Below, one piece after another: positions 1-64,000 of a stretch of 64,000 nt of DNA. Positions within the stretch are counted from its first letter, which is position 1. Each line of letters begins with the position of its first letter. Source of the DNA: Bacteroidales bacterium. GTDB lineage: Bacteria; Bacteroidota; Bacteroidia; Bacteroidales; UBA7960. The notes under the pieces were generated by a model. That model did not search any database. It saw only the letters and a program-made list of their open reading frames with translations, and was not told where the DNA came from. Where the stretch lies: NCBI GenBank assembly GCA_007118135.1, contig SKSE01000154.1:5465-69464 (forward strand). The letters are read 5' to 3'. A program made the translations under genes and the position numbers.

Positions 1-413
1 AGTCTCTGCGTGACCTTGTGGGAAACATGCGCATTACCGCCATGGCGATTGGGCTTGCCGGGGTAAGTTTAATCGGGCTTCCCCCGAGTGGCGGCTTTAT
101 GGCCAAATGGATGCTTCTTAAAGGAATCTTTCTAAGCGGTCAATGGTGGTGGGCTCCTGTGGTACTTGCGGGTAGTTTACTCACTGCCGGCTATGTTTTT
201 ATGCTTTTGCGTCTGGCTTTTGCCCCTGCCCGTGAAATGGGTACGTTCAAACCGGTTCCCAAAAGTCTTGAAATAGTTGCCCTAATTCTTGCACTGGGTT
301 CCTTTTTGATAGTTTTTCCGGCAGATTATATGATCCAGTTTCTGGAAAGCACCGGAGTCTTTGGCTCTGGTATTGAATCAATAGTGGAAGGAGGTGCCTA
401 TGGAAACGACTAG
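1..413 (+). CDS. C-terminal part of a NuoN/MrpD-family antiporter-like membrane subunit (5' end outside window)
   Basis: Frame is open from base 3. The tail ...IGLPPSGGFMAKWMLLKG... is the conserved last TM block of complex-I N/M and MrpD-type subunits. It overlaps the next paralog by 20 nt. Confidence 0.7.
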   Translation, partial: SLRDLVGNMRITAMAIGLAGVSLIGLPPSGGFMAKWMLLKGIFLSGQWWWAPVVLAGSLLTAGYVFMLLRLAFAPAREMGTFKPVPKSLEIVALILALGSFLIVFPADYMIQFLESTGVFGSGIESIVEGGAYGND

Positions 414-1896
414 CGTATTGCCTTTGCTGATCCTTGTTAGCTCCCTAATTCCCGGTACACTGATTCTGTTGTTGCGGGAAGAACAGGTCGCTCTCCGTAC
501 TTTTCTTAACCTCTCCGGGGCAGTTGCCAAAGTGGGTCTGATCGCCTGGGTATTTGTCGGTTACCTGCGCGGCCAGGAGTATACCTTTTTCTTCAGGCTG
601 GCTCTTGACCTGACCTTTTCGCTGCGGGTAGATCAACTGGGTCTTTTCTTTGCTGCTCTCTCGGCGGTGCTTTGGCTGGTAACTACCCTGTATGCCATCG
701 GCTATCTGGAAGGTGGAAAGCACCGCAGGCGGTTTTTTGCTTTTTTTAGTCTCTGTGTAACCGCCAGTACCGGTATTGCCCTGTCGGGGAATGTGCTCAC
801 TTTCTTCATATTCTATGAATTTTTAACGTTGTCGACCTATCCGTTGGTTGTTCACCGGGGGACCGATAAGGCCGTGGAAGCTGGCCGAACCTACCTGTGG
901 TATACCATTGGCGGGGGTACAGTTCTGTTTTTGGGTGTGGTTGGTTTGTTTGTGCTTGCCGGCCCTATCTATTTCGGACAGACCGAAATCATCGCAGACC
1001 TGATTTCGGTTTACCCGACTCAATTGTCTATTCTTTTTTTCATTTTATTAACGGGCCTGGCAGTTAAAGCAGCGATCTTTCCCCTACACGGATGGTTGCC
1101 TGTCTCGATGGTTGCACCGGCACCGGTCAGCGCGCTCCTGCATGCCGTAGCCGTAGTTAAGGCCGGGGCCTTCGGCATTGTCCGTCTGGTTTATGATGTT
1201 TATGGTATCGGAGTTGCCGAACATATGAACTATCTGAACGTGTTGGCGGTATTTGCCGCTTTTACGATTATCTATGGATCTCTCCGGGCTTTGTTTCAGG
1301 ATGATTTTAAAAAACGGCTCGCCTACTCCACGGTCAGCCAGCTTTCCTATATAGCCCTCGGGGTGGCCATTCCGGGAGTTCTAACCTCTACCGGAGCGAT
1401 TGTACACCTGGTTCATCAGGGAATCATGAAGATTACCATGTTTTTCGCAGCCGGGAATGTTGCAGAAACCTATGGTTACAAAAATATTAGCCAGTTAAAC
1501 GGTATCGGCCGGCGCATGCCCTTCACCATGGGGGCTTTCACCATAGCTGCTTTTGGAATGATCGGACTGCCCCCGGTTGCCGGATTCATCAGTAAATGGT
1601 ATCTCGGCCTTGGTGCAGTAGAGACCGGAAGCTATTGGGTGGTATTTGTTCTCCTCGCAAGCAGTGCGTTGAACGCAGCTTATTTTCTGCCCATCGTTTA
1701 CCGTGCGTGGTTTTATGAGCCAGAGTACGAGGTATCCAGGCTGCGAAGTTCTGGCCGCCTTGAGACCCAGGCTTTATTATTAATCCCGGTGGTTGTTACC
1801 GGCCTGCTCTCCCTTGCTGCAGGAGTATTTGCTGCTGCAGGCGGCAGTCCGCTGTCTATCGCCCGTGAAATCGCCGAAAAACTTTACATGCCATGA
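394..1896 (+). CDS. Mrp/Mnh antiporter subunit D-like (NuoM/N family) membrane protein, 500 aa
   Basis: Polytopic membrane protein with family blocks: FIFYEFLTLSTYPLV, PLHGWLPVSMVAPAPVSALLHAVAVVKAG, KRLAYSTVSQLSYI, GLPPVAGFISKW. Confidence 0.8.
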   Translation: MPMETTSVLPLLILVSSLIPGTLILLLREEQVALRTFLNLSGAVAKVGLIAWVFVGYLRGQEYTFFFRLALDLTFSLRVDQLGLFFAALSAVLWLVTTLYAIGYLEGGKHRRRFFAFFSLCVTASTGIALSGNVLTFFIFYEFLTLSTYPLVVHRGTDKAVEAGRTYLWYTIGGGTVLFLGVVGLFVLAGPIYFGQTEIIADLISVYPTQLSILFFILLTGLAVKAAIFPLHGWLPVSMVAPAPVSALLHAVAVVKAGAFGIVRLVYDVYGIGVAEHMNYLNVLAVFAAFTIIYGSLRALFQDDFKKRLAYSTVSQLSYIALGVAIPGVLTSTGAIVHLVHQGIMKITMFFAAGNVAETYGYKNISQLNGIGRRMPFTMGAFTIAAFGMIGLPPVAGFISKWYLGLGAVETGSYWVVFVLLASSALNAAYFLPIVYRAWFYEPEYEVSRLRSSGRLETQALLLIPVVVTGLLSLAAGVFAAAGGSPLSIAREIAEKLYMP

Positions 1897-3650
1897 TCTG
1901 GTTTCTCACTATATTATTACCTCTGATGGCTGCGATAATCGCCCCTTTTACACCCGTTGGAAGGAGATTGTCCGGAATTATTTTTTTCACGGCCACTTTA
2001 CCCGCAATATGGCTTGGTCTGGTGGAAGTATCCGGGGTCACAGCACAGTGGTTTATTTTGGAATCGCACTTTTCTCTCGATACACCAAGACGAATTATCC
2101 TACTGCTGACCGGCATCCTTTGGGCTACCTCTGGTCTTTTCGCAGGGTCATATCTAAAAGATGATAAGCGACGCAATGAGTTTTCATTTTATTTTGGCGC
2201 TGCGATGGCTGGTAATTTCGGACTTTTAATCTCTGCCGAAGTAGCTTCATTTTACACCTTTTTTGCCCTAATGACTTTTGCTTCCTATGGCCTGGTTATT
2301 CATAACCGGACCCCGTTTGCCCGGCAGGCGGCTAAAATTTATCTGGTGATGGCGATCATTGGAGAGCTTTTTCTAATCACAGCATTATATCTTGCCGTGC
2401 AGAGTGCCGGCAGTATGCTACTTGCCGATATTCCTGCAGCTCTGGCTCAGGCGCCCAATGGCCGGTTCATTTTCTTGCTTGGCCTTATTGGCTTTGGAGT
2501 AAAGGTCGGGGCAATACCATTGTATTTTTGGCTTCCTTTGGCGCATCCGGCAGCTCCCGCTCCAGCCAGTGCGGTCCTTAGTGGCGCTATGATTAAAGCC
2601 GGATTGGTTGGTTGGATGCACCTTGCTCCGGTAGGTTTGGTCGAATGGCCTTCCCTGAGCTTGCTAATGGTATCCCTGGGATTTATGTCAGCATTAGGTG
2701 CGGCTATCTATGGATTGACTCAGGTTGATCCCAAAACCAATCTCGCTTATTCAAGTATCAGCCAAATGGGGGTTATGACTGTAATTCTGGGTATAGGGTT
2801 GTATGGTGGTATCCCGGCCGGGTTGTTACTTCCGGCAGTTGCTCTTTATGCATTTAATCACGGAACAGCCAAAGCCCTTTTATTTATGGGCACAGCACTA
2901 CCTGCCAAGGTCGGCGGTTCATGGCGAATACTTATGTGGGCAGGTTTAGGGATAGGAGTTTTGGCTATAGCAGGCGGACCACTTACCGGTGGGCTTTGGA
3001 CCAAATATCTGCTAAAAACGTTCCTTGGTGAAACAACTCTGCCGGGGGCTCAAACCTTTTTACTTTTACTTACGCTTTCTGCTGTAACAACGACTTTATT
3101 ACTTAGCCGTTTCTTACACCTTTTGTCTAAGATTAAGGCACCTTCTGAAAATGTGGCACCGGCTTTCCTGATTCCATGGATACTTCTTTTGCTTGCTGGC
3201 GGCTGGTGGACAATGTCACCAATTCTTTTACCCGCAGAATTAATGAACTACATTACAAAAGAAAAGGGCATTATGGCTTTTTTCTGGAATCTGTTCACCA
3301 ACTGGAGCGCAATTTGGCCAATAACACTAGGGGCGTTTCTTATGGCTTTTACCCTGAAATTTGCCACTCTCAACAGGTGGCCAACGAAAGAGCCTCTCTT
3401 GCCTCCGGGCGATTTTGTTCACATAATCCTATTGTCAGGAGATTCGGTTACAAAGGTATTTCAGAAGGGAATTTCCTTGCTGCAGTCCTTCATGCAATCG
3501 TTAAACGGCCCCGAAAAAATATTTTACAATATTTCAGATGACAAACGAACACAACAAATCAGTAATTCTGCTGAAGCCTTACTTCGCCGTTGGGAATTTG
3601 TTGGAATAGGCTTTTTTGTTTTTTTCCTGACCATGTTTTTCTTTCTATGA
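1893..3650 (+). CDS. Third NuoL/M/N-MrpA/D family membrane subunit, 585 aa, with a C-terminal extension of about 190 aa
   Basis: ATGA overlap with the upstream gene. Motifs PLYFWLPLAHPAAPAPASAVLSGAMIKAG and NLAYSSISQMG. The last ~190 aa lack family motifs. Confidence 0.75.
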   Translation: MIWFLTILLPLMAAIIAPFTPVGRRLSGIIFFTATLPAIWLGLVEVSGVTAQWFILESHFSLDTPRRIILLLTGILWATSGLFAGSYLKDDKRRNEFSFYFGAAMAGNFGLLISAEVASFYTFFALMTFASYGLVIHNRTPFARQAAKIYLVMAIIGELFLITALYLAVQSAGSMLLADIPAALAQAPNGRFIFLLGLIGFGVKVGAIPLYFWLPLAHPAAPAPASAVLSGAMIKAGLVGWMHLAPVGLVEWPSLSLLMVSLGFMSALGAAIYGLTQVDPKTNLAYSSISQMGVMTVILGIGLYGGIPAGLLLPAVALYAFNHGTAKALLFMGTALPAKVGGSWRILMWAGLGIGVLAIAGGPLTGGLWTKYLLKTFLGETTLPGAQTFLLLLTLSAVTTTLLLSRFLHLLSKIKAPSENVAPAFLIPWILLLLAGGWWTMSPILLPAELMNYITKEKGIMAFFWNLFTNWSAIWPITLGAFLMAFTLKFATLNRWPTKEPLLPPGDFVHIILLSGDSVTKVFQKGISLLQSFMQSLNGPEKIFYNISDDKRTQQISNSAEALLRRWEFVGIGFFVFFLTMFFFL

Positions 3651-3766
3651 TAACTATTAAGGCAATGAAATATCCGTGATAAAGCTTTTAACTCACAACA
3701 AGTGCTCACTAAGAAAGATAATAAGATGTAAATGGATTTCATTCAATAACTTTAAAAATAATTCGC

Positions 3767-4270
3767 ATGAATACCGGCATTAAAAACCTGAAAACAAGCA
3801 TCCTGATCAAAAGCTTTCTTTTGCGATTTGTTATATTCGCAGCAGGTTGGTTTGTATTGGTAGGCGGACGGCAACTTAGCGACATATTTTTCATGATTCT
3901 TTTTATAGTTGCTACTACTGTTATCAGCATTTATACAGTGCCCCCCGGGCAATGGCTTATTCGCCCCCTTGAGGTTGTCCGGTTTTTTCCCTATTTTCTT
4001 TTAATGGCTTTGCGTGGTGGCTGGGATGTGGCACATCGGGTATTCTTTCCAAAGATTCCCATTGACCCTGATTTTGTAACCATTGAACACGACCGAGATC
4101 CACGAAAAACTCTGGTTCTTGCCTGGGTAATAAGCCTGCTTCCGGGCACAGCCAGTTCCATCATCACCGAAGATAGTATAGTCGTACATGTTCTCGATAA
4201 AAAACTCCCTGTAATCGAAGAAATTATGGAATTACAAAACCGAATCAACAAAATGTTTGTGAGTGGCTAA
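3767..4270 (+). CDS. Na+/H+ antiporter subunit E (MnhE/MrpE)-like
   Basis: 167 aa with two N-terminal TM helices. The block LVLAWVISLLPGTASSIITEDSIVVHVLD matches the MrpE pattern ...ITLTPGT...L.VH..D. Confidence 0.65.
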   Translation: MNTGIKNLKTSILIKSFLLRFVIFAAGWFVLVGGRQLSDIFFMILFIVATTVISIYTVPPGQWLIRPLEVVRFFPYFLLMALRGGWDVAHRVFFPKIPIDPDFVTIEHDRDPRKTLVLAWVISLLPGTASSIITEDSIVVHVLDKKLPVIEEIMELQNRINKMFVSG

Positions 4271-4356
4271 GCTCTGATTTTTATATAATTACTATTGCCA
4301 TTACCGAAGAGTAGATAAAAAATGCGATTATTTAAGAAGAGAAAAATCCTTGAAGT

Positions 4357-6120
4357 ATGAAAAAAAAATCACTTATCAGCGTTTTATTTGCCATTTTTCT
4401 GATTTCCTGTAATTCTATTCCAGAAGGTACAGGTTTTGACGAACCCAACGACCCCAATCCCATCTCACTTGAATTATGGGAAAATGCAGAGTCGGGCTTT
4501 CAGGTTGCATTTGGTAGCATCGATTGGCGATATGAATATCATTATCCTCCTGAAACAGCAGGCATAAAAAACTGGACGGGTTCGGGCTGGAGGGGAGAAA
4601 TATTAAATCTGCAGCTTAAATTATGGAGCAAGGAGCCTGTGCAAGGAATCCGAATAAATGCCACTTCACTTTTTTCGCAAAGTGATGATGAAATTGCAAA
4701 GGAAAACATAAGCATTTTTCCAGTAAGATATGTGTTGACCGATGAATTCCTGACAGGATGTGGCTGGAGGGACCGCGATACTATACCTGCCTATATTGCA
4801 GCAGATATGCTGGATTATAACAGGGTATTTAATCTGGATGAAAATACCCTTCGCCCGGTTTGGCTCACCATTGAAATTCCCGAGGACTCGGCACCGGGTC
4901 TTTATGAAGGACATGTGCAAATATCATACAGAGGAGGTAAGCGAATAGAATTACCCATTAATCTGAAAGTTTATGATCTTGTTCTTCCACCACCTTCTGA
5001 ATGGAGCTTTCATCTTGACCTTTGGCAAAACCCTTTTGCTGTTGCAAGGTTTTATGATGTTGAGCCCTGGTCAGATGAACACTGGGAAATTTTACCTCCA
5101 TACCTTGAAATGCTTGCCAAAGCAGGACAAAAGTGCATCACAGCAAGTATTTTGCATCGCCCCTGGGGTGGACAAACATTCGATCATTTTGAATCTATGA
5201 TAGAATGGAAACATCTTGGTAATGGTGTTTGGGAGTTTGATTACTCTGTATTTGATCGTTGGGTTGAAATGGCGATGGACGCAGGGATTACACGACAAAT
5301 TAATTGCTATTCTATGGTGCCGTGGGGAAACCAGGTTCGATATTTTGATGCTGATTCAACTGATTTTGTTACCGTAACATTGCAACCCGGTTCTGATGAA
5401 TATGCCAAAATCTGGAGTCCGTTTTTAAAAAGTTTCCGTAATCATTTAAAAGAAAAGGGATGGCTTGATAAGACTATGATTGCCATGGACGAACGTGGTA
5501 TTGATGAAATGAGAAATATGGTTGCGCTTATAAAGGATGTTGCACCTGAATTCCGGATTGCCTATGCCGGAAATTACCTGGAAGAACTAAGCCTTGCCCT
5601 TGACGACCTTTGTGTTCATATTATTCCTGAGCTTGAAAAAGATATTATAAGTGCACGCACTAAAGAAGGACTAATTACAACTTTTTACACCATGTGCGCA
5701 AAACCTGAACATCCTAACAACTTTACTTTTTCACCTCCTGCAGAACAAGCTTGGCTGGGCTGGCATGCTTCAGCAAGAGGTTTTACAGGTTTTCTGCGCT
5801 GGGCATATAATTCATGGGTAGAAGATCCTTTGATGGATTCCCGTTTCAGGACATGGCCGGCAGGTGATACATATCAGATATACCCGGGCCCAAGAAGTTC
5901 AATAAGGTTTGAAAGACTTCGTGAGGGCATTCAGGACTATGAAAAGATCAGAATATTAAGACAATTTGCTGCTGAAACAGGGCAGGAGGAAAGACTCAGA
6001 GAGTTAGATAAAGTACTTGAAAAGTTTAATGTTCAGGAAATACAGGTAACATCGGCAGATTACTGGCTCAATAAAGGCAAAGCTGAACTTGATATACTTT
6101 CGAAATGGGCTGAGAATTGA
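4357..6120 (+). CDS. Lipoprotein, putative glycoside-hydrolase-like protein (DUF4091-type C-terminus)
   Basis: Lipobox MKKKSLISVLFAIFLISC. The C-terminal WPAGDTYQIYPG...RFERLREGIQDYEK resembles the DUF4091 signature. Function is not established. Confidence 0.5.
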   Translation: MKKKSLISVLFAIFLISCNSIPEGTGFDEPNDPNPISLELWENAESGFQVAFGSIDWRYEYHYPPETAGIKNWTGSGWRGEILNLQLKLWSKEPVQGIRINATSLFSQSDDEIAKENISIFPVRYVLTDEFLTGCGWRDRDTIPAYIAADMLDYNRVFNLDENTLRPVWLTIEIPEDSAPGLYEGHVQISYRGGKRIELPINLKVYDLVLPPPSEWSFHLDLWQNPFAVARFYDVEPWSDEHWEILPPYLEMLAKAGQKCITASILHRPWGGQTFDHFESMIEWKHLGNGVWEFDYSVFDRWVEMAMDAGITRQINCYSMVPWGNQVRYFDADSTDFVTVTLQPGSDEYAKIWSPFLKSFRNHLKEKGWLDKTMIAMDERGIDEMRNMVALIKDVAPEFRIAYAGNYLEELSLALDDLCVHIIPELEKDIISARTKEGLITTFYTMCAKPEHPNNFTFSPPAEQAWLGWHASARGFTGFLRWAYNSWVEDPLMDSRFRTWPAGDTYQIYPGPRSSIRFERLREGIQDYEKIRILRQFAAETGQEERLRELDKVLEKFNVQEIQVTSADYWLNKGKAELDILSKWAEN

Positions 6121-6255
6121 AATATACTTAGATATAATATCTATTATACAGATTTTGAGTAACTATTTGCCTGCAGAAATCATTAAAAATGGATGAGTTA
6201 TATAAACCAATCCACTTGGATTTAATAATCCAATTTTAAAAGATAATCCTGAAAA

Positions 6256-7311
6256 TCAAAACCTCTTCTGACTTGGTTGTGTGCCCTGGCTTGGATCACT
6301 TAACAAGCGTTTGGGCAAAAATCCTTTGGGATATTGGGTTACATAATCTTCACCAAAAAGCCTGTTATGTATAGCTGTGTTCTTATAGATATCCCAGTCG
6401 CGTTTACCATTTTTACGGTAGCGTAATGTTATTACTGAAGAAGTAATTACAATGAAGGTTGAATATAGTATAGCAAGCCATATCATCTGACTTTGAACCG
6501 GTTCGCTGAAACTAAGCAGAATAATAGCAAATGAAACAGGCCCGTTCTGAATTCCTGTTTCCAGTGAAATAGCTCTCTGAAAAAGCGGATATACTCCTAA
6601 AAGCCTTGAAAACCAATAACCAAAAAAGAAGCCTGCCAGTCCGAGGCCAATTGCTCCGATGTATACGCCTATGGGAGTTTGTAAGAACAAATGTCCGTGT
6701 CGGGTAAATGCCGTCAGGAGAAGATAAAGAATTACAAGAATACCCACAAAACCTGCAGTATCTTCAGCTGTTTTTGCCCAGTCGCGCCACTTTTGCCTGA
6801 TAAACATACCCATGGCAACCGGAACGAGCACAAGAATAAGTGAACTTATAATATTCATAGTGGGAATAATAAAGTCAGCTTCAGTTCCTGTAGCTTGCAT
6901 TGATGCAGATATTTGTGCTGTAAAACCTCCTGTATAAATTTTAAGCAGTATGGGCATCATAAATAAAGCCATGATGGTTGATGCGGTTGTCATGGAAATG
7001 CTCAGCGCAACCGAGCCCCTGGCAAAATAGGTAAACATATTGGATGTTGTTCCTCCAGGCAGACTGCCTATAAGAATGAGTGCAATTGCAAAAGCCGGTG
7101 GAAAGTTCAGTAATGTGGCCAGTGTAAATGCTATAAGTGGCATTAATCCAAATTGAGAAAGAAATCCAATAAATACTCCACGTGGTTTACGAATTACTGC
7201 ACGAAAATCATCAGGAGTAAGACTTGCTCCCATGCCCAGCATAATTACGAAGATCATGATAGCCAGCAGGGCCTGATCGTGGGCATATAATAATTGTGTA
7301 TTAAATTCCAT
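6256..7311 (-). CDS. Bile acid:sodium symporter (BASS) family transporter with a ~60-aa C-terminal tail
   Basis: Polytopic. Contains the family motif SLPGGTTSNMFTYFARG. Confidence 0.75.
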   Translation of the reverse strand: MEFNTQLLYAHDQALLAIMIFVIMLGMGASLTPDDFRAVIRKPRGVFIGFLSQFGLMPLIAFTLATLLNFPPAFAIALILIGSLPGGTTSNMFTYFARGSVALSISMTTASTIMALFMMPILLKIYTGGFTAQISASMQATGTEADFIIPTMNIISSLILVLVPVAMGMFIRQKWRDWAKTAEDTAGFVGILVILYLLLTAFTRHGHLFLQTPIGVYIGAIGLGLAGFFFGYWFSRLLGVYPLFQRAISLETGIQNGPVSFAIILLSFSEPVQSQMIWLAILYSTFIVITSSVITLRYRKNGKRDWDIYKNTAIHNRLFGEDYVTQYPKGFLPKRLLSDPSQGTQPSQKRF

Positions 7312-7315
7312 ATAA

Positions 7316-9247
7316 TTAATTATTTTTTATTGCTCCGTTGGTGAAAAGTTCGTCAATCACATGGTTGAATTTTTTCTCAACCACATGTCGTTTTATTTTG
7401 TATAGATTGGTAAGTTCTTTTCCAACCTCAAAGGTTACCGGAAGCATGCGAAAATCTTTTATTTGCTCATATCGCTTAAATCCATTAGATTGGGAAGTGA
7501 GTTTTCTGATCTCTTCACGAATGATTTTGTTGGCTTCAGGGTTAACCACTAACTCTTCCATAGTTCTTTCCTTAAAACCTGACATTCTGAATTCCTGCAA
7601 ACCTGGAACAATCAAAACACTTAAATACTTTTTATCCTGTCCTACAACCATACACTGATCAATAAACTGGCTTTGCTGTAGTCGCATTTCGATGGGTTCC
7701 GGTTCAACATTTTCACCACTTGAAAGAACAATGGTTGATTTTGAGCGGCCCAGAATTTTGAGGCAATGATTATGTGTAATAACGCCAAGGTCGCCGGTTC
7801 GCAGCCAGCCATCGTTGAAAGTACGTTGTGTAAGTTCAGGATTCTTGTAGTAGCCTTTCATTACCTGCGGACCTTTTATCCAAATCTCACCACGCTGTGA
7901 AAGGCCATCATCTGGAAATTTATTATTAGGATATAAAACTTCACCTGTTTCGGGCTCAATAATACGCACCTCGGTCTCCGGAATGGGTGGGCCAACTGTT
8001 CCAACTACCAGATTGTTAATGCTTCTAACCGAAATAACCGGCGATGTTTCTGTCATACCATATCCTTCCAGAACAGGAATTCCCACATAGTTAAAAAACT
8101 TATCAATATGAATAGGTAAGGCACCACCACCTGAAATAGTAGCTTTAAGGGAGCCTCCGGCACCAAGCCTTATTCGTTCAAGAACAGCAGCATTAAAGAA
8201 TCCGTACCATGGCAAAACGATAATCCAGCGAAGCACCTGAAGGGGTAAAAGCAAGGCGTGTATCCATTTGGGCTGATGCTTCATCTTCAAATACTTGTCG
8301 GTAATAAAATACTCTGAATTTTTATAGTGCTTTGCCAGGAAATAGGCAATATGGAAAAGAATTTGCCGCACCGGATGCGAGGCTTTAATGCCTTTGATTA
8401 TTCGTTCGTGAAGTTTTTCCCACAAGCGGGGAGCAGATGCCATAAAAGTAGGTTCAACATTTCGCATATCTTCTCCCAGTGTTGAAATACTGGAGTAAAA
8501 TGTACATCCGCCAAAACTTAAAGTATACATTTCAATTACACGTTCAAATATATGCCAGATGGGCAATACTGATAAAACCCTGTCGGTACAGTTATGATAG
8601 CCCGGAAGGTTTCTGATTTGCGAAACCATATTGGAATGTGTAAGCATTACTCCTTTGGGTGTACCCGTTGTTCCGGATGTGTAAATGAGAGTAAAAAGAT
8701 CATCAGGTTTAATTCCTGCAATGCGTTTTTCAGCGCGTTTATCTCCTTTTGCTCTTAATGCTGCACCCAGGTCGCATAACTCCTGTAGTTTTTTAACACC
8801 AGGTTGTGCTTGTGCTTTGGGGTCAAGGAGAATGATTTCGCGCAGTGCTGGCAACCGGCTACGGAGTTTAAGAACCCTGTTTTGCAGTTCTTCTGTTTCC
8901 ACAAAAGTAACCTCAATACCTGCATGGTCAATAATATAAAATAATTCATCGTCCGTTACGTCTCTGCCTCTAGGTACATCAGCGGCACCACTAAGTTGAA
9001 CGCCATAATCAGAGAGCATCCATTCAAAACGGTTATCTCCAAATAAGCCAACATGATCGCGTGCTTTAACACCCAGTTCAATAAGTCCTGTGGCAAGATT
9101 GAGGCCTTGTTCATAAAGACTTGAATAGGAAACAGGTTTCCATTCCAAAGCACTTTCACGAATAGCAAAGGCTGGAAGATCACCGAAACGCTCTGCTGCT
9201 TTCTGGTAGAGCAAAGCGAGGTTTTCAGTTTTGATGCGGTGTTTCAT
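7316..9247 (-). CDS. Long-chain-fatty-acid--CoA ligase (AMP-forming, ACSL/FadD-like), 643 aa
   Basis: AMP-binding motifs LIYTSGTTGTPKGVMLTHSNM, EGYGMTETSP, GWLRTGDLG. Ends 4 nt upstream of the BASS gene. Confidence 0.85.
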   Translation of the reverse strand: MKHRIKTENLALLYQKAAERFGDLPAFAIRESALEWKPVSYSSLYEQGLNLATGLIELGVKARDHVGLFGDNRFEWMLSDYGVQLSGAADVPRGRDVTDDELFYIIDHAGIEVTFVETEELQNRVLKLRSRLPALREIILLDPKAQAQPGVKKLQELCDLGAALRAKGDKRAEKRIAGIKPDDLFTLIYTSGTTGTPKGVMLTHSNMVSQIRNLPGYHNCTDRVLSVLPIWHIFERVIEMYTLSFGGCTFYSSISTLGEDMRNVEPTFMASAPRLWEKLHERIIKGIKASHPVRQILFHIAYFLAKHYKNSEYFITDKYLKMKHQPKWIHALLLPLQVLRWIIVLPWYGFFNAAVLERIRLGAGGSLKATISGGGALPIHIDKFFNYVGIPVLEGYGMTETSPVISVRSINNLVVGTVGPPIPETEVRIIEPETGEVLYPNNKFPDDGLSQRGEIWIKGPQVMKGYYKNPELTQRTFNDGWLRTGDLGVITHNHCLKILGRSKSTIVLSSGENVEPEPIEMRLQQSQFIDQCMVVGQDKKYLSVLIVPGLQEFRMSGFKERTMEELVVNPEANKIIREEIRKLTSQSNGFKRYEQIKDFRMLPVTFEVGKELTNLYKIKRHVVEKKFNHVIDELFTNGAIKNN

Positions 9248-9612
9248 TAGAAAATAATTTTGTTTAAGATGTTAAATGGAACCCACTTACAACTGATTTG
9301 CTGTCTTTTGTAAGAGCGTGGTGCAAATGTGGGTTTCATCTTATACGGTCTGATTTTAAAAATCCTTTTTTCCCCCCGGCGATGTATGAAAAGGTAGTAA
9401 AGGCCGGTTTTCAGAATGCAAATGTACGTTTAAATTAATTGTATGTAAAATTTTAACACTGATAAACGTTAAATTTTTTGTTTTGTTCATTGAGTTTTTA
9501 TTGTATAAGTTGTTATTTTACAGCAAATTGATTTTGGGATCTAGCAATAGTCTTAGGTAAATAAGCCAGCTTTTGCTGCCAAACACAGTTTCTGAAGTAT
9601 TGAATTGTTCAT

Positions 9613-9654
9613 AAAAAAAGAGGCTGACTCAAATGTCAGTTTTGAGTCAGCCTC
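9613..9654 (-). terminator. Rho-independent terminator downstream of the SSS transporter gene
   Basis: 14-bp perfect stem GAGGCTGACTCAAA / TTTGAGTCAGCCTC with a 7-nt loop. On the minus strand it is followed by a T7 run. Confidence 0.8.
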
Positions 9655-9684
9655 TCTTTCGGATGTCATAAACACCTCTATAAT

Positions 9685-11172
9685 TTATGTGGTTTCAATG
9701 GCTTTTTCCAAAGAACTGTCTTTAGTATAAAATCGCTCCCATTTACTTTTGGGGTCGCGTTTTGTAGCAAGAGAAACTACGATAAGCACAATTATTGATA
9801 AAGCGGCCGAGGGCAGAATAATATAAGTAAAAGGAACCAAAGGTTCGGGAAGTACAGAGTTTAAGATCGTGATAATAACTGTAACACCCATACCTGTCGC
9901 GATTGATGCTACACCCCCGGCCATTGTTACCCTTTTCCAGAGAAAGGCGGCCAGAAGGGCAGGGGTGAGCCCTGCACCCACCATAGTGTAGGCAGCTAAT
10001 GCCATGGCAAGTATGGTTTCGAACTGGGTTAGCAGCAGGTAAGCAACAAACCCGAGCAAAATAACCATTATACGCTGTATCAGGATAATTTTCTTGGCGG
10101 AAGCTTCCGGATTGATAAAGCGTTGGTAAATATCGCGTGTAAGATTGGTTGATGGCGTAAGCAAAAAGCTGTTACCGGTTGAAGTTATAATAGCTACCGA
10201 TGCGCACAACAATAATAAGCCCGCCCAGACAGGTAGTCCTACTTCAGTGCTGTAGCGTGCTGTATGTAAAATAACCTTTTCGGCTTCTGCAGCTGCCAGG
10301 AAAAGTTCTGAATCAACCGGCAAAGCATTGAAATGGCTAAAAGCAAGAATTGCAACGCTTGCCAAAGCCGTACTAACAATAATGGTTCCTATTACCCACC
10401 AAACTACTGCAGACTTGGCTGCTTTTTCACTTTTGGCAGAAAAGAATTTTTGATACATGTTTGATTCGCCCAACAATAGAAAAAGGGTTGGCAAGAATAT
10501 TCCCATTGCCCAAAAGAAGTTTTCGTCACCCAAAACTGTAAAGTGACTTGCAGGTACGGTAGCTGTAAGATGCTCTGAGCCACCTATGCTTAAGTAAATT
10601 ATAGGTACGGCAATAATAACAGCAATGGTTATTATTGCTCCGTTAATTACATCTACCGAAACTATTGACAGCATTCCGGCAAATGCGGTAAAAAGAATGA
10701 TGAAGCCTGCCGTCAGCAAAACTCCTTGCCATTCGGGAATCCCGGCCACGAGGTTTAGTACAAAGCCACCACCCCTGAACTGATAACCCACAATGGTTGT
10801 GTAGGCTATAACAATAACAATACTACCCAGTATGCGCGCCCACTTATTGTAGCGCAATTCCAAAATATCCGGAACGGTAAACTCTGCAATGCGCCTTACT
10901 TTTCCTGCAAGAAAAAAAACAAGAATGATTCCTAACCAGCCTCCTGCTGCCATCCATAATGATGAAAGCCCAACATTAGCAGCCAAACCTGCCCCTGCCA
11001 GTAAACTTCCTGAACCCATCCAGGTGCATAATAAAGTGCCTACCAGTTTTGCTGTAGAAACTTTACGGCCTGCCACCATAAAGTCCTCCTGGCTTTTTAC
11101 CATAAAGCTTTTCCAGATTGATATTGACATTAGCACTACAAGGTAACCGACTACAACCCACAGGAATATCAT
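9685..11172 (-). CDS. Sodium:solute symporter (SSS) family transporter, 495 aa
   Basis: About 13 TM segments. N-terminal pattern ...EDFMVAGRKVS...TWMGSGSLLAGAGLA typical of SSS permeases. Confidence 0.75.
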   Translation of the reverse strand: MIFLWVVVGYLVVLMSISIWKSFMVKSQEDFMVAGRKVSTAKLVGTLLCTWMGSGSLLAGAGLAANVGLSSLWMAAGGWLGIILVFFLAGKVRRIAEFTVPDILELRYNKWARILGSIVIVIAYTTIVGYQFRGGGFVLNLVAGIPEWQGVLLTAGFIILFTAFAGMLSIVSVDVINGAIITIAVIIAVPIIYLSIGGSEHLTATVPASHFTVLGDENFFWAMGIFLPTLFLLLGESNMYQKFFSAKSEKAAKSAVVWWVIGTIIVSTALASVAILAFSHFNALPVDSELFLAAAEAEKVILHTARYSTEVGLPVWAGLLLLCASVAIITSTGNSFLLTPSTNLTRDIYQRFINPEASAKKIILIQRIMVILLGFVAYLLLTQFETILAMALAAYTMVGAGLTPALLAAFLWKRVTMAGGVASIATGMGVTVIITILNSVLPEPLVPFTYIILPSAALSIIVLIVVSLATKRDPKSKWERFYTKDSSLEKAIETT

Positions 11173-11291
11173 GTTTTTTGTATTTTGTGGAGTATTATAA
11201 ATTCACTCCGGATTAATAAATTAGTTTGGTTTCTTTCACTGAAGCCTGCAAAGTAAATGAAAATTTTAAAAAACAACCCCACTCAAATTAA

Positions 11292-11331
11292 AAAACCCTG
11301 CAAAAAAAATATTTTACAGGGTTTTTTCATA
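11292..11331 (-). terminator. Hairpin plus U-tract (bidirectional shape) downstream of the blaI-blaR1-like operon
   Basis: AAAACCCTG / CAGGGTTTT stem flanked by A-run and T-run. Confidence 0.55.
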
Positions 11332-11447
11332 AAGCAGTACACAAGGTATACCACAGATATTTAATCTTAGACTCTTAATCAAAAAGTTTATTTCTGATAT
11401 CTACCTACAGGTGTTTCAATTAATATTACAACTTAAGTTTTTTAGGC

Positions 11448-13124
11448 TTACTTTTCCTGAAGTTGGTTATCCAATTCTTTGAAGAATTCTTCAAGGTTCA
11501 GGTTTTCAAAAACTTCATTGAGAGTTGGACCAACAATTTCGAGTGATTTACCTACTTCTTCCATAATGGAGTTTATGTTGACTCCCAACTCTGACCAGTC
11601 CAAGCTATTTAATTCTTCAAAAACCTTTTGCAGTTCTCTTGAAATTTCCTGCATACCATCCTTGAAATGCTCATCACCTATTGATTCATTAATTTCGTGC
11701 AAAGCCCTGCTAACTTCATCCCTGGCTTTCTGCATATCTGCTCTAAATTCTTCATTGCTCATTTCAATTTTAATTTGCTCCATGGCTTTGCGTATCTCTT
11801 CGCGGGCCTGTTCCATTTCTTTTTTGATTTCTTCCGAATTAATTTCTTTTCGAACTTCCTCCATAGCTTCGCGAATGGCGATACGAGCCTCATGCATAGC
11901 TTGCCTGATTTCTGCTTTTTCTTCTTCAGATAGTTCGCCCCAATGTATTGATTCACCGTTTTCAAGTACAATCCTTTTGGGTTCTGATGTTAATGTGTCA
12001 GAATGAATGGTGGCAGATAAGGAAATTGAAGGTGTGCTTTCATCAGCCTGGTAAAGTGTTTCACTTTTACTTTCAGTATCAGAAAATGCCAGAAATGATG
12101 GCGGGTTCATCCATGCCAGAGAAATTGTTGCAGCCGCAATTACTATAATTGCTGCAATTTTTTGTCCGGGTTTGAAATTTCTTGTTTTCATGTGCATAAT
12201 GTTTTTAATACGTGTTAATAATGTGTTTTTTGAAGAACTTGCTGCCAGAACCGGTTGCAATGAGCCCTGACGTTTTTCTTCGATGATTAAAAGTGTTTGT
12301 GCATATTTTAAGGGATTGTTGGTTTGTTTTACCACCCATTCATCAACTTTGGATTCTCTTTGCGCTCTTAAAGTTTGCGAAATCCACCAGGTAAATGGAT
12401 GATAAAAAAACAGAATTTCAAGTATGTACTGCAGCGCATTTATGTAATGGTCTTTACAGCGAATATGATAAAACTCATGCAAAATTATGTTTTCAACTTC
12501 CTGTATGCTTATTGAAGCTGAAATGGCAAATGGAAGCAAAACCACCGGCTTGAAAAAACCTGCAACCAATGGTACGGTAACATTAGGCGAAAGCCAGACT
12601 TTTATTTTGTTGCTGATCCCTGTATTTTTTCTGGCTTTAATGATTGCATTTTCCCATGAATCGGGTATCCGCGAAAGCTTACTCCGTTTTATGCGAAACA
12701 GCCTGGTATAAGAAAGAATAAAGTAAGCTGACATCAAAACTATACCTCCAAGGTATATCCAGAAAATAAATGATGAATAACCTTCAAGAAGCATCGATAA
12801 GGTAGTGTTTTCCTTTTGCAGAACATATAAGGAGCTAAGTCCTTCCAGCTTCTCAATGCCCGCCTCTTCAAATTCTACAAAGGCGATACGTTGTACTTTG
12901 CGGTAAATACTGTATTGTTTTAAAAAAGTTATTATGAAAACAACAGGTATTGTAAGTAAGGCAAAAATGCTTAGATTCTGCCTTACAAGAGCCGGGGCTT
13001 TTCTGGCAAATAAAATGGAAATTCTCCAGAGTATTGTAATAACCACAATTTGCCATAAAGAATGTAAAATACTCCATGCAAGAGCATTTACCAAGGGCTC
13101 GGGGATATATTCAATGATTCTCAT
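11448..13124 (-). CDS. BlaR1/MecR1-type M56 peptidase signal transducer with a non-canonical repeat C-terminal domain
   Basis: N-terminal TM helices and zinc motif ILHEFYHIRCKDH (HExxH). 4-nt overlap with the upstream BlaI-like gene. The C-terminus is an acidic helical repeat, not a penicillin-binding domain. Confidence 0.8.
   Translation of the reverse strand: MRIIEYIPEPLVNALAWSILHSLWQIVVITILWRISILFARKAPALVRQNLSIFALLTIPVVFIITFLKQYSIYRKVQRIAFVEFEEAGIEKLEGLSSLYVLQKENTTLSMLLEGYSSFIFWIYLGGIVLMSAYFILSYTRLFRIKRSKLSRIPDSWENAIIKARKNTGISNKIKVWLSPNVTVPLVAGFFKPVVLLPFAISASISIQEVENIILHEFYHIRCKDHYINALQYILEILFFYHPFTWWISQTLRAQRESKVDEWVVKQTNNPLKYAQTLLIIEEKRQGSLQPVLAASSSKNTLLTRIKNIMHMKTRNFKPGQKIAAIIVIAAATISLAWMNPPSFLAFSDTESKSETLYQADESTPSISLSATIHSDTLTSEPKRIVLENGESIHWGELSEEEKAEIRQAMHEARIAIREAMEEVRKEINSEEIKKEMEQAREEIRKAMEQIKIEMSNEEFRADMQKARDEVSRALHEINESIGDEHFKDGMQEISRELQKVFEELNSLDWSELGVNINSIMEEVGKSLEIVGPTLNEVFENLNLEEFFKELDNQLQEK
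11451..11945 (-). repeat. Tandem 27-aa (81-bp) repeats, about 5-6 copies, forming the BlaR1-like C-terminal domain
   Basis: Aligned units: HWGELSEEEKAEIRQAMHEARIAIREA / MEEVRKEINSEEIKKEMEQAREEIRKA / MEQIKIEMSNEEFRADMQKARDEVSRA / LHEINESIGDEHFKDGMQEISRELQKV / FEELNSLDWSELGVNINSIMEEVGKSL. Conserved columns include E11, hydrophobic 13, M17 and R21. Confidence 0.75.
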
Positions 13125-13507
13125 GGATTTTTGTTTTCAAATTGTTTGAGATACTCTTTGATCTCATCAATATCTTTGCGCGATAGCTCCTTTTGATCAA
13201 GAGCACCCATAATAAGACGGCTTTCGGAGCCTTTAAACAAGCCGTTGAGCATTTTATTCAGAAATTTTTTCTGGATTTTTTCCCTGCTTAACAGTGGTTT
13301 GTAGATGTGAGTCCGGTTTGATGTGTTTCTTTCCAGTAAACCCTTTTCAGTCATTATTTGCATAATCTTTAGTGTGGTTGTATAGCCGGTATCTTTTACC
13401 TGCTCCAGCACTTCGTGAACCTCGCGAACGGTTGCATTACCCTTATCCCATAGTATCTGTAGGATTTCAAGTTCGCTTTCTGTAGGGTTGTATTTTTTAT
13501 TGCTCAT
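13121..13507 (-). CDS. BlaI/MecI/CopY-family winged-helix transcriptional repressor
   Basis: 128 aa. N-terminus ...ELEILQILWDKGNATVREVHEVL...GYTTTLKIMQIMTEKGLL is the family wHTH. Located directly upstream of the M56 gene. Confidence 0.85.
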   Translation of the reverse strand: MSNKKYNPTESELEILQILWDKGNATVREVHEVLEQVKDTGYTTTLKIMQIMTEKGLLERNTSNRTHIYKPLLSREKIQKKFLNKMLNGLFKGSESRLIMGALDQKELSRKDIDEIKEYLKQFENKNP

Positions 13508-13512
13508 AGGTG

Positions 13513-13528
13513 TACGAATATTTTCGTA
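13513..13528. promoter_or_regulatory. Operator 1: perfect 6-4-6 palindrome TACGAA-TATT-TTCGTA
   Basis: Read directly from the sequence. Lies 6 nt upstream of the blaI-like ATG. TAC...GTA outer bases resemble BlaI/MecI/CopY boxes. Confidence 0.65.
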
Positions 13529-13529
13529 G

Positions 13530-13537
13530 CAAATTTA
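13530..13537 (-). promoter_or_regulatory. Bacteroidota -7 box TAAATTTG for the blaI-blaR1-like operon
   Basis: Matches TAnnTTTG on the minus strand and lies exactly between the two palindromes. Confidence 0.55.
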
Positions 13538-13538
13538 A

Positions 13539-13554
13539 TACGAAGCTTTTCGTA
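13539..13554. promoter_or_regulatory. Operator 2: perfect 6-4-6 palindrome TACGAA-GCTT-TTCGTA
   Basis: Same half-sites as operator 1. Centres are 26 bp apart. Confidence 0.65.
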
Positions 13555-13641
13555 AAACAAGTTTTTTATTCAGAAAAAAATAAAAAAATCCCAAATTGCT
13601 AATAATCTGCAGTTTGGGAATGTAAGAAAAGATTATGGGTT

Positions 13642-14340
13642 TTAGTATATCTTGCTCAAGACAGTATAATTTTCCAATCTGCCTCTGCTGTTATATGATT
13701 CACTTCTTACAGTACCAACACCCTCGGCCCAGTAATCAACAGTGTTCATAGTCATTCTATGTGGTATTCCCATAGTGCGGCTTTCAGTGTATAATTCGGA
13801 GGTGATTTTGAATGACTCGAAAGTACCGGCAGGAGTTGTTATAGTTTCCATACCTTCGATTTTGCGGTTGCGAATAATAAATGTTATTTCAGTTATTCTC
13901 ATTCCACCTGAACTTACCGACATTGTCATTGTGGCATCCTCAAGTTCTTGCCCTACCTTGGGGTTGTCAGGAAAAACAATATCTATGCTTGAAACATCAA
14001 CTTCCATATCCTGAAAACCCTGAAGCATTGTCTGGTCCATCATGGATTTTATGTCCATAATGATTTCATTGCCCTTACAAATGATGGTAAAGTCACTCTC
14101 GTGCTGAAAATTTTCGCGGTTATCATAGTATTTTGTATTAATAACTGCTTCAATTTTGTCTGCATGCTGAATGGTCTCTTTTACCATCAAATCCTGGGTT
14201 CCCTGCAGTCTGTCGCGTCGGTCAAAACTCTGAAACTGGACTCCATTATTTTCAATAAGAGGAAAGTATAAACTGCACTTTTGTGCCCAAACTGATGTTG
14301 AAATCAAAGAAATCAACAAAATAATAAAATATTTCTTCAT
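13642..14340 (-). CDS. Secreted or lipoprotein-like hypothetical protein, 232 aa
   Basis: Signal peptide MKKYFIILLISLISTSVWAQ. No motif I recognise. Confidence 0.5.
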   Translation of the reverse strand: MKKYFIILLISLISTSVWAQKCSLYFPLIENNGVQFQSFDRRDRLQGTQDLMVKETIQHADKIEAVINTKYYDNRENFQHESDFTIICKGNEIIMDIKSMMDQTMLQGFQDMEVDVSSIDIVFPDNPKVGQELEDATMTMSVSSGGMRITEITFIIRNRKIEGMETITTPAGTFESFKITSELYTESRTMGIPHRMTMNTVDYWAEGVGTVRSESYNSRGRLENYTVLSKIY

Positions 14341-14361
14341 AGATTTTAGGGTTTAGGTTTG

Positions 14362-14369
14362 TAAATTTG
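14362..14369 (+). promoter_or_regulatory. -7 box TAAATTTG upstream of yjbQ-like gene
   Basis: TAnnTTTG match 68 nt upstream of the ATG. Confidence 0.4.
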
Positions 14370-14436
14370 TATTTGTGAAAATAATAAGAATTCTGTTAAA
14401 GTTAACAATTTTTCGATAAGAATAAAATCCAATATT

Positions 14437-14847
14437 ATGATTCAACAGTATGAAATTCGCCTGCCTTCTTTCAGAAGAGGATATCATGAAATAACCAGTC
14501 ATGTGCTTAAAGCAATATCCGAATTGCCTGCCAAAGGTTTGTTAAATGTTTTTATTCATCATACTTCAGCAGGGCTTATGATTAATGAAAATGCCGATCC
14601 TTCGGTTATGACGGATATGGAAAGTATGTTTAATCATCTTGTTCCGGAAAAACTGCCATTTCTGGTTCATACCATGGAAGGGCCGGATGATATGCCTGCA
14701 CATGTAAAGTCAGCTATTACAGGAGTCTCTCTGACAATACCCATTAGCAACGGCAGGCTAAAACTGGGAACATGGCAGGGAATCTTTTTATGTGAATTCA
14801 GAAATCACGGCGGACAGCGCAAACTTACTGTAACAGTTTATTCCTAA
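14437..14847 (+). CDS. yjbQ: YjbQ/UPF0047 family protein (secondary thiamine-phosphate synthase enzyme)
   Basis: 136 aa. Motifs HHTSAGLMINENADPSV and DDMPAHVKSAITGVSLTIPI..G.L.LGTWQGIFLCEFR. Confidence 0.8.
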   Translation: MIQQYEIRLPSFRRGYHEITSHVLKAISELPAKGLLNVFIHHTSAGLMINENADPSVMTDMESMFNHLVPEKLPFLVHTMEGPDDMPAHVKSAITGVSLTIPISNGRLKLGTWQGIFLCEFRNHGGQRKLTVTVYS

Positions 14848-14942
14848 AAAAACCATTAAGCCAATAACCCATTAACCAATTAACCAATTAACCTACATTA
14901 CAACTTTTTTCATTCAATATCAATACTTTCAAAAAAAACTTA

Positions 14943-14950
14943 TACATTTG
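14943..14950 (+). promoter_or_regulatory. -7 box TACATTTG upstream of the second acyl-CoA ligase
   Basis: TAnnTTTG match 42 nt upstream of the ATG. Confidence 0.4.
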
Positions 14951-14991
14951 ATTAATCTTTAAAATTACTTTTTCCAACCCAAAGCAAGCCC

Positions 14992-16770
14992 ATGGAAGAC
15001 CATATTATCCGGATGTTTCTAAACCGGACAAAAACCTATGACCACGAAGAAGTTCTGCGATACAGGGATAAAGATAAAATCTATCAGTCATTAAGCTGGA
15101 AACAGCTAAAGGCAAGAGTTGATGATACAATTTCGGGCCTAAGTACATTGGGCTGCAAAAAGCAGGAGAATGTAGGGATTTTTAGTTCGAACCGATACGA
15201 ATGGTTAATTACCGATTTGGGTATTCTGGCCAATAGTTCTGTTGTTGTACCCTTTTATTCAACAGCTTCGAGGGAGCAGGTTAAATATATTGTTGATGAA
15301 ACCCAGATGCGATTTATTTTTGTTGGAAACAAAGAGCAGATGGAACTTGCTCTATCATTAATTGATGAAGGCTCTACTTTGAAAAAGGTAATTTCATTTG
15401 ATCCGGTTGTTACTGATGATGAGCGTGTAATAAGCTTCGAAAACTTTTTGCTCCTCCCATCGCAAAACGGAATAAACCTGGTTATTGAAGATTTGGAACC
15501 AAATTACAGTGCACAGGATCTGGCCACAATAATTTATACATCGGGCACAACCGGCGAACCAAAGGGCGCAATGCTAAAGCATGATAATTTTATGTATTGT
15601 TTTCATATTCATGATAAAAGGCTGGATGTAAATGAAAAAGATGTTTCGTTGAGTTTTCTTCCCCTTAGCCATGTTTTTGAAAGATTGTGGAGTCATTATA
15701 TGTTACATTGCGGCGCTGTAAATGTATTTCTTGAAAACCCCAGAGAAGTAATTGAAGTGCTTCCTGTTGTTAAACCCACACTTATGTGCACAGTTCCCAG
15801 GTTTTTTGATAAAACCTACGAAGGGATTCATAATGAATTGAGTAAATGGCCAGCATTTAAACAAAAGATATTTAATTGGTCAATGTCCATAGGGCACGAA
15901 GTAATTGAATACAAATGTCGTACTAAGAAACCCCCTTTCATTCTCAGATTCAAGCATCAGATTGCTGATATTCTTGTATTAAAAAAACTCAGGAAAATAT
16001 TTGGCGGAAAAATTAAAGCAATGCCTTGTTCTGGTTCTGCAATAGATACATATATTCTGAAATTTTTTCATGCCATGGGGATATTCGTTAATTATGGATA
16101 TGGTGCCACTGAAACCACGGCAACAGTTTCCTGTTTTAAAACCGACAGGTATTATTATGGTACATGTGGTTCAGTAATGCCCGGGGTAGAAGTAATGATA
16201 ACTGAAGAAAGTGAAATTCTGGTGAAGGGAAGGAGTGTTTTTTCATTTTATTATAAAAAACCAGCCGAAACAAAGGAAGCATTTCAGGATGATTGGTTCA
16301 AAACAGGTGATGAAGGTTATGTTGACCATCAGAATAACCTGATTATGATAGATCGTATAAAAGATCTTATGAAAACTTCAGTGGGGAAATACGTATCGCC
16401 CCAAAAACTGGAATTGTTGCTTAGTCGCGACGAACTGGTTGAACAAATTATTGTTGTTGGCGATAACCGCCAGTTTGTTACCGCTCTTGTTGTACCCGCT
16501 AAGGAGAAACTTATGCAGGTTGCTAAAAATGTAGGTATTTCGTATGATAATGAAAGTGACTTGATTCAGTCCAAAGGTACATATCAGCTTTTCGAAAACC
16601 GTTTCAGTAATCTTCAAAAAGATCTTACGCCATATGAAAGGGTGGTAAAGTTTGTTCTTCTTAAAGAACCTTTTAGCATTGAAGCCGGTACTATGACAAA
16701 TACACTTAAGTTGCGCAGAAGATCTATTGAGAAAAGCTACAAGCATCTTATAGACCAAATGTATTCCTGA
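14992..16770 (+). CDS. AMP-dependent synthetase/ligase (long-chain acyl-CoA synthetase-like), 592 aa
   Basis: Motifs IIYTSGTTGEPKGAMLKHDNF, YGYGATETT, DWFKTGDEG. Confidence 0.85.
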   Translation: MEDHIIRMFLNRTKTYDHEEVLRYRDKDKIYQSLSWKQLKARVDDTISGLSTLGCKKQENVGIFSSNRYEWLITDLGILANSSVVVPFYSTASREQVKYIVDETQMRFIFVGNKEQMELALSLIDEGSTLKKVISFDPVVTDDERVISFENFLLLPSQNGINLVIEDLEPNYSAQDLATIIYTSGTTGEPKGAMLKHDNFMYCFHIHDKRLDVNEKDVSLSFLPLSHVFERLWSHYMLHCGAVNVFLENPREVIEVLPVVKPTLMCTVPRFFDKTYEGIHNELSKWPAFKQKIFNWSMSIGHEVIEYKCRTKKPPFILRFKHQIADILVLKKLRKIFGGKIKAMPCSGSAIDTYILKFFHAMGIFVNYGYGATETTATVSCFKTDRYYYGTCGSVMPGVEVMITEESEILVKGRSVFSFYYKKPAETKEAFQDDWFKTGDEGYVDHQNNLIMIDRIKDLMKTSVGKYVSPQKLELLLSRDELVEQIIVVGDNRQFVTALVVPAKEKLMQVAKNVGISYDNESDLIQSKGTYQLFENRFSNLQKDLTPYERVVKFVLLKEPFSIEAGTMTNTLKLRRRSIEKSYKHLIDQMYS

Positions 16771-16771
16771 C

Positions 16772-17671
16772 TTATTCTGCCCGGCGCTGATGTTTCCATC
16801 TTTTATGCGACCACAACCATTTTTCTGGTTTTTCGCTGATTACTTTTTCAAGATTTTTGGCATAACGAAGCGTTATTTCACCATCCGGGATTTCATTTGG
16901 CTTGTCGGCAAGCACTGATAATGTCATTTCATAATATCCTCTTTTCACCCTTTCAATATCTGTAAAAATAACAGGATAGTTGTTACTCTTTGCATGCTTT
17001 TCGGGCCCGTGTAAAAATGCAGTATCGCGTCCAAGAAAATCAATCCAATAGGCAAATACCGGTTTTGAAGGACTTTGATCTGCGGCCATCAGAAACAGAG
17101 TTGGTATTGTTTTCTGCTGCTTAAAGCTTAAACTGGTTTCTTTTATCGATGCCAGTGTAGTCCCAAACCGGGAACGGCTCCATCTGAGAAACCTATCAAC
17201 ATAAGGGTTTTTTAATGGCTTATAAAAACCTAAGATATGATAGGGTGTTTGTAGCCCGGCTGATAAACTTCCCCATTCCCAGTTACATATATGACCGGTA
17301 ACCAAAATAAGACTCTTCTGCTCAGCAAAAAATGGATCAACTATTTCCGGGTTTCTGACCTTATGTCGTTTTAGTACCGAAGACCGGGACATAGTAAAAC
17401 TTTTTATACCCTCAACAATTACATCAGAAAGGTTAGCATAGATTTTCTTAATTAATTCTTTCTTTTCTTCATCTTTTACCTTAAGATTTGAAAGAGAAAT
17501 GTTTTTATGAATCACTTGTAAACGGTATTTAAACACCCTTCTCAACAAAAAAGCAAGGAAATCAGAAAAAAGATACAACAGTCGAAAAGGTATTATCCCA
17601 AATAAGCCAACAAAAAATATAAAAAGTCCTGATGTGAGAATATTGGTTATTTTTTTGAATATTTTTTTCAT
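16772..17671 (-). CDS. Lipid A biosynthesis / lysophospholipid acyltransferase (LpxL/HtrB family)
   Basis: N-terminal TM anchor, HX4E motif in VTGHICNWEW, C-terminal ...PEKWLWSHKRWK typical of the family. Confidence 0.75.
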   Translation of the reverse strand: MKKIFKKITNILTSGLFIFFVGLFGIIPFRLLYLFSDFLAFLLRRVFKYRLQVIHKNISLSNLKVKDEEKKELIKKIYANLSDVIVEGIKSFTMSRSSVLKRHKVRNPEIVDPFFAEQKSLILVTGHICNWEWGSLSAGLQTPYHILGFYKPLKNPYVDRFLRWSRSRFGTTLASIKETSLSFKQQKTIPTLFLMAADQSPSKPVFAYWIDFLGRDTAFLHGPEKHAKSNNYPVIFTDIERVKRGYYEMTLSVLADKPNEIPDGEITLRYAKNLEKVISEKPEKWLWSHKRWKHQRRAE

Positions 17672-17697
17672 GTCATATTTACTTGCAGTCTGCTGAA

Positions 17698-19554
17698 CTA
17701 TTTAAAATAACCATATTGCCTGAGAATTTGAGTAAGTTTTTCCACGGCTTGTGAGGGTTCAATATTTTTGATTATCGGGGTCTTTGCTTTGTATAAATGC
17801 AGTTTTCCGGTTGCAGTGCCTACAAAACCAAAATCTGCATCAGCCATTTCTCCGGGTCCGTTAACTACACATCCCATTACGGCAATTTTTAATCCGGGCA
17901 TACCAGAAAAGTGATTCTGCACTTCGTGTAAAACCTTCTGTAGCTCAAAGGAAGTTCGGGCGCATGTGGGGCAGGAGATAAATTCGGTACGGGTAATTCT
18001 TAATCCTGCCGATTGAAGAAAACCAAAGCTGATTTCTGTGGTGTTTACTAATAAAGAATCTTCTTCCAGCCATAAACCCTGAATTCTTTTTTCAAGCAAA
18101 TAGTTTCCAAACTGAATTGCGGCGCGTATGATAATATCATCCGTATCACTCTAACAAAATCTCTTACGTAAAATCAGAGGGATTTTATTTGATTGACAGA
18201 TATTGACAAGATTCTGCAAATTGCAGGTTTCTTCGCAATTTCTAATATAAGTAACAACGGCCAGTGGCTTACTGTCTGTTGTTAGTTTAAAAATTATATC
18301 ATCATTGGTACAGCTAAACTGAAGTAAACTTTTTTCTGATTCAAAATCATATCTCTCTATTATATCGGCATCCACCAGCGATATGATGTTTTTAACTTTT
18401 GTGTTTTTCAGTTTATTCAAAGAAATAATAAAGTTTTTATCCTTGTTTTTTTCAGCCAGAGAAGAATCATTGGTATAGAAATAATCAGCAATCAGCTTGT
18501 CTTCAGGATTTTTCTCCAATACTCCTGGGTGAGTAAAATTGGCAGATGATAGATTATCTTTTATTTTTTCACTTTCGACCACCACAGCCTTTATTTTACT
18601 AAACGGGAAAAATATTTCACTTCCCTGGTCGTCAAGTTTCCTGATGTGGTATTTCTGAAAAGTATTTTTCTGTGAAAATGCGTTTTGATAAAAGGAAGAT
18701 ATTTTTCGGGCAAATGGAATTTCATCTTCCGGCGGTTCGGTTAGACTCACCCGCAATGTATCGCCAATTCCTTTGTTAAGTAATGTGCAGATGCCGAGTG
18801 CTGATTTTATGCGGCCATTTTCACCATCACCGGCTTCGGTAATACCGATATGAAGAGGGTATTTCATGTTGCTTTCAAGCATTTTTTCCACCATAGCTTC
18901 ATAGGCTTGCACCATTACCAAAGGTTTGCTTGCTTTTAAAGACACTACCAGGTTATTAAAATCCAGCTCACGGAATAATTCCAGAAACTCAAAAGTGGCC
19001 ATAACCATTCCCTGCGGGGTGTTGCCGTAATGAGAAACTATGCGCGCCGAAAGAGAGCCCATGTTTGTACCAATCCTTATTGCAGTACCATTTTCTTTGC
19101 AAATATCTACCAGGGGTTTAAGTTTTTTCCGGGCTATCTCCAACTCAGCTTTGGTTTCGGCCTCATTAAAATGAATTTTGTTTTTTGCAGAACTTCGTAT
19201 GTAGTTTCCCGGGTTAATCCTGATTTTCTCAACGTATTTGGCCGCTTCAAGTGCCACATCGGGATTGAAATGTATATCGGCAATAACAGGATTGTTGAAA
19301 CCGGCTGCTATCAGGCCTGATTTTATTTCTTTCAGTTTATGAGCAGCCTGCATAGTGGGAGCAGAAATCCTTACGTAATCAGCTCCTGCATTTAATATTC
19401 TGATGCATTGTTCAATGGTTGCTTGTACATTCAGTGTATTGGTATTGGTCATGGATTGTAACCTTATGGGATGATTTGAACCCATAGGGATTTCGCCAAT
19501 TTGAACATCATGACTGGGAAACCGGGTAATAAATGGTAGATTACCTGAACTCAT
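17698..19554 (-). pseudogene. ispG: ispG (HMBPP synthase, long Bacteroidota/plant-type form) interrupted by one in-frame TAG at 18151-18153
   Basis: The ORF-track fragments 18151..19554 and 17698..18099 are in the same frame. The read-through is ...PLILRKRFC*SDTDDIIIRAAIQFGNYLLEKRIQGLWLEED.... The N-terminal part has the TIM-barrel motifs (IRLQSMTNT, RINPGN, GTNMGSL, HIGITEAG). The C-terminal part has the Fe-S ligand motifs (SCPTCARTSF, GCVVNGPGE). Confidence 0.85.
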
Positions 19555-19716
19555 TGGTTTTGCTGATTAAATCTTTGCTTGTCCTGAATGCATGCCAGTG
19601 CAGCAAAGGTAAGAAATCATTATTCAAAAAGTCATTTGAATCAGATGAATTTTGAAGTATACTGTTCCTTGAAACTACATAATATAATTTGTAAATAAAT
19701 GTAATTGCTTTATCTT

Positions 19717-19724
19717 TATTTTTG
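19717..19724 (+). promoter_or_regulatory. -7 box TATTTTTG upstream of the crotonase gene
   Basis: TAnnTTTG match 37 nt upstream of the ATG. Confidence 0.4.
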
Positions 19725-19760
19725 AAATAATGAATTTCCACTTCCAAAAGCATAATTAAT

Positions 19761-20531
19761 ATGGACTATCCGGGATTAAGAGTTGAAATTAAGGACAAAA
19801 TTGGCATAATTACCATGTCGCGCCCGCAGGTATTGAATGCTTTGAACTCAGAAGTAATTAACTCTCTTCAGTCAGTCCTGAAATCTTTACCCAAATTTCC
19901 TGAAATACTATCTCTTATCATTACCGGAGAGGGCAAGGCGTTTGCAGCCGGGGCGGATGTAAAAGAGTTATCAGAAATGAATCCTGCACAGGCCTTTAAT
20001 TTTTCGAGTAAAGGACAGCAAACATTTGGGCGTTTCGAAAAACTTCCTTTTCCCGTGATTGCCGCAATCAATGGTTATGCGTTAGGGGGTGGCTGTGAGC
20101 TGGCTCTTGCATGCGATATAAGGATTGCATCAGCTAGTGCAAAATTTGGCATGCCGGAAACCAGTCTTGGTCTAATGCCAGGTTTTGCGGGTACACAAAG
20201 ACTTTCCAGAATTGTGGGTTACGGTAATGCTATTTATCTGATGACCACCGCAAAAACTATCAGTGCTCAAGAAGCTTTAAGAATGGGACTTATTCAGGAA
20301 ATTACTGAACCGGAAGAGCTTTTAAAGGTAAGCACAGAAGTTGCTAAAAAAATAACTTCGCAGGGAAAATATGCAGTAAGGGCTGTAAAAGAAATGGCTT
20401 TGCGTAGTTATTCATTTGATTTTAAAAATTCAGCCGAGTTGGAATCGGAAGTCTTTGCCGGTTTGTTTCACAGACCCGAAGCTGATGAAGGCATGAGGGC
20501 ATTCATCGAAAAACGAAAACCCAACTGGTGA
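19761..20531 (+). CDS. Enoyl-CoA hydratase (crotonase family)
   Basis: 256 aa. Motifs GKAFAAGADVKE and INGYALGGGCELALACDIRIAS. Confidence 0.85.
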   Translation: MDYPGLRVEIKDKIGIITMSRPQVLNALNSEVINSLQSVLKSLPKFPEILSLIITGEGKAFAAGADVKELSEMNPAQAFNFSSKGQQTFGRFEKLPFPVIAAINGYALGGGCELALACDIRIASASAKFGMPETSLGLMPGFAGTQRLSRIVGYGNAIYLMTTAKTISAQEALRMGLIQEITEPEELLKVSTEVAKKITSQGKYAVRAVKEMALRSYSFDFKNSAELESEVFAGLFHRPEADEGMRAFIEKRKPNW

Positions 20532-20620
20532 TTGAATCTTACACACTTACACTTACTATAACAGGAACGGATTCAGCTTTAACATCAATCTTATCCTTAA
20601 TCTAAACTTAAACCTTAAAC

Positions 20621-21955
20621 ATGAAGTACGAAGCAAAACTGGAAAATGTAACTGTACTTGGCGCTGCCGGGAAAATGGGTAGCGGCATATTATTTCTTAC
20701 AGCAGCAGAAATGACCAGACAAAAATTTTTACCTGAAAACAAAAACAGGGATTTTACACTCTATGCTTTGGATACAAGTAACAGGGCTTTGTCTGGATTG
20801 ATTAGTTATATACGTGAACAAGCCTGGAGGTTTGCCGAAAAAAACATTGTTGCCTTGCGTAAAACCTATCACGACAGGGCCGATTTAATTGATAATGAAC
20901 ATATCATAAGGCAATATGCCCAGGATTTATTAAGCATAATCAGACCAGTTACCCGAATGGAATCTGCATTTGATTCTAATATTATATTTGAAGCTGTCAG
21001 CGAAAATCCTGATTTGAAAGTGCAGCTCATGTCAACTATTAATAAAAATAACCCTAATAAACCCTGGTTCTTTACCAACACCTCTGCAATTCCCATTTCG
21101 TGGCTCGATGAGCAGGCCGGATTAAACGGCAGGATTATGGGAGTACATTTTTACAATCCACCTGCAGTACAAAAACTATTGGAAGTGGTGAAAACAGAAA
21201 ATACCCGTCCTGAACTCTCTTATTTTGTTGCAGAATACATCAAAAACCTTAAAAAGATTTATGTCCCTTCTTATGATGTAGCAGGGTTTATAGGAAACGG
21301 TTATTTTATGCGCGATATTCTTTTTGCTGAAAGGATGGTAAATGAACTTAAAGAAAATTTCTCTTACGTGCAGGCAGTTTACATGGTGAATAAAATAACT
21401 CAGGATTTTCTGATCAGGCCTATGGGAATATTTCAACTGGTAGATTATGTGGGCATCGATGTGGTGCAATTTATAATGTCAGTAATGAAACCCTATGCAA
21501 TTAAGGAAAATATACACTCAACGTTGATTGAGAATCATATTAATAATATTGTAAAAGGAGGCCAATACCCCGATGGAAGACAGAAAGACGGAATTTTTAA
21601 ATACGAAAAAGGACAAATTACAGCAGTTTATGATCCAGATAAAAAACGATATTTTAATGTTTCTGAATTTTCAAATGAATGTGATGAGTACCTTGGAGAG
21701 TTACCCGAAGGATGGCAAACCTGGAGAAAAATTAACCGTGATTCAGAAAAGGATGAGAAACTCAAAAAATATTTTGAAAATCTTCGTTTAAGTAAAAAAC
21801 CCGGAGCACAACTGGCTATGGAGTATTTAAGAAAGTTCAGGGAAATTGCATCTGAACTGGTAAAAAATAAAGTTGCATTCAAATTTGACGATGTAAATGC
21901 GGTTCTTTTACATGGGTTTCATCATGCATATGGACCCGTAAATGATTATATATAA
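20621..21955 (+). CDS. 3-hydroxyacyl-CoA dehydrogenase family protein, atypically long (444 aa)
   Basis: N-terminal Rossmann VTVLGAAGKMGSGI, the HFYNPP block typical of HAD (HFFNP), and extra C-terminal helical region. Confidence 0.7.
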   Translation: MKYEAKLENVTVLGAAGKMGSGILFLTAAEMTRQKFLPENKNRDFTLYALDTSNRALSGLISYIREQAWRFAEKNIVALRKTYHDRADLIDNEHIIRQYAQDLLSIIRPVTRMESAFDSNIIFEAVSENPDLKVQLMSTINKNNPNKPWFFTNTSAIPISWLDEQAGLNGRIMGVHFYNPPAVQKLLEVVKTENTRPELSYFVAEYIKNLKKIYVPSYDVAGFIGNGYFMRDILFAERMVNELKENFSYVQAVYMVNKITQDFLIRPMGIFQLVDYVGIDVVQFIMSVMKPYAIKENIHSTLIENHINNIVKGGQYPDGRQKDGIFKYEKGQITAVYDPDKKRYFNVSEFSNECDEYLGELPEGWQTWRKINRDSEKDEKLKKYFENLRLSKKPGAQLAMEYLRKFREIASELVKNKVAFKFDDVNAVLLHGFHHAYGPVNDYI

Positions 21956-22013
21956 AATAGTTATGAGCCAAATGTCATTATCCTTTATAAAATCGCCAGA
22001 AAATAATTCTTCC

Positions 22014-23252
22014 ATGAAACTAAGAAAAAAAGTATATATGATTGCCGGTTACAACACCATTTCCATGGGAACCGGAAGAAGTGAGTTCCACCCAAAAAAG
22101 CCACGTCCGGGTCTTGAAGATTACATCAAAGAAGCCGGCGAAAATGTCTTGAGTCAGATTGGTGGAGCAAAAAATGTTGATGAATGTGTTATTGCCAACT
22201 TTATTGCCAGCCGTTATAATAAACAGGCAAACCTTGCTGCTTTTTTTCCTTATATTGATCCGAATTTAACCTATAAACCTTGTATAAGAGTTGAAGGAGC
22301 ATGTGCTACCGGAGGACTTGGACTGGCCACCGGAATAAAAAGCATCCTTGCCGAAACAGCTGATGTGGTGCTGGTGGTAGGAGTAGAAGTTCAGAATTCA
22401 GTAAAAGCAGTTTATGGTGCCGATATTCTTGCTGCAGCAGGATGGTATAAGGAACGTAAAGATGGCCATGCCCATTTTTTTCCGGGAAAATTCAGTGACA
22501 GGGCAGGGGCATATTTTGAAAAATACGGAAGAGGAAAAACCCGAAAGGCAATGGCCCGCTGGTACACCAATGCCATTGAGAATGCCCGATTGTGCCCTAC
22601 AGCACAGGAATTTGAAAATTCTCAGAAAAATCTTGAACAGCTTGCACTTACTGAGCCCAATCCAAATATGTTTGTTGACCATTTGAATGTATATGACTGT
22701 TCTAAAGTTTCCGATGGTGCTTCAGGAATAGCAATTGTTTCGGAAGAGGGTTTAAAGCGTTGTGGTATTAGCAAAAAAGATGCGATTGAAGTTGTTGGGT
22801 TAGGACAGGCAGAGTATGATTTAACCAAAGCACCTGATGACCCTGTAAGACTTACAACGACTGACTTAGCAGTGAAAAAAGCACTTGAAATGGCAGGTAT
22901 AAACCACCAAAAGCTTGCAACTGTTGAATGCCATGATTGTTTTACCATTGCTGCAATAATGGCTGTAGAGGCTATGGGATTTGCCAAACCCGGTGAAGGA
23001 TCGGATTTTATCCTTGAAGGCCATACGTCACGTGAAGGAAAAATTCCTTTTAACACAACCGGTGGTTTGATAGGCTGGGGACATCCTACGGGTGCCACAG
23101 GAGTGCACCAGGCAGTTACCATTTGGGAACAACTTACTCAAAGGGCCGGTCAGTCGCAGATAAAAATTCCTACAGCAAGACCTTATGCCCTTAGTGTAAA
23201 TATGGGAGGTGATGACAAAACTTTGGTCTCTATTGTTTACAAAAAGTGCTGA
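22014..23252 (+). CDS. Thiolase-like protein (SCP-x / DitF-type acetyl-CoA acetyltransferase family)
   Basis: Start chosen at MKLRKKVYMIAGYNT (the ORF-track start at 21942 overlaps the HAD gene). Active-site Cys context VEGACATGGLGLATG. C-terminal GGLIGWGHPTGATG. Confidence 0.7.
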   Translation: MKLRKKVYMIAGYNTISMGTGRSEFHPKKPRPGLEDYIKEAGENVLSQIGGAKNVDECVIANFIASRYNKQANLAAFFPYIDPNLTYKPCIRVEGACATGGLGLATGIKSILAETADVVLVVGVEVQNSVKAVYGADILAAAGWYKERKDGHAHFFPGKFSDRAGAYFEKYGRGKTRKAMARWYTNAIENARLCPTAQEFENSQKNLEQLALTEPNPNMFVDHLNVYDCSKVSDGASGIAIVSEEGLKRCGISKKDAIEVVGLGQAEYDLTKAPDDPVRLTTTDLAVKKALEMAGINHQKLATVECHDCFTIAAIMAVEAMGFAKPGEGSDFILEGHTSREGKIPFNTTGGLIGWGHPTGATGVHQAVTIWEQLTQRAGQSQIKIPTARPYALSVNMGGDDKTLVSIVYKKC

Positions 23253-23286
23253 GAAAATCGGGATGTTTCGGTTTATTGGAAAAGGC

Positions 23287-26200
23287 TCAGTTTTTTGTTA
23301 CAACAAATTTTACGCTTTCACCGCTGATACTTCGAAAAATATAAACACCGTTGGATAATGATTGTATTGAAATGGAATTACTATTTTCAATTACATCCAT
23401 AACTCTACCGGTAATGTCAAATAAATAGCCTGAGGTTGTTTTGTTAAAGTAGACTTTATCTCCCATTACAGGATTGGGGTAAGTAATTAATTTATTTTCA
23501 TTAATTAAATCAATATCATCGGTATTGGTTAAATAGTCAACGATTTCCACTTTGTTAAGTGCAAGCATATCCCTTGCATTTACATTCGGATTGCTTTGCT
23601 GGCCGGTAAAGTAATAAAGCCATCTCACTTGTACATAAGGCTGATTTAATGCTTCTTCAGGAAGCTTAATGTCTAAGAATTCCTGAGAATGTCCCGGGTT
23701 TTCATTTCGCAGGTATTCAATAATTTGCCCGTTGTTGTCTCTGAAGTTTTTCCAGTTAGAGTCTATACTTGCACGGTATTGTGGTCTTAAAGCATAATTT
23801 CTTGAATTGGGAATAATTGTAGATGCTGTCCAGTTTAGATAAAGTTGACTTAGATTCCGGGTATCCAATGCCAGGACAGCAGCTCCCAAATCGCGCCCCC
23901 TTCCTGTATTGATAAATGAAATACCGTTTTCTCCCAATCCGTTAATACGGGTTCTGCGGGTATTGCGATAAGGAAATCCTATGTTTCCCTGATCATCAGA
24001 AGCATAATCATCTGGCAATATATGATAAGCATGTAAAATTGCTGTTCCCGGACCGGGATCATCCTGCTTACTTTGAACAAAAAGCATATTATCCGGAAAA
24101 CTTCCGGCAGGCTCATCTGCACTCCAATAATTAAATATAAAAGAAGGGTCCGATGTTAAATCTTTAGCTTCTGGATATACAAGTACATAAAATGACTTTT
24201 TAAGCGGAGGATTCTGTCCATCAGAAACGATAACATTTACCTTTGTGCCTCCTCTAACCTGTGGCTCAATAGTAAGCTGACCGAAGTTTAAGTCCACTGA
24301 TACATGTTCACTCGATTCGGCATCAATTGTGTAAACTAATACATCACCATCAGGATCTTTAAAGTAATGATCAAAATTTATACTTTTTGAATTACTATTT
24401 TCGATGAGTTTAAAAGCATCAGGAAACCATCTCGTCTGATATGGAGGCCTGTTGGTTTCCGGCATAGCTTCACCGTCAAGGGTAACATTATCGATACGAT
24501 TGTTACCTACCTGCCCACCAGTACCATCATTTTCCTGGTGAAAGGAAATTTTTACAGCAAAATCAGGGTTGTTGTTTGTTTCTTCTATAGTTTTGAAATC
24601 AAACTGATATAGCGAAGGAATTTCGGTAACGGAAATAGTATCAAAAGCAAAAAAGTCATTACCATTTACAGTATATGAAATGTATTGCCTGTTGGCTCCG
24701 CTTCCCGATCTGCGTCCTTCGTATGAAAATAAAAGATCTTTATAACCTGTTGTGGGTAAATGAAAAATAATTTCTGTTCCTATCGGATTGTTATTTCTTA
24801 AATGCGTTCCCGTAACATCACCGTTTCGTGAGTTTAACCCTGCAAAATCCTGTCCGCTGCCCGTTGTTATTTCACTTTGTGATGTTCCGTTATACTCCAG
24901 TTGTGCTTCATTAATGGTATATGTTGGATGCATGAAATCAGCTTCATCATTAAAATTCCAATAATGAAGCATGGTAAGAGGTTCGCCGAGTTGGCTGTCC
25001 ATCCATGCCAAACGGGCTTCAATCCAATCTATCATCCAAAATACCTCTTCATCCCAGGTTTCACCTATAAACCAATTGGGCCAGATATAGGTACCCAGTA
25101 TTGGCCATCTTTGATAATTACGTTCCTGGGATTCATTGAGAAGATTATGGTATTCGAGTACTTTACCCACCATATGGCCATTTGAGAAGGCGGTTTGCCT
25201 TAAACTACGGTATCTCCGGTTATATTCCCGGCTGAAGTTTTCATCCATAAATAAACGAGTATACCAGCCCCGCAGATAATCATGTTGTGAAAGCAATGGA
25301 TAATACCATCCTTGTGGGATCCAGCCATTTAAGTAGTTGGCATTACCCAGTGAAAGGTTAAAATCCCAAAGAGGACCTGAAAACAGCTTGCCATTGCGGT
25401 TCTTATAAAAAAATGTGCTTAATCGATAGCCGTCAATTTCTTTAAAAAGTTCAGTTAAAAGATGCATATCTATAAAAGAACGGGCATTAAGAAACTCTGA
25501 ATAATTACCCGGGGGATTATTAGGCCAGCCTTGAAATAAAGCTGCTTCCAGTGAGTCAAGGAACGAAATTAAGTAATTGCGTTGACCAGGTGTAATATCC
25601 CACTCATTGGGTCTTACGAAAGCATAATGACTACCCCTGCCGGTATAAAATCCCGCTTCCCCGGTATTTAGTCGGTCAATTTTAAAAATGTAACCACCTG
25701 ATACCTCCGGAAACTCATTATGGTGGGGTTCCAAATCTTCCAGCTCAACTCTTCCCGGTGCAATCTTAATTCTCTCAGTCAGAACATAAACACCATGATA
25801 GTGTTCATCTTCCAATGGCCCTGTGCCACTATGTATGAACAATTCAATAAAGCGTGTCCGCGGAGAATATTGTCCTATATCATTGCTCAACGAGTACGAA
25901 TAAGCATTGCGCATAAGGGTTTTGTCGGAGTATGGGCCATGCAAAACCCAGTTATGTTCTTCGGGCATACCCAGTAAAGAAACTTTTCTGTTGTTTTTAT
26001 TCTCTTCCAAAATATGGAAACCAAAACCCTTTTTCGGGAAAGACTGGGAGCTACTGCCCCTGATATTAATTTTAATTCGCCCATCAAAGGCTGGTGCGTC
26101 CGTAATTTGTTTCCTTTCCCCTGAGTGATTATCCAGAATTGTCATGTAAGCAGATGTTCTGTTACCGGGGGAAATTGGCGTATCAAATTCATGAATTATC

Positions 26201-27513
26201 ATAACCGGGATATTGGAAGAGAAATTTTCTATGTTTTTATCAGCTACAGAAAATGTTGCAGCCGCAATTTCACTTCTCAAACTATTCTCGCGAACAGCAG
26301 CGGCTCGCACCCATGCTGTATTGTTTATTGTAAAAGGTTCGTTGAATAGTGTGCCGTTATCAATATCTGGAGTGCTTCCATCGGTGGTATAATAGATATC
26401 TGCGTCTGTTTCCGGAGAAATAATATTAACTGTTACAGGATTACTATATACCCCTGCAGATGGAAAGATGTGCGGTTTTTCTGCTATTTCGGAGAATCCA
26501 CGCACGGGGTTTGGAGTTTCAGGGGTTGAATTCTCGAAATAGAACCATTCGCTGCCTTCTCCTTGAATTCTGCCAAAAGAAATATTCGTTGGGATGTGAA
26601 CAGGAGGCATAGAATCTATTCTTTGTCCCTGTGGTGAAGTTAAGATCAACTCTTCTCCGGCCGAACTTATTCTGAAGTTTGTGTGCCAGCGTGCAGATGG
26701 GATTTCGCAGTTTGAAATATTGAGAGGTTCTTCGATTGTATTATCAGGTAATCTCCATCTTACAGAAAGATTATCGCTGCCATAACCTTCCTTCATGAGA
26801 GCTGAAAGATAGTATTTTTGACCCTCCTGAAGTGTGATTGGATTTGATTGTTGTTGCGAATATGTAAACCAATCACGCGGATTGGTCCAACCTGGAACAT
26901 GGGCTATAAGCTCTGCATTATCAGGTGAATCATCAGTGCTTAAATATAGTCTTGAATTATCATCGCTGGCAATCCAGAAAATATAATTTCCCGTGGCAGG
27001 AGCGGTAATCCATGCATACATATGCTGACCGTAGTTATCGTCAATATTGGCAGGGGCTTCGAAGTAATTTATTACTACATTTCTGCTTGCCGGGTGATCG
27101 GGAAAGCTTGGATGATTGATAAGATTATCAACACTTGTACCGGGAATACCAGGGTAGAAAAGTCGTTGAATACCGTTTTGCATGTCATGTGGAATAGGTT
27201 TCCTGTCCTTCCCTGAAGCCCAAATGAGCAGATATTCGCCTGGTTGCATAATATATTCAGGCATTATCCATTTAAAAGGTTCTTCATAATTATCAGACAG
27301 ACCGATACCTTCCAGATTAACCGGTTCAGATCCGTAATTAAATATTTCAATCCAGTCTTCAAAGGATCCATCATCGTCAGAAATAATGTCGCGGTTAGAT
27401 GCCATTACTTCATTAATCCGGATGGTTTGAGAAAATAAGTTATTGCAATTTAGGATGGAGAACAAAATCCAAAATAGAAGCAATGAATTGTTTTTTTTAA
27501 AGGGGTAGTACAT
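23287..27513 (-). CDS. 1408-aa secreted multidomain protein: lamin-tail domain, PA14-like, chitobiase-C-like, CotH kinase-like, cadherin-like, then T9SS C-terminal sorting domain
   Basis: LTD: IRINEVMASN...DGSFEDWIEIFNYGSEPVNLEGIGLSD. PA14-like: GNYIFWIASDDNSRLYLSTD. CHB_HEX_C-like: IYYTTDGSTPDIDNG. CotH: IKINIRGSSSQSFPKKGFGFHI...DKTLMRNAYSYSLSNDIG. T9SS tail: ITYPNPVMGDKVYF...NGVYIFRSISGESVKFVVTKN. Confidence 0.8.
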   Translation of the reverse strand: MYYPFKKNNSLLLFWILFSILNCNNLFSQTIRINEVMASNRDIISDDDGSFEDWIEIFNYGSEPVNLEGIGLSDNYEEPFKWIMPEYIMQPGEYLLIWASGKDRKPIPHDMQNGIQRLFYPGIPGTSVDNLINHPSFPDHPASRNVVINYFEAPANIDDNYGQHMYAWITAPATGNYIFWIASDDNSRLYLSTDDSPDNAELIAHVPGWTNPRDWFTYSQQQSNPITLQEGQKYYLSALMKEGYGSDNLSVRWRLPDNTIEEPLNISNCEIPSARWHTNFRISSAGEELILTSPQGQRIDSMPPVHIPTNISFGRIQGEGSEWFYFENSTPETPNPVRGFSEIAEKPHIFPSAGVYSNPVTVNIISPETDADIYYTTDGSTPDIDNGTLFNEPFTINNTAWVRAAAVRENSLRSEIAAATFSVADKNIENFSSNIPVMIIHEFDTPISPGNRTSAYMTILDNHSGERKQITDAPAFDGRIKINIRGSSSQSFPKKGFGFHILEENKNNRKVSLLGMPEEHNWVLHGPYSDKTLMRNAYSYSLSNDIGQYSPRTRFIELFIHSGTGPLEDEHYHGVYVLTERIKIAPGRVELEDLEPHHNEFPEVSGGYIFKIDRLNTGEAGFYTGRGSHYAFVRPNEWDITPGQRNYLISFLDSLEAALFQGWPNNPPGNYSEFLNARSFIDMHLLTELFKEIDGYRLSTFFYKNRNGKLFSGPLWDFNLSLGNANYLNGWIPQGWYYPLLSQHDYLRGWYTRLFMDENFSREYNRRYRSLRQTAFSNGHMVGKVLEYHNLLNESQERNYQRWPILGTYIWPNWFIGETWDEEVFWMIDWIEARLAWMDSQLGEPLTMLHYWNFNDEADFMHPTYTINEAQLEYNGTSQSEITTGSGQDFAGLNSRNGDVTGTHLRNNNPIGTEIIFHLPTTGYKDLLFSYEGRRSGSGANRQYISYTVNGNDFFAFDTISVTEIPSLYQFDFKTIEETNNNPDFAVKISFHQENDGTGGQVGNNRIDNVTLDGEAMPETNRPPYQTRWFPDAFKLIENSNSKSINFDHYFKDPDGDVLVYTIDAESSEHVSVDLNFGQLTIEPQVRGGTKVNVIVSDGQNPPLKKSFYVLVYPEAKDLTSDPSFIFNYWSADEPAGSFPDNMLFVQSKQDDPGPGTAILHAYHILPDDYASDDQGNIGFPYRNTRRTRINGLGENGISFINTGRGRDLGAAVLALDTRNLSQLYLNWTASTIIPNSRNYALRPQYRASIDSNWKNFRDNNGQIIEYLRNENPGHSQEFLDIKLPEEALNQPYVQVRWLYYFTGQQSNPNVNARDMLALNKVEIVDYLTNTDDIDLINENKLITYPNPVMGDKVYFNKTTSGYLFDITGRVMDVIENSNSISIQSLSNGVYIFRSISGESVKFVVTKN

Positions 27514-27665
27514 GTAATCAGGTTTAACATGACAAAGATATAAATAAAACGAGGAAAATCATTTTGCTACATTTTATCAGATCCTTATATGCTATTAAAC
27601 TTACATGAATCCAACCATATCGAATAAATAGTAATAATTTATGTTAAAATTCATAAAAATAGGTA

Positions 27666-27673
27666 TATATTTG
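27666..27673 (+). promoter_or_regulatory. -7 box TATATTTG upstream of the orphan 516-aa gene
   Basis: TAnnTTTG match about 155 nt upstream of the ATG. Confidence 0.35.
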
Positions 27674-27827
27674 TTTTGAAAACAAAATGGATACTGGTAA
27701 GGTGTATCGGTAAAAATTTACATGATAAAAACTTAGATAAATAAGCTTGTTATTTCTTATTTACTTCCCGACAATTTAACTATACTTTTTATTCTCTTAG
27801 TTTTTTAACACAAAAAACCCACCCGCC

Positions 27828-29378
27828 ATGAAATCTGAAAGAAAGGAAATGGTTCATAGGTTAAGAAGGTTAAAAAAGCCAATTACTATCGCAAATATTT
27901 TACTGATTATTACTACTTTGCTTTCTGGTGTTAACATTGAAAGTAACGAAAAATACTGCGGCGGTGATTTATGGGAGCCTTTAAACAAGATGAACCAAAG
28001 TTCGCGTGATGTTACCAGTTTAACAGCTATTGACAGAAAGGTTGAAAATATCATGGATGTTTTTCGTAAAGCTCTCCCGTTTAATCCTCCCAAAGGATTT
28101 GCGGTAATGCCAGGTGTACAATACCTGAAAACTCTGGATTTACCAGGTAACACATACAAACCTGAACCAGTACAGTTTAGAATAGCAGTTCGAATGCCGC
28201 CCCAGAGCAGAGATATAGTTGCAGGTGTTAATGTTTGGATAAACGATCCTTATAATATATTGGGAGAGCCATTGCTTTCTGACAATCAGGGCGATATTTT
28301 CCTTTTACCTCCTGATGTCGGAATAATGGGCAGACAAAAAATCGTGAGCCGCATGGCACATCCTCCAGGGTATAATAATGAATACCCCTGCAGCAGTATT
28401 TACCCGTTATGGTCGCCTGTACAGGAACCCTTTCTGCGTTCGGTTGTAAGACCGTCATTCGGACTTGCAAAATCTACCGTAACTACCATTTTCACTGCTG
28501 GTAACCGACCTTTTTGGAAACCGGTGTCGCAGGAGCGCTGGATTAATGCTATGATTGCTCATGCAGAAAAAATGGTAAATGACATTACGGCCGGTGTTGA
28601 AGCAGCTGATGATACCAATTTTACTGAACAACAGGTAAGCCAAATGAAGCTATACATCGAAAGAATGAAAGAGCTGTATACGGAAGAAAATATCAAAAAA
28701 ACTTACCGGGATGCAATAGAAAGGCTTATGCCTGTTTATGAAATGATGAAGCAGAATGATCCTGAACAGGCAGAAGAGTTATACAAGCATTCGATCGGAG
28801 GCATGGAAAAAGCAATGGAGGAACAATTAGCGATTGCTGTTGAAAAATATGAGGAAATCGAAGAAATGGAGCAGAAATTGATTTCGGCACTCTTACAACG
28901 TGAAGATATAATGCAACAAATAAAAGCTGCAGTTGAAAATCAAAACTGGGATAAGCTTGATGATTTGGCAGATGAGCATAATCTTGATAATTTAAAACTA
29001 ATTGCTGATGCTGGAAGGTCAATCAAACGGCTTCGTAACGAGCTGGCAGCGTTATCTCCTGCTGAACGAAGAGCACCCGCATTCGGATTCCTTATTCCTG
29101 ATGTACATCCGCTGGGAACACAACGGCAGGTAATGGCAATGGTATTTGAAGCAGAGAGGGCATCAGGATTGGTGCCTGCCAATGCAAGGGGAGCAAGGGC
29201 CATTGTGAGTATAAAACCGGAATTCTTCAACTTCTCCGATAATCAGGCACCCATTAAACTTATGACTATAGAATATTGGGGAAAAAACACAATCACATAC
29301 GATAATAACAGGAGAAACCTGATCAACGATATTTGGAATTATCTTAACTGGCAGGAATTAAAAGCTATGGTAAATTGA
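27828..29378 (+). CDS. Hypothetical membrane-anchored protein, 516 aa, with a central acidic coiled-coil
   Basis: Basic N-terminus plus one TM (ITIANILLIITTLLSGV). Residues ~260-400 are E/K/Q-rich and helical. No family motif recognised. Confidence 0.55.
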   Translation: MKSERKEMVHRLRRLKKPITIANILLIITTLLSGVNIESNEKYCGGDLWEPLNKMNQSSRDVTSLTAIDRKVENIMDVFRKALPFNPPKGFAVMPGVQYLKTLDLPGNTYKPEPVQFRIAVRMPPQSRDIVAGVNVWINDPYNILGEPLLSDNQGDIFLLPPDVGIMGRQKIVSRMAHPPGYNNEYPCSSIYPLWSPVQEPFLRSVVRPSFGLAKSTVTTIFTAGNRPFWKPVSQERWINAMIAHAEKMVNDITAGVEAADDTNFTEQQVSQMKLYIERMKELYTEENIKKTYRDAIERLMPVYEMMKQNDPEQAEELYKHSIGGMEKAMEEQLAIAVEKYEEIEEMEQKLISALLQREDIMQQIKAAVENQNWDKLDDLADEHNLDNLKLIADAGRSIKRLRNELAALSPAERRAPAFGFLIPDVHPLGTQRQVMAMVFEAERASGLVPANARGARAIVSIKPEFFNFSDNQAPIKLMTIEYWGKNTITYDNNRRNLINDIWNYLNWQELKAMVN

Positions 29379-29499
29379 TTTTCTCTATTTACAGGATAAT
29401 ATTATTATAAAGTTAAGCAGAAATCAGATTTAGCTCAAAATATAAGTACTAATGACTAATAGATTAAAAACTAAAAGCATTTAAGTGGAGGACAAAACA

Positions 29500-30360
29500 A
29501 TGGAAAAAAGAATGAAAAAATTTTCAGTTCTGGTAACAATAATTATTATTGTCATAACGCTTCCGGGTATTGCACAGGATGTAACAGAACACCCTCTAAT
29601 TCGTCCTTTCCCCGGTTCAACATTTGATGATCAACGATCAGAAGAATTGAGTTTTGGTGAGTTTGATTTTAGAGTTGGTACACCTCCAAGAGATTATACT
29701 ACCGTAAACATTAGAGGAGTAAAACGAACCCTACGATACTTTCTGTATAATGAAGATGGAACACCCAACAGTAACGTATCCCAGATCGAATACTTCGAGA
29801 ACTACAAAGCTGCTGCATTGCAGCGGGGTGGAACAATTAAATGGGAAGACAGACACTATGGTCTGGTTTTTACCATTCCAAGAGAAGATGGAGGTATTAC
29901 ATGGTGTCGGGTTACAGTTTCAGTAGGTCCTGCCAGGACTACATTAAACATTATTGACGAAGAACCGCTTTTAACATCACTGGAGTTTACTCCCGACCAG
30001 ATGATGGATGCACTCAACGCCGATGGCAGAATTGCTCTTTATGGTATCTTTTTCGATTATGACAGTGCTACACTTCAGCAGGCATCTGCTAGCCAGCTTC
30101 AGGATGTTATCACTCTGTTGCACAACAATCCTGGTTTGAGATTAGAGATTCAAGGACATACAGACAGTGATGGAAGTGCCGATTATAATCTGCAACTTTC
30201 ACAGCGACGTGCCGAGTCTGTCAGGCAGTATCTCTTGCTTTTTGGTATTGAGCCCTTACGCCTGCAGGCAAAGGGGTATGGTGAAGCAATACCTTTGGTG
30301 CCAAATACAAGCGATGAGAATAAAGCCAAAAATAGAAGAGTAGAACTGGTAAAAAAATAA
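29500..30360 (+). CDS. OmpA-family protein with an uncharacterised N-terminal domain
   Basis: Signal peptide MKKFSVLVTIIIIVITLPGIAQ. The start is ambiguous between 29485, 29500 and 29512. Classical OmpA C-domain FFDYDSATL...GHTDSDGSADYNLQLSQRRAESV...NRRVELV. Confidence 0.8.
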   Translation: MEKRMKKFSVLVTIIIIVITLPGIAQDVTEHPLIRPFPGSTFDDQRSEELSFGEFDFRVGTPPRDYTTVNIRGVKRTLRYFLYNEDGTPNSNVSQIEYFENYKAAALQRGGTIKWEDRHYGLVFTIPREDGGITWCRVTVSVGPARTTLNIIDEEPLLTSLEFTPDQMMDALNADGRIALYGIFFDYDSATLQQASASQLQDVITLLHNNPGLRLEIQGHTDSDGSADYNLQLSQRRAESVRQYLLLFGIEPLRLQAKGYGEAIPLVPNTSDENKAKNRRVELVKK

Positions 30361-30429
30361 TCGGTTAAGAACATGAAAGCTATGCGAATTTTATTTTAAA
30401 CTACTCTTTGTCAATTAGGATAATATCAT

Positions 30430-30437
30430 TATCTTTG
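30430..30437 (+). promoter_or_regulatory. -7 box TATCTTTG upstream of rpmG
   Basis: TAnnTTTG match 40 nt upstream of the ATG. Confidence 0.5.
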
Positions 30438-30476
30438 CGCTCCTGAAAATAAAACCTTAAAATACGTCAAAATAAA

Positions 30477-30665
30477 ATGGCAAAGAAAACGAAAGATGCA
30501 AGAGTGCAGGTGATTCTGGAATGCACTGAGCACAAGACCAGCGGGATGCCCGGAACTTCAAGGTACATAACCAAGAAAAACAAAAAAAATACTCCCGACA
30601 GGCTTGAACTTAAAAAGTACAATCCGATTTTAAGAAAAATGACTGTTCATCGCGAAATAAAATAA
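30477..30665 (+). CDS. rpmG: 50S ribosomal protein L33
   Basis: 62 aa. MAKK...[12 protein letters not shown]....[30 protein letters not shown] is the L33 pattern. Confidence 0.9.
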
Positions 30666-30673
30666 TTTGAATT

Positions 30674-30829
30674 ATGGCAAAGAAAGTAGTTGCAACACTG
30701 AAAACCGACACAGGTAAAGGATACGCAAAAGTTATCAGAATGGAAAAATCACCCAAAACCGGTGCTTACGCTTTTAAAGAAGATATCGTAGCTGCCGATA
30801 AGGTGAAAGAATATTTTGCTAAGAAATAA
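30674..30829 (+). CDS. DUF4295-family small protein (51 aa), not in the ORF track
   Basis: Hand translation: MAKKVVATLKTDTGKGYAKVIRMEKSPKTGAYAFKEDIVAADKVKEYFAKK. It lies 8 nt after rpmG, the usual Bacteroidota arrangement. Confidence 0.75.
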   Translation: MAKKVVATLKTDTGKGYAKVIRMEKSPKTGAYAFKEDIVAADKVKEYFAKK

Positions 30830-30891
30830 GCAAACTCATTTCTTATTTTATCAGCTCAGGAAGCCTGTTTCTCTTTCCTGAAGCAAGAAAA

Positions 30892-30928
30892 GACTTCCAA
30901 AGTTTTGAAACTTCCGGAAGTCTTTTTT
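30892..30928 (+). terminator. Terminator after the rpmG-DUF4295 operon
   Basis: GACTTCC...GGAAGTC stem followed by TTTTTT. Preceded by a second hairpin, CAGGAA...TTCCTG, at about 30855-30885. Confidence 0.65.
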
Positions 30929-30931
30929 CAT

Positions 30932-30939
30932 TAACTTTG
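30932..30939 (+). promoter_or_regulatory. -7 box TAACTTTG upstream of ftsY
   Basis: TAnnTTTG match 59 nt upstream of the ATG. Confidence 0.4.
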
Positions 30940-30997
30940 CTCACTGATAATTAGGGCAATACTTAAGATTAATCAAGGCTTATTAATATAAATTCCA

Positions 30998-31951
30998 ATG
31001 GGATTATTTGATATTTTTTCCAAAAATAAGGAGCAGAAGCTCGATCAGGGTTTATCAAAAACCCGCGAAACATTCTTTTCTCGATTGGGTAAAGCAGTAG
31101 TAGGTAAATCAGTTGTGGATGCTGATGTGCTTGACAACCTGGAAGAGGTTCTCGTTACTTCCGATGTAGGAGTTGCCACCACACTTAAAATCATTGAGAG
31201 AATTGAAGAACGGGTAGCACGCGATAAATACCTGGGCACTGAGGACTTGAACCGTATTCTAAAAGAAGAGATATCATCGCTGCTGGCTGAAAACAAAAAT
31301 ATCGACTTTTCTGATTTTGGCATTGATAATATTGATGGTCCTTATGTTATTATGGTTGTGGGTGTGAATGGTGTTGGAAAAACCACCACCATTGGTAAAT
31401 TGGCCCACAAGTTTAAAGCTGCAGGCAAAACGGTAGTTTTGGGTGCTGCCGATACCTTCAGGGCTGCCGCCGTTGATCAGCTTACCATTTGGTCGCAAAG
31501 AGTGGATGTACCTGTGGTTTCGCAGGGTATGGGTGCCGATCCGGCTTCTGTTGCATTCGAAACGGTTTCCTATGCCAAACAGCATAACATCGATGTGGCC
31601 ATTATTGATACTGCAGGAAGGCTTCATAATAAAGTAAACCTGATGAATGAACTCTCCAAGATCAAGCGTGTGATGCAAAAGCATATCCCTGAAGCTCCCC
31701 ATGAAATTCTTCTCATTCTGGACGGTTCAACCGGTCAGAATGCATTTGAACAGGCCAAACAATTCACGGCCACCACCGAAGTGAATGCACTTGCCATTAC
31801 TAAACTTGATGGAACCGCCAAAGGTGGAGTTGTAATCGGTGTAAGCGACCAGTTCCAGATTCCCGTAAAATACATCGGAGTGGGAGAGGGCGTTGACGAT
31901 CTCCAGATCTTTGACCGGGAAGCTTTTGTAGAAACGTTGTTTAATGGGTAA
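30998..31951 (+). CDS. ftsY: Signal recognition particle receptor FtsY (short form)
   Basis: NG-domain motifs VGVNGVGKTTTIGKLA, DTAGRLHNK, LTKLDGTAKGG. Confidence 0.9.
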   Translation: MGLFDIFSKNKEQKLDQGLSKTRETFFSRLGKAVVGKSVVDADVLDNLEEVLVTSDVGVATTLKIIERIEERVARDKYLGTEDLNRILKEEISSLLAENKNIDFSDFGIDNIDGPYVIMVVGVNGVGKTTTIGKLAHKFKAAGKTVVLGAADTFRAAAVDQLTIWSQRVDVPVVSQGMGADPASVAFETVSYAKQHNIDVAIIDTAGRLHNKVNLMNELSKIKRVMQKHIPEAPHEILLILDGSTGQNAFEQAKQFTATTEVNALAITKLDGTAKGGVVIGVSDQFQIPVKYIGVGEGVDDLQIFDREAFVETLFNG

Positions 31952-33233
31952 AAAAAAACACATCAATATTATCACCCTGGGTTGTTCCAAAAACCTGGTG
32001 GATTCTGAAAAAATCCTGGGTCAGCTGCAACATGGTGATTTTAAAGTAAGCCATGATGCCGATGGTCCTGCAGATATTGTTGTGATTAATACCTGTGGTT
32101 TTATTCACGATGCCAAAACCGAATCCATTGACACCATTCTCCAATATACCGAAGCCAAAAAGCAGGGTCTGGTAAGTGAAGTGATAGTTACCGGTTGCCT
32201 GAGCCAACGTTACAAAGATGAGTTGAAAAAGGAGATACCTGAAGCCGATGCCTGGTTTGGTGTTGATGACCCCCAGGATATGTTTGCCTATCTGAAACAA
32301 AAATATTCAGCTGTCAGCCAGGAACGTTTCATAACCACTCCTACCCATTTTGCCTATCTTAAAATTGCTGAGGGCTGCGACCGCACATGTTCCTTCTGTG
32401 CCATACCTTTGATAAGGGGAAAGTTCAAGTCGCGCAAAATAGAAAGTCTTGTGGCGGAAGCAAAACAACTGGCGGCTCGTGGGGTGAAAGAGTTACTGTT
32501 AATAGCCCAGGATCTTACCTATTACGGATATGATCTGGAAAAACGAGCCATGCTGCCCGATTTGCTTAAGGCACTTATCCCTGTTGATGGTATTGAGTGG
32601 ATTAGGTTGCATTATGCCTATCCCAACAGGTTTCCCAGGGAAGTTATTGATATTATGGCTTCTGAGCCCAAAATTTGCCGTTACCTGGATATTCCGTTGC
32701 AACACATAAATGACAAGATTTTGCAGTCCATGCGCAGAAATACCACCAGGGCTGAAACCCTCAAGCTTTTGCAGGATTTTCGTGAAAAGATTCCCGATGT
32801 AGCTTTGCGAACAACACTTCTGGTGGGTTATCCGGGTGAGACGAAAAAGGATTTTGAAGAACTCCTGGAGTTTGTCAGAAGCACCCGTTTCGACCGGCTG
32901 GGAGTTTTTACCTATTCTGCAGAAGAGGGCACACGTGCATACACTCTGAAGGATACTGTCAGCCAAAAGGAAAAGAAACGCAGGGCTGAAGCGATTATGG
33001 AACTTCAGCAAACCATCTCACTGGAACTAAACCAGGAAAAGGTAGGGAAAGTATTTCGGGTGCTGATCGACAGGGCAGAGGGTGATTATTTTTCCGGCCG
33101 CACCGAGTATGATTCACCTGAAGTGGATAATGAAGTGCTTATTCCAAAGTCTTCCCAAATAAAAACAGGTGAGTTTTATGATGTAAAAATCTTATCTGTC
33201 GGGGAGTTTGAATTGTATGGGGAAATATTTTAA
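31944..33233 (+). CDS. rimO: Ribosomal protein S12 methylthiotransferase RimO
   Basis: MTTase N-domain (NIITLGCSKNLVDSE), radical-SAM motif CDRTCSFCAIP, C-terminal TRAM. 8-nt overlap with ftsY. Confidence 0.85.
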   Translation: MGKKKHINIITLGCSKNLVDSEKILGQLQHGDFKVSHDADGPADIVVINTCGFIHDAKTESIDTILQYTEAKKQGLVSEVIVTGCLSQRYKDELKKEIPEADAWFGVDDPQDMFAYLKQKYSAVSQERFITTPTHFAYLKIAEGCDRTCSFCAIPLIRGKFKSRKIESLVAEAKQLAARGVKELLLIAQDLTYYGYDLEKRAMLPDLLKALIPVDGIEWIRLHYAYPNRFPREVIDIMASEPKICRYLDIPLQHINDKILQSMRRNTTRAETLKLLQDFREKIPDVALRTTLLVGYPGETKKDFEELLEFVRSTRFDRLGVFTYSAEEGTRAYTLKDTVSQKEKKRRAEAIMELQQTISLELNQEKVGKVFRVLIDRAEGDYFSGRTEYDSPEVDNEVLIPKSSQIKTGEFYDVKILSVGEFELYGEIF

Positions 33234-33270
33234 TAGGTCCAGGAATTCCTAAATTACTTCCTGTATGTTT

Positions 33271-33693
33271 TTAACTATTCAAATCAATTGTGTCCCAATA
33301 TTCTCTGGGTGTTAAAATTTTAGTGTATTCAAATTCTGTTAACCGGAAATCCTGGGTGTTGCCGGTTATTAAATAATCTGCTGAGCTTATTGCTGCTAAT
33401 TCCAAAAATTTATTATCACTTGTATCTGCTAATACATCAACCTTACGATTTGTTTGATAAAATTTGGATATTTCACGAATCTTGTTTAAAACTACATCCG
33501 CATTTGTCTTGAAGTTCGGGAATCTCAGGAATTTTTCCCTATTCATTACTTCAAGATATTCTGAAAAAATTTCATCTGAAAGACATGTCTCCACTCTCTT
33601 TGTTAGCACCAAATGATATAGAATCATTGTTGGAATAGAGTTTGAAATTAAAGCAGAAACTATAACATTTGTATCAAGAATGAGTTTTTGCAT
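33271..33693 (-). CDS. PIN-domain toxin (TIGR00305-like TA toxin component)
   Basis: 140 aa. N-terminal LILDTNVIVSALIS and C-terminal ADYLITGNTQDF are typical of this PIN subfamily. Confidence 0.75.
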   Translation of the reverse strand: MQKLILDTNVIVSALISNSIPTMILYHLVLTKRVETCLSDEIFSEYLEVMNREKFLRFPNFKTNADVVLNKIREISKFYQTNRKVDVLADTSDNKFLELAAISSADYLITGNTQDFRLTEFEYTKILTPREYWDTIDLNS

Positions 33694-33910
33694 CTCTTAC
33701 AGCTTTTATTTCTGCATTAATTTCATCCATTGACATTTTTGATAAACCTTCTTGTTCTGCAATCGCATTACATTCCAGAAGTGCTTTTCTGGCATACTCT
33801 CTGCTAATCAAATCTACGAGGTCAGTAAATTTAATTTCTTCACTTCCAAGGTTATATTTTTTAAAATCAGTCTCACTTACTTTTATCTGCAATGTTCTCA
33901 TAAAATTCAA
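33674..33910 (-). CDS. Putative cognate antitoxin (78 aa, family not recognised)
   Basis: Overlaps the PIN gene start by 20 nt. Small and acidic. Assignment is by position only. Confidence 0.45.
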   Translation of the reverse strand: MNFMRTLQIKVSETDFKKYNLGSEEIKFTDLVDLISREYARKALLECNAIAEQEGLSKMSMDEINAEIKAVRDAKTHS

Positions 33911-34091
33911 AATTTGAATACCCTAATGTTTTTACTATAGTTTTTACGTAATGTTTGATTGCTCGAAAGCGTGCAATTTTTTCATCTACTATAACACAAA
34001 AATAGCTATAATACAGTAAAATAGCAATATTGAAGCAAATGAGCATTAATCAAAGAAGTAATGACCTAAAAGAGCTAAGGAATATCTCAAC

Positions 34092-34125
34092 TAAAAAGGC
34101 CACCGGAAAACCGATGGCCTTTTTT
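34092..34125 (-). terminator. Terminator downstream of PFOR (bidirectional shape)
   Basis: GGCCACCGG / CCGATGGCC stem (1 mismatch) flanked by A5 and T6. Confidence 0.65.
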
Positions 34126-34149
34126 AGATATAACAGAACAGAATGAATG

Positions 34150-37100
34150 CTATTTTGAGAAATCCATTTCAGCATATCTTCTGTAAGTATTATAGCGCCA
34201 TTTTGCGTTTTCTTCTGCAGCTTTGAAGAGTTCAGTAGCTTCCCTTGGAAATGCTTTCTTCAATGAGCTGTAGCGTACCTCGCTGCCAAGGAAGCTCTGG
34301 AACTTTGTCCAATCGGGCTCTTTAGAGTCGAGCTGGAACGGGTTCTTTCCTTCTGCTTCGAGCATGGGGTTATAGCGATACAATTGCCAGTAGCCTGCTT
34401 CAACGGCATCTTTGGTTTGGGTTTGTGTTGCACCCATACCGTTTCTCAAACCATGGTTGATACAGGGTGAGTAAGCAATGATTACTGATGGACCAGGATA
34501 AGCTTCTGCTTCGCGAACAGCTTTCAGGAACTGGTTCTGATTGGCACCCATACCTACCTGGGCAACATACACGTAACCGTAACTCATGGCCATAATTCCC
34601 AGGTCTTTCTTACGCACACGCTTACCGGCTGCCGCAAATTTGGCAATGGCACCTACGGGTGTTGATTTGGAAGCCTGACCTCCGGTGTTGGAGTAAACTT
34701 CGGTATCCATAACCAACAGATTGATATCTTCGCCGGATGCAATTACGTGGTCAAGACCACCGAATCCGATATCATATGCCCAGCCGTCACCACCAAATAC
34801 CCACACTGATTTTTTCACCAGGTATTGTTTCAGTGCCATGATGTCTTTGGCAATCTGGTTCTTCTCGTTTTTCAGAGCTTCAACAACTTTTTCGGAAGCT
34901 TCTTTGTTTTTCGAGCCGTCTTCTTTGGTATCAAGCCATGCTTTGAATGCTTCCTTGGTTTCAGCTTTCATATCATCGGCTTCCATACCGGTTTCCATAA
35001 AGCGTGCAATCCTTTCACGGATTTTACCAACTCCGGTAGCCATACCGAAACCGTACTCGGCATTATCTTCAAAGAGTGAATTTGCCCATGCCGGACCTTC
35101 ACCCTTACTGTTTATCGTATAAGGTGTTGCAGGTGCAGAACCACCGTATATAGAAGAACATCCAGTTGCATTGGCTACCATCATACGATCGCCGTAAAGC
35201 TGGGTGATAAGCTTGATGTAAGGTGTTTCACCGCAACCTGCACAGGCACCGCTGAACTCAAACAAAGGCTGTGCGAACTGGCTGTTCTTAACAGATTGTT
35301 CTTTGGGAAGAATGGTGTCTTTGTAGGTAACGTTCTTGCTGATGGTATCCCAGCGCTTATCTTCAATCATTTGAGAATCCAATGATTTCATTACCAGTGC
35401 TTTTTCCTTGGCAGGACATATATCAACACAGTTACCGCAACCAGTACAATCCAGCGGACTTAACTGCATACGGTATTTGTAACCGGCAAGTTTACCTTTT
35501 GTGATCTCAATTACGGGAGTATCAGTACCAATTTTCTTCATCTCTTCGTCATCCATAAGGAACGGACGGATTACAGAGTGAGGACAAACATAAGCGCACT
35601 GGTTACACTGGATGCAATGCTCAAGCTGCCATTCAGGAACATGAACTGCAATACCACGTTTTTCGTAGGCAGTGGTTCCGGGAGGGAAAGTACCATCTTC
35701 ACGATTCAGGAAAGCACTTACCGGAAGGTCATCACCTTTCTGGGCGTTGATGGGGAATACAATATCGCGAATAAACTCGGGAATATCAGTACGCTTCTTC
35801 GCAGCCTTCACTACAATATTCTTCCAGTCGGCAGGAATCGTTACTCTGATAACTTCTCCACCTTTATCAACCGCAGCATTGTTCATGCTTACAATCTCTT
35901 CACCCTTCATGCCGTATGACTTGCGGATAGCATCTTTCATTTCCTTTACCGTTTCGGAATAAGGAATTACTTCAGCTACTTTAAAGAAAGCCGATTGCAT
36001 GATGGTGTTGGTACGACCGCCAAGTCCGATCTCTTCTGCAATCTGGGTTGCATTGATGATATAGAAATTAATATCGTTGTCGGCCAGGTACTTTTTCATG
36101 TGGTCGGGCAGGCGTTTCTTGGTTTCTTCCTCATCCCAGATAGAGTTGAGAAGGAAAGTACCACCTTTTTTAAGCCCTTTGAGCATATCATATTTCTCAA
36201 GATATGCCGGAACATGGCAGGCTACAAAGTCAGCAGCGTTTACAAGATAGGGAGAACGGATGGGTGAATCACCAAAACGAAGGTGAGAAACCGTAATACC
36301 TCCTGACTTCTTGGAATCGTAGCTGAAATAACCTTGTGCATACTTATCGGTGGTATCACCAATGATCTTGATGGAGTTTTTGTTGGCACCAACAGTACCA
36401 TCGGCTCCAATGCCGTAAAATTTGGCAGCGTAGTTTCCTTTGGGAGAAACGTCAACCTCTTCGCCAAGGGGTAATGACTTGAAAGTAACGTCGTCGTTGA
36501 TACCCACAGTAAACTGGTTTTTGGGTTCCTTCATCTTGCTGTTTTCATAAACGGCAATGATGTGTCGGGGAGTAGTATCCTTTGAACTCAATCCGTAGCG
36601 ACCACCATATACTTCGGGAGCATCTTTCTTACCATAATAAATTTCGCGGATATCGAGGTACAAAGGATCTCCGTTGGCACCGGGTTCTTTGGTACGGTCG
36701 AGAGCTGTTATTCTTTTAACGGTCTTGGGCATAACCTTCAGCATGTATTTAGCTGAGAAAGGCCTGTAAAGGTGTACACTTACCAGACCCACTTTTTCGC
36801 CTTTTGCAACCAGATAATCGATGGTTTCCTTAATGGTCTCGGTAATAGAGCCCATGGCAACTACTACGTGTTCGGCATCTTTGGCACCGTAATAAGTAAA
36901 CGGATGGTATTCGCGGCCGGTAATTTTGGAAATTTCTTTCATGTAATCTTCAACCAGATCAGGAAGCACATCGTAGAAACGGTTAGCGGCTTCTCTTGAC
37001 TGGAAGTAGATATCGGGGTTTTGCGCGGTACCGCGGGTAACAGGATGCTCAGGATTAAGGGCGCGATCGCGGAACTCCTGAAGAGCTTTCATATCGAGAA

Positions 37101-37686
37101 GACCTTTTAGAGTTTCCTGGTCACATTCTTCTACTTTCTGAACTTCATGAGAAGTACGGAAACCATCAAAGAAATGGAGGAAAGGAACTCTTGATTTTAT
37201 TGCAGCAAGGTGAGCTATAGGAGCAATGTCCATAATTTCCTGAACACTACCGGTAGCCAGCATGGCAAAGCCGGTCTGGCGGGTGCTCATAACGTCGCTA
37301 TGATCACCAAAAATTGAAAGTGCCTGGGCAGCAAGGCTCCTGGCAGAAACGTGGAATACTCCGGGGAGCAACTCACCCGAAATCTTGTACATATTAGGAA
37401 TCATCAGTAACAATCCCTGCGATGCAGTATAGGTGCTGGTAAGAACACCGGCCTGGAGCGATCCGTGCACAGCTCCTGCTGCACCGGCTTCCGACTGCAT
37501 TTCAACCAATTTTACTTCTTCCCCAAAAATGTTTTTGCGTCCCTTGGCAGCCCACTCATCAACGTTTTCAGCCATATTGGAAGATGGCGTAATGGGATAA
37601 ATGGCTGCTACTTCACTAAACATGTAAGCAACATGTGATGCTGCATGATTACCATCACAAGTAATGAAATTTTTCTTTTTTGTCAT
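34150..37686 (-). CDS. nifJ: Pyruvate:ferredoxin (flavodoxin) oxidoreductase, single-polypeptide type, 1178 aa
   Basis: N-terminus ...CDGNHAASHVAYMFSEVAAIYPITPSS. Two ferredoxin motifs, CIQCNQCAYVCPH and CTGCGNCVDICP. TPP site GGDGWAYDIGFGGLDHV. Confidence 0.92.
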   Translation of the reverse strand: MTKKKNFITCDGNHAASHVAYMFSEVAAIYPITPSSNMAENVDEWAAKGRKNIFGEEVKLVEMQSEAGAAGAVHGSLQAGVLTSTYTASQGLLLMIPNMYKISGELLPGVFHVSARSLAAQALSIFGDHSDVMSTRQTGFAMLATGSVQEIMDIAPIAHLAAIKSRVPFLHFFDGFRTSHEVQKVEECDQETLKGLLDMKALQEFRDRALNPEHPVTRGTAQNPDIYFQSREAANRFYDVLPDLVEDYMKEISKITGREYHPFTYYGAKDAEHVVVAMGSITETIKETIDYLVAKGEKVGLVSVHLYRPFSAKYMLKVMPKTVKRITALDRTKEPGANGDPLYLDIREIYYGKKDAPEVYGGRYGLSSKDTTPRHIIAVYENSKMKEPKNQFTVGINDDVTFKSLPLGEEVDVSPKGNYAAKFYGIGADGTVGANKNSIKIIGDTTDKYAQGYFSYDSKKSGGITVSHLRFGDSPIRSPYLVNAADFVACHVPAYLEKYDMLKGLKKGGTFLLNSIWDEEETKKRLPDHMKKYLADNDINFYIINATQIAEEIGLGGRTNTIMQSAFFKVAEVIPYSETVKEMKDAIRKSYGMKGEEIVSMNNAAVDKGGEVIRVTIPADWKNIVVKAAKKRTDIPEFIRDIVFPINAQKGDDLPVSAFLNREDGTFPPGTTAYEKRGIAVHVPEWQLEHCIQCNQCAYVCPHSVIRPFLMDDEEMKKIGTDTPVIEITKGKLAGYKYRMQLSPLDCTGCGNCVDICPAKEKALVMKSLDSQMIEDKRWDTISKNVTYKDTILPKEQSVKNSQFAQPLFEFSGACAGCGETPYIKLITQLYGDRMMVANATGCSSIYGGSAPATPYTINSKGEGPAWANSLFEDNAEYGFGMATGVGKIRERIARFMETGMEADDMKAETKEAFKAWLDTKEDGSKNKEASEKVVEALKNEKNQIAKDIMALKQYLVKKSVWVFGGDGWAYDIGFGGLDHVIASGEDINLLVMDTEVYSNTGGQASKSTPVGAIAKFAAAGKRVRKKDLGIMAMSYGYVYVAQVGMGANQNQFLKAVREAEAYPGPSVIIAYSPCINHGLRNGMGATQTQTKDAVEAGYWQLYRYNPMLEAEGKNPFQLDSKEPDWTKFQSFLGSEVRYSSLKKAFPREATELFKAAEENAKWRYNTYRRYAEMDFSK

Positions 37687-37827
37687 AATTGTATTATTTT
37701 AAAACAGTCTTATTATAAGGCGTTTAGCATTAACATATTCACGGCGCAAAATTACTAAAAATAGTCCGAGAAATCAGCAATGGCAGCTTATTTATAACGA
37801 TTTCAAACAAGGGAAAAAGGAGAGTTG

Positions 37828-39957
37828 TTAATCGAAAAACATCCATGAAACTCCAAATTTGAACATGGTTTCAGGAATGGGGTAGAAGGGAATGTCATAA
37901 TGGGGTTTGGTGTCAAAAATCAATCCCAGAATATTTTGATATTTTACAAACAGTCTGGCTCTCTGTATTTTACCACTCCAGAAGACATCAACAAGAAATT
38001 TATCACGTGTGGTATAGTTATTCTGTGCATAAAATGATCGGGTTACAGGCATCCACGACATGGCCCTGTAACCTGGATTAAAATGCAGGTCTAAACCCAA
38101 TTTGTTTATCAGGGCCCGATCAAATAAATCAAGATTAAGATGTACAGAATGGTAACTTATAAAATCCGGAAAATTTTCGAAGTTTTCAGTCGTGCTGATC
38201 TGGTATATTCCATAATTTCGAAAACCAAACCGCCCTACTTCAATATCGCTGAATACCCCCAGGCTTATTAAACCAAAGCCGGAAGTGTTTTGAACCGGTA
38301 AAGCCTCATTATTAAAATATACCATATTATTAAGAAGATAATAATTACCTTCCAGTCTTATCCATGGAGAATGCAACCTGCCACGAAGATTCAGCACCTG
38401 TATTTTGTCAAAGTTGTTTTCCCAGCTTATATAATTACTTCGGAAAGTATTGTAGAAATAGGGAGCTTCCATATTTGCCAGGCGCAACAATCCGTCAAGG
38501 CGGTAGTTTCTGTCGGGGCGACCCAGATTAAGGTATGCTCCTGCATGAAAGTCTTCATCATTATATCCACCAATTGTAACATTGGCAAAACCACCGAATG
38601 AGAGAAACCTGGTTTGATCGCTTTGCAGTTCAATACCCTGGATTATTTCATTATAATTGAATCTGTCGTAATAATAGATATTCTGATTAAGAGTATCCAA
38701 AAGGGGTTTATCTTCCGGAAACCAAGGTTGTTGAATGTTATTTATGCCATGTTGCAGAAAAATCCTGAAATTGAATGGAAAGGTTCCTCTTCCGCTTTCA
38801 AGCGGAAAGTTTGACCATGATATTTCATTCCTTATCTGGTGTACAACAGTTGAATCAAAAGTTTTTTCGGGATAATGAGGCTCATAATCATAAAATGGAT
38901 AGGGCGCAGCATCTTCAATAAAGTTAAAAGCCTTGCGTGAATAAGTAAAATCGTGGTTAAAACGTCCCAAATTAATAAATCGTCCTTCCTGAACTGTATC
39001 ACCACCGGTATAAAAACCTGTTTGGTAAAAATGACGCAGGTTTACCGATACATCCCTGTACCAGGATTCTGCCCTGTAAAGGAATACACTATCGCGTACT
39101 TCATTTTCTTCAAATGCTGCCGGATTCATTAAACCCCCGCTCTGTTGGTTTCTGATACGGTTAATAATAAAACTGCCCAATGCCTGGTATCTTTTGCTGG
39201 GGTGAAGATAATCGGCCGTGAGGTAAAGATTAACGTTTCTTGAACCCAAACGACTATATGCACCCGGTGAGTTAATAACCCTGTATTGAAAACCCAGGTA
39301 AAAGGTTTCGTGAAGCCTTTGCGAATGTTTGGCATGGAAGAGTTGTTCGCGTTCATCACCAATCATATAAAAAAGATCGGTAAAAACATGTTTTGGGCGG
39401 TAATATCGTAACTCATTATGAGAAAAAATATAATCTCCATACAAACGTAAATGGCCCGGATCGAGGCCAGGACTCAGAACCGGATTAAAAACCAGCGGAC
39501 GATAGGCATGACCGAGATTTCCTTTCTGGGCATAAAAAAGACCTTTTTTGGCTGCAAAATCGGCGTGATGAAAATTAAGCAAGTTGGTATCGACATAATT
39601 GGGTGAAAGTCTGAATGGATTCTGAAGCTGTTCCTCACTATACCAGGGAATCGCATTGGGGGGCAGATCTGGTTCTTCTTCCGCAACAACTGTGCGTCTA
39701 ACTTCCTGGCGAATAGTATCTGTTAGGGGTACCGGTAAAGTATCATTTTCTGTTTCATGAACAATAGGAAGGATATCTGGTCCCCAAATAATAGTATCAT
39801 TTGGAGCTATTGTATCTAATGCATTATGGTTATAGTATGCAATTGTTTTTGCAGCAAGGGGAAAAAGACTCAGGGAGCTATAAATGAAGATAAGGATTAA
39901 AGTGGGGATTGCTATTCGCATTTGCTGTGAGATAGGCGGCTTATAACGGGTTAACAC
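37828..39957 (-). CDS. Putative outer-membrane beta-barrel porin (Bacteroidota putative-porin family), 709 aa
   Basis: Signal/TM N-terminus. Alternating aromatic-rich beta-strand-like sequence (Y/F/N-rich) throughout. Family call is from overall character only. Confidence 0.5.
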   Translation of the reverse strand: MLTRYKPPISQQMRIAIPTLILIFIYSSLSLFPLAAKTIAYYNHNALDTIAPNDTIIWGPDILPIVHETENDTLPVPLTDTIRQEVRRTVVAEEEPDLPPNAIPWYSEEQLQNPFRLSPNYVDTNLLNFHHADFAAKKGLFYAQKGNLGHAYRPLVFNPVLSPGLDPGHLRLYGDYIFSHNELRYYRPKHVFTDLFYMIGDEREQLFHAKHSQRLHETFYLGFQYRVINSPGAYSRLGSRNVNLYLTADYLHPSKRYQALGSFIINRIRNQQSGGLMNPAAFEENEVRDSVFLYRAESWYRDVSVNLRHFYQTGFYTGGDTVQEGRFINLGRFNHDFTYSRKAFNFIEDAAPYPFYDYEPHYPEKTFDSTVVHQIRNEISWSNFPLESGRGTFPFNFRIFLQHGINNIQQPWFPEDKPLLDTLNQNIYYYDRFNYNEIIQGIELQSDQTRFLSFGGFANVTIGGYNDEDFHAGAYLNLGRPDRNYRLDGLLRLANMEAPYFYNTFRSNYISWENNFDKIQVLNLRGRLHSPWIRLEGNYYLLNNMVYFNNEALPVQNTSGFGLISLGVFSDIEVGRFGFRNYGIYQISTTENFENFPDFISYHSVHLNLDLFDRALINKLGLDLHFNPGYRAMSWMPVTRSFYAQNNYTTRDKFLVDVFWSGKIQRARLFVKYQNILGLIFDTKPHYDIPFYPIPETMFKFGVSWMFFD

Positions 39958-40071
39958 TGTGACTTTGGAAAATCGAGCCCAAAATTACTAAAATAAACGA
40001 AAAAAAGGGTCCCGCATTATGTATTATGGTGCAGAACCCTTTTTTATTTTGTGAAGTTCAAATGAGATAAA

Positions 40072-42105
40072 CTACTCCTTAAGCCATTGGTCCAGCCACT
40101 TGAAAAATTCCCTTTGCCACAGAATACTGTTTTGCGGAGACAGTACCCAGTGGTTTTCTTCCGGATAAACAATAAGTCTGCTGGGAACTCCCTGCAACTG
40201 AGCCGCATTGAATGCCTGCATACCTTCTGAGAGAGGAACGCGGTAATCCTTGGCACCATGAATTACAAGAATTGGTGTATCCCAGTTACCCACAAACAAG
40301 TGTGGCGAGAAGTCGTAGCTATCCGGGCGATCTTCAGCCCAGTATGGACCGCCAATATCATGATTGGCAAAAAACATTTCTTCTGTAGTTCCATACCAGC
40401 TTTCGAAGTTGAACATTCCGCAGTGGGCAATGAAAGCGTTGAAGAGTCCGTTGTGATGGCCGGCCAGCCAGAAAACTGAAAATCCGCCGTAACTGGCACC
40501 TACAGCCCCAAGGCGATTCTCATCAATGAATGGTTCCTTACTCACTTCTTTTGCTGCAGCTAGCAGATCCTGCATATTTTGCCCGCCGTAGTCCTGGCTT
40601 ATCTGGTCGTTCCATTCCTGTCCGAAGGTGGGTAATCCTCTGCGGTTGGGGGCAATAATAATATAATCGTGTGCTGCCATGATCTGGAAATTCCAGCGGT
40701 AGGAGAAAAACTGGCTTACGGCGCTTTGGGGTCCGCCACCACAGTAAAGCAATGCAGGATATTTTTTATTGGAATCGAAGCCCGGAGGATAGATCACCCA
40801 CACCAGCATTTGCTTTCCGTCGGTGGTTTCAATCCAGCGTTGTTCCACATTTCCCATCTCAATTTTATCAAAAACAGGGCGGTTTACATCGGTAAGCTGC
40901 ACCTGTGTGCCATTGGCAGGATTTACCCTGAATATCTCAACGGGCGATGACATGCTCATTCGTTCTCCAACAAGATAATTACCCGCAATAGTCAGGGTGT
41001 TGTAGTTGTGCCAGCCATCGGTTACCTGACTGATCTGGCGATTTGCAATGTCGAGTTTGTACATTTGGTAGGTGGCATGATGCCCGCTGATGAAATAAAG
41101 ACTTCTGCTATCGGCTGTCCAGTTAAAACTTCCTGAACTCTGGTCGAAGCCTTCGGAATAATCAATCCAGCTTCCGTCGCTTAAATCCATAATAAGAATA
41201 CGATTCTTATCAGATTCAAATCCCGGGGTTTCCATGCTTTCCCATGCCATGTAGCGGCCATCGGGTGAAAAAACGGGATTACGATCGTAACCAGGGTTAA
41301 AGGGAGTAAGATTTGTGGTTTCACGGGTTTCCAGATTGTACAGATAAATATCGGAATTGGTGCTTACAGCCCTTTCCTTACCCACTTTTTTCTTGGCAGT
41401 ATAGGCCAGGGCGCGGCCATCGGGAGTCCAGCTGATCTGTCCGATGCCACCAAAGGGAGGCATGGGTGAATCCCAGGGTTCTCCTTCCATGATGTCGTAA
41501 TACCGTCCGATGCTACCATTATTATAAGGCGAAATGAAAATATGACTGTAGGAATAGTCGTGCCAGCGATCCCAGTGGCGGTACATCAGATCATCGTATA
41601 TCAAAACATTGGAAAGGGGCAGGTCGGGGTGCATATCGTGGGGATTTTCTTCAACCTTCACCCTTTTAGTGAAATACACATGCCGCATATCAGGACTGTA
41701 TTCAAAACCTGTAACACCACCGGCAACATTTGACACCTGCAGCGGATTGGAACCGTCAGGGTTCATTTCCCAGATCTGTACAGTTCCGGTTTTTGAACTC
41801 AGGTAGCCTATCTTTCTTCCATCAGGGCGCCACATCACATTAAACTCATTCTCCGGGCTGTTGGTAAGATTGCGGGGTGTACCGCCTTCAACAGGTACAA
41901 TGTATATATCCCGGCTGGCCCTGTTAGTTTCCACATCATAATGGGTTATGGTAAAGAGAACCTGCGTTCCATCGGGTGAAACCTGCATGCCGCCCACACG
42001 TCCAAATTCCCAAAGTGTTTCTGGTACCATAGCTTGTTTTTCAGACGAAACAGCTTGAAAAACAAAAAGTAATCCTGTTAAAATAACAATTGTAAATCGT
42101 TTCAT
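40072..42105 (-). CDS. S9-family serine peptidase (prolyl oligopeptidase / DPP-like) with N-terminal beta-propeller
   Basis: Signal peptide and PD40-like repeats (SPDG...). Nucleophile elbow GASYGGF. Distal H in VYPEENHW. Confidence 0.85.
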   Translation of the reverse strand: MKRFTIVILTGLLFVFQAVSSEKQAMVPETLWEFGRVGGMQVSPDGTQVLFTITHYDVETNRASRDIYIVPVEGGTPRNLTNSPENEFNVMWRPDGRKIGYLSSKTGTVQIWEMNPDGSNPLQVSNVAGGVTGFEYSPDMRHVYFTKRVKVEENPHDMHPDLPLSNVLIYDDLMYRHWDRWHDYSYSHIFISPYNNGSIGRYYDIMEGEPWDSPMPPFGGIGQISWTPDGRALAYTAKKKVGKERAVSTNSDIYLYNLETRETTNLTPFNPGYDRNPVFSPDGRYMAWESMETPGFESDKNRILIMDLSDGSWIDYSEGFDQSSGSFNWTADSRSLYFISGHHATYQMYKLDIANRQISQVTDGWHNYNTLTIAGNYLVGERMSMSSPVEIFRVNPANGTQVQLTDVNRPVFDKIEMGNVEQRWIETTDGKQMLVWVIYPPGFDSNKKYPALLYCGGGPQSAVSQFFSYRWNFQIMAAHDYIIIAPNRRGLPTFGQEWNDQISQDYGGQNMQDLLAAAKEVSKEPFIDENRLGAVGASYGGFSVFWLAGHHNGLFNAFIAHCGMFNFESWYGTTEEMFFANHDIGGPYWAEDRPDSYDFSPHLFVGNWDTPILVIHGAKDYRVPLSEGMQAFNAAQLQGVPSRLIVYPEENHWVLSPQNSILWQREFFKWLDQWLKE

Positions 42106-42343
42106 TCTTTAGTATTTAGGGTTTTTACTGATTGAATTTCTTTTTCAATGCGTAAAAATAGCAGGAAAAAATAAATCCGACATAATATAGCTGATGTTTT
42201 AGAATAAATGCATTGTTTAATTACCACAGATTCGGGCAATCTTTTTGCGTGACGGGGCCAATTCCCCGATATCCCCAACCGGGCGATACTGCGCTGCAAA
42301 ACCTTCATCTTTTTATTAATCCTTTACTGCGTGCAGCGCCTGT

Positions 42344-42351
42344 TATCTTTG
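42344..42351 (+). promoter_or_regulatory. Orphan -7 box TATCTTTG about 330 nt upstream of the HD-domain gene
   Basis: Exact TAnnTTTG match. No closer match before 42684. Confidence 0.4.
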
Positions 42352-42466
42352 TGCATGCAAAATTCTTCAAATGTTAAGCTCCTCCGGAGCAGTCGTAGTC
42401 AGACTAATCAGGCCATCCATAATATCCAGTTATTCAAAATAAACCAGGATTTAAAATAATTTACCC

Positions 42467-42482
42467 AGCCGCATCGCGGCGA
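42467..42482. repeat. Copy 1 of the 16-nt repeat AGCCGCATCGCGGCGA (core palindrome GCCGC-ATC-GCGGC)
   Basis: Read directly from the sequence. Identical to copy 2. Confidence 0.9.
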
Positions 42483-42520
42483 AAATATGGTAGAAATGAT
42501 ACGCCTTATAGCCCTTCCAA

Positions 42521-42536
42521 AGCCGCATCGCGGCGA
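42521..42536. repeat. Copy 2 of the 16-nt repeat AGCCGCATCGCGGCGA
   Basis: Read directly from the sequence, 54 nt after copy 1. Similarity extends to nAnTAT after the repeat. Confidence 0.9.
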
Positions 42537-42683
42537 CATTATCTGTTTGGCACAGGGCCATTTTGTTTGATCCCGTCGTTGCTGGGATAAAAGCGGATAA
42601 GGCCCGGCCAGTATAATCAGTACTGTGGTTACCCGCATATTTAAAAGAATCTCTTAACTTTACATTCGCTCTGAACAAAATAG

Positions 42684-43511
42684 ATGATTCTTATTATGAG
42701 GCTTTCTACACAGGCACAGCAGAAACTCAGTCTGCAATTAAGCACAAGTAACTCTCTGGATCAGGGGTTAGATGAGATTCATATGATTGCAGAAGAGTAT
42801 GCAGAAAAAACTACATCACCCGAATTTTTGAAAGAAGTAAGGAGGTTTTTCCTGGCAAATAATAACAGGAAATTCTTTTCGAAAGATATGCCGGCATCGG
42901 ATTTTCTGAAAGTGGACTCTGCCATGACCGAGAAAGTTATAAAACTTGCCATTGACAGGCATAAGAATGAGTTTCGCGATTCGGGTTTTCCTTACATGGC
43001 TCATGTGCTCAGTGCAGGATTTCTGCTTGCCAGGCTGGGGTTTTCAAAAGAAATTGTTTATTCTGCCATTCTGCATGATTCTTTTGAGGATTCGGGTGAT
43101 AAAAATAAAATTCTCAATGAACTTCATGCCATAAGTCCGGCAGTGGCATGGTATGTTTACAGTGTTTCCGGCACCGATACCAGGGATGCGGTGGAAAAAG
43201 ACCTGATGCTTCTGGAAAAGATCAATCAGTTTTCTGAACTTTCCGGAAGCGTATTTCCCAAAGCTATCAAATGTGCTGATGGTATTGCCAATTTATATGA
43301 CGTTGAGTTTATGCAGTCGCGGGACGGACGGAATGCCCAAGAACGCAGACTCAGATTCATCAATCAGACCGAAAATGAAGTTCTTCCCTTTGCCAGGGAA
43401 GTGGATACTGCAGGTGTGATCAGGGTGAAGAACAAAGGTGAGGTCTTTTCGCTGGAGGAATATGCTAAAGATACCATAGATTTTAAATTGAGTCTGATAC
43501 AGGGCGGATAA
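42684..43511 (+). CDS. HD-domain protein, RelA/SpoT-type (p)ppGpp-hydrolase-like
   Basis: FPYMAHVLSAGFLLARLG....SAILHDSFEDSG matches the SpoT/Mesh1 hydrolase HD block (LLHDxxEDT). The N-terminal ~90 aa are not conserved-looking and the start is uncertain (42684, 42696 or 42783). Confidence 0.65.
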   Translation: MILIMRLSTQAQQKLSLQLSTSNSLDQGLDEIHMIAEEYAEKTTSPEFLKEVRRFFLANNNRKFFSKDMPASDFLKVDSAMTEKVIKLAIDRHKNEFRDSGFPYMAHVLSAGFLLARLGFSKEIVYSAILHDSFEDSGDKNKILNELHAISPAVAWYVYSVSGTDTRDAVEKDLMLLEKINQFSELSGSVFPKAIKCADGIANLYDVEFMQSRDGRNAQERRLRFINQTENEVLPFAREVDTAGVIRVKNKGEVFSLEEYAKDTIDFKLSLIQGG

Positions 43512-44077
43512 TGATAAAATACCCGACTACCATGCGAATCAGGGTAAATGAACATATTGTACTTAAAGAATTAAGCCGCGGGGATGTAGCTGATATTTTT
43601 CATACCATAAACACCCAGCGATCCTATCTTGGTGCATGGCTTCCCTTTGTTGCTTACACCAAAGAACTCACGGATACTGAAGCCTTTGTTGAATCAGTGC
43701 TGCATGCACCTGATAAAAAACGTGAGTATGTTTTTGTTATCAGGTACGATGGTGAGTTTGCCGGTATTATCGGATTTAAGGATACGGACAAAGTAAACCG
43801 CAAAACGGAAATAGGTTATTGGTTGTCAGAACATTTTCAGAAAAAAGGTATTATTACCTTATGCTTGAAGAAACTCCTGCAACTCGCTTTTAAAGTATTG
43901 AATATCAATCGTGTGCAAGTCCGTTGTGCAGTTGGAAATACTTCCAGCAGCAATATTCCCAAACGTCTTGGATTTAAACAGGAAGGTATTGAAAGAGAAG
44001 GAGAGCTATTAAGCAACGGTAGTTTCGCCGACCTTGAAGTTTACAGTTTGCTGAAATCTGATTTTCATAATTCCTGA
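43511..44077 (+). CDS. GNAT N-acetyltransferase, RimJ/RimL-like
   Basis: 188 aa. Motif EIGYWLSEHFQKKGIITLCLKKLLQLAF...N..S..I..RLGF..EG. Its ATG shares one base with the HD gene stop (TAATG). Confidence 0.75.
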   Translation: MIKYPTTMRIRVNEHIVLKELSRGDVADIFHTINTQRSYLGAWLPFVAYTKELTDTEAFVESVLHAPDKKREYVFVIRYDGEFAGIIGFKDTDKVNRKTEIGYWLSEHFQKKGIITLCLKKLLQLAFKVLNINRVQVRCAVGNTSSSNIPKRLGFKQEGIEREGELLSNGSFADLEVYSLLKSDFHNS

Positions 44078-44178
44078 CAAATCAGGTTACCTGACTCTTA
44101 AAGTTTGATATAGTTAATGGGTTATTTTCATTTGAGTATATATTTTGAAGATTGACTCATAAAGTCAGTATAAATGCT

Positions 44179-44186
44179 TAATTTTG
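44179..44186 (+). promoter_or_regulatory. -7 box TAATTTTG implying a ~175-nt 5' UTR for the cold-shock-domain gene
   Basis: TAnnTTTG match. Long leaders are typical of csp genes. Confidence 0.4.
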
Positions 44187-44367
44187 CTAAGTTTGGAAAA
44201 CATCAGGATCGAATTAACTTATTTTATCATTGTGTAATTTCTCTCTGAATCAGAATCTCATTTATCAGTTGATGGATATCCAATCATTCCAGATAAAATA
44301 AAGAAAACAAAAAATCGTGAATTAAGAACAACCTATTTATAAATCAAAATTATTTTTAAAAAAAACT

Positions 44368-44829
44368 ATGGGAAGATCACAACAATCCTTTAACAAAAAA
44401 GAAAACGAAAAGAAAAAACGAAAGAAGAAACTCGACAAAGAAAAAAAGAGAGAAGAACGCCAGTCCAGCTCAGAGAAGGGTAAAAGTCTTGATGACATGA
44501 TTGCTTACGTTGATGAGCATGGTAACATTACTGATACACCCCCCGATCCTGAAGAAAAAAAGAAAAATGAAATTGAACTGGATGACATTATGATTAATGT
44601 ACCCAAAAAGGAAGAACTTGAAGAAGTTGATAAGGTAAGGTTTGGTACTATAACCTTTTTTAATGATTCAAAAGGTTATGGATTCATTAAAGATATGAAT
44701 ACTCAGGAAAGTATTTTTGTACACGTTAACGGTTTAATTGACCCTGTTAGAGAAGGAAATAAAGTAAGCTTTGAGACTGAAAGAGGTCACAAAGGCCTGA
44801 ATGCCATTAAGGTAAGATTGGAAAAATAA
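44368..44829 (+). CDS. Cold-shock-domain protein with an ~85-aa K/E-rich N-terminal extension
   Basis: C-terminal GTITFFNDSKGYGFIKD....IFVHVNGL is the CSD RNP1/RNP2 core. The N-terminus is low-complexity KKEKE. Confidence 0.8.
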   Translation: MGRSQQSFNKKENEKKKRKKKLDKEKKREERQSSSEKGKSLDDMIAYVDEHGNITDTPPDPEEKKKNEIELDDIMINVPKKEELEEVDKVRFGTITFFNDSKGYGFIKDMNTQESIFVHVNGLIDPVREGNKVSFETERGHKGLNAIKVRLEK

Positions 44830-44867
44830 AGTATCGGTTTAAGTTTTGGCTGTCAGGAAGGTTTTGC

Positions 44868-46562
44868 TTAGTATCCTGCTGCCTGCCCATCTTTCCGTGA
44901 TTCTGAGGCCCCATAATACACTTTATTTGTCTTATCCCACATAATGGCCTGGTAACCTCCAAATGGCCCTACTGTCCATTGCATCCTGTGACCTTTTTTA
45001 ATAAGCTCACGAATAGTTTCATAAGGAAAACCTGATTCCAGCATAACAATTCCACCATCAGTCATTTCCTGCCCTGTGGGTTCCGATGAACCTGTATGAT
45101 AAATTCGCGGTGCATCACCGGCTTCCTGCAAGTTCATGCCAAAATCAATCAAATTAATCACTATTTGTGCATGACCCTGGGGTTGCATATCGCCGCCCAT
45201 TACACCAAAACTCATAAAGGGTTCTCCATCTTTGGTAATAAAGCCTGGTATTATGGTGTGAAAAGGTCTTTTGCCGGGTTCGAATGTATTGAACCGGTTG
45301 GGTTGCAGGGTGAATCCTTCTCCGCGATTCTGGATTACGAAGCCTAAACCGGGTGGTGTCATACCGCTTCCCATCCCACGATAATTGCTCTGAATGAGTG
45401 ATACCATATTTCCATTTTTATCGGCCACGGTCAGGTAAATGGTATTAGGTCCTTCGGAAATACCCGGTTCGTAGCGTCTTGCAGCAAGGTCAGGATTGAT
45501 AAGTTCTCTTCTTTCTTCTGCGTATTCTTTCGAAATAAGTCTGTTAACCGGTACAGAACTGAAATCCATATCGGCATAGTACCAGGCACGGTCTTCGTAG
45601 GCCAGCTTTTTAGCTTCAACAAAAAGATGAATGTATTCCGGACTGAATAATCCCATGGAGCCAATATCGTACCCTTCAAGGATATTAAGTATCTGAAGCA
45701 CTGCGATACCCTGTCCGTTGGGTGGCAGTTGCCAAACATCATAACCCCTGTAATTTGCAGATACCGGGTCAATCCAGGTGCTTGTATGTGCTGCCATATC
45801 TTCATAACTCAAAAATCCGCCGTTTTCCTTAATGTAAGCATCAATGATGCGGGCAATATCTCCTTTATAGAAGGCATCTCTTCCTTCCCGTGCAATGGTT
45901 TCGTAAGTGTTTGCCAGATAAGGATTGCGGAAAATCTCACCTTTTGCCGGCATTCGGCCATCGGGCATGTAAGTTTCCTTAAAATTGGGATAATGGCCAA
46001 TACGGCTCACTGAACGGTCGAGGTAATAAGCAATAAGTTCGGTAACCGGAAAGCCGTTTTGCCCGTAATCTATGGCAGGTTGCAAAATTGCCTGCATATC
46101 CAGTTTACCGAATTTTTTGTGCATCTCAAACCAGCCGTCAACCGCGCCCGGAACACTTACAGTCAAAGCACCGAAAGATGGAATATATTCATAACCCTGT
46201 TCCAGAAAATATTTGCGGGTAAGACTTTTGGGCGATCTGCCACTGGCATTGAGTCCATATAGCTTTTGTGTTTCAGCATCCCAGATAATGGCAAAAAGAT
46301 CGCCGCCAATTCCGCAGCCTGTCGGTTCCATCAAACCGAGCATGGCATTGGCCGTTATGGCAGCATCCACAGCACTTCCACCTTGTTTTAAAATATCAAG
46401 AGCAGCCTGTGTGGCCAGCGGATGACTGGTGGCTGCCATACCATTTTGTGCTATGATCTCTGAGCGGCTTGCGAAATTGTGTCCTGTTATGCGATCTTGT
46501 GCATTAACAATTAAAAAGAACATGGATAAAATCAGGGAAATGTAAAAATAACTTTTGAACAT
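44868..46562 (-). CDS. ggt: Gamma-glutamyltransferase
   Basis: Signal peptide. Motifs GGSAVDAAI, GIGGDLFA, autoprocessing region PNTIYLTVADKNGNMVSLIQSN, and GVMGGDMQPQ. Confidence 0.88.
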   Translation of the reverse strand: MFKSYFYISLILSMFFLIVNAQDRITGHNFASRSEIIAQNGMAATSHPLATQAALDILKQGGSAVDAAITANAMLGLMEPTGCGIGGDLFAIIWDAETQKLYGLNASGRSPKSLTRKYFLEQGYEYIPSFGALTVSVPGAVDGWFEMHKKFGKLDMQAILQPAIDYGQNGFPVTELIAYYLDRSVSRIGHYPNFKETYMPDGRMPAKGEIFRNPYLANTYETIAREGRDAFYKGDIARIIDAYIKENGGFLSYEDMAAHTSTWIDPVSANYRGYDVWQLPPNGQGIAVLQILNILEGYDIGSMGLFSPEYIHLFVEAKKLAYEDRAWYYADMDFSSVPVNRLISKEYAEERRELINPDLAARRYEPGISEGPNTIYLTVADKNGNMVSLIQSNYRGMGSGMTPPGLGFVIQNRGEGFTLQPNRFNTFEPGKRPFHTIIPGFITKDGEPFMSFGVMGGDMQPQGHAQIVINLIDFGMNLQEAGDAPRIYHTGSSEPTGQEMTDGGIVMLESGFPYETIRELIKKGHRMQWTVGPFGGYQAIMWDKTNKVYYGASESRKDGQAAGY

Positions 46563-46626
46563 GGCTTTGATTTTAATGATTAATGAGTAACGAATTTAAT
46601 AATTTTCTATACTCCTTTTTTTATTT

Positions 46627-46634
46627 TAATTTTG
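46627..46634 (+). promoter_or_regulatory. -7 box TAATTTTG upstream of the carbonic anhydrase gene
   Basis: TAnnTTTG match 30 nt upstream of the ATG. Confidence 0.4.
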
Positions 46635-46663
46635 ATTCATATTAAGAATAAAACCGGTATACT

Positions 46664-47296
46664 ATGGATATAAAAAAAATCTTTGAAAACAACGAACAAT
46701 GGATCACGGATAAGCTGGCTCTTGACAAGGATTATTTTAATAATCTATCGAAAGGTCAAAGTCCTGAAATTCTATATATTGGATGTTCCGACAGCCGGGT
46801 TACAGCAGAAGAACTTATGGGTGTGCAACCCGGTGATGTGTTCGTGCATCGCAATATTGCCAATATGGTACCGAATACAGACATGAATGTGCAGTCTGTA
46901 ATTAATTTTGCAGTAAGGCATCTGAAGGTTAAGCACGTGGTGGTTTGCGGACATTATTATTGTGGCGGTATCAAGGCAGCCATGCAATCGGCCGACCTGG
47001 GAATTCTAAACTCGTGGTTAAGAAATATCAGGGATGTTTACCGTTTGCACCAGGATGAACTGGATGCCATAAAAGATGAAGAAGAACGTTACAAAAGGCT
47101 GGTTGAACTTAATGTGCAGGAGCAATGTGTCAATGTAATCAAAACGGCATCTGTACAAAGGGCTTCCAAGGAGAGAGGCGGAGAGTTTACCGTTCATGGT
47201 TGGGTTTTTGACGTACGCACCGGTAAACTAATTGACCTTAATATTGATTTTGACCGTATTCTCGAAAATATCATGAAAATATACCGCATCATATAG
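46664..47296 (+). CDS. Beta-class carbonic anhydrase
   Basis: Zinc-site motifs CSDSRV and VCGHYYCGG, plus FVHRNIANMV. Confidence 0.88.
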   Translation: MDIKKIFENNEQWITDKLALDKDYFNNLSKGQSPEILYIGCSDSRVTAEELMGVQPGDVFVHRNIANMVPNTDMNVQSVINFAVRHLKVKHVVVCGHYYCGGIKAAMQSADLGILNSWLRNIRDVYRLHQDELDAIKDEEERYKRLVELNVQEQCVNVIKTASVQRASKERGGEFTVHGWVFDVRTGKLIDLNIDFDRILENIMKIYRII

Positions 47297-47342
47297 TCAC
47301 GGTTTAAAATAGTTATCTAAATAAAATCCAATAATTCAAAAA

Positions 47343-47519
47343 ATGGAAAAGAAAAAGAAACCAGGTAAGGCTATCAGTACTTTGCTAATAGGAACCGGAA
47401 TAGGTGCTGCCATCGGAGTTTTACTCGCTCCCAACAAAGGAAGTAAAACACGTGGTGATATTGCCAATAAGGCAAAGGAACTTGCAAAAAGATTCAAAGA
47501 AAAAAAAGCAAAGGGCTGA
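47343..47519 (+). CDS. YtxH-like small membrane protein (58 aa), not in the ORF track
   Basis: Hand translation: MEKKKKPGKAISTLLIGTGIGAAIGVLLAPNKGSKTRGDIANKAKELAKRFKEKKAKG. GxGxGAAxGxLxAPxxGxxTR is the YtxH signature. Confidence 0.7.
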   Translation: MEKKKKPGKAISTLLIGTGIGAAIGVLLAPNKGSKTRGDIANKAKELAKRFKEKKAKG

Positions 47520-47539
47520 TCGGGCACAGATCCTGGAAA

Positions 47540-48217
47540 ATGAAATCTCCTTTTATTAATATCCACATACACAAACCTTGTGGTGAGCATGTTTTATGCA
47601 TCAGAAATTTGTTTCCGGATGATTTTTACGAAAAGAAAGAAAAGCACTTCGGTTACTTTTCAGTTGGTATTCATCCCTGGTATATAAAAGATGCAGAAAC
47701 ACTTGGAAAGCAATTGAACGTGCTTGAAGAATTAGTTAATCATAAAGGCTGTTTGGCCATAGGGGAAGCTGGTCTGGATAAGGTGACAGAAACTGGTTGG
47801 GATTTACAGGAAAAGGCATTCATAGAGCAGATCAGGATATCTGAGAGATCAGGAAAACCTATGATCATTCATTGTGTAAAAGCCTGGGACGAAATCCTTA
47901 AACTGCGAAAGCAGGAAAAACCTACCGTTCCATGGATCATTCACGGATTTAACAGCAGCGAACAAATGGCGCGTCAGCTTCTTGATGCTGGTTGCCGGTT
48001 GTCTTTTGGGAAGATGATAATGAAGCCGGATTCAAAGACAGTTAATGTTTTAATGAATCTGAAGTTCGATGATTTTTTCCTGGAAACGGATGATGATGAA
48101 ATTATGATTGAACAGGTTTACGAGAAAGCTTCTGAAATCCGTAATGAAAGTATAGAAGATTTAAAACTACAGCAATGCAATAACTTTGAACTAATTTTTG
48201 GGATTTCACCCCATTAA
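47540..48217 (+). CDS. TatD-family metal-dependent hydrolase
   Basis: Motifs INIHIH, IGEAGLD, KPMIIHCV, ETD. 225 aa. Confidence 0.7.
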   Translation: MKSPFINIHIHKPCGEHVLCIRNLFPDDFYEKKEKHFGYFSVGIHPWYIKDAETLGKQLNVLEELVNHKGCLAIGEAGLDKVTETGWDLQEKAFIEQIRISERSGKPMIIHCVKAWDEILKLRKQEKPTVPWIIHGFNSSEQMARQLLDAGCRLSFGKMIMKPDSKTVNVLMNLKFDDFFLETDDDEIMIEQVYEKASEIRNESIEDLKLQQCNNFELIFGISPH

Positions 48218-48296
48218 CTGATTAATTCTGTTTTGCATAACCAACCAGAAACAACAAGAATCGCAGAAAAGAAAAATCATAAATCATAAATCAAAA

Positions 48297-49064
48297 ATGA
48301 CCCATGGCAATTGGCAGGAAAGAACCATCTTGCTACTGAATCAGGAAAATACGACGAAACTTAATAGCTCAAATGTTCTGGTAGCCGGGCTGGGTGGAGT
48401 AGGGGGCTATGCTGCCGAAATGCTTTGCCGGGCAGGAATCGGAAGTATGACTATCATTGATGCCGACCAGATTCAGCCATCCAATCGCAACCGCCAGTTG
48501 CTGGCTCTAAGCAGCACCCATGGCAAACGTAAAGCATTGCTTATGCGCGACCGTCTGCTGGATATCAATCCTGATCTGAAGCTTACGGTTATTGATGAAT
48601 TTATTCGTGATGAACGAACCAATGAAATCCTGGAAACTCCTTTTGATTATGTTGCCGATGCAATTGATACCCTTTCACCAAAAATTTTCATGATCCGTCA
48701 GGCCCTGAAAAACAGGCTTCCATTGGTAAGCAGCATGGGGGCGGGTGGAAAAACAGATCCCTTGCAGGTAAAAATTGCTGATTTTGCAGAGACCTACCAG
48801 TGCAACCTGGCGCGTATGCTAAGGAAAAGATTAAAAAACCTGGGGGTGCGAACCGGTTTCAAAACGGTTTTTTCTCCCGAAATGGTTGATGATGAATCCA
48901 TGCTGGCGGTGGAAAACGAACCCAATAAAAAAACAACGGTAGGAACCATAAGCTATATGCCTGCAATATTTGGCTGTGTTATGGCCTCCGTTGTTATTCG
49001 CGATTTGCTGGATATAGAAATAGAGATGGCAAAAAGACCTTGCAGAAGAAATGCCAGGGCCTGA
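48297..49064 (+). CDS. tcdA: tRNA threonylcarbamoyladenosine dehydratase (ThiF/E1-like)
   Basis: Motif VLVAGLGGVGGYAAEMLCRAGIGSMTIIDADQIQPSNRNRQ and matching family length. Confidence 0.8.
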   Translation: MTHGNWQERTILLLNQENTTKLNSSNVLVAGLGGVGGYAAEMLCRAGIGSMTIIDADQIQPSNRNRQLLALSSTHGKRKALLMRDRLLDINPDLKLTVIDEFIRDERTNEILETPFDYVADAIDTLSPKIFMIRQALKNRLPLVSSMGAGGKTDPLQVKIADFAETYQCNLARMLRKRLKNLGVRTGFKTVFSPEMVDDESMLAVENEPNKKTTVGTISYMPAIFGCVMASVVIRDLLDIEIEMAKRPCRRNARA

Positions 49065-49078
49065 TGATAATTACCTAT

Positions 49079-49258
49079 CTATTTCTGCAAATCATAGAAA
49101 CACCTCTTGGGCGAAAATAATACTCCTTCGTCTTTAAGTTTTTTAATTGCTTTTTCAGCATCTTTCTTTTCCAGTCCTGCCAATTCAGCCACCTCACCGG
49201 GGCGCATGGGTTTTCCTGCATCTTTAAAAGCTTTAACAATCATATCTTTTACTTCCAT
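49079..49258 (-). CDS. Small winged-helix-like protein (59 aa), not in the ORF track
   Basis: Hand translation: MEVKDMIVKAFKDAGKPMRPGEVAELAGLEKKDAEKAIKKLKDEGVLFSPKRCFYDLQK. This is an HTH-like pattern (GEVAELAGL...V.KAIKKLK.EG). Function unknown. Confidence 0.55.
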   Translation of the reverse strand: MEVKDMIVKAFKDAGKPMRPGEVAELAGLEKKDAEKAIKKLKDEGVLFSPKRCFYDLQK

Positions 49259-49311
49259 AATTTTGAATTTTAAAGTTTTAATTTAATTTATATTGACGAA
49301 TTTTTTCATTT

Positions 49312-49995
49312 TCAAAAGCGCTCCTGCCCCTGACCAACTATAATCTTTTCACCCAGATGGCGGGGTTGTTTTCCGGAAATGATATCAAGAAATACCTTAA
49401 CCCTGGCAAATATCTCACGTGTGGGTGTACGAATACCTTGTCGTGCATCAGGACTTTTAGCATTATAAGCCGTTGCATGTATTCCATGCAGCCTTGCCAG
49501 AAATACGGCACGCTGGTTATGAAATTTTTGCGATACTACGATAATGGTATCCTGACCGAATACTTCTTTGCTCCTAACCATTGAGTCCAGAGTTCGTAAA
49601 CCGGCATAATCCAGGTACATAGCATTATCAGGAACATCAAATTTTCGAAGCTCACGACGCATTTGCTCCGGTTCGTTATAATAGCGTGAGCGATTATCGC
49701 CACTGAGAATAAGGTATTCAATTTTACCGGTATGGTATAGTTCAGCCGCTGCACTTATGCGGTAATGAAACCATGGATTGGGAGCCCCACCTCTGACATA
49801 CCTGCTGGTGCCCAGCACTACGGCAGTTTTGCCTTCCGGTAAATCATGCAAATCACTATAAAGGTATTTATTAGAAACCCATACAATAACCAGGTTCGAT
49901 GCAATAATGATAAAAACAAAAGCGAATAGAATCCCAAGAAATACTTTAAGGGAAAAGACATGTTTTATTATCGTACGGATTTTTTCCATCTTCAA
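49312..49995 (-). CDS. sanA: SanA/YdcF (DUF218) family protein
   Basis: N-terminal TM. Motifs AVVLGTS....GAPNPWFHYRISAAAELYHTGK...ILSGDN....YNEPE.M and VSQKFHNQRA. Confidence 0.8.
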   Translation of the reverse strand: MKMEKIRTIIKHVFSLKVFLGILFAFVFIIIASNLVIVWVSNKYLYSDLHDLPEGKTAVVLGTSRYVRGGAPNPWFHYRISAAAELYHTGKIEYLILSGDNRSRYYNEPEQMRRELRKFDVPDNAMYLDYAGLRTLDSMVRSKEVFGQDTIIVVSQKFHNQRAVFLARLHGIHATAYNAKSPDARQGIRTPTREIFARVKVFLDIISGKQPRHLGEKIIVGQGQERF

Positions 49996-50318
49996 GGCAA
50001 AAATAAGAAATACCGCTAATTTTAAAACAGGATTTAGTACGATTTTATTACCGAATGACCAAATATTTATGTGGTTTTTTGGGGATATAATGATATAATC
50101 AGGTCTGATTCAGACTTAAACATTAGTTGTTAATATCACTTTAATTAATATTTAAACTCAATTTAAATTAGACTTTGAAGTTTATTAACCAGATTTTTTC
50201 ATGTACATTTAAAAATCTGATAATTGACAATATAATTTTGACTTTTAATTAAATAATAGATTGTAAGCTTTTTGTCAAAAATGTTTACAATTAATTTCAA
50301 ATATTAAATAAATAATTA

Positions 50319-50326
50319 TAGATTTG
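50319..50326 (+). promoter_or_regulatory. -7 box TAGATTTG upstream of the oxidoreductase operon
   Basis: TAnnTTTG match 57 nt upstream of the first ATG, in a 387-bp AT-rich gap. Confidence 0.45.
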
Positions 50327-50382
50327 CCCTAATAATGAATCTTTAGTTTAAAATCTATCATCACCAAAAATAAAATTATATA

Positions 50383-50598
50383 ATGGCAAAACGAGGAGAT
50401 GTTGTCATCGACATAGAAAAATGCAAAGGTTGCGAGGTTTGCATCTCGGCCTGTCCGCAGGAAGTGCTTGCGCTCGCTCCCCAGGTAAACAACAAGGGAT
50501 ATCATTATGCCATAAAGGTAAATTCTGATTGTACAGGATGCGCCAATTGTGCAATTGTATGCCCCGATGCTGTAATTACTGTTTACAGGGAGAAATAA
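50383..50598 (+). CDS. 2-oxoacid:ferredoxin oxidoreductase delta subunit (2x[4Fe-4S] ferredoxin)
   Basis: Motifs CKGCEVCISACP and CTGCANCAIVCP. Confidence 0.85.
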   Translation: MAKRGDVVIDIEKCKGCEVCISACPQEVLALAPQVNNKGYHYAIKVNSDCTGCANCAIVCPDAVITVYREK

Positions 50599-50644
50599 AA
50601 ACCTTTAGAAAAAAGATTTTCAGTTATAAAAATAACGCATAACA

Positions 50645-51712
50645 ATGAAAGAATTAAGATTAATGAAAGGCAATGAAGCATTGGCTGAAGCTGCAATCAG
50701 AGTAGGTGCCGATGCTTATTTTGGCTATCCCATTACTCCTCAGTCAGAAGTGATTGAGTATCTAATGGCCAACAGGCCCGAAGATCGGACAGGTATGGTG
50801 GTATTGCAGGCTGAAAGCGAAATAGCAGCCATAAATATGGTTTATGGTGCAGCAGGATGCGGCAAAAAAGCCATTACTACATCTTCTAGCCCCGGAATCA
50901 GTTTAAAGCAGGAGGGGCTTTCCTATATTGCAGGCGCCGAACTGCCATGTGTGGTTGCCAATGTGGTTCGCGGCGGCCCGGGTCTCGGTACCATCCAACC
51001 TTCACAATCTGATTATTTCCAATCGGTAAAAGGTGGCGGGCATGGTGACTATAAGCTTATAGTCCTTGCTCCCAACAGCGTTCAGGAAATAGTTGATTAT
51101 ACAAAGCTTGCTTTTGAACTTGCTTTCAAATATCGTAACCCTGTTATGATTCAGTCTGATGGTATCATTGGACAGATGATGGAAAAAGTTGAACTTTTTG
51201 AACAAATGCCACGTGTTGAGCCCGATTACGAGTGGGCAACTATTGGACGGAAAGAGGGTAAACCCGCAACTTTTGTAACTTCACTCCAACTGAAGGCAGA
51301 GGAACAGGAAAAGGTAAACCTTAGACTTCAGGCAAAATACCGTGAAATTGAAAAGAATGAGGTACTTTACGAGGAGTATGATTGCAAAGATGCTGAATAC
51401 CTGCTTGCCGCATTCGGTTCCTGCGCACGTATTACACGTAAAGCAATGGAGCTGGCAAGAAAAAAGGGTTATAAAGTAGGATTGCTTCGTCCGCAAACTC
51501 TTTATCCATTTCCTGTTGATGCTTTCAATAAAATTGCTTACCAGGTTAAAGGTATTTTAACTGTAGAGATGAACGCCGGACAAATGGTTGAAGATGTAAG
51601 ACTTGCTGTAAATGGCAAAACCAAGGTTGAACATTTTGGTCGCTTTGGTGGCATGATTCCCAACCCTGATGAAATTCTTAATGCATTAGAACAAAAAATT
51701 ATTGGAGGATAA
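50645..51712 (+). CDS. 2-oxoacid (2-oxoglutarate-type):ferredoxin oxidoreductase alpha subunit
   Basis: N-terminus MKGNEALAEAAIRVGADAYFGYPITPQSE. 355 aa, in the operon order delta-alpha-beta-gamma. Confidence 0.85.
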   Translation: MKELRLMKGNEALAEAAIRVGADAYFGYPITPQSEVIEYLMANRPEDRTGMVVLQAESEIAAINMVYGAAGCGKKAITTSSSPGISLKQEGLSYIAGAELPCVVANVVRGGPGLGTIQPSQSDYFQSVKGGGHGDYKLIVLAPNSVQEIVDYTKLAFELAFKYRNPVMIQSDGIIGQMMEKVELFEQMPRVEPDYEWATIGRKEGKPATFVTSLQLKAEEQEKVNLRLQAKYREIEKNEVLYEEYDCKDAEYLLAAFGSCARITRKAMELARKKGYKVGLLRPQTLYPFPVDAFNKIAYQVKGILTVEMNAGQMVEDVRLAVNGKTKVEHFGRFGGMIPNPDEILNALEQKIIGG

Positions 51713-51714
51713 CC

Positions 51715-52482
51715 ATGGCAGAAAATTTAATAAACCCCGAAAATCTTGTTTACAAGAAAACTGACGTACTTACCGATCGTATCATGCATTACTGTCCCGG
51801 ATGTGGGCACGGTACAGCACACCGTATTTTGGCTGAAGTAATTGATGAAATGGGCATACAAAATGAAACCATTGGTGTAGCTCCTGTTGGATGTTCTGTA
51901 CTTGCCTATTATTATTTTAATGTTGATATGCAAGAAGCTGCACACGGTCGTGCTCCTGCAGTTGCAACAGGTATAAAAAGAGTATTTCCGGAGAAGTTTG
52001 TTTTTACCTACCAGGGTGATGGCGATCTCGCTGCTATAGGAACTGCCGAAACAATACATGCCTGCAACAGAGGTGAAAACATTCTTGTTGTATTTGTAAA
52101 TAATGGCATTTATGGCATGACGGGTGGTCAAATGGCACCTACAACACTTGTAGGAATGAAAAGCTCTACTTCTCCTTTTGGACGCGACACTAAAACCATG
52201 GGTGCACCCCTGAAAATAACAGAATTGATTGCCCAGTTACCAGGTACCTATTTCGTTACACGCCAGTCGGTGCATAAACCCGGTAATGTTAGAAAAGCTA
52301 AAAAGGCAATCAGAAAAGCTATGGAATATCAGAAGCTAAACAAAGGTACATGCTTTGTGGAAATCGTTGCAAACTGCCCGTCTAACTGGAAAATGACGCC
52401 AGTTCAGTCCAATAAGTGGATGGAAGAAAACATGTTCCCATTTTATCCTCTTGGAGATATTAAAGTACCCGAAGAAAAATAA
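51715..52482 (+). CDS. 2-oxoacid:ferredoxin oxidoreductase beta (TPP-binding) subunit
   Basis: Motifs YCPGCGHG and GDGDLAAIG. Confidence 0.85.
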   Translation: MAENLINPENLVYKKTDVLTDRIMHYCPGCGHGTAHRILAEVIDEMGIQNETIGVAPVGCSVLAYYYFNVDMQEAAHGRAPAVATGIKRVFPEKFVFTYQGDGDLAAIGTAETIHACNRGENILVVFVNNGIYGMTGGQMAPTTLVGMKSSTSPFGRDTKTMGAPLKITELIAQLPGTYFVTRQSVHKPGNVRKAKKAIRKAMEYQKLNKGTCFVEIVANCPSNWKMTPVQSNKWMEENMFPFYPLGDIKVPEEK

Positions 52483-52497
52483 AAAAAAACAGAAATC

Positions 52498-53052
52498 ATG
52501 ACCGAAGAAATTATTATCGCCGGATTTGGTGGGCAGGGAGTTTTGTCAATGGGACAAATTCTCTGCTACAGTGGTGTTATGCAGAATAAGGAAGTAAGTT
52601 GGATGCCTTCATATGGACCCGAAATGAGGGGTGGAACTGCCAACTGTACTGCCATTATAAGTGACGAAGCAATCAGTTCACCGGTATTAAATACATACGA
52701 TACAGCTATTGTATTAAATCAGCCCTCCATGGATAAATTTGAAGATGCTGTAAAACCCGGTGGACTTCTTATTTATGAACGCAATGGTATGACTCGTAAG
52801 CCACGGCGCACCGATATTAATATTTATGCCATAGATGCTTACGAAGCTTCTGTTAAAATGAATAATACCAAGGTCTTTAACATGATCGTTATTGGGGGGT
52901 TTCTTAAAATAAGACCTATTATTGAAATGGATAACGTTGTAAAGGGACTTCAGAAAGTATTACCCGAACGTTATCACCATCTTATACCTCTTAATGAAGA
53001 GGCCATCAGAAAAGGCATGGAAATCATTACTGTTGAGCATAAGCTGAACTAG
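52498..53052 (+). CDS. 2-oxoacid:ferredoxin oxidoreductase gamma subunit
   Basis: Motif IIIAGFGGQGVLSMGQIL....PSYGPEMRGG. Confidence 0.85.
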   Translation: MTEEIIIAGFGGQGVLSMGQILCYSGVMQNKEVSWMPSYGPEMRGGTANCTAIISDEAISSPVLNTYDTAIVLNQPSMDKFEDAVKPGGLLIYERNGMTRKPRRTDINIYAIDAYEASVKMNNTKVFNMIVIGGFLKIRPIIEMDNVVKGLQKVLPERYHHLIPLNEEAIRKGMEIITVEHKLN

Positions 53053-53078
53053 TGTATCCAATATGTATACATATATTA

Positions 53079-53110
53079 CAGGCTTTCTGTTTAAGCGGAA
53101 AGCCTGTTTT
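53079..53110 (+). terminator. Terminator after the oxidoreductase operon
   Basis: CAGGCTTTC / GGAAAGCCTG stem followed by TTTT. Confidence 0.7.
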
Positions 53111-53164
53111 GTAAAATACTGCTATAAGGTTTAAATTCAGATTTCATTAACTCCACTTCGCAAA

Positions 53165-53590
53165 TTGAAGCATATACTTCCAATAAAGATTCTGCCATTC
53201 AATAACCAAGGCTATCATATAATGGTAACCGGTGAGCTAAATAAATATCAATTCCATATGCTTATTGATACCGGCGCTACACTTACAGTAATGGATCTTA
53301 AGCGGGTTAATACCATTTTTAAGAACCCTGAAAAGAAAATTTATGATAAGTTCTTTATGGGTATCGGAACTACAAAAATTGACACCTATTCAATGGGCAT
53401 TGATTTGCTCCAACTAGGTAGTTGCAGACTCGAAAAATTTGAGGTAATTCTCATTGATATGGAAAACATCAACAAGGCCTATGCGGCTTTCGATCTTCCA
53501 AGGGTTGATGGAATTATTGGAGGAGATATTCTTCAGAAATATAAAGCTATAATTAACTACGAGAAATCAATAATGGAACTCAACCTTTAA
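53165..53590 (+). CDS. Stand-alone retropepsin-like aspartic protease (141 aa), apparent TTG start
   Basis: Catalytic motif LIDTGATLTVMD and distal GIIGGDIL. There is no upstream in-frame ATG (stop at 53132-53134). Confidence 0.65.
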   Translation: MKHILPIKILPFNNQGYHIMVTGELNKYQFHMLIDTGATLTVMDLKRVNTIFKNPEKKIYDKFFMGIGTTKIDTYSMGIDLLQLGSCRLEKFEVILIDMENINKAYAAFDLPRVDGIIGGDILQKYKAIINYEKSIMELNL

Positions 53591-53674
53591 CATTGAGAAA
53601 AATTTTAAAAAGTTGAAAATCTCTCCGGAAAGTAAAAAGAAAATGTAATATTTTCCATTGAAAAAAAATTAGCC

Positions 53675-53682
53675 TAAATTTG
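53675..53682 (+). promoter_or_regulatory. Distal -7 box TAAATTTG upstream of secDF
   Basis: TAnnTTTG match, immediately preceded by AATTAGCCT. Confidence 0.35.
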
Positions 53683-53807
53683 CGGTCGATTTTGTGAAAC
53701 GTTTATTAATCAATCACTTCAAGCTTACATACCGCTGAAAAAAATTACTAGCCGGAAAAAGTTTAGAATATTTGGTTTTATCCGTTGTAAATTAGCCTGT
53801 GAATTTC

Positions 53808-53815
53808 TATCTTTG
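53808..53815 (+). promoter_or_regulatory. Proximal -7 box TATCTTTG upstream of secDF
   Basis: TAnnTTTG match about 100 nt upstream of the ATG. A second AATTAGCCT lies at about 53790-53798. Confidence 0.45.
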
Positions 53816-53916
53816 CAGCCCTTTTTGTAAAGATTATATACGATAAATTTTGTTTAAAAACCAAAATAATTAAGAAGCAAAATCGGAAGCAACATTAAAT
53901 TTAAAAAATAGATAAC

Positions 53917-56900
53917 ATGCAGAACAAAGGTTTAATTAGGTTTTTTGCCATTGCATTTGCTTTGGTATGTCTGTATCAGCTGTCGTTTACGTACTTTTCT
54001 AATAAAGTTGAACGTAACGCTAAAGCATATGCCAGCAGCGAAAGGATTCAGGCTATTGCCAGAGACCTGTCAGGAGGCGATGAACTTGTTGAGTTGGTAT
54101 TAATGGATTCTTTAAGAAACAGATATGAGCGTTTCTTTTTAGATTCCATGATGAACGAGGTAGTCTTTAATTTGGGTATCAGAAGATATACTTATCAGGA
54201 TGTTAAAGAAAGGGAAATCAACCTGGGGCTTGACCTCAGAGGGGGTATGAACGTAACACTGGAAATTTCTGTACCTGAGATTATCCGAGCTTTATCAGGA
54301 AACAGCCAGGATCCAACTTTCCAATTGGCTATGGAAAATGCCATTCAGGCCCAACGCGGTAGCCGTGATGACTTTGTGGTTTTATTCGGCAGAGCTTTCC
54401 GTGAAGCTGATCCCAATGCAAGTCTTGCAGCCATTTTTGCTACACCCGAAATGCGCGACAGAATCAGTTTTAACTCTACCAATGAAGAAGTTCTCAGGGT
54501 TCTTACCAGAGAAGTAAATGATGCCATTGACCGTTCATTCCAGATTTTGCGTACACGTATCGACCGTTTTGGTGTTGCACAACCCAATATTCAAAAATTG
54601 CAGACATCAGGACGTATACTCGTGGAACTTCCCGGTATAAAGGAAGAAGACAGGGTAAGAAGATTACTCCAGGGAACAGCACGACTTGAATTTTGGGAAA
54701 CTTATGATTTTTCTGAGCTATATCCCTTCTTTGCCGAAGCTAATGAAAGACTGCGTCAAACACCTTCTGGCCCGGCTGAAGTTGTTACAGAAGATATTGT
54801 TATTCCAATCGAAGAACCTGAAATACAAGAATCTGATGATTTAGATGAATTAGCTTCTGCTGATCCAGCTGAAGATGAAGATTTACTTGACCTTCTGGCA
54901 ACCGATATTGATGAAGAACTGTTTATTGATGAAGATATGGCCCGCCAGAACCCATTATTTGCTGTACTAAACATGAACATTGTTATGGATCCGCAGACCG
55001 GACAACCATTTCTGGGAGGTGGTCCCATGGTAGGTAGTGCTGCCATTGCCGATACAGCAAGGGTCAATAACATGCTTCGTCAGCCCAATATCAGAGGCTT
55101 GTTTCCAAGAGAAATGCGCCTGCTTTGGACTGTTAAGCCTCAGGGCAGAACCGATAATGTACTCCAGCTTATTGCCATAAAAGTACCAACACGCGGTGAA
55201 CCACCTTTGACAGGCGATGTTATTGTAGATGCGAGACAGGACTTCAACCCTGCATCTGGTGCTGCTGAAATTTCCATGACCATGAACAGTGAGGGTGCCC
55301 GCGAATGGAGAAGACTTACTGCTGCCAACATAGGTAAATCTATTGCTATTGTACTCGATGATTATGTATATTCTTTTCCAACTGTTCAGGCTGAGATATC
55401 AGGTGGTCGCTCATCCATCACCGGTAATTTCACAGTAGCAGAAGCACAGGACCTTGCCAATATTCTGCGTGCAGGTTCACTTCCTGCTCCGGCTCGTATT
55501 GTTGAAGAAGCTATTGTTGGTCCATCGCTGGGTAGGGAAGCCATTTCAAGTGGTCTTACTTCCTTTGTAATAGCATTTATTATTGTACTGATATACATGG
55601 CCGTATATTATAACCGGGCAGGTTTTGTTTCGGACCTTGCTCTTGTTACCAACATCTTTTTCATTTTCGGGGTTCTTGCATCTCTGGGCGCAGTTCTCAC
55701 TTTGCCGGGTATAGCAGGTATAGTTCTTACACTAGGTATGGCAGTTGACGCCAATGTAATTATATACGAAAGAATCCTTGAAGAATTAAGAGCCGGCAAG
55801 GGGCAGAAACTGGCTATCTCTGATGGTTATAAAAATGCCTATTCTGCAATTATTGACGGTAATGTTACTACCTTACTTACAGGTGTGGTGCTTTACATCT
55901 TTGGTTCAGGTCCGGTACAGGGGTTTGCAACCACTTTGATTATTGGTATTATTTCTTCATTGTTTACTGCAATCTTCCTGTCAAGATTGATATTCTCCTA
56001 TTGGATTGATAAGAACATTGCCATTAACTTCGACTCAAAAATATCTAAAGATGTTTTAACCAAAGTAAATTTTGACTTTATCGGAGTTCGTAAGAAGTTT
56101 TACATCATTTCTTCAATTGTTATTATAGTTGGTATAGGTTCTCTTTTTGTCAGAGGATTGAGTTATGGTGTTGATTTCTCTGGTGGTCGCTCTTATGTGG
56201 TAAGGTTTGATCAGGATATTAATACTGTTGAAATGCGTTCAGTACTCACTGACTTGTTTGATGAAGCACCTGAAGTAAAAACATTTGGTCCCAGCAATCA
56301 GGTTAAAATTACGACTACATTCCTTATTGATGATGAATCTACAACAGCTGATTCATTGGCAGAAAGGAGATTGTTTGAAGGTATCCAGGAATTTTTTGCG
56401 ACACCCATTACATTCAGCGAATTTGTATCTGACGATGATGATAAAATTATCGGCAGGATGAGTTCGCAAAAAGTAGGACCAACTGTTGCGGCTGACATTA
56501 AACGGGGAGCAGTTATCAGTGTAACTATAGCTCTTATAATTATCTTTATGTATATAGCCGCCAGGTTTAAGAAATGGCAGTTTGGTGTGGGAGGTCTTAC
56601 AACATTGGCTCACGACTCAATGATTGTTATTTCACTTTATTCGTTGCTATACAATATAGTGCCGTGGACTATGGAAATTGACCAAACGTTTATTGCGGCA
56701 ATTCTAACCATTATAGGTTATTCGGTAAACGACACGGTAATTATTTTCGACCGTATTCGTGAAAACACCATGCTTTATCCTAAACGCGATTTGAAAACCA
56801 ATATCAATAACGCCCTAAATGCAACGCTTTCACGTACATTTAATACTTCAGGTACTACCATAGCAGTATTATTTATCATCTTCCTGTTTGGTGGTGAAGT

Positions 56901-57027
56901 GATTCGTGGGTTTGCTTTTGCACTTATGATGGGTGTTGCAATTGGAACCTATTCTTCGTTGTTTAATGCTACTCCTATTGCGTATGATTTGATTACAAGT
57001 CAGCAAAAGAAGAAAATAAAAAAATAA
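53917..57027 (+). CDS. secDF: Fused protein-export membrane protein SecDF, 1036 aa
   Basis: SecD block GLDLRGGMNVTLE and SecD/SecF TM bundles (LTLPGIAGIVLTLGMAVDANVIIYERI; IGYSVNDTVIIFDRIRE). Acidic insertion at about aa 290-340. Confidence 0.9.
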   Translation: MQNKGLIRFFAIAFALVCLYQLSFTYFSNKVERNAKAYASSERIQAIARDLSGGDELVELVLMDSLRNRYERFFLDSMMNEVVFNLGIRRYTYQDVKEREINLGLDLRGGMNVTLEISVPEIIRALSGNSQDPTFQLAMENAIQAQRGSRDDFVVLFGRAFREADPNASLAAIFATPEMRDRISFNSTNEEVLRVLTREVNDAIDRSFQILRTRIDRFGVAQPNIQKLQTSGRILVELPGIKEEDRVRRLLQGTARLEFWETYDFSELYPFFAEANERLRQTPSGPAEVVTEDIVIPIEEPEIQESDDLDELASADPAEDEDLLDLLATDIDEELFIDEDMARQNPLFAVLNMNIVMDPQTGQPFLGGGPMVGSAAIADTARVNNMLRQPNIRGLFPREMRLLWTVKPQGRTDNVLQLIAIKVPTRGEPPLTGDVIVDARQDFNPASGAAEISMTMNSEGAREWRRLTAANIGKSIAIVLDDYVYSFPTVQAEISGGRSSITGNFTVAEAQDLANILRAGSLPAPARIVEEAIVGPSLGREAISSGLTSFVIAFIIVLIYMAVYYNRAGFVSDLALVTNIFFIFGVLASLGAVLTLPGIAGIVLTLGMAVDANVIIYERILEELRAGKGQKLAISDGYKNAYSAIIDGNVTTLLTGVVLYIFGSGPVQGFATTLIIGIISSLFTAIFLSRLIFSYWIDKNIAINFDSKISKDVLTKVNFDFIGVRKKFYIISSIVIIVGIGSLFVRGLSYGVDFSGGRSYVVRFDQDINTVEMRSVLTDLFDEAPEVKTFGPSNQVKITTTFLIDDESTTADSLAERRLFEGIQEFFATPITFSEFVSDDDDKIIGRMSSQKVGPTVAADIKRGAVISVTIALIIIFMYIAARFKKWQFGVGGLTTLAHDSMIVISLYSLLYNIVPWTMEIDQTFIAAILTIIGYSVNDTVIIFDRIRENTMLYPKRDLKTNINNALNATLSRTFNTSGTTIAVLFIIFLFGGEVIRGFAFALMMGVAIGTYSSLFNATPIAYDLITSQQKKKIKK

Positions 57028-57052
57028 AACCCATGGTTATATAAATTTTATG

Positions 57053-57087
57053 GATAGCCGTCACCAAACAGGGGCGGCTATCTTTTT
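57053..57087 (+). terminator. Terminator after secDF
   Basis: GATAGCCG / CGGCTATC stem followed by TTTTT. Confidence 0.7.
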
Positions 57088-57139
57088 AAAATAAGACTAA
57101 AAATTGTCATCAAAAGGATATTTATTGAATCCTTTGTTA

Positions 57140-57147
57140 TAAATTTG
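57140..57147 (+). promoter_or_regulatory. -7 box TAAATTTG upstream of tatA
   Basis: TAnnTTTG match 18 nt upstream of the ATG, implying a very short leader. Confidence 0.35.
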
Positions 57148-57164
57148 TTTCGTAAATACTTGTT

Positions 57165-57635
57165 ATGAATATCCCTGTTTTTTCCATATTACTTTTTGGT
57201 ATCAGCGGCGGTGAAATTTTTATCATCGTGCTACTGATACTGGTTTTCTTCGGACCCAAAAGAATACCCGAAATTGCTCGCACGTTAGGTAAAGGAATTA
57301 ACGAAATAAAAAAGGTTCAGCGTGATATTAATGCTGAGATTAATCGCTACTCCGACGAACTTGAAAAACCGGTAAAACAGGTTCAGGAAGATATTGAAGG
57401 ATTTAGTAAAGACTTAAATAAGGCTACCGATATAAAGTCTGATAATGATGCACCTTCTGATATTCAGGAAAATGAAAATAAAAACAAACCTGAAATAACT
57501 TCAGATGAGGATTTGCCATATCCTTACAGTCAGAATTATGATGATCCGGAAGAACCATCAGACAGCCAACAGTCTGCTGATGATAAAGAAAAACCATCAG
57601 ATAGCGAACAGTCTGCTAATGATAATGAAAAATAA
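57165..57635 (+). CDS. tatA: Twin-arginine translocase TatA/E-family subunit with a long acidic repeat tail
   Basis: Motif GGEIFIIVLLILVFFGPKRIPEIARTLGKGINEIKK. The tail contains the tandem units PSDSQQSADDKEK / PSDSEQSANDNEK. Confidence 0.8.
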   Translation: MNIPVFSILLFGISGGEIFIIVLLILVFFGPKRIPEIARTLGKGINEIKKVQRDINAEINRYSDELEKPVKQVQEDIEGFSKDLNKATDIKSDNDAPSDIQENENKNKPEITSDEDLPYPYSQNYDDPEEPSDSQQSADDKEKPSDSEQSANDNEK

Positions 57636-57756
57636 CAAAACCGAAATAATATTTTGCAATTTTGCGCTTTACTTTGCGTTTTAAATTACATCTGTTAGTT
57701 ATTAAAATACTTTCTAAAAGGTTTTCTATAAATTTTTTAATACTTCCTCCTTTTTT

Positions 57757-59811
57757 ATGAAGAAACTGTTCTTCCTATTTACCGTCTCTTTGTTTTTTTT
57801 CTTGTTGCCGGATAATGCTGAAGCACAAAACCGCCGCCTGGAACGTGCAGATCAGGCATTTGAACTTCGCCAGTACAGCAAGGCTGTAGAACAGTACCGC
57901 AGAGCATATAACCGTGTAAGAAGAAAAGACAGGAGAGAAGGAGTAAGAATTTTATACCAGCAGGCATTGTGTTATAAGTATCTGAATGACAACCGACGGG
58001 CAGAAGTTTTCTTTCGTCGCGCTGTCAGGGGAAATTATCCTGATCCGATAGCCATTTTTTATAAAGCTGATGCCATGATGAAAAATGGCAAGCATGAACT
58101 GGCCCTTGAACAATTCAAAAGATACAAAGAAAAAGTACCCGACGACTGGCGTGGAGACTGGGGTATTCGTTCTGTTGAGTTAGCTATGGAATTATTGGAC
58201 AATCCCGGATTGTATGAAGTAAGCTATGATAGAGTTATTAATTCAAGGCAGGATGATTTTGCTCCAGCGTTTGGAGATCAAAGGGGAAGTATTCTGATTT
58301 TTACATCATCGCGTGATGGAGCAGTTGGGTCTAAAACAGATCCATGGACTGGGCAGAATTTCACATCGCTCTATGTTACTTATCTGGATAGAAGAGGGCA
58401 ATGGGGCAATCCTGCCCTGCTTGACAATGGCCCTGTAAATACAGAATTTAACGAAGGTGCACCTTCGTTAAATCTTGCAGGTACTGATATGTATTTCACA
58501 CGTTGCCAGTCATTACCCGATAAAGAACTGGGTTGTCGAATTTTCCGCTCAGAAAGGCGTGGTGCTGAATGGGGCGCACCCACTGAACTCAATCTTATTT
58601 CTGATAGTACAATTTCTGTTGGCCATCCCGCAATTAGCCCCGATGAAATGAGTTTATATTTTGTTTCCGATATGCCCGGAGGAAAAGGAGGTAGAGACAT
58701 TTGGGTTGCTGAACGTGAAAGGGCAGGAGGTGAGTTTGTAAACCCTCGTAACCTTGGCCCGGAAATAAATACCCCCGGAGATGAAATGTTCCCTTATATA
58801 AGAGAGGACGGAACATTGTTTTTTGCATCTAATGGTCATCCCGGTTTAGGTGGCCTGGATATTTTTTATTCTGTTCGGGGCCCCGATGGCTGGAGTGAAC
58901 CTGTTAATTTAGGAACACCCATTAATAGTGAGGCAGATGATTTTGGTATAGTCTTCAGAAGTGGCACTGAATCCGGATTCTTTTCTTCCAACCGCACCGA
59001 GAGAGGATCAAGAGGAGATGCAATCTTTACATTTATGATTCCTCCGGTTGAATTTACTATGGCCGGTACAGTCCGGGATGACAGTACAAAACAAGTACTT
59101 GCCGGTGCACAGATACAGTTAATCGGTTCAGATGGTTCCTTTGCTCAGGCTGAGACTAACCAATCGGGCGAATATTTCTTTGACAAAGCCCGAATAAGAG
59201 AAAATACTACCTATGAAATCCTTGTGAGTAAGGAGAAATACTTTAACATTAGGAGTCAGCAATCAACAATTGGAATTGAAAGAAGTCGTGACTTTGTAAA
59301 TGACTTCTTCCTTGAGCCGATTCCTGATGAACCCATTGAATTGCCTGAGATTCTATATGAATTTGCAAGGTGGGAACTTTTACCACAATACCAGGATTCG
59401 CTCAACGGTCTTATTACAACTCTTCAGGATAATCCTGAAATTGTTATTGAGCTGGCATCACATACCGATAGCAGGGGTACTGATGCAGTAAATGATACAT
59501 TATCGCAACGAAGAGCTCAGTCAGTTGTTGACTATCTGATTGAACGCGGTATAAATCCTGCCAGGCTTGTAGCTGTGGGTTATGGTAAAAGAGTACCCCG
59601 AACCATTGAAAGAACCATGATAAGAGATGGATTCCGGTTTGAAGCCGACGTAGTACTTACCGAAGAATATATCAACAGTCTTCCAACAGAAAGGCACAGA
59701 GATGTAGCCCACCAATTAAACCGAAGGACAGAGTTTAGGGTAATTGGCGAAGATTTTGATCCGGGAGATGCCCGAAGAGAAGAAAGACCTGTGCAAATTA
59801 GAGATCGATAA
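57757..59811 (+). CDS. OmpA-family outer-membrane/periplasmic protein: TPR, PD40 (TolB-like) repeats, CarboxypepD_reg-like, OmpA C-domain
   Basis: Signal peptide and TPR-like N-terminus. Repeated ...P.ISPDE..LYF.S....G.GG.DI... units. C-terminal HTDSRGTDAVNDTLSQRRAQSV...NRRTEFRV. Confidence 0.8.
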   Translation: MKKLFFLFTVSLFFFLLPDNAEAQNRRLERADQAFELRQYSKAVEQYRRAYNRVRRKDRREGVRILYQQALCYKYLNDNRRAEVFFRRAVRGNYPDPIAIFYKADAMMKNGKHELALEQFKRYKEKVPDDWRGDWGIRSVELAMELLDNPGLYEVSYDRVINSRQDDFAPAFGDQRGSILIFTSSRDGAVGSKTDPWTGQNFTSLYVTYLDRRGQWGNPALLDNGPVNTEFNEGAPSLNLAGTDMYFTRCQSLPDKELGCRIFRSERRGAEWGAPTELNLISDSTISVGHPAISPDEMSLYFVSDMPGGKGGRDIWVAERERAGGEFVNPRNLGPEINTPGDEMFPYIREDGTLFFASNGHPGLGGLDIFYSVRGPDGWSEPVNLGTPINSEADDFGIVFRSGTESGFFSSNRTERGSRGDAIFTFMIPPVEFTMAGTVRDDSTKQVLAGAQIQLIGSDGSFAQAETNQSGEYFFDKARIRENTTYEILVSKEKYFNIRSQQSTIGIERSRDFVNDFFLEPIPDEPIELPEILYEFARWELLPQYQDSLNGLITTLQDNPEIVIELASHTDSRGTDAVNDTLSQRRAQSVVDYLIERGINPARLVAVGYGKRVPRTIERTMIRDGFRFEADVVLTEEYINSLPTERHRDVAHQLNRRTEFRVIGEDFDPGDARREERPVQIRDR

Positions 59812-59829
59812 TAAATATAAAATAAAACT

Positions 59830-59868
59830 GCATCCCTGGTATCTTAAATATCAGGGATGCTTATTTTT
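59830..59868 (+). terminator. Terminator after the OmpA/TPR gene, overlapping the -7 box TATTTTTG (59862-59869) of the next gene
   Basis: GCATCCCTG / CAGGGATGC stem followed by TTATTTTT. Confidence 0.7.
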
Positions 59869-59886
59869 GCAGAAAAATATTTTGCA

Positions 59887-61065
59887 ATGGCAGATAACTT
59901 AAAATATAACAGACGCGGAGTTTCCGCAAGCAAGGAAGATGTGCATAAAGCTATAAAAAACCTTGACAAAGGACTTTTTCCAAATGCATTTTGCAAGGTT
60001 ATTCCCGATATTTTAGGTGGTAATCCTGAATTCTGCAATATAATGCATGCTGATGGTGCCGGTACCAAATCATCACTGGCATATATTTACTGGAGAGAAA
60101 CCGGTGATATTTCGGTTTGGAAGGGAATAGCGCAGGATGCGATTGTAATGAACCTTGATGATCTGCTATGTGTAGGAGTTACTGATCAAATTCTTTTGTC
60201 TTCCACAATAGGACGAAATAAACACTTGATTCCCGGAGAAGTTATAGCGGCAATTATTAACGGAACTGAGGAGTTTATTGAGAAAATGCGCAAACATGGC
60301 GTAAACATTATTTCAACAGGAGGGGAAACAGCCGATGTGGGTGATCTTGTTAAAACCATCATAGTTGACTCAACAGTAACCGCCAGGCTGCCGCGAAAAG
60401 ATATTATTGCAAATGATAAAATTGCTCCTGGTGATGTAATTATCGGGATTGAATCCTTCGGAAAAGCAAGGTATGAAGATTCTTACAACGGAGGCATGGG
60501 AAGCAATGGACTGACTTCGGCCCGCCATGATGTTTTTTCGCGTGTGTATGCTGAAAAGTATCCCGAAAGTTATGATAACTCCCTGGATAAAGATGTGGTT
60601 TATACCGGAAGCAAGCTACTTACCGATAAAACAGATACTCCGGAAAGCATAGATGCAGGAAAGCTGGTATTGTCACCCACCCGCACTTATGCACCTGTTA
60701 TGGCTGAAATTCTGAAGCACTTCCGGAAGGAAATACATGGATTAATTCATAACAGTGGTGGTGCCCAAACCAAAGTTCTCAATTTCATTAACGATATGCT
60801 GATTGTTAAAAACAATCTGTTTGAAACCCCTCCGTTATTTCGAATGATACAGGAAGAATCAGGAACTGACTGGAAGGAAATGTTCCAGGTATTTAATATG
60901 GGTCACAGGATGGAGATTTATCTTGAAGAAAAATATGCATCTGAGATAATAGATATTTGTAAGTCATTTAATCTAAATGCCCAAATAGTAGGTTATTGCC
61001 AGCATGATAAGGGTAAAAAACTACTTATTGATTCAATACATGGCAAGTTTAGGTATGAATTGTAA
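59887..61065 (+). CDS. purM: AIR-synthase-related protein (Bacteroidota-type PurM-like phosphoribosylformylglycinamidine cyclo-ligase)
   Basis: Start chosen at MADNLKYNRRGVSASKEDVHKAI, because the ORF-track start at 59857 lies inside the terminator hairpin. Motifs DGAGTK and GGETAD. The symbol is tentative. Confidence 0.6.
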   Translation: MADNLKYNRRGVSASKEDVHKAIKNLDKGLFPNAFCKVIPDILGGNPEFCNIMHADGAGTKSSLAYIYWRETGDISVWKGIAQDAIVMNLDDLLCVGVTDQILLSSTIGRNKHLIPGEVIAAIINGTEEFIEKMRKHGVNIISTGGETADVGDLVKTIIVDSTVTARLPRKDIIANDKIAPGDVIIGIESFGKARYEDSYNGGMGSNGLTSARHDVFSRVYAEKYPESYDNSLDKDVVYTGSKLLTDKTDTPESIDAGKLVLSPTRTYAPVMAEILKHFRKEIHGLIHNSGGAQTKVLNFINDMLIVKNNLFETPPLFRMIQEESGTDWKEMFQVFNMGHRMEIYLEEKYASEIIDICKSFNLNAQIVGYCQHDKGKKLLIDSIHGKFRYEL

Positions 61066-61081
61066 TGCCGTTGATTTTTTG

Positions 61082-61089
61082 TAATTTTG
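61082..61089 (+). promoter_or_regulatory. -7 box TAATTTTG upstream of prfA
   Basis: TAnnTTTG match 78 nt upstream of the ATG. Confidence 0.4.
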
Positions 61090-61166
61090 CAGGCTGTTTT
61101 AATGATTGAATTTGGATTGTATTTCTTTTCTGATCCCGAATCAGAAATTTCAAATTGATAAAAAAT

Positions 61167-62240
61167 ATGTTGCTAGAAAAACTTGAAGCTATAAATAACA
61201 GGTTTAAGGAGGTTTCGCAATTAATAACCGATCCGGATATTATTGCAGATATGAAGCGCTATATCCAACTCAACAAGGAGTATAAGGATTTGGAAGAGAT
61301 TGTTGATGTATATCATGAATATAAAAATGTAACAGATAATATTAAGTCGTCCAAGGAAATCCTTTCCAATGAAAAAGATGAAGAGTTCCGCGAAATGGCA
61401 AAAATGGAACTTGATGAGCTTTCAGAAAAGAAGGAAGATCTTGAAGATAAGATAAAGATCATGCTTGTGCCTTCCGATCCTCAGGATGGGAAAAATGCTA
61501 TTGTTGAGATCCGTGCCGGAACCGGGGGGGATGAAGCTGCAATCTTTGCCGGTGATCTTTTCCGTATGTATACCAAATTTTGCGAGAAAAAGGGCTGGAA
61601 AACCGAGATTGTTGATATGAATGAAGGTACATCGGGAGGATTCAAAGAAATTGTTTTCAACGTTTCCGGCAATAAAGTTTATGGAACACTCAAGTATGAA
61701 TCGGGAGTACACCGTGTGCAGCGTGTTCCGCAGACTGAAACCCAGGGCCGCGTGCATACTTCCGCTGCTACGGTTGCCATTCTTCCTGAAGCCGATGAGT
61801 TTGATATTGATCTTAAGATGAGCGATGTCAGAAAAGATACTTACTGCTCATCAGGACCCGGAGGGCAATCAGTAAATACTACTTATTCAGCAATCAGGCT
61901 TACACACGTGCCATCGGGTATTGTTGTTACCTGTCAGGACCAGAAATCGCAGATCAAGAATTTTGAAAAAGCCCTGAAGGTACTTCGCACAAGACTTTTT
62001 GATATGGAATATAAAAAGTATCTTGACGAAATTGCATCACAACGTAAAACCATGGTCTCAACCGGCGACCGCTCAGCAAAAATTCGTACATACAACTATC
62101 CCCAGGGCAGGGTTACTGATCACAGGATAAGTTTAACCTTGTACAATCTTTCGGCAATTATGGACGGTGAAATACAGGAAATAATTGATGCGCTGCAGGT
62201 TGCCGAAAATGCTGAGAAACTCAAAGAAGGTGTTGCATAA
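61167..62240 (+). CDS. prfA: Peptide chain release factor 1
   Basis: Start at MLLEKLE. Motifs [14 protein letters not shown] (RF1 PxT) and [11 protein letters not shown] (GGQ). Confidence 0.9.
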
Positions 62241-62250
62241 TTTTCTTCCC

Positions 62251-63093
62251 ATGAACTATGAAAAACTTGTTAGCCTCATAAAAGAAAAGAAATCCTTTCT
62301 TTGTGTCGGGCTTGATTCAGACCCTGATAAAATACCTGCCTTTTTGAATAATTATGATGATCCTGTATTTGAATTCAACAAAAGGATCATTGACGCCACC
62401 TTACCCTTTACTGTTGCCTACAAACCCAACATGGCATTTTATGAAAGTTCAGGTAGCAAAGGGTGGATGAGCCTGGAAAAGACCATGAAATACATCAATG
62501 GTCTTAATCAGGCTGTTTTTACCATTGCAGATGCCAAAAGAGGAGATATCGGTAACTCGGCATCTCGCTATGCAAAAGCTTTTTACGAAACCTTGGGCTT
62601 TGATGCAGTAACTGTTAGTCCATATATGGGTCATGATTCTGTTCAACCGTTTCTTAACTATAAAGATAACTGGACCATCATTCTTGCACTTACATCCAAT
62701 AAAGGTTCAGATGATTTTCAGGATTTACATCAATATGATCGAAACAAGCGAGGTGAAAAACTTTTTGAAACTGTAATTAAAAAATCATTAACATGGGAAA
62801 ACAGCCGGCAAATCATGTTTGTTGTGGGTGCCACAAAAGCTGATATGCTGGGTAAAATAAGAGAAATAGCCCCTGATTCATTTTTTCTGGTGCCGGGTGT
62901 AGGTGTACAAGGAGGAAGTCTTAAAGATGTTTCAAATGCAGCTCTTAATAAAGACTGCGGATTACTTATCAATGCCTCCCGGAGCATAATTTTTGCATCA
63001 ACTGATGAGAAATTTGATCTGGCTGCTGCTTTTGAAGCTTCAAAATTGCAAAAAGAAATGGAATGGCTTTTAAAACAAAAAGGAATTATCTGA
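62251..63093 (+). CDS. pyrF: Orotidine-5'-phosphate decarboxylase (type 2)
   Basis: Start at MNYEKLV, because the ORF-track start at 62185 overlaps prfA. Motifs LCVGLDSD, YKPNMAFYE, DAKRGDIGNS, PGVGVQGG. Confidence 0.85.
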   Translation: MNYEKLVSLIKEKKSFLCVGLDSDPDKIPAFLNNYDDPVFEFNKRIIDATLPFTVAYKPNMAFYESSGSKGWMSLEKTMKYINGLNQAVFTIADAKRGDIGNSASRYAKAFYETLGFDAVTVSPYMGHDSVQPFLNYKDNWTIILALTSNKGSDDFQDLHQYDRNKRGEKLFETVIKKSLTWENSRQIMFVVGATKADMLGKIREIAPDSFFLVPGVGVQGGSLKDVSNAALNKDCGLLINASRSIIFASTDEKFDLAAAFEASKLQKEMEWLLKQKGII

Positions 63094-63112
63094 AACTATA
63101 TAACTAATGAAA

Positions 63113-63148
63113 AACGGGTTCGCTAAATCAGGAACCCGTTTTTTTTAT
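63113..63148. terminator. Bidirectional terminator between convergent pyrF and ilvE
   Basis: AACGGGTTC / GAACCCGTT stem flanked by A4 and T8. Confidence 0.75.
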
Positions 63149-63152
63149 CTGT

Positions 63153-64000
63153 TTAATCCAGCAAAGTAACCCAGCCATGTGTATCAGGTTCTTCACCATA
63201 TTGAATAGCTTGTAATTTGTTGTAAAGCTTTTCAGATACCGGGCCTGCTTTTCCATCTTTGCAGAATTCATAAGTATGACCGCTTTCCCGGTCTACAATT
63301 TTTTTAATGGGTGAAATGATTGCTGCAGTACCACAAGCTCCTACTTCTTCAAAATCAGCCAGTTCTTCAACTGCGACAGGTCTGCGTTCTACTTCCATAC
63401 CCATGTCCTGAGCCAATTGCATAAGACTCTTATTGGTTATTGATGGCAAAATGGAATCAGACTTTGGAGTTATATATTTATTGCCTTTAATTGCAAAAAA
63501 GTTTGCCGGTCCAGCTTCATCTATATATTTTTTTTCTTTTGCTTCAAGGAATAGTACTGCTGCAAAACCTTCTGCTTTGGCTCTTTCACTGGCTTTCAGG
63601 CTTCCTGCATAATTTCCACCTACTTTTATAGCTCCTGTACCCAGGGGTGCTGCCCTGTCAAAATCTCTTACAATCTGAATGGTTACCGGGTTAAATCCTT
63701 CTTTGAAATAGGGGCCCACAGGTCCTACAAATACCATAAAAAGATATTCTTTTGCAGGGTTAACACCTACCTGAACACCAGTGCCGATGAGTAAAGGTCT
63801 GATGTAAAGTGCAGCTCCATGTCCGTAAGGCGGTACATATTTCTCATTAAGTTTTACTGCTTCAACCACCAATTTGTAGAAGATGTCATCAGGTACTTCT
63901 GCCATAAGAATACCCTGCGATGACTGGCGCATGCGTGCCGCATTGTCCTTCCAGCGGAAAAGTCTGATTTTTCCATCTTTTCCTCTGTAGGCTTTCATTC
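63153..64000 (-). CDS. ilvE: Branched-chain-amino-acid aminotransferase (N-terminus outside window)
   Basis: Motifs LKAYRGKDGKIRLFR, GTGAIKVGGNYA, FFAIKGNKYITP, GACGTAAIISPI. The frame is open to the window end. Confidence 0.85.
   Translation of the reverse strand, partial: MKAYRGKDGKIRLFRWKDNAARMRQSSQGILMAEVPDDIFYKLVVEAVKLNEKYVPPYGHGAALYIRPLLIGTGVQVGVNPAKEYLFMVFVGPVGPYFKEGFNPVTIQIVRDFDRAAPLGTGAIKVGGNYAGSLKASERAKAEGFAAVLFLEAKEKKYIDEAGPANFFAIKGNKYITPKSDSILPSITNKSLMQLAQDMGMEVERRPVAVEELADFEEVGACGTAAIISPIKKIVDRESGHTYEFCKDGKAGPVSEKLYNKLQAIQYGEEPDTHGWVTLLD

Follow-up and report, generated by a model that had tools for sequence, protein, structure and literature searches.

The amber codon that interrupts the ispG gene of an uncultured soda-lake Bacteroidales bacterium is probably a very recent single-base nonsense allele, which lies on a real strain haplotype and was captured by the assembly of one sample. 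It was found in a 64-kb stretch of genomic DNA (GCA_007118135.1, SKSE01000154.1:5465-69464; hereafter the window), in which one codon of an otherwise intact gene of the MEP pathway reads TAG, whereas nearly all other assemblies of the same species read GAG. Whether allele or artefact, the finding is an ordinary one and matters chiefly for annotation: this ispG should be labelled as a nonsense allele of one strain or else as a possible error. It should not be taken to show that the lineage uses recoding, has a split IspG or has lost the MEP pathway.

The interrupted ispG gene

The ispG (gcpE) gene occupies positions 17698-19554 on the minus strand and consists of 618 codons of the three-domain A-A*-B form, with one internal TAG and its natural terminator, also TAG, at 17698-17700. 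Translation of the minus strand across this interval gives exactly one stop within the frame, between LILRKRFC and SDTDDIII, and a second one at the end. The internal stop is codon 468 of 618 (18151-18153, minus strand), where a direct reading of the plus strand of the window gives cta; the variable base is plus-strand position 18153, which is A in the window and C elsewhere. A preceding reading of this DNA, made from the sequence alone, had placed an amber codon at these positions between two fragments in one frame, which the translation bears out.

Both pieces match the Pfam GcpE family on their own (1.6e-85 for the upstream 467 residues and 2.4e-29 for the downstream 150 residues), and the joined protein matches it at 2.8e-116 and reaches 405 bits against NCBIfam TIGR00612 (ispG_gcpE), for which the cut-off is 280. 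A database protein of 618 residues (P0001) agrees with the frame at 100% of positions once codon 468 is set aside. Judged from these matches, the feature is clearly one interrupted gene and not two chance ORFs. The uninterrupted frame expected of IspG is broken in the window by the TAG and is present in seven sister assemblies.

Domain architecture and position of the stop

Three-domain IspG/GcpE proteins, found in Bacteroidota, Chlorobi, Chlamydiae, Verrucomicrobia and plastids, have the same A, A* and B domains as the window protein, with three Cys and one Glu as ligands; the window frame differs from them in its interruption within A*, where codon 468 reads TAG. The catalytic TIM barrel (A domain) covers residues ~11-289 (18688-19524, minus strand; Pfam positions 2-245) and was delimited with phmmer against 3noy, 4mwa and 2y0f; residues 11-289 align to 3noy_A with an E-value of 2.4e-57 and to 4mwa_A with 2.1e-47. 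The B domain with its [4Fe-4S] cluster covers residues ~506-612 (17719-18039, minus strand), of which residues 506-609 align to residues 252-354 of 3noy. Its ligand codons, all on the minus strand, are C528 (17971-17973), C531 (17962-17964), C562 (17869-17871) and E569 (17848-17850), which are invariant columns in an alignment of 58 sequences. All four lie downstream of codon 468, so that both the intactness of the Fe-S cysteine contexts beyond the stop and the absence of the [4Fe-4S] domain from a truncated product, as the sequence-only reading had stated, hold.

Between these two PDB-matching segments lies the A* insert domain (residues ~290-505; 18040-18687, minus strand), whose ~215 residues are without counterpart in the solved two-domain IspG structures and whose extent was taken from this gap and from an AlphaFold2 model. 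Passages of PMC10663253 name this insert the A* domain, give it a TIM-barrel-like fold, describe its role as unknown and present it as typical of Bacteroidota, Chlorobi, Chlamydiae and Verrucomicrobia. The AlphaFold2 model, built from the 58-sequence alignment, has a mean pLDDT of 85.4 and a pTM of 0.90, and in it A* is made up of eight predicted beta-strands alternating with helices. In the model, codon 468 falls in the loop between strand 7 (residues 460-466) and helix 471-487, with strand 8 at residues 493-498, and it sits 38 residues before the start of the B domain. The stop does separate the TIM barrel from the Fe-S domain, as had been proposed, but it does so inside A* and not at a domain boundary.

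The A* domain also differs from its neighbors in the way it varies. Compared with a 94%-identical syntenic ortholog (18040-18687 versus L093:334-2088), A* shows 28 non-synonymous and four synonymous differences; against the same ortholog, the A domain has seven non-synonymous and eight synonymous differences, and the B domain one and 12, respectively. From these counts, the evolution of A* seems almost neutral over short time scales. Columns D357, G493 and W495 of A* are invariant or nearly so over deep time.

Codon 468 in related genomes

Seven assemblies of the same species, ~99.9% identical to the window, read GAG (Glu) at codon 468. This set comprises loci L001-L005 and L007 and the JGI-independent NCBI MAGs GCA_003560815.1, GCA_007124675.1 and GCA_007136235.1. 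The DNA that was fetched encodes P0001 in five assemblies and a one-residue variant in a sixth, with GAG in all six, and in five GAG assemblies only one base separates the 1857-bp ispG from that of the window. The mutation on the gene strand is G>T, turning GAG (Glu468) into TAG (C>A at 18153 on the plus strand). Identity to the window is 99.90-99.96% for all loci of the species, measured over 5.6-21.9 kb that contain no indel, and by this measure all these assemblies represent one species. The syntenic ortholog at 94% identity (P0122), which comes from another run, has GAT at codon 468. Among 58 homologues, this column holds T in 23 cases, E in 10 and S in five, followed by I, N, G and others, which places position 468 among the most variable columns of the alignment.

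Several points of the sequence-only reading can be settled from these comparisons. Its claim that the gene carries no other damage stands, as the window ispG equals the GAG consensus except for one base in 1857 bp. Its suggested search for a sense codon in related strains yields GAG in the seven sister assemblies. The rule attached to that search, that a sense codon in relatives would indicate an error, is too strong, since a second assembly has TAG together with a linked SNP. Four options had been put forward, namely an error, a very recent pseudogene, programmed read-through and a split enzyme; the seven GAG sisters eliminate programmed read-through as well as a gene that evolved to be split, which leaves a very recent null allele and an artefact.

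Recurrence of the TAG haplotype

The TAG at codon 468 recurs in contig k141_163445 of the ENA assembly ERZ27301261, where it yields a product of 467 residues (P0124) that falls in the same protein cluster as the window's own product. When the 133-residue downstream ORF was looked up, ERZ27301261 was the only TAG contig found, and this assembly has no recorded full-length product with GAG. An exact look-up of the window's 467-residue product among indexed contigs gave no match, and neither did metagenome contigs scanned with exact patterns that span the SNP and give its base as K. The haplotype is marked by a second variant, a synonymous SNP (CGT versus CGG, both Arg) at 21208 on the plus strand in a 3-hydroxyacyl-CoA dehydrogenase gene. 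The T at 21208, 3 kb from the TAG, is private to the two TAG-carrying assemblies and absent from every GAG assembly. The recurrence of TAG together with this linked SNP argues against an invented base and for a real haplotype, probably in a single sediment sample from Cock Soda Lake.

The ERZ27301261 contig was compared with the window over 27 kb (10628-37575) and is not a copy of it. There are ~16 differing sites, comprising seven in 18.9 kb, position 29574 and eight at the contig end; between 16383 and 37530, the two sequences are the same except at 18555/18556 and 29574. The two TAG assemblies disagree at 14158, 15033, 15046 and 16246/7 and agree at 18153. Sites at which assemblies of apparently the same reads disagree are presumably polymorphic within the sample. 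Pairs of assemblies apparently from the same sample agree at both 18153 and 21208, with TAG and T in sample A and GAG and G in the others, a sequence pattern which suggests that the TAG haplotype may be the majority in sample A only.

The sample from which the window comes, presumably CSSed162cmA, appears to have been re-assembled as ERZ27301261. Among the consecutive ENA accessions ERZ27301261, ERZ27301262 and ERZ27301263, the SNPs of ERZ27301262 track the sample-B MAG and those of ERZ27301261 track the window. The window itself, with a GC content of 40.2%, can be assigned to the MAG CSSed162cmA_513 (SKSE00000000; GC 40.19%) from Cock Soda Lake sediment, as we infer. This MAG has a coverage of 39.8x, a strain heterogeneity of 33% and a completeness of ~86% (PMC6704655, supplementary dataset). 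Its sister MAGs from the same sediment belong to family UBA7960 (= ML635J-40 group) and include SLEQ (CSSed162cmB_587, 35x coverage) and SLHJ (CSSed165cm_150, 78x) (PMC6704655). Both TAG assemblies were made with MEGAHIT, according to the k141 contig names in ENA and, for the MAG, PMC6704655, and they probably used the same reads; because of these probably shared reads, they are not independent observations of the DNA.

The background of microdiversity amounts to ~66 SNP sites in 34 kb among the assemblies, and the SNPs of the first 22 kb include ~24 synonymous and ~16 non-synonymous changes. Random coding substitutions would create stops here in 4.6% of cases, so that one nonsense SNP among ~60 is no excess.

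Some of this variation is clustered. The window has TT at 16246-16247 (plus strand) in place of the GG of six sisters, so that residue 431 of an AMP-binding protein (14956-16770) is Phe and not Gly. Similarly, ERZ27301261 (L006) has an adjacent pair of substitutions at 18555-18556 inside ispG, which results in N338Y. Each of these tandem changes occurs in one assembly only and may reflect either a dinucleotide mutation or a local artefact of the consensus. In addition, eight SNPs fall within 37 bp (37531-37567) at the end of the ERZ27301261 contig (L090), in the N-terminal part of a pyruvate:ferredoxin oxidoreductase (PFOR); this cluster represents either a hotspot of variation among strains or an assembly artefact of the contig end.

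A probable recent nonsense allele and its likely effect

On the reading that we consider likely, a G>T change would have hit the three-domain ispG of one strain haplotype of this UBA7960 population, and for one sediment sample the assembler would have settled on that haplotype as its consensus, while other samples of the population keep the intact gene. RF1 should then terminate at codon 468 and leave a product of 467 residues, which would contain the A domain and seven-eighths of A* and have no Fe-S domain; the allele would presumably abolish IspG activity. The case resembles segregating nonsense polymorphisms and nascent pseudogenes, which are likewise single-base changes, strain- or sample-specific and without secondary decay, against a background of ~0.1% microdiversity. 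It differs from the usual segregating nonsense alleles in that the gene is normally indispensable in MEP-reliant bacteria and that the allele is apparently the consensus in one sample. If TAG does occur at high natural frequency, it would pose a small genuine population-genetic puzzle, that is, the persistence of a null allele with no known bypass.

Two further candidates were rejected on the sequence of the gene. An older pseudogene should show several lesions or relaxed constraint, and nothing else in ispG has changed relative to the GAG consensus; over its 1857 bp, the stop alone sets it apart from the intact allele. Phase variation was likewise set aside, as the site TTTTGT[G/T]AGAGTG has no repeat tract.

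Stop codon usage in the window

Each of the three stop codons is used as a terminator in the window: for ORFs of at least 120 residues, TAA is used by 26, TGA by 14 and TAG by seven of the 47. The window also carries prfA (61167-62240, plus strand), whose product, release factor 1, recognizes UAG and UAA and is thus direct evidence from the window that UAG acts as a stop; it was identified by the Pfam domains PCRF and RF-1 and by an NCBIfam score of 529.6 bits against a cut-off of 400, and its translation is intact with the PQT and GGQ motifs. A reassignment of TAG is excluded by these findings, in agreement with the sequence-only reading, which had called it unlikely. That reading had also counted at least six other genes ending in TAG; its use as a terminator is confirmed, but the number in this set of ORFs, small genes being uncounted, is five others plus ispG itself.

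Alternative explanations

It is also conceivable, though rather unlikely, that the organism's gene is intact and that the TAG arose while the library was prepared or sequenced or the consensus was built, for instance through oxidative G>T damage or an assembler bubble that was resolved in favor of a minor erroneous path. All assemblies of the species other than the two with TAG have GAG, these two probably derive from a single read set and a single family of assemblers, and damage by 8-oxoG gives rise to G:C>T:A transversions, to which class the change belongs. On the other hand, De Bruijn assemblers emit only k-mers that were seen repeatedly, and at ~40x coverage a random base-call error at the consensus level is unlikely. 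An artefact would be expected to be unreproduced and free of linked variants, and ERZ27301261, even if probably built from the same reads, has the TAG together with the private 21208T at a distance of 3 kb, just as the window does; moreover, the two assemblies differ at truly polymorphic sites, yet agree at 18153. A damage signature of the G>T type specific to the window was also looked for and rejected, G<->T differences being equally common among the other assemblies. If the allele is instead real but harmless, the rest of the genome might encode another ispG or a mevalonate pathway and so render the window copy expendable, which would account for the tolerance of a null allele and might escape notice in a MAG that is only ~86% complete. 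We regard this as very improbable, given that the sister strains keep ispG perfectly intact and that the B domain is under strong purifying selection, as its one non-synonymous against 12 synonymous differences from the 94% ortholog indicate. No mevalonate-pathway gene or second MEP gene occurs in the 64-kb window, and a survey reported no alternatives to IspG among MEP-pathway bacteria (PMC10663253). P0122, the nearest other ispG that was found, stems from a different run and represents a syntenic ortholog rather than a paralog. In a scan of genome contigs with P0001, the best match among those listed is a relative at 55%, the matches being saturated by the universally conserved GEMADADF motif.

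A lethal allele is not expected as the majority in a sample; cells in which the TAG is both real and dominant must have some means of survival. That it is a real dominant amber allele, with cells viable via read-through, a suppressor tRNA or complementation between fragments, appears unlikely; if true, an essential and 'evolutionarily rigid' Fe-S enzyme would be naturally maintained through a nonsense codon. Leaky amber decoding by a near-cognate tRNA, or by a suppressor tRNA encoded elsewhere, might give some full-length IspG from a real allele, a version which we consider quite improbable. It would supply the residual function that is needed if the allele really dominates a sample, and residue 468 is highly variable and lies in a strand-helix loop, where almost any inserted residue should be tolerated. 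Against it, the stop is conserved in no relative (GAG in the sisters, GAT in the ortholog, and T, E, S, I, N or G in homologues), RF1 is intact, and no RNA structure follows the stop: the fold of the 131 nt around and after it has an MFE of -19.4 kcal/mol (z = +0.70, with 150 of 200 shuffles at least as stable), and neither an Rfam family at gathering score nor a tRNA gene was found in the 64 kb. Programmed recoding, whether read-through, selenocysteine or pyrrolysine insertion or a TAG-reassigned code, likewise involves an in-frame stop in an otherwise intact coding sequence, but here the stop is unconserved, no RNA element lies downstream, TAG terminates other genes in the presence of RF1, and ordinary, variable residues occupy the site in relatives. 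Any read-through would thus be incidental and at a low level, with no sign of an evolved mechanism, and such incidental read-through at a permissive loop is the least unlikely route of survival if the allele dominates. The other route, in which a fragment of residues 1-467 and one restarted at TTG486 assemble non-covalently into active IspG, is barely credible. This candidate start (Leu486; 18097-18099, minus strand) lies 51 nt 3' of the TAG and is the only in-frame ATG, GTG or TTG between the stop and the B domain, as the sequence-only reading had noted, and the 486-618 product would contain the whole region of B-domain homology (residues 506-612). In two-domain IspG, moreover, the A domain of one chain works together with the B domain of another, according to passages of PMC12605070. 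A TTG 51 nt past a stop is, however, a weak start, and both it and its surroundings are identical in the GAG strains, which implies no adaptation to a split; no relative with a split gene was found. In the model, the break falls inside the A* barrel after strand 7 and not between domains, and residues 468-485, missing from both fragments, make up most of helix 471-487 and include the conserved D470, D472, I475, A479 and G483. Of the marks of a genuine split enzyme, a conserved split and a break at a domain boundary are not seen here, and the only candidate for a downstream start of its own is TTG486, which omits the conserved helix 471-485. The rationale of a head-to-tail dimer, invoked in the sequence-only reading, belongs to two-domain bacterial IspG, which is a head-to-tail homodimer (e.g., in Aquifex, Thermus and E. 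coli) and shares with the window protein the need for A and B to close over the substrate. The window protein is of the A-A*-B class with a third domain, which in the same passages of PMC12605070 is modelled as a monomer, so that the dimer argument does not transfer directly.

Other genes in the window

With the very recent nonsense allele retained as the likely reading of ispG, several other features of the window may be mentioned. The divergent neighbor of ispG is a cluster encoding crotonase, 3-hydroxyacyl-CoA dehydrogenase and thiolase (19761-23252, plus strand), which represents butyrate or beta-oxidation-type chemistry and, despite the thiolase, not the mevalonate pathway. A protein of ~1400 residues with LTD, PA14, Fn3-associated, CHB_HEX_C and CotH domains is encoded at 23287-27558 (minus strand), and its called start varies among strains, giving 1372 or 1408 residues. 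Subunits of a Mrp/Mnh-type Na+/H+ antiporter (two Proton_antipo_M proteins and MnhE) are encoded at 385-4270 (plus strand), which fits the presumed haloalkaline soda-lake origin. A BlaI/BlaR-like sensor-repressor pair (Penicillinase_R and Peptidase_M56) is present at 11448-13534 (minus strand). In addition, a PIN-domain protein (33271-33693, minus strand), whose start is overlapped by an ORF of 75 residues (~33674-33901, minus strand), probably forms a toxin-antitoxin pair with it, and this pair sits between a MiaB-like radical-SAM gene and PFOR.

Follow-up and report, generated by a model that had tools for sequence, protein, structure and literature searches.

Twin palindromes in an intergenic gap of a Bacteroidales genome are probably hairpin units of a REP-like repeat family of the Bacteroidota

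The closest described counterparts of the repeat considered here are the REP/BIME elements with their RAYT partners (REPtrons) and the REPINs of E. coli and Pseudomonas, which, like the family described below as seen in other genomes, are short extragenic palindromes with many copies and covarying stems. The two also share a GTAG-containing motif by the hairpin, a small Y1/HUH gene that is bracketed by inverted units, and composite mosaics in intergenic hotspots. Some E. coli REPs affect mRNA decay, and REP/RAYT biology is, to our knowledge, based almost entirely on Proteobacteria. A second point of reference is provided by the IS200/IS605 family (IS608, ISDra2) and the PATEs, with their small subterminal hairpins; in IS608, the right-end cleavage site is located about 8–10 nt 3′ of the hairpin. 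Among the TnpA_Y1 proteins, subclass 1.2 (motifs DH[IV]H, WQ, and Y---Q--HH; median length 148 aa; Bacteroidetes or Cyanobacteria) is listed without REP, and subclass 2.6 and class 3 are described with 'atypical secondary structures' (Quentin et al., 2018; PMC6006769).

In the window (the whole 64-kb stretch of DNA that was analysed), a gap at 42106–42683 separates the divergent genes for an S9 peptidase and an HD_4 domain protein. The preliminary description called this the largest gene-free gap. Two stretches without an ORF of at least 100 aa are longer (49996–50644 and 30361–30997); because both carry small ORFs, which from their translations only were assigned as resembling a 4Fe-4S ferredoxin, ribosomal protein L33, and a 51-aa ORF, the claim holds for truly gene-free DNA, given these assignments. 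The HD gene matches Pfam HD_4 with E = 6.6e-5, under the gathering score. Its orthologues are 269–272 aa long and the alignment starts at MRLS, and translation probably begins at the ATG at 42696 (MRLS...). Coding potential of the gap was considered and rejected: a Pfam search of its short ORFs gave no match, and the indels relative to L013, a relative with the same region, measure 4, 8, and about 39 nt and are not multiples of three. A 92-aa ORF called in L013 is not conserved. The GC content of the gap (45–50%) is coding-like and prompted a reading as a pseudogene remnant, which was dropped because GC-rich palindromic modules account for it. The features of the gap and its borders are the following.

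40072–42105, minus strand: S9 peptidase gene, flanking the gap
42106–42200, no strand: portion of the gap next to S9, conserved in relatives, outside the repeat
42201–42639, no strand: lineage-variable insert in which short GC-rich repeat modules form a mosaic
42262–42339, plus strand: module B, a separate recurrent repeat with inverted arms GCGCTGCA (42291–42298) and TGCAGCGC (42332–42339)
42344–42351, plus strand: TATCTTTG, a match to the Bacteroidetes −7 consensus, judged a chance match
42376–42392, plus strand: small hairpin module hp2, AAGCTCCTCCGGAGCAG (GCTCC-TCC-GGAGC), identical in L013 and near-identical in L091
42463–42495, plus strand: unit a, stem 42468–72 with 42476–80, loop ATC, tail GAAAATATGGTAGAA
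42467–42542, plus strand: direct doublet with a 54-nt period
42521–42542, plus strand: unit b, stem 42522–26 with 42530–34, loop ATC, tail GACATTAT
42543–42577, plus strand: degenerate module A (consensus CTGTTAGTGACGGGGCCACTTnnnGTGACCCCGCC), after unit b
42548–42610, plus strand: local long hairpin (the nested pairings described earlier), a predicted fold, not conserved
42640–42683, plus strand: HD-proximal block, TTnAAAAGAATCTCTTAACTTTAC..., conserved in eight lineages
42655–42662, plus strand: −7-like box TAACTTTA, inside the conserved HD-proximal block
42684–43511, plus strand: HD_4 domain gene, a neighbour outside the repeat element

All of the features named in the preliminary description are found where it had placed them, including the 16-nt repeat AGCCGCATCGCGGCGA at 42467–42482 and 42521–42536 (plus strand), 54 nt apart. 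With up to three mismatches allowed, the 64-kb window contains no further copy; shuffled sequences contained a mean of 0.09 matches, and two were reached in 1 of 100 shuffles. Self-BLAST of the gap against the window found the twin repeat alone. Self-BLAST matches of 14–15 nt at 63559 and 25814 are in coding DNA and were discarded as chance, and a literature search with the literal sequence gave a single, irrelevant match. We conclude with good confidence that two tandem units of a widespread Bacteroidota REP-like family, with the twin 16-mers as their hairpin cores, are present here as a solo non-autonomous doublet.

The family unit is approximately 30 nt long and reads A-GCCGC-AT(N)-GCGGC-GA-NNN-TAT-GGTAG, with the 16-mer as its core; in general form it consists of an A, a 5-bp GC-rich stem, a 3-nt loop, GA, and the conserved tail NNN-TAT-GGTAG. 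The 5′ neighbour of the stem is an invariant A with A-rich sequence before it, and GGTAG is situated about 9 nt 3′ of the stem. A scan with the pattern AGCCGCATNGCGGCGANNNTAT, using one genome per species, returned at least 119 stretches compared with about 17 estimated by chance. Among the matches listed, most are from Bacteroidales, Prolixibacteraceae, Paludibacter, Saprospiraceae, Chitinophagales, and Lewinellaceae MAGs, and single genomes (other MAGs) contain at least 5–9 strict-pattern loci; a similar unit is present in Thermoguttaceae. Because GGTAG was outside the search pattern, its occurrence after 81 of 136 matches (2.1 expected) provides an independent check on them. The preliminary description had allowed that the 16-mer might be a dispersed REP/MITE-like element, which is the case for the family in other genomes, the scan matches being from species other than that of the window; for the source genome, one doublet in 64 kb was seen.

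Across 81 family members, the stems are 97.3% paired, with compensatory change at four of the five pairs. Compensatory cells numbered 24 as opposed to 2.6 in shuffles, a count of 24 being reached in none of 500 shuffles, and when units were selected by their flanks alone, 24 of 39 with a non-canonical stem were fully paired. The earlier suggestion that each 16-mer forms a triloop hairpin with a 5-bp stem is thus borne out by pairing and covariation. Only 10.5% of the units are located in long ORF-like stretches, which cover 83% of bases, and a unit may face either way relative to the genes beside it. The spacing of same-strand neighbours peaks at 48–55 nt (88 pairs), a range that includes the 54-nt period of the window. 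Triplets and longer arrays are also found (for example, L047, L025, and L120), as are inverted composites in Saprospiraceae and Chitinophagales.

Both units of the window fit this family. With the covariance model R1, unit a scores 43.7 bits (E = 1e-10) over its full length, equal to the best members, and unit b scores 27 bits (E = 1.2e-5). Unit b is without GGTAG, a state frequent among terminal units, and is 100% identical over 22–24 nt to dozens of Saprospiraceae, Chitinophagales, and Bacteroidales copies. The doublet aligns en bloc (72–81%, about 76 nt) with doublets in L025, L031, L049, L089, L091, L109, L120, L123, and others. An R1 search of the minus strand of the gap found no unit, the window doublet being direct and not inverted.

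The family also has a candidate protein partner, a small IS200-like Y1 (HUH) transposase, whose gene is bracketed by inward-pointing units where its flanks are intergenic on both sides. In L031 and L037, inverted units flank ORFs of 153–156 aa that match Pfam Y1_Tnp (PF01797) with E = 2.6e-25 and 3.4e-23 and the NCBIfam IS200/IS605 model (NF033573) with 72.9 bits against a cut-off of 55; the NCBIfam RAYT model (NF047646) failed, with 27.7 bits against a cut-off of 80. At 10 loci derived from the DNA pattern, inward-pointing units bracket a Y1_Tnp gene of 153–156 aa, and the homologues are 57–67% identical. In a reciprocal test, three homologues were chosen by protein search alone, one of them from a MAG labelled Ignavibacteriae. 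All three adjoin units (E = 1e-8 to 1e-4). In L138 and L144 these stand on both sides; in L141, where the Y1 start is directly adjoined by a restriction gene, they are found on the downstream side only. Some units at these protein-chosen loci have wholly different stems and the same tail. Thus, 13 of 13 Y1 genes examined adjoin hairpin units, an association by proximity only. The six aligned Y1 proteins all carry [DN]H[VI]H, WQ, and YI[IM]NQExHH (N for D in two), which by motif, and not by the authors' HMM, corresponds to the signature of TnpA_Y1 subclass 1.2. The closest solved structures are IS200-type TnpA proteins (2F4F, 2XM3, 2A6M), and the E. coli RAYT was not matched. For one homologue (P0154), a single conserved neighbourhood is found on four contigs and three similar ones, which come from several samples; this gene would therefore seem to be resident and not hopping.

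In contrast to REP/RAYT systems, the family has a partner that is of class 1 (Y---Q--HH) and not class 2 (Y---NP) and that fails the RAYT model; its stem is only 5 bp with a triloop; a GT[AG]G 5′ foot is lacking, and GGTAG instead follows the hairpin on its 3′ side at a distance of about 9 nt. Multimers are built from direct doublets (period about 52 nt) and not from the inverted pair of REPINs. The IS200/IS605 and PATE systems are matched in the Y1_Tnp and IS200/IS605 transposase assignment, the nearest structures, and the small hairpins, and the conserved single-stranded segment is likewise about 8–10 nt 3′ of the hairpin, as is the IS608 cleavage site. However, the units to either side of the gene face inward from opposite strands rather than forming left and right ends on one strand, and units far outnumber the gene within the loci examined. 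The Y1 protein agrees with subclass 1.2 (PMC6006769) in motifs, in length (153–156 aa against a median of 148 aa), and in Bacteroidetes distribution; that subclass is listed without REP, whereas all 13 genes here adjoin units. With subclass 2.6 and class 3, the units have in common that they are weak, short hairpins without a 5′ GT[AG]G foot that flank the gene and are repeated elsewhere, and subclass 2.6 is mainly found in Bacteroidetes. Subclass 2.6 differs in its motifs (NH[LIV]H, YIH[QN]NP) and size (about 179 aa), class 3 in Y----Q, a length of about 178 aa, and a CnGA foot, and the flanking motifs of both are unlike the unit described here. Finally, Chitinophagales and Saprospiraceae contain a MITE-like arrangement, in which four units are situated within a palindromic element of ~260 nt with 19-nt terminal inverted repeats (TAACGTGAGTTTTGGATAG); the window and Bacteroidales copies are without terminal repeats, and it is the hairpin unit, not the terminal repeat, that is common to the orders.

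In the model proposed here, a Y1 enzyme would recognise the units as hairpins in single-stranded DNA, with the shape of the stem and the sequence of the tail as the features that are read, by analogy with IS608 TnpA and E. coli TnpA(REP). We infer that recognition would be followed by cleavage and mobilisation, and that an enzyme encoded elsewhere in the source genome would spread or maintain the units in trans.

A variant of this model, which refines rather than opposes it, holds that the doublet itself is a minimal element, a miniature IS200/IS605-type transposon whose left and right ends would be formed by hairpins a and b, respectively, on the same strand. It would excise and insert as a circle of single-stranded DNA, and its boundary on the right would be just past GACATTAT. 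The tight 48–55 nt distance of same-strand hairpins would agree with it, as would the regular end of unit b similarity after TAT where unit a runs on into GGTAG, and IS200-type TnpA structures resemble the protein more closely than the E. coli RAYT does. We nevertheless regard this variant as possible rather than likely. The Y1 gene is bracketed by inverted units and not by left and right ends on one strand, triplets and longer arrays exist (L047, L025, L120), and among the loci compared neither clean filled and empty sites for the doublet nor target duplications were found.

The surroundings of the doublet vary strongly among relatives. The S9-to-HD gap ranges from 149 to about 1,230 nt in eight related lineages, and in the shortest (149 nt, L014–16) window positions 42106–42200 are joined directly to 42640–42679 of the HD-proximal block, with 42201–42639 wholly missing. 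Different sequence takes the place of this insert in L004, L011, and L017; L007 and L010 retain only module B of it; and 42257–42585 is common to the window and L013 only. The S9-proximal part is better kept, with 83–87% identity over 42106–42200 in L004, L011, and L014 and a 76% match over 42106–42263 in L007. The insert, within which both the twin repeat and the downstream foldable segment are located, is therefore dispensable at the locus, and the local regulatory role first proposed for these two features is contradicted by their absence from L014–16 and their whole or near-whole replacement in other lineages. The doublet is thus at a hypervariable intergenic hotspot that holds several unrelated palindromic repeat modules. 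Module B has copies of 73–85% identity in L007, L010, L013, L091, and L122, at varying distance from HD or in unrelated contexts. Window positions 42521–42575 are 82% identical to positions 144–198 of L122, and an intact module A follows unit b in L013 and in each of the two L122 copies, and occurs by itself in L007. A metagenome contig collection searched with a spacer-specific 28-mer and with the junction of unit b and module A gave no match to either; these negatives carry no weight, as the collection is without L013, a JGI metagenome contig that has the junction. In L013, L091, and L122, the doublet is accompanied by modules B, hp2, and A, and what is mobile could be more than the doublet.

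It is unlikely, in our estimation, that the doublet is an inert relic, a decaying pair with no current activity and no partner enzyme in the source genome. The R1 search found a single doublet in the 64-kb window, tblastn with the Y1 protein found no homologue in the window, and the adjacent module A is degenerate, all of which would suit such a relic; the tblastn search gave no match in L001–L017 either. On the other hand, both hairpins are perfect, the score of unit a equals those of the top members of the family, and L013 retains both hairpins with loop changes only, despite about 22% divergence in the surrounding sequence.

A cis-acting RNA, either a long HD leader or a small RNA whose triloop hairpins would serve stability, termination, or protein binding, is improbable. 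In its favour, the covarying stems support a hairpin in some single-stranded nucleic acid, the units are oriented like HD, and the mRNA-decay role of some E. coli REPs offers a precedent. The region also folds better than shuffled sequence (z = −2.2 to −2.7): the predicted RNA fold of 42537–42640 has −33.8 kcal/mol and z = −2.16, with GGGCC/GGCCC and ATCCC/GGGAT paired, and that of 42358–42683 has z = −2.66. The nested complementarities noted earlier exist, but the CACAG/CTGTG and ATCCC/GGGAT pairings are not retained in L013 or L122. An Rfam E-value scan of 41900–42900 gave nothing beyond two weak eukaryotic-family matches (E about 5), and gathering-score scans gave no match in the whole window and none over the units of 16 related loci. 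The orphan −7 box is present at 42344–42351, but its reading as a promoter is not sustained: TANNTTTG has 72 matches in the window against 77 ± 10 expected, the TATCTTTG position reads GATCATTC in L013, TATCTTTG is missing from six of the seven related lineages compared, and the box is in the dispensable insert. No conserved sigma-A promoter (−7 TAnnTTTG) was found at 42344, the box being unconserved. A sigma-70-type promoter and terminator scan, of a kind that is uninformative in Bacteroidetes, returned 5 promoter-like sites (2.6 expected) and no terminator. Moreover, the segment is missing from most orthologous loci, and units elsewhere occur in either orientation to their neighbours and as inverted sets around a transposase gene.

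The proposal that the two perfect palindromes, 54 bp or about five helical turns apart between divergent genes, are twin operators through which a dimeric transcription factor would control S9 and HD can be dismissed as very improbable, as the sites are missing in six of seven related lineages (all six keep HD and four keep the adjacent S9), the same motif stands beside unrelated genes at hundreds of extragenic sites in many orders, and compensatory half-site changes together with an asymmetric conserved tail fit a covarying hairpin and not a symmetric duplex operator.

Under the repeat-family reading, the doublet would not be a dedicated regulator of HD or S9, and HD control would be situated at 42640–42683. 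The sole portion of the gap conserved in all eight lineages is the ~45-nt block from 42640 to the HD start, and its conservation begins exactly at 42640 in eight of eight, down to 74% HD protein identity. From this pattern, we infer that 42640–42683 is the real promoter and leader, or control region, of HD. A secondary effect of the doublet on HD expression at the level of RNA or DNA topology is possible, by analogy with some E. coli REPs.

For this locus, a false lead is removed: the palindromes are repeat DNA rather than control elements of HD or S9. More generally, repeats of this kind fragment assemblies and mimic regulatory sites, and the unit may serve as an annotation marker for common Bacteroidota intergenic repeats in genomes and MAGs. 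It also provides a testable substrate for an HUH enzyme of subclass 1.2. Whether the unit is the previously unrecognised cognate repeat of that subclass, within a REPtron-like system that extends across the Bacteroidota into a MAG labelled Ignavibacteriae, we consider evenly balanced. If so, the system would have a distinct architecture, in which doublets are direct with a spacing of about 52 nt and a GGTAG lying distally on the 3′ side takes the place of the 5′ GTAG foot. It would also put a domesticated-looking, repeat-tending enzyme into the IS200 class (class 1), as an intermediate that links REP/RAYT systems to IS200 insertion sequences.

The stretch between the divergent S9 peptidase and HD_4-domain (HD) genes, 42106-42683, is the largest truly gene-free gap of the window, as had been claimed, since by-eye reading of translations places small ORFs in the two ORF-free stretches that are nominally longer (ribosomal protein L33 and a 51-aa ORF at 30477-30829; a 71-aa 4Fe-4S ferredoxin ORF at 50383-50598). 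A family match was sought for the short ORFs of the gap and none was found. The box, the twin 16-mers, their 54-nt period and the palindrome all lie where the preliminary description placed them.

40072-42105, minus strand: S9 peptidase gene, divergent
42262-42585: block that also carries module B, one small hairpin (GCTCC-TCC-GGAGC) and, in degenerate form, module A (A and B are other short repeat modules)
42344-42351, plus strand: -7-like box TATCTTTG, a sequence match
42467-42482 and 42521-42536, plus strand: two copies of the 16-mer AGCCGCATCGCGGCGA, 54 nt apart
42684-43511, plus strand: HD_4-domain gene
43511-44077, downstream of HD: GNAT acetyltransferase gene, its start overlapping the HD stop codon

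Both 16-mers contain GCCGC-ATC-GCGGC, and these are the only two copies in 64 kb with up to three mismatches allowed (shuffle mean, 0.09). The GC content of 42200-42650 is coding-like (45-50%) because of the GC-rich palindromes. The HD ORF as annotated begins at 42684 (MILIMRLS...); translation probably begins at the ATG at 42696, because orthologues (269-272 aa) align from MRLS.

Contigs of three MAGs of uncultured Bacteroidales (GCA_007136235.1, GCA_007124675.1 and GCA_003560815.1) encode the same HD protein (100% identity), and their gap is identical to that of the window, base for base. Orthologous loci from seven further lineages, retrieved through HD homologues at 74-90% identity, show that the gap is a hypervariable hotspot (handles with L denote related loci or loci retrieved by DNA pattern or protein).

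Length of the sequence upstream of HD at orthologous loci, with HD protein identity.
L014-16: identity 82%; 149 nt
L004: identity 90%; 323 nt
L017: identity 74%; 326 nt
L010: identity 79%; 520 nt
Window: identity 100%; 578 nt
L007: identity 82%; 594 nt
L011: identity 89%; 990 nt
L013: identity 86%; about 1,230 nt

In L014-16, the gap consists of window positions 42106-42200 fused directly to 42640-42679, and an alignment of the 100 nt that precede the start codon across eight lineages shows conservation starting exactly at 42640, TTnAAAAGAATCTCTTA(A/C)CTT.... Because of this junction and this boundary, 42201-42639, which includes the twin repeat, the '-7 box' and the 'foldable' segment, is dispensable for the HD gene. 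L013 is the only lineage compared that has 42257-42585 (∼78% identity); its indels (4, 8 and about 39 nt) rule out a coding reading of this segment. The L013 hairpins keep their stems, have the loops ATT and ATG, and are spaced with a period of 58 nt as against 54 in the window. A ParE/YoeB-type toxin-antitoxin pair takes the place of the S9 peptidase upstream of HD in L010 (2988-3480) and L013 (468-1027), which fits rearrangement at the hotspot. The GNAT gene is missing after HD in L004, L011 and L017, where short unannotated ORFs or nothing are found instead; the downstream side of HD is thus variable as well.

The doublet is dispensable at the HD locus, and regulatory interpretations, the hairpin itself excepted, are not supported. 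The proposed orphan -7 promoter is at chance frequency: TANNTTTG occurs 72 times in the window versus 77 ± 10 in shuffles, so that one match per 578-nt gap is expected, and L013 has GATCATTC at the position of the box. A near-consensus box, TAACTTTA, at 42655-42662 within the conserved HD-proximal block, where three lineages have TACCTTAG, would be the real HD promoter, with a short leader. RNA folding gave z = -2.66 for 42358-42683 and z = -2.16 for 42537-42640; the specific nested pairings described downstream of the repeats are lost in L013 and L122, and the suggested Rfam check, run on the window, returned no family matches. As to the twin palindromes, the hairpin half of the proposal stands, as the stem pairing covaries, and the regulatory half falls with the dispersal of the repeat and its dispensability at the locus. 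Locus-specific regulation by what is a REP-like repeat is thus unsupported, and a secondary effect of the doublet on HD expression is possible.

As a solo doublet in direct orientation, the twin repeat belongs to a dispersed, extragenic family of ∼30-nt hairpin units, whose stem is preserved by structure. The pattern AGCCGCATNGCGGCGANNNTAT (18 specified bases), scanned over one genome per species (596 Gb), gave at least 119 stretches versus an estimated ∼17 by chance; those listed do not cover the window's own species. Among the matches listed, Bacteroidota MAGs are the majority (Bacteroidales, Prolixibacteraceae, Paludibacter, Draconibacterium, Mariniphaga, Muribaculaceae, Saprospiraceae, Chitinophagales and Lewinellaceae), one Thermoguttaceae MAG is present, and single genomes hold at least 5-9 loci; chance appears to account for those in GC-rich Actinomycetota and Proteobacteria. 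GGTAG, which lies outside the search pattern, follows 81 of the 136 matches listed (2.1 expected), and the extended unit consensus is aAAA-GCCGC-AT(A/C)-GCGGC-GACAT-TAT-GGTAG-C.

When units were chosen by their flanks only, the five stem positions were 94-97% paired versus 2-35% at most shifted-register positions; the GC-repetitive nature of the stem brings a few of the shifted positions to 82-95%. Non-canonical stems were fully paired in 24 of 39 units, with both arms changed in 21 of those 24. Across 81 units, 97.3% of cells are paired, both-side changes occur in four of the five pairs, and compensatory cells number 24 versus 2.6 in shuffles (0/500 as high), a signal that collapses in slid registers. 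The units are extragenic: only 10.5% fall in long stop-free stretches, although such stretches make up 83% of bases. The spacing of same-strand neighbours peaks sharply at 48-55 nt (88 cases), and the 54-nt period of the window is therefore canonical for doublets of the family; over its full 76 nt, the window doublet can be aligned to doublets in many other genomes. R1, a covariance model of the unit, run unfiltered on the window, recovers unit a (42463-42495, 43.7 bits) and unit b (42522-42542, 27 bits), and nothing credible beyond these.

Variant contexts were also observed. In Chitinophagales and Saprospiraceae (L022, L046, L090, L105, L110 and others), four units lie within a ∼260-nt palindromic MITE-like element with 19-nt terminal inverted repeats, TAACGTGAGTTTTGGATAG, the left one absent in some copies. 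In the Thermoguttaceae MAG (Planctomycetota), at least seven loci of one genome (L034, L038, L055, L060, L079, L118 and L130) carry the hairpin core and a tail, GACCCTAT(T/G)GTAGCC, with a longer CCCGGGG...CCCCGGG hairpin after it, which points to horizontal spread or to a related family outside Bacteroidota. At L125 (about 7600), L088 (about 6450), L019 and L128, the apparent start codon of the downstream gene is an ATG within the tail (ATTATGG) or immediately 3′ of GGTAGC; units can therefore, it appears, adjoin or form part of gene 5′ ends.

The module combination of 42262-42585 recurs in L091 and, as a single-unit variant, twice in L122. The neighbouring genes there are unrelated ones and include an RHS-type toxin (by-eye translation reading), a 1,079-aa protein weakly similar to the S9 peptidase of the window and a tRNA gene, with no HD homologue close by. 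Related gaps carry further palindromic repeats, including GGGACAGG-N6-CCTGTCCC, GAGACGCGCC...GCGCGTCTC and CCCCGGGT-TGAT-ACCCGGGG. A second dispersed hairpin, GGGACAGG-TCAAGC-CCTGTCCC, occurs in related gaps and at one unrelated intergenic site in L010 (L007 3698-3719; L010 868-889 and 3681-3702; L011 3786-3807; L012 546-567; L013 1514-1535); its loop orientation is opposite between L007 and L010 at the orthologous position, and there is no copy in the window. A third, GAGACGCGCCG-NNAT-GCGCGTCTC, lies in L004 (about 3790-3830) and upstream of module B in L007 and L010, and occupies the gap of 90%-identity relatives in place of the doublet. Overall, short repeats of several families have accumulated at this site, a mix much like BIME mosaics.

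Physical linkage connects the hairpin family with a Y1/HUH transposase gene. In L031 and L037, a 153-156-aa ORF between inverted units matches Pfam Y1_Tnp (E = 2.6e-25 and 3.4e-23) and exceeds the cut-off of the NCBIfam IS200/IS605 transposase model; the NCBIfam RAYT model gave 27.7 bits, below its cut-off of 80. By tblastn, Y1 homologues (57-67% identity), each with units around it, were found in 10 loci retrieved by DNA pattern alone, usually with inward-pointing direct doublets or triplets flanking the gene. Reciprocally, three of three homologues picked through protein search only, one from a MAG labelled Ignavibacteriae, are adjoined by units (E = 1e-8 to 1e-4), one of them immediately 3′ of the stop codon. 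Both sides of the gene carry units in L138 and L144; L141 has them only downstream, with a restriction gene lying directly against the start, and there the tail is unchanged and the stems read GCTCC/GGAGC and GCCCC/GGGGC. L144 (1700-3300) also has a ∼397-nt block with four units beside the Y1 gene, duplicated in tandem upstream and partially repeated downstream. The 64-kb window contains no Y1 gene.

The motifs [DN]H[VI]H, WQ and YI[IM]NQExHH are common to all six aligned Y1 proteins; they form the signature given for TnpA_Y1 subclass 1.2, which is entered as 'REP: no' in the table of that study (Quentin et al., 2018; PMC6006769). The nearest solved structures are the IS200-type TnpAs 2F4F, 2XM3 and 2A6M, and the E. 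coli RAYT is absent from these matches. With its two hairpins on one strand, the doublet is laid out like a minimal IS200-type element. Described REP/RAYT systems likewise combine REP-like repeats with a Y1 transposase but differ in protein subclass, unit anatomy and doublet architecture; within a limited literature search, the chance that the repeat is new for subclass 1.2 is about even. If it acts like IS608 TnpA and E. coli TnpA(REP), the Y1 enzyme would bind the hairpin in single-stranded DNA, use GA-NNN-TAT-GGTAG, the conserved tail beside it, for guidance or cleavage and spread or maintain units in trans, and the mobile entity may be a single unit, the doublet or a larger composite.
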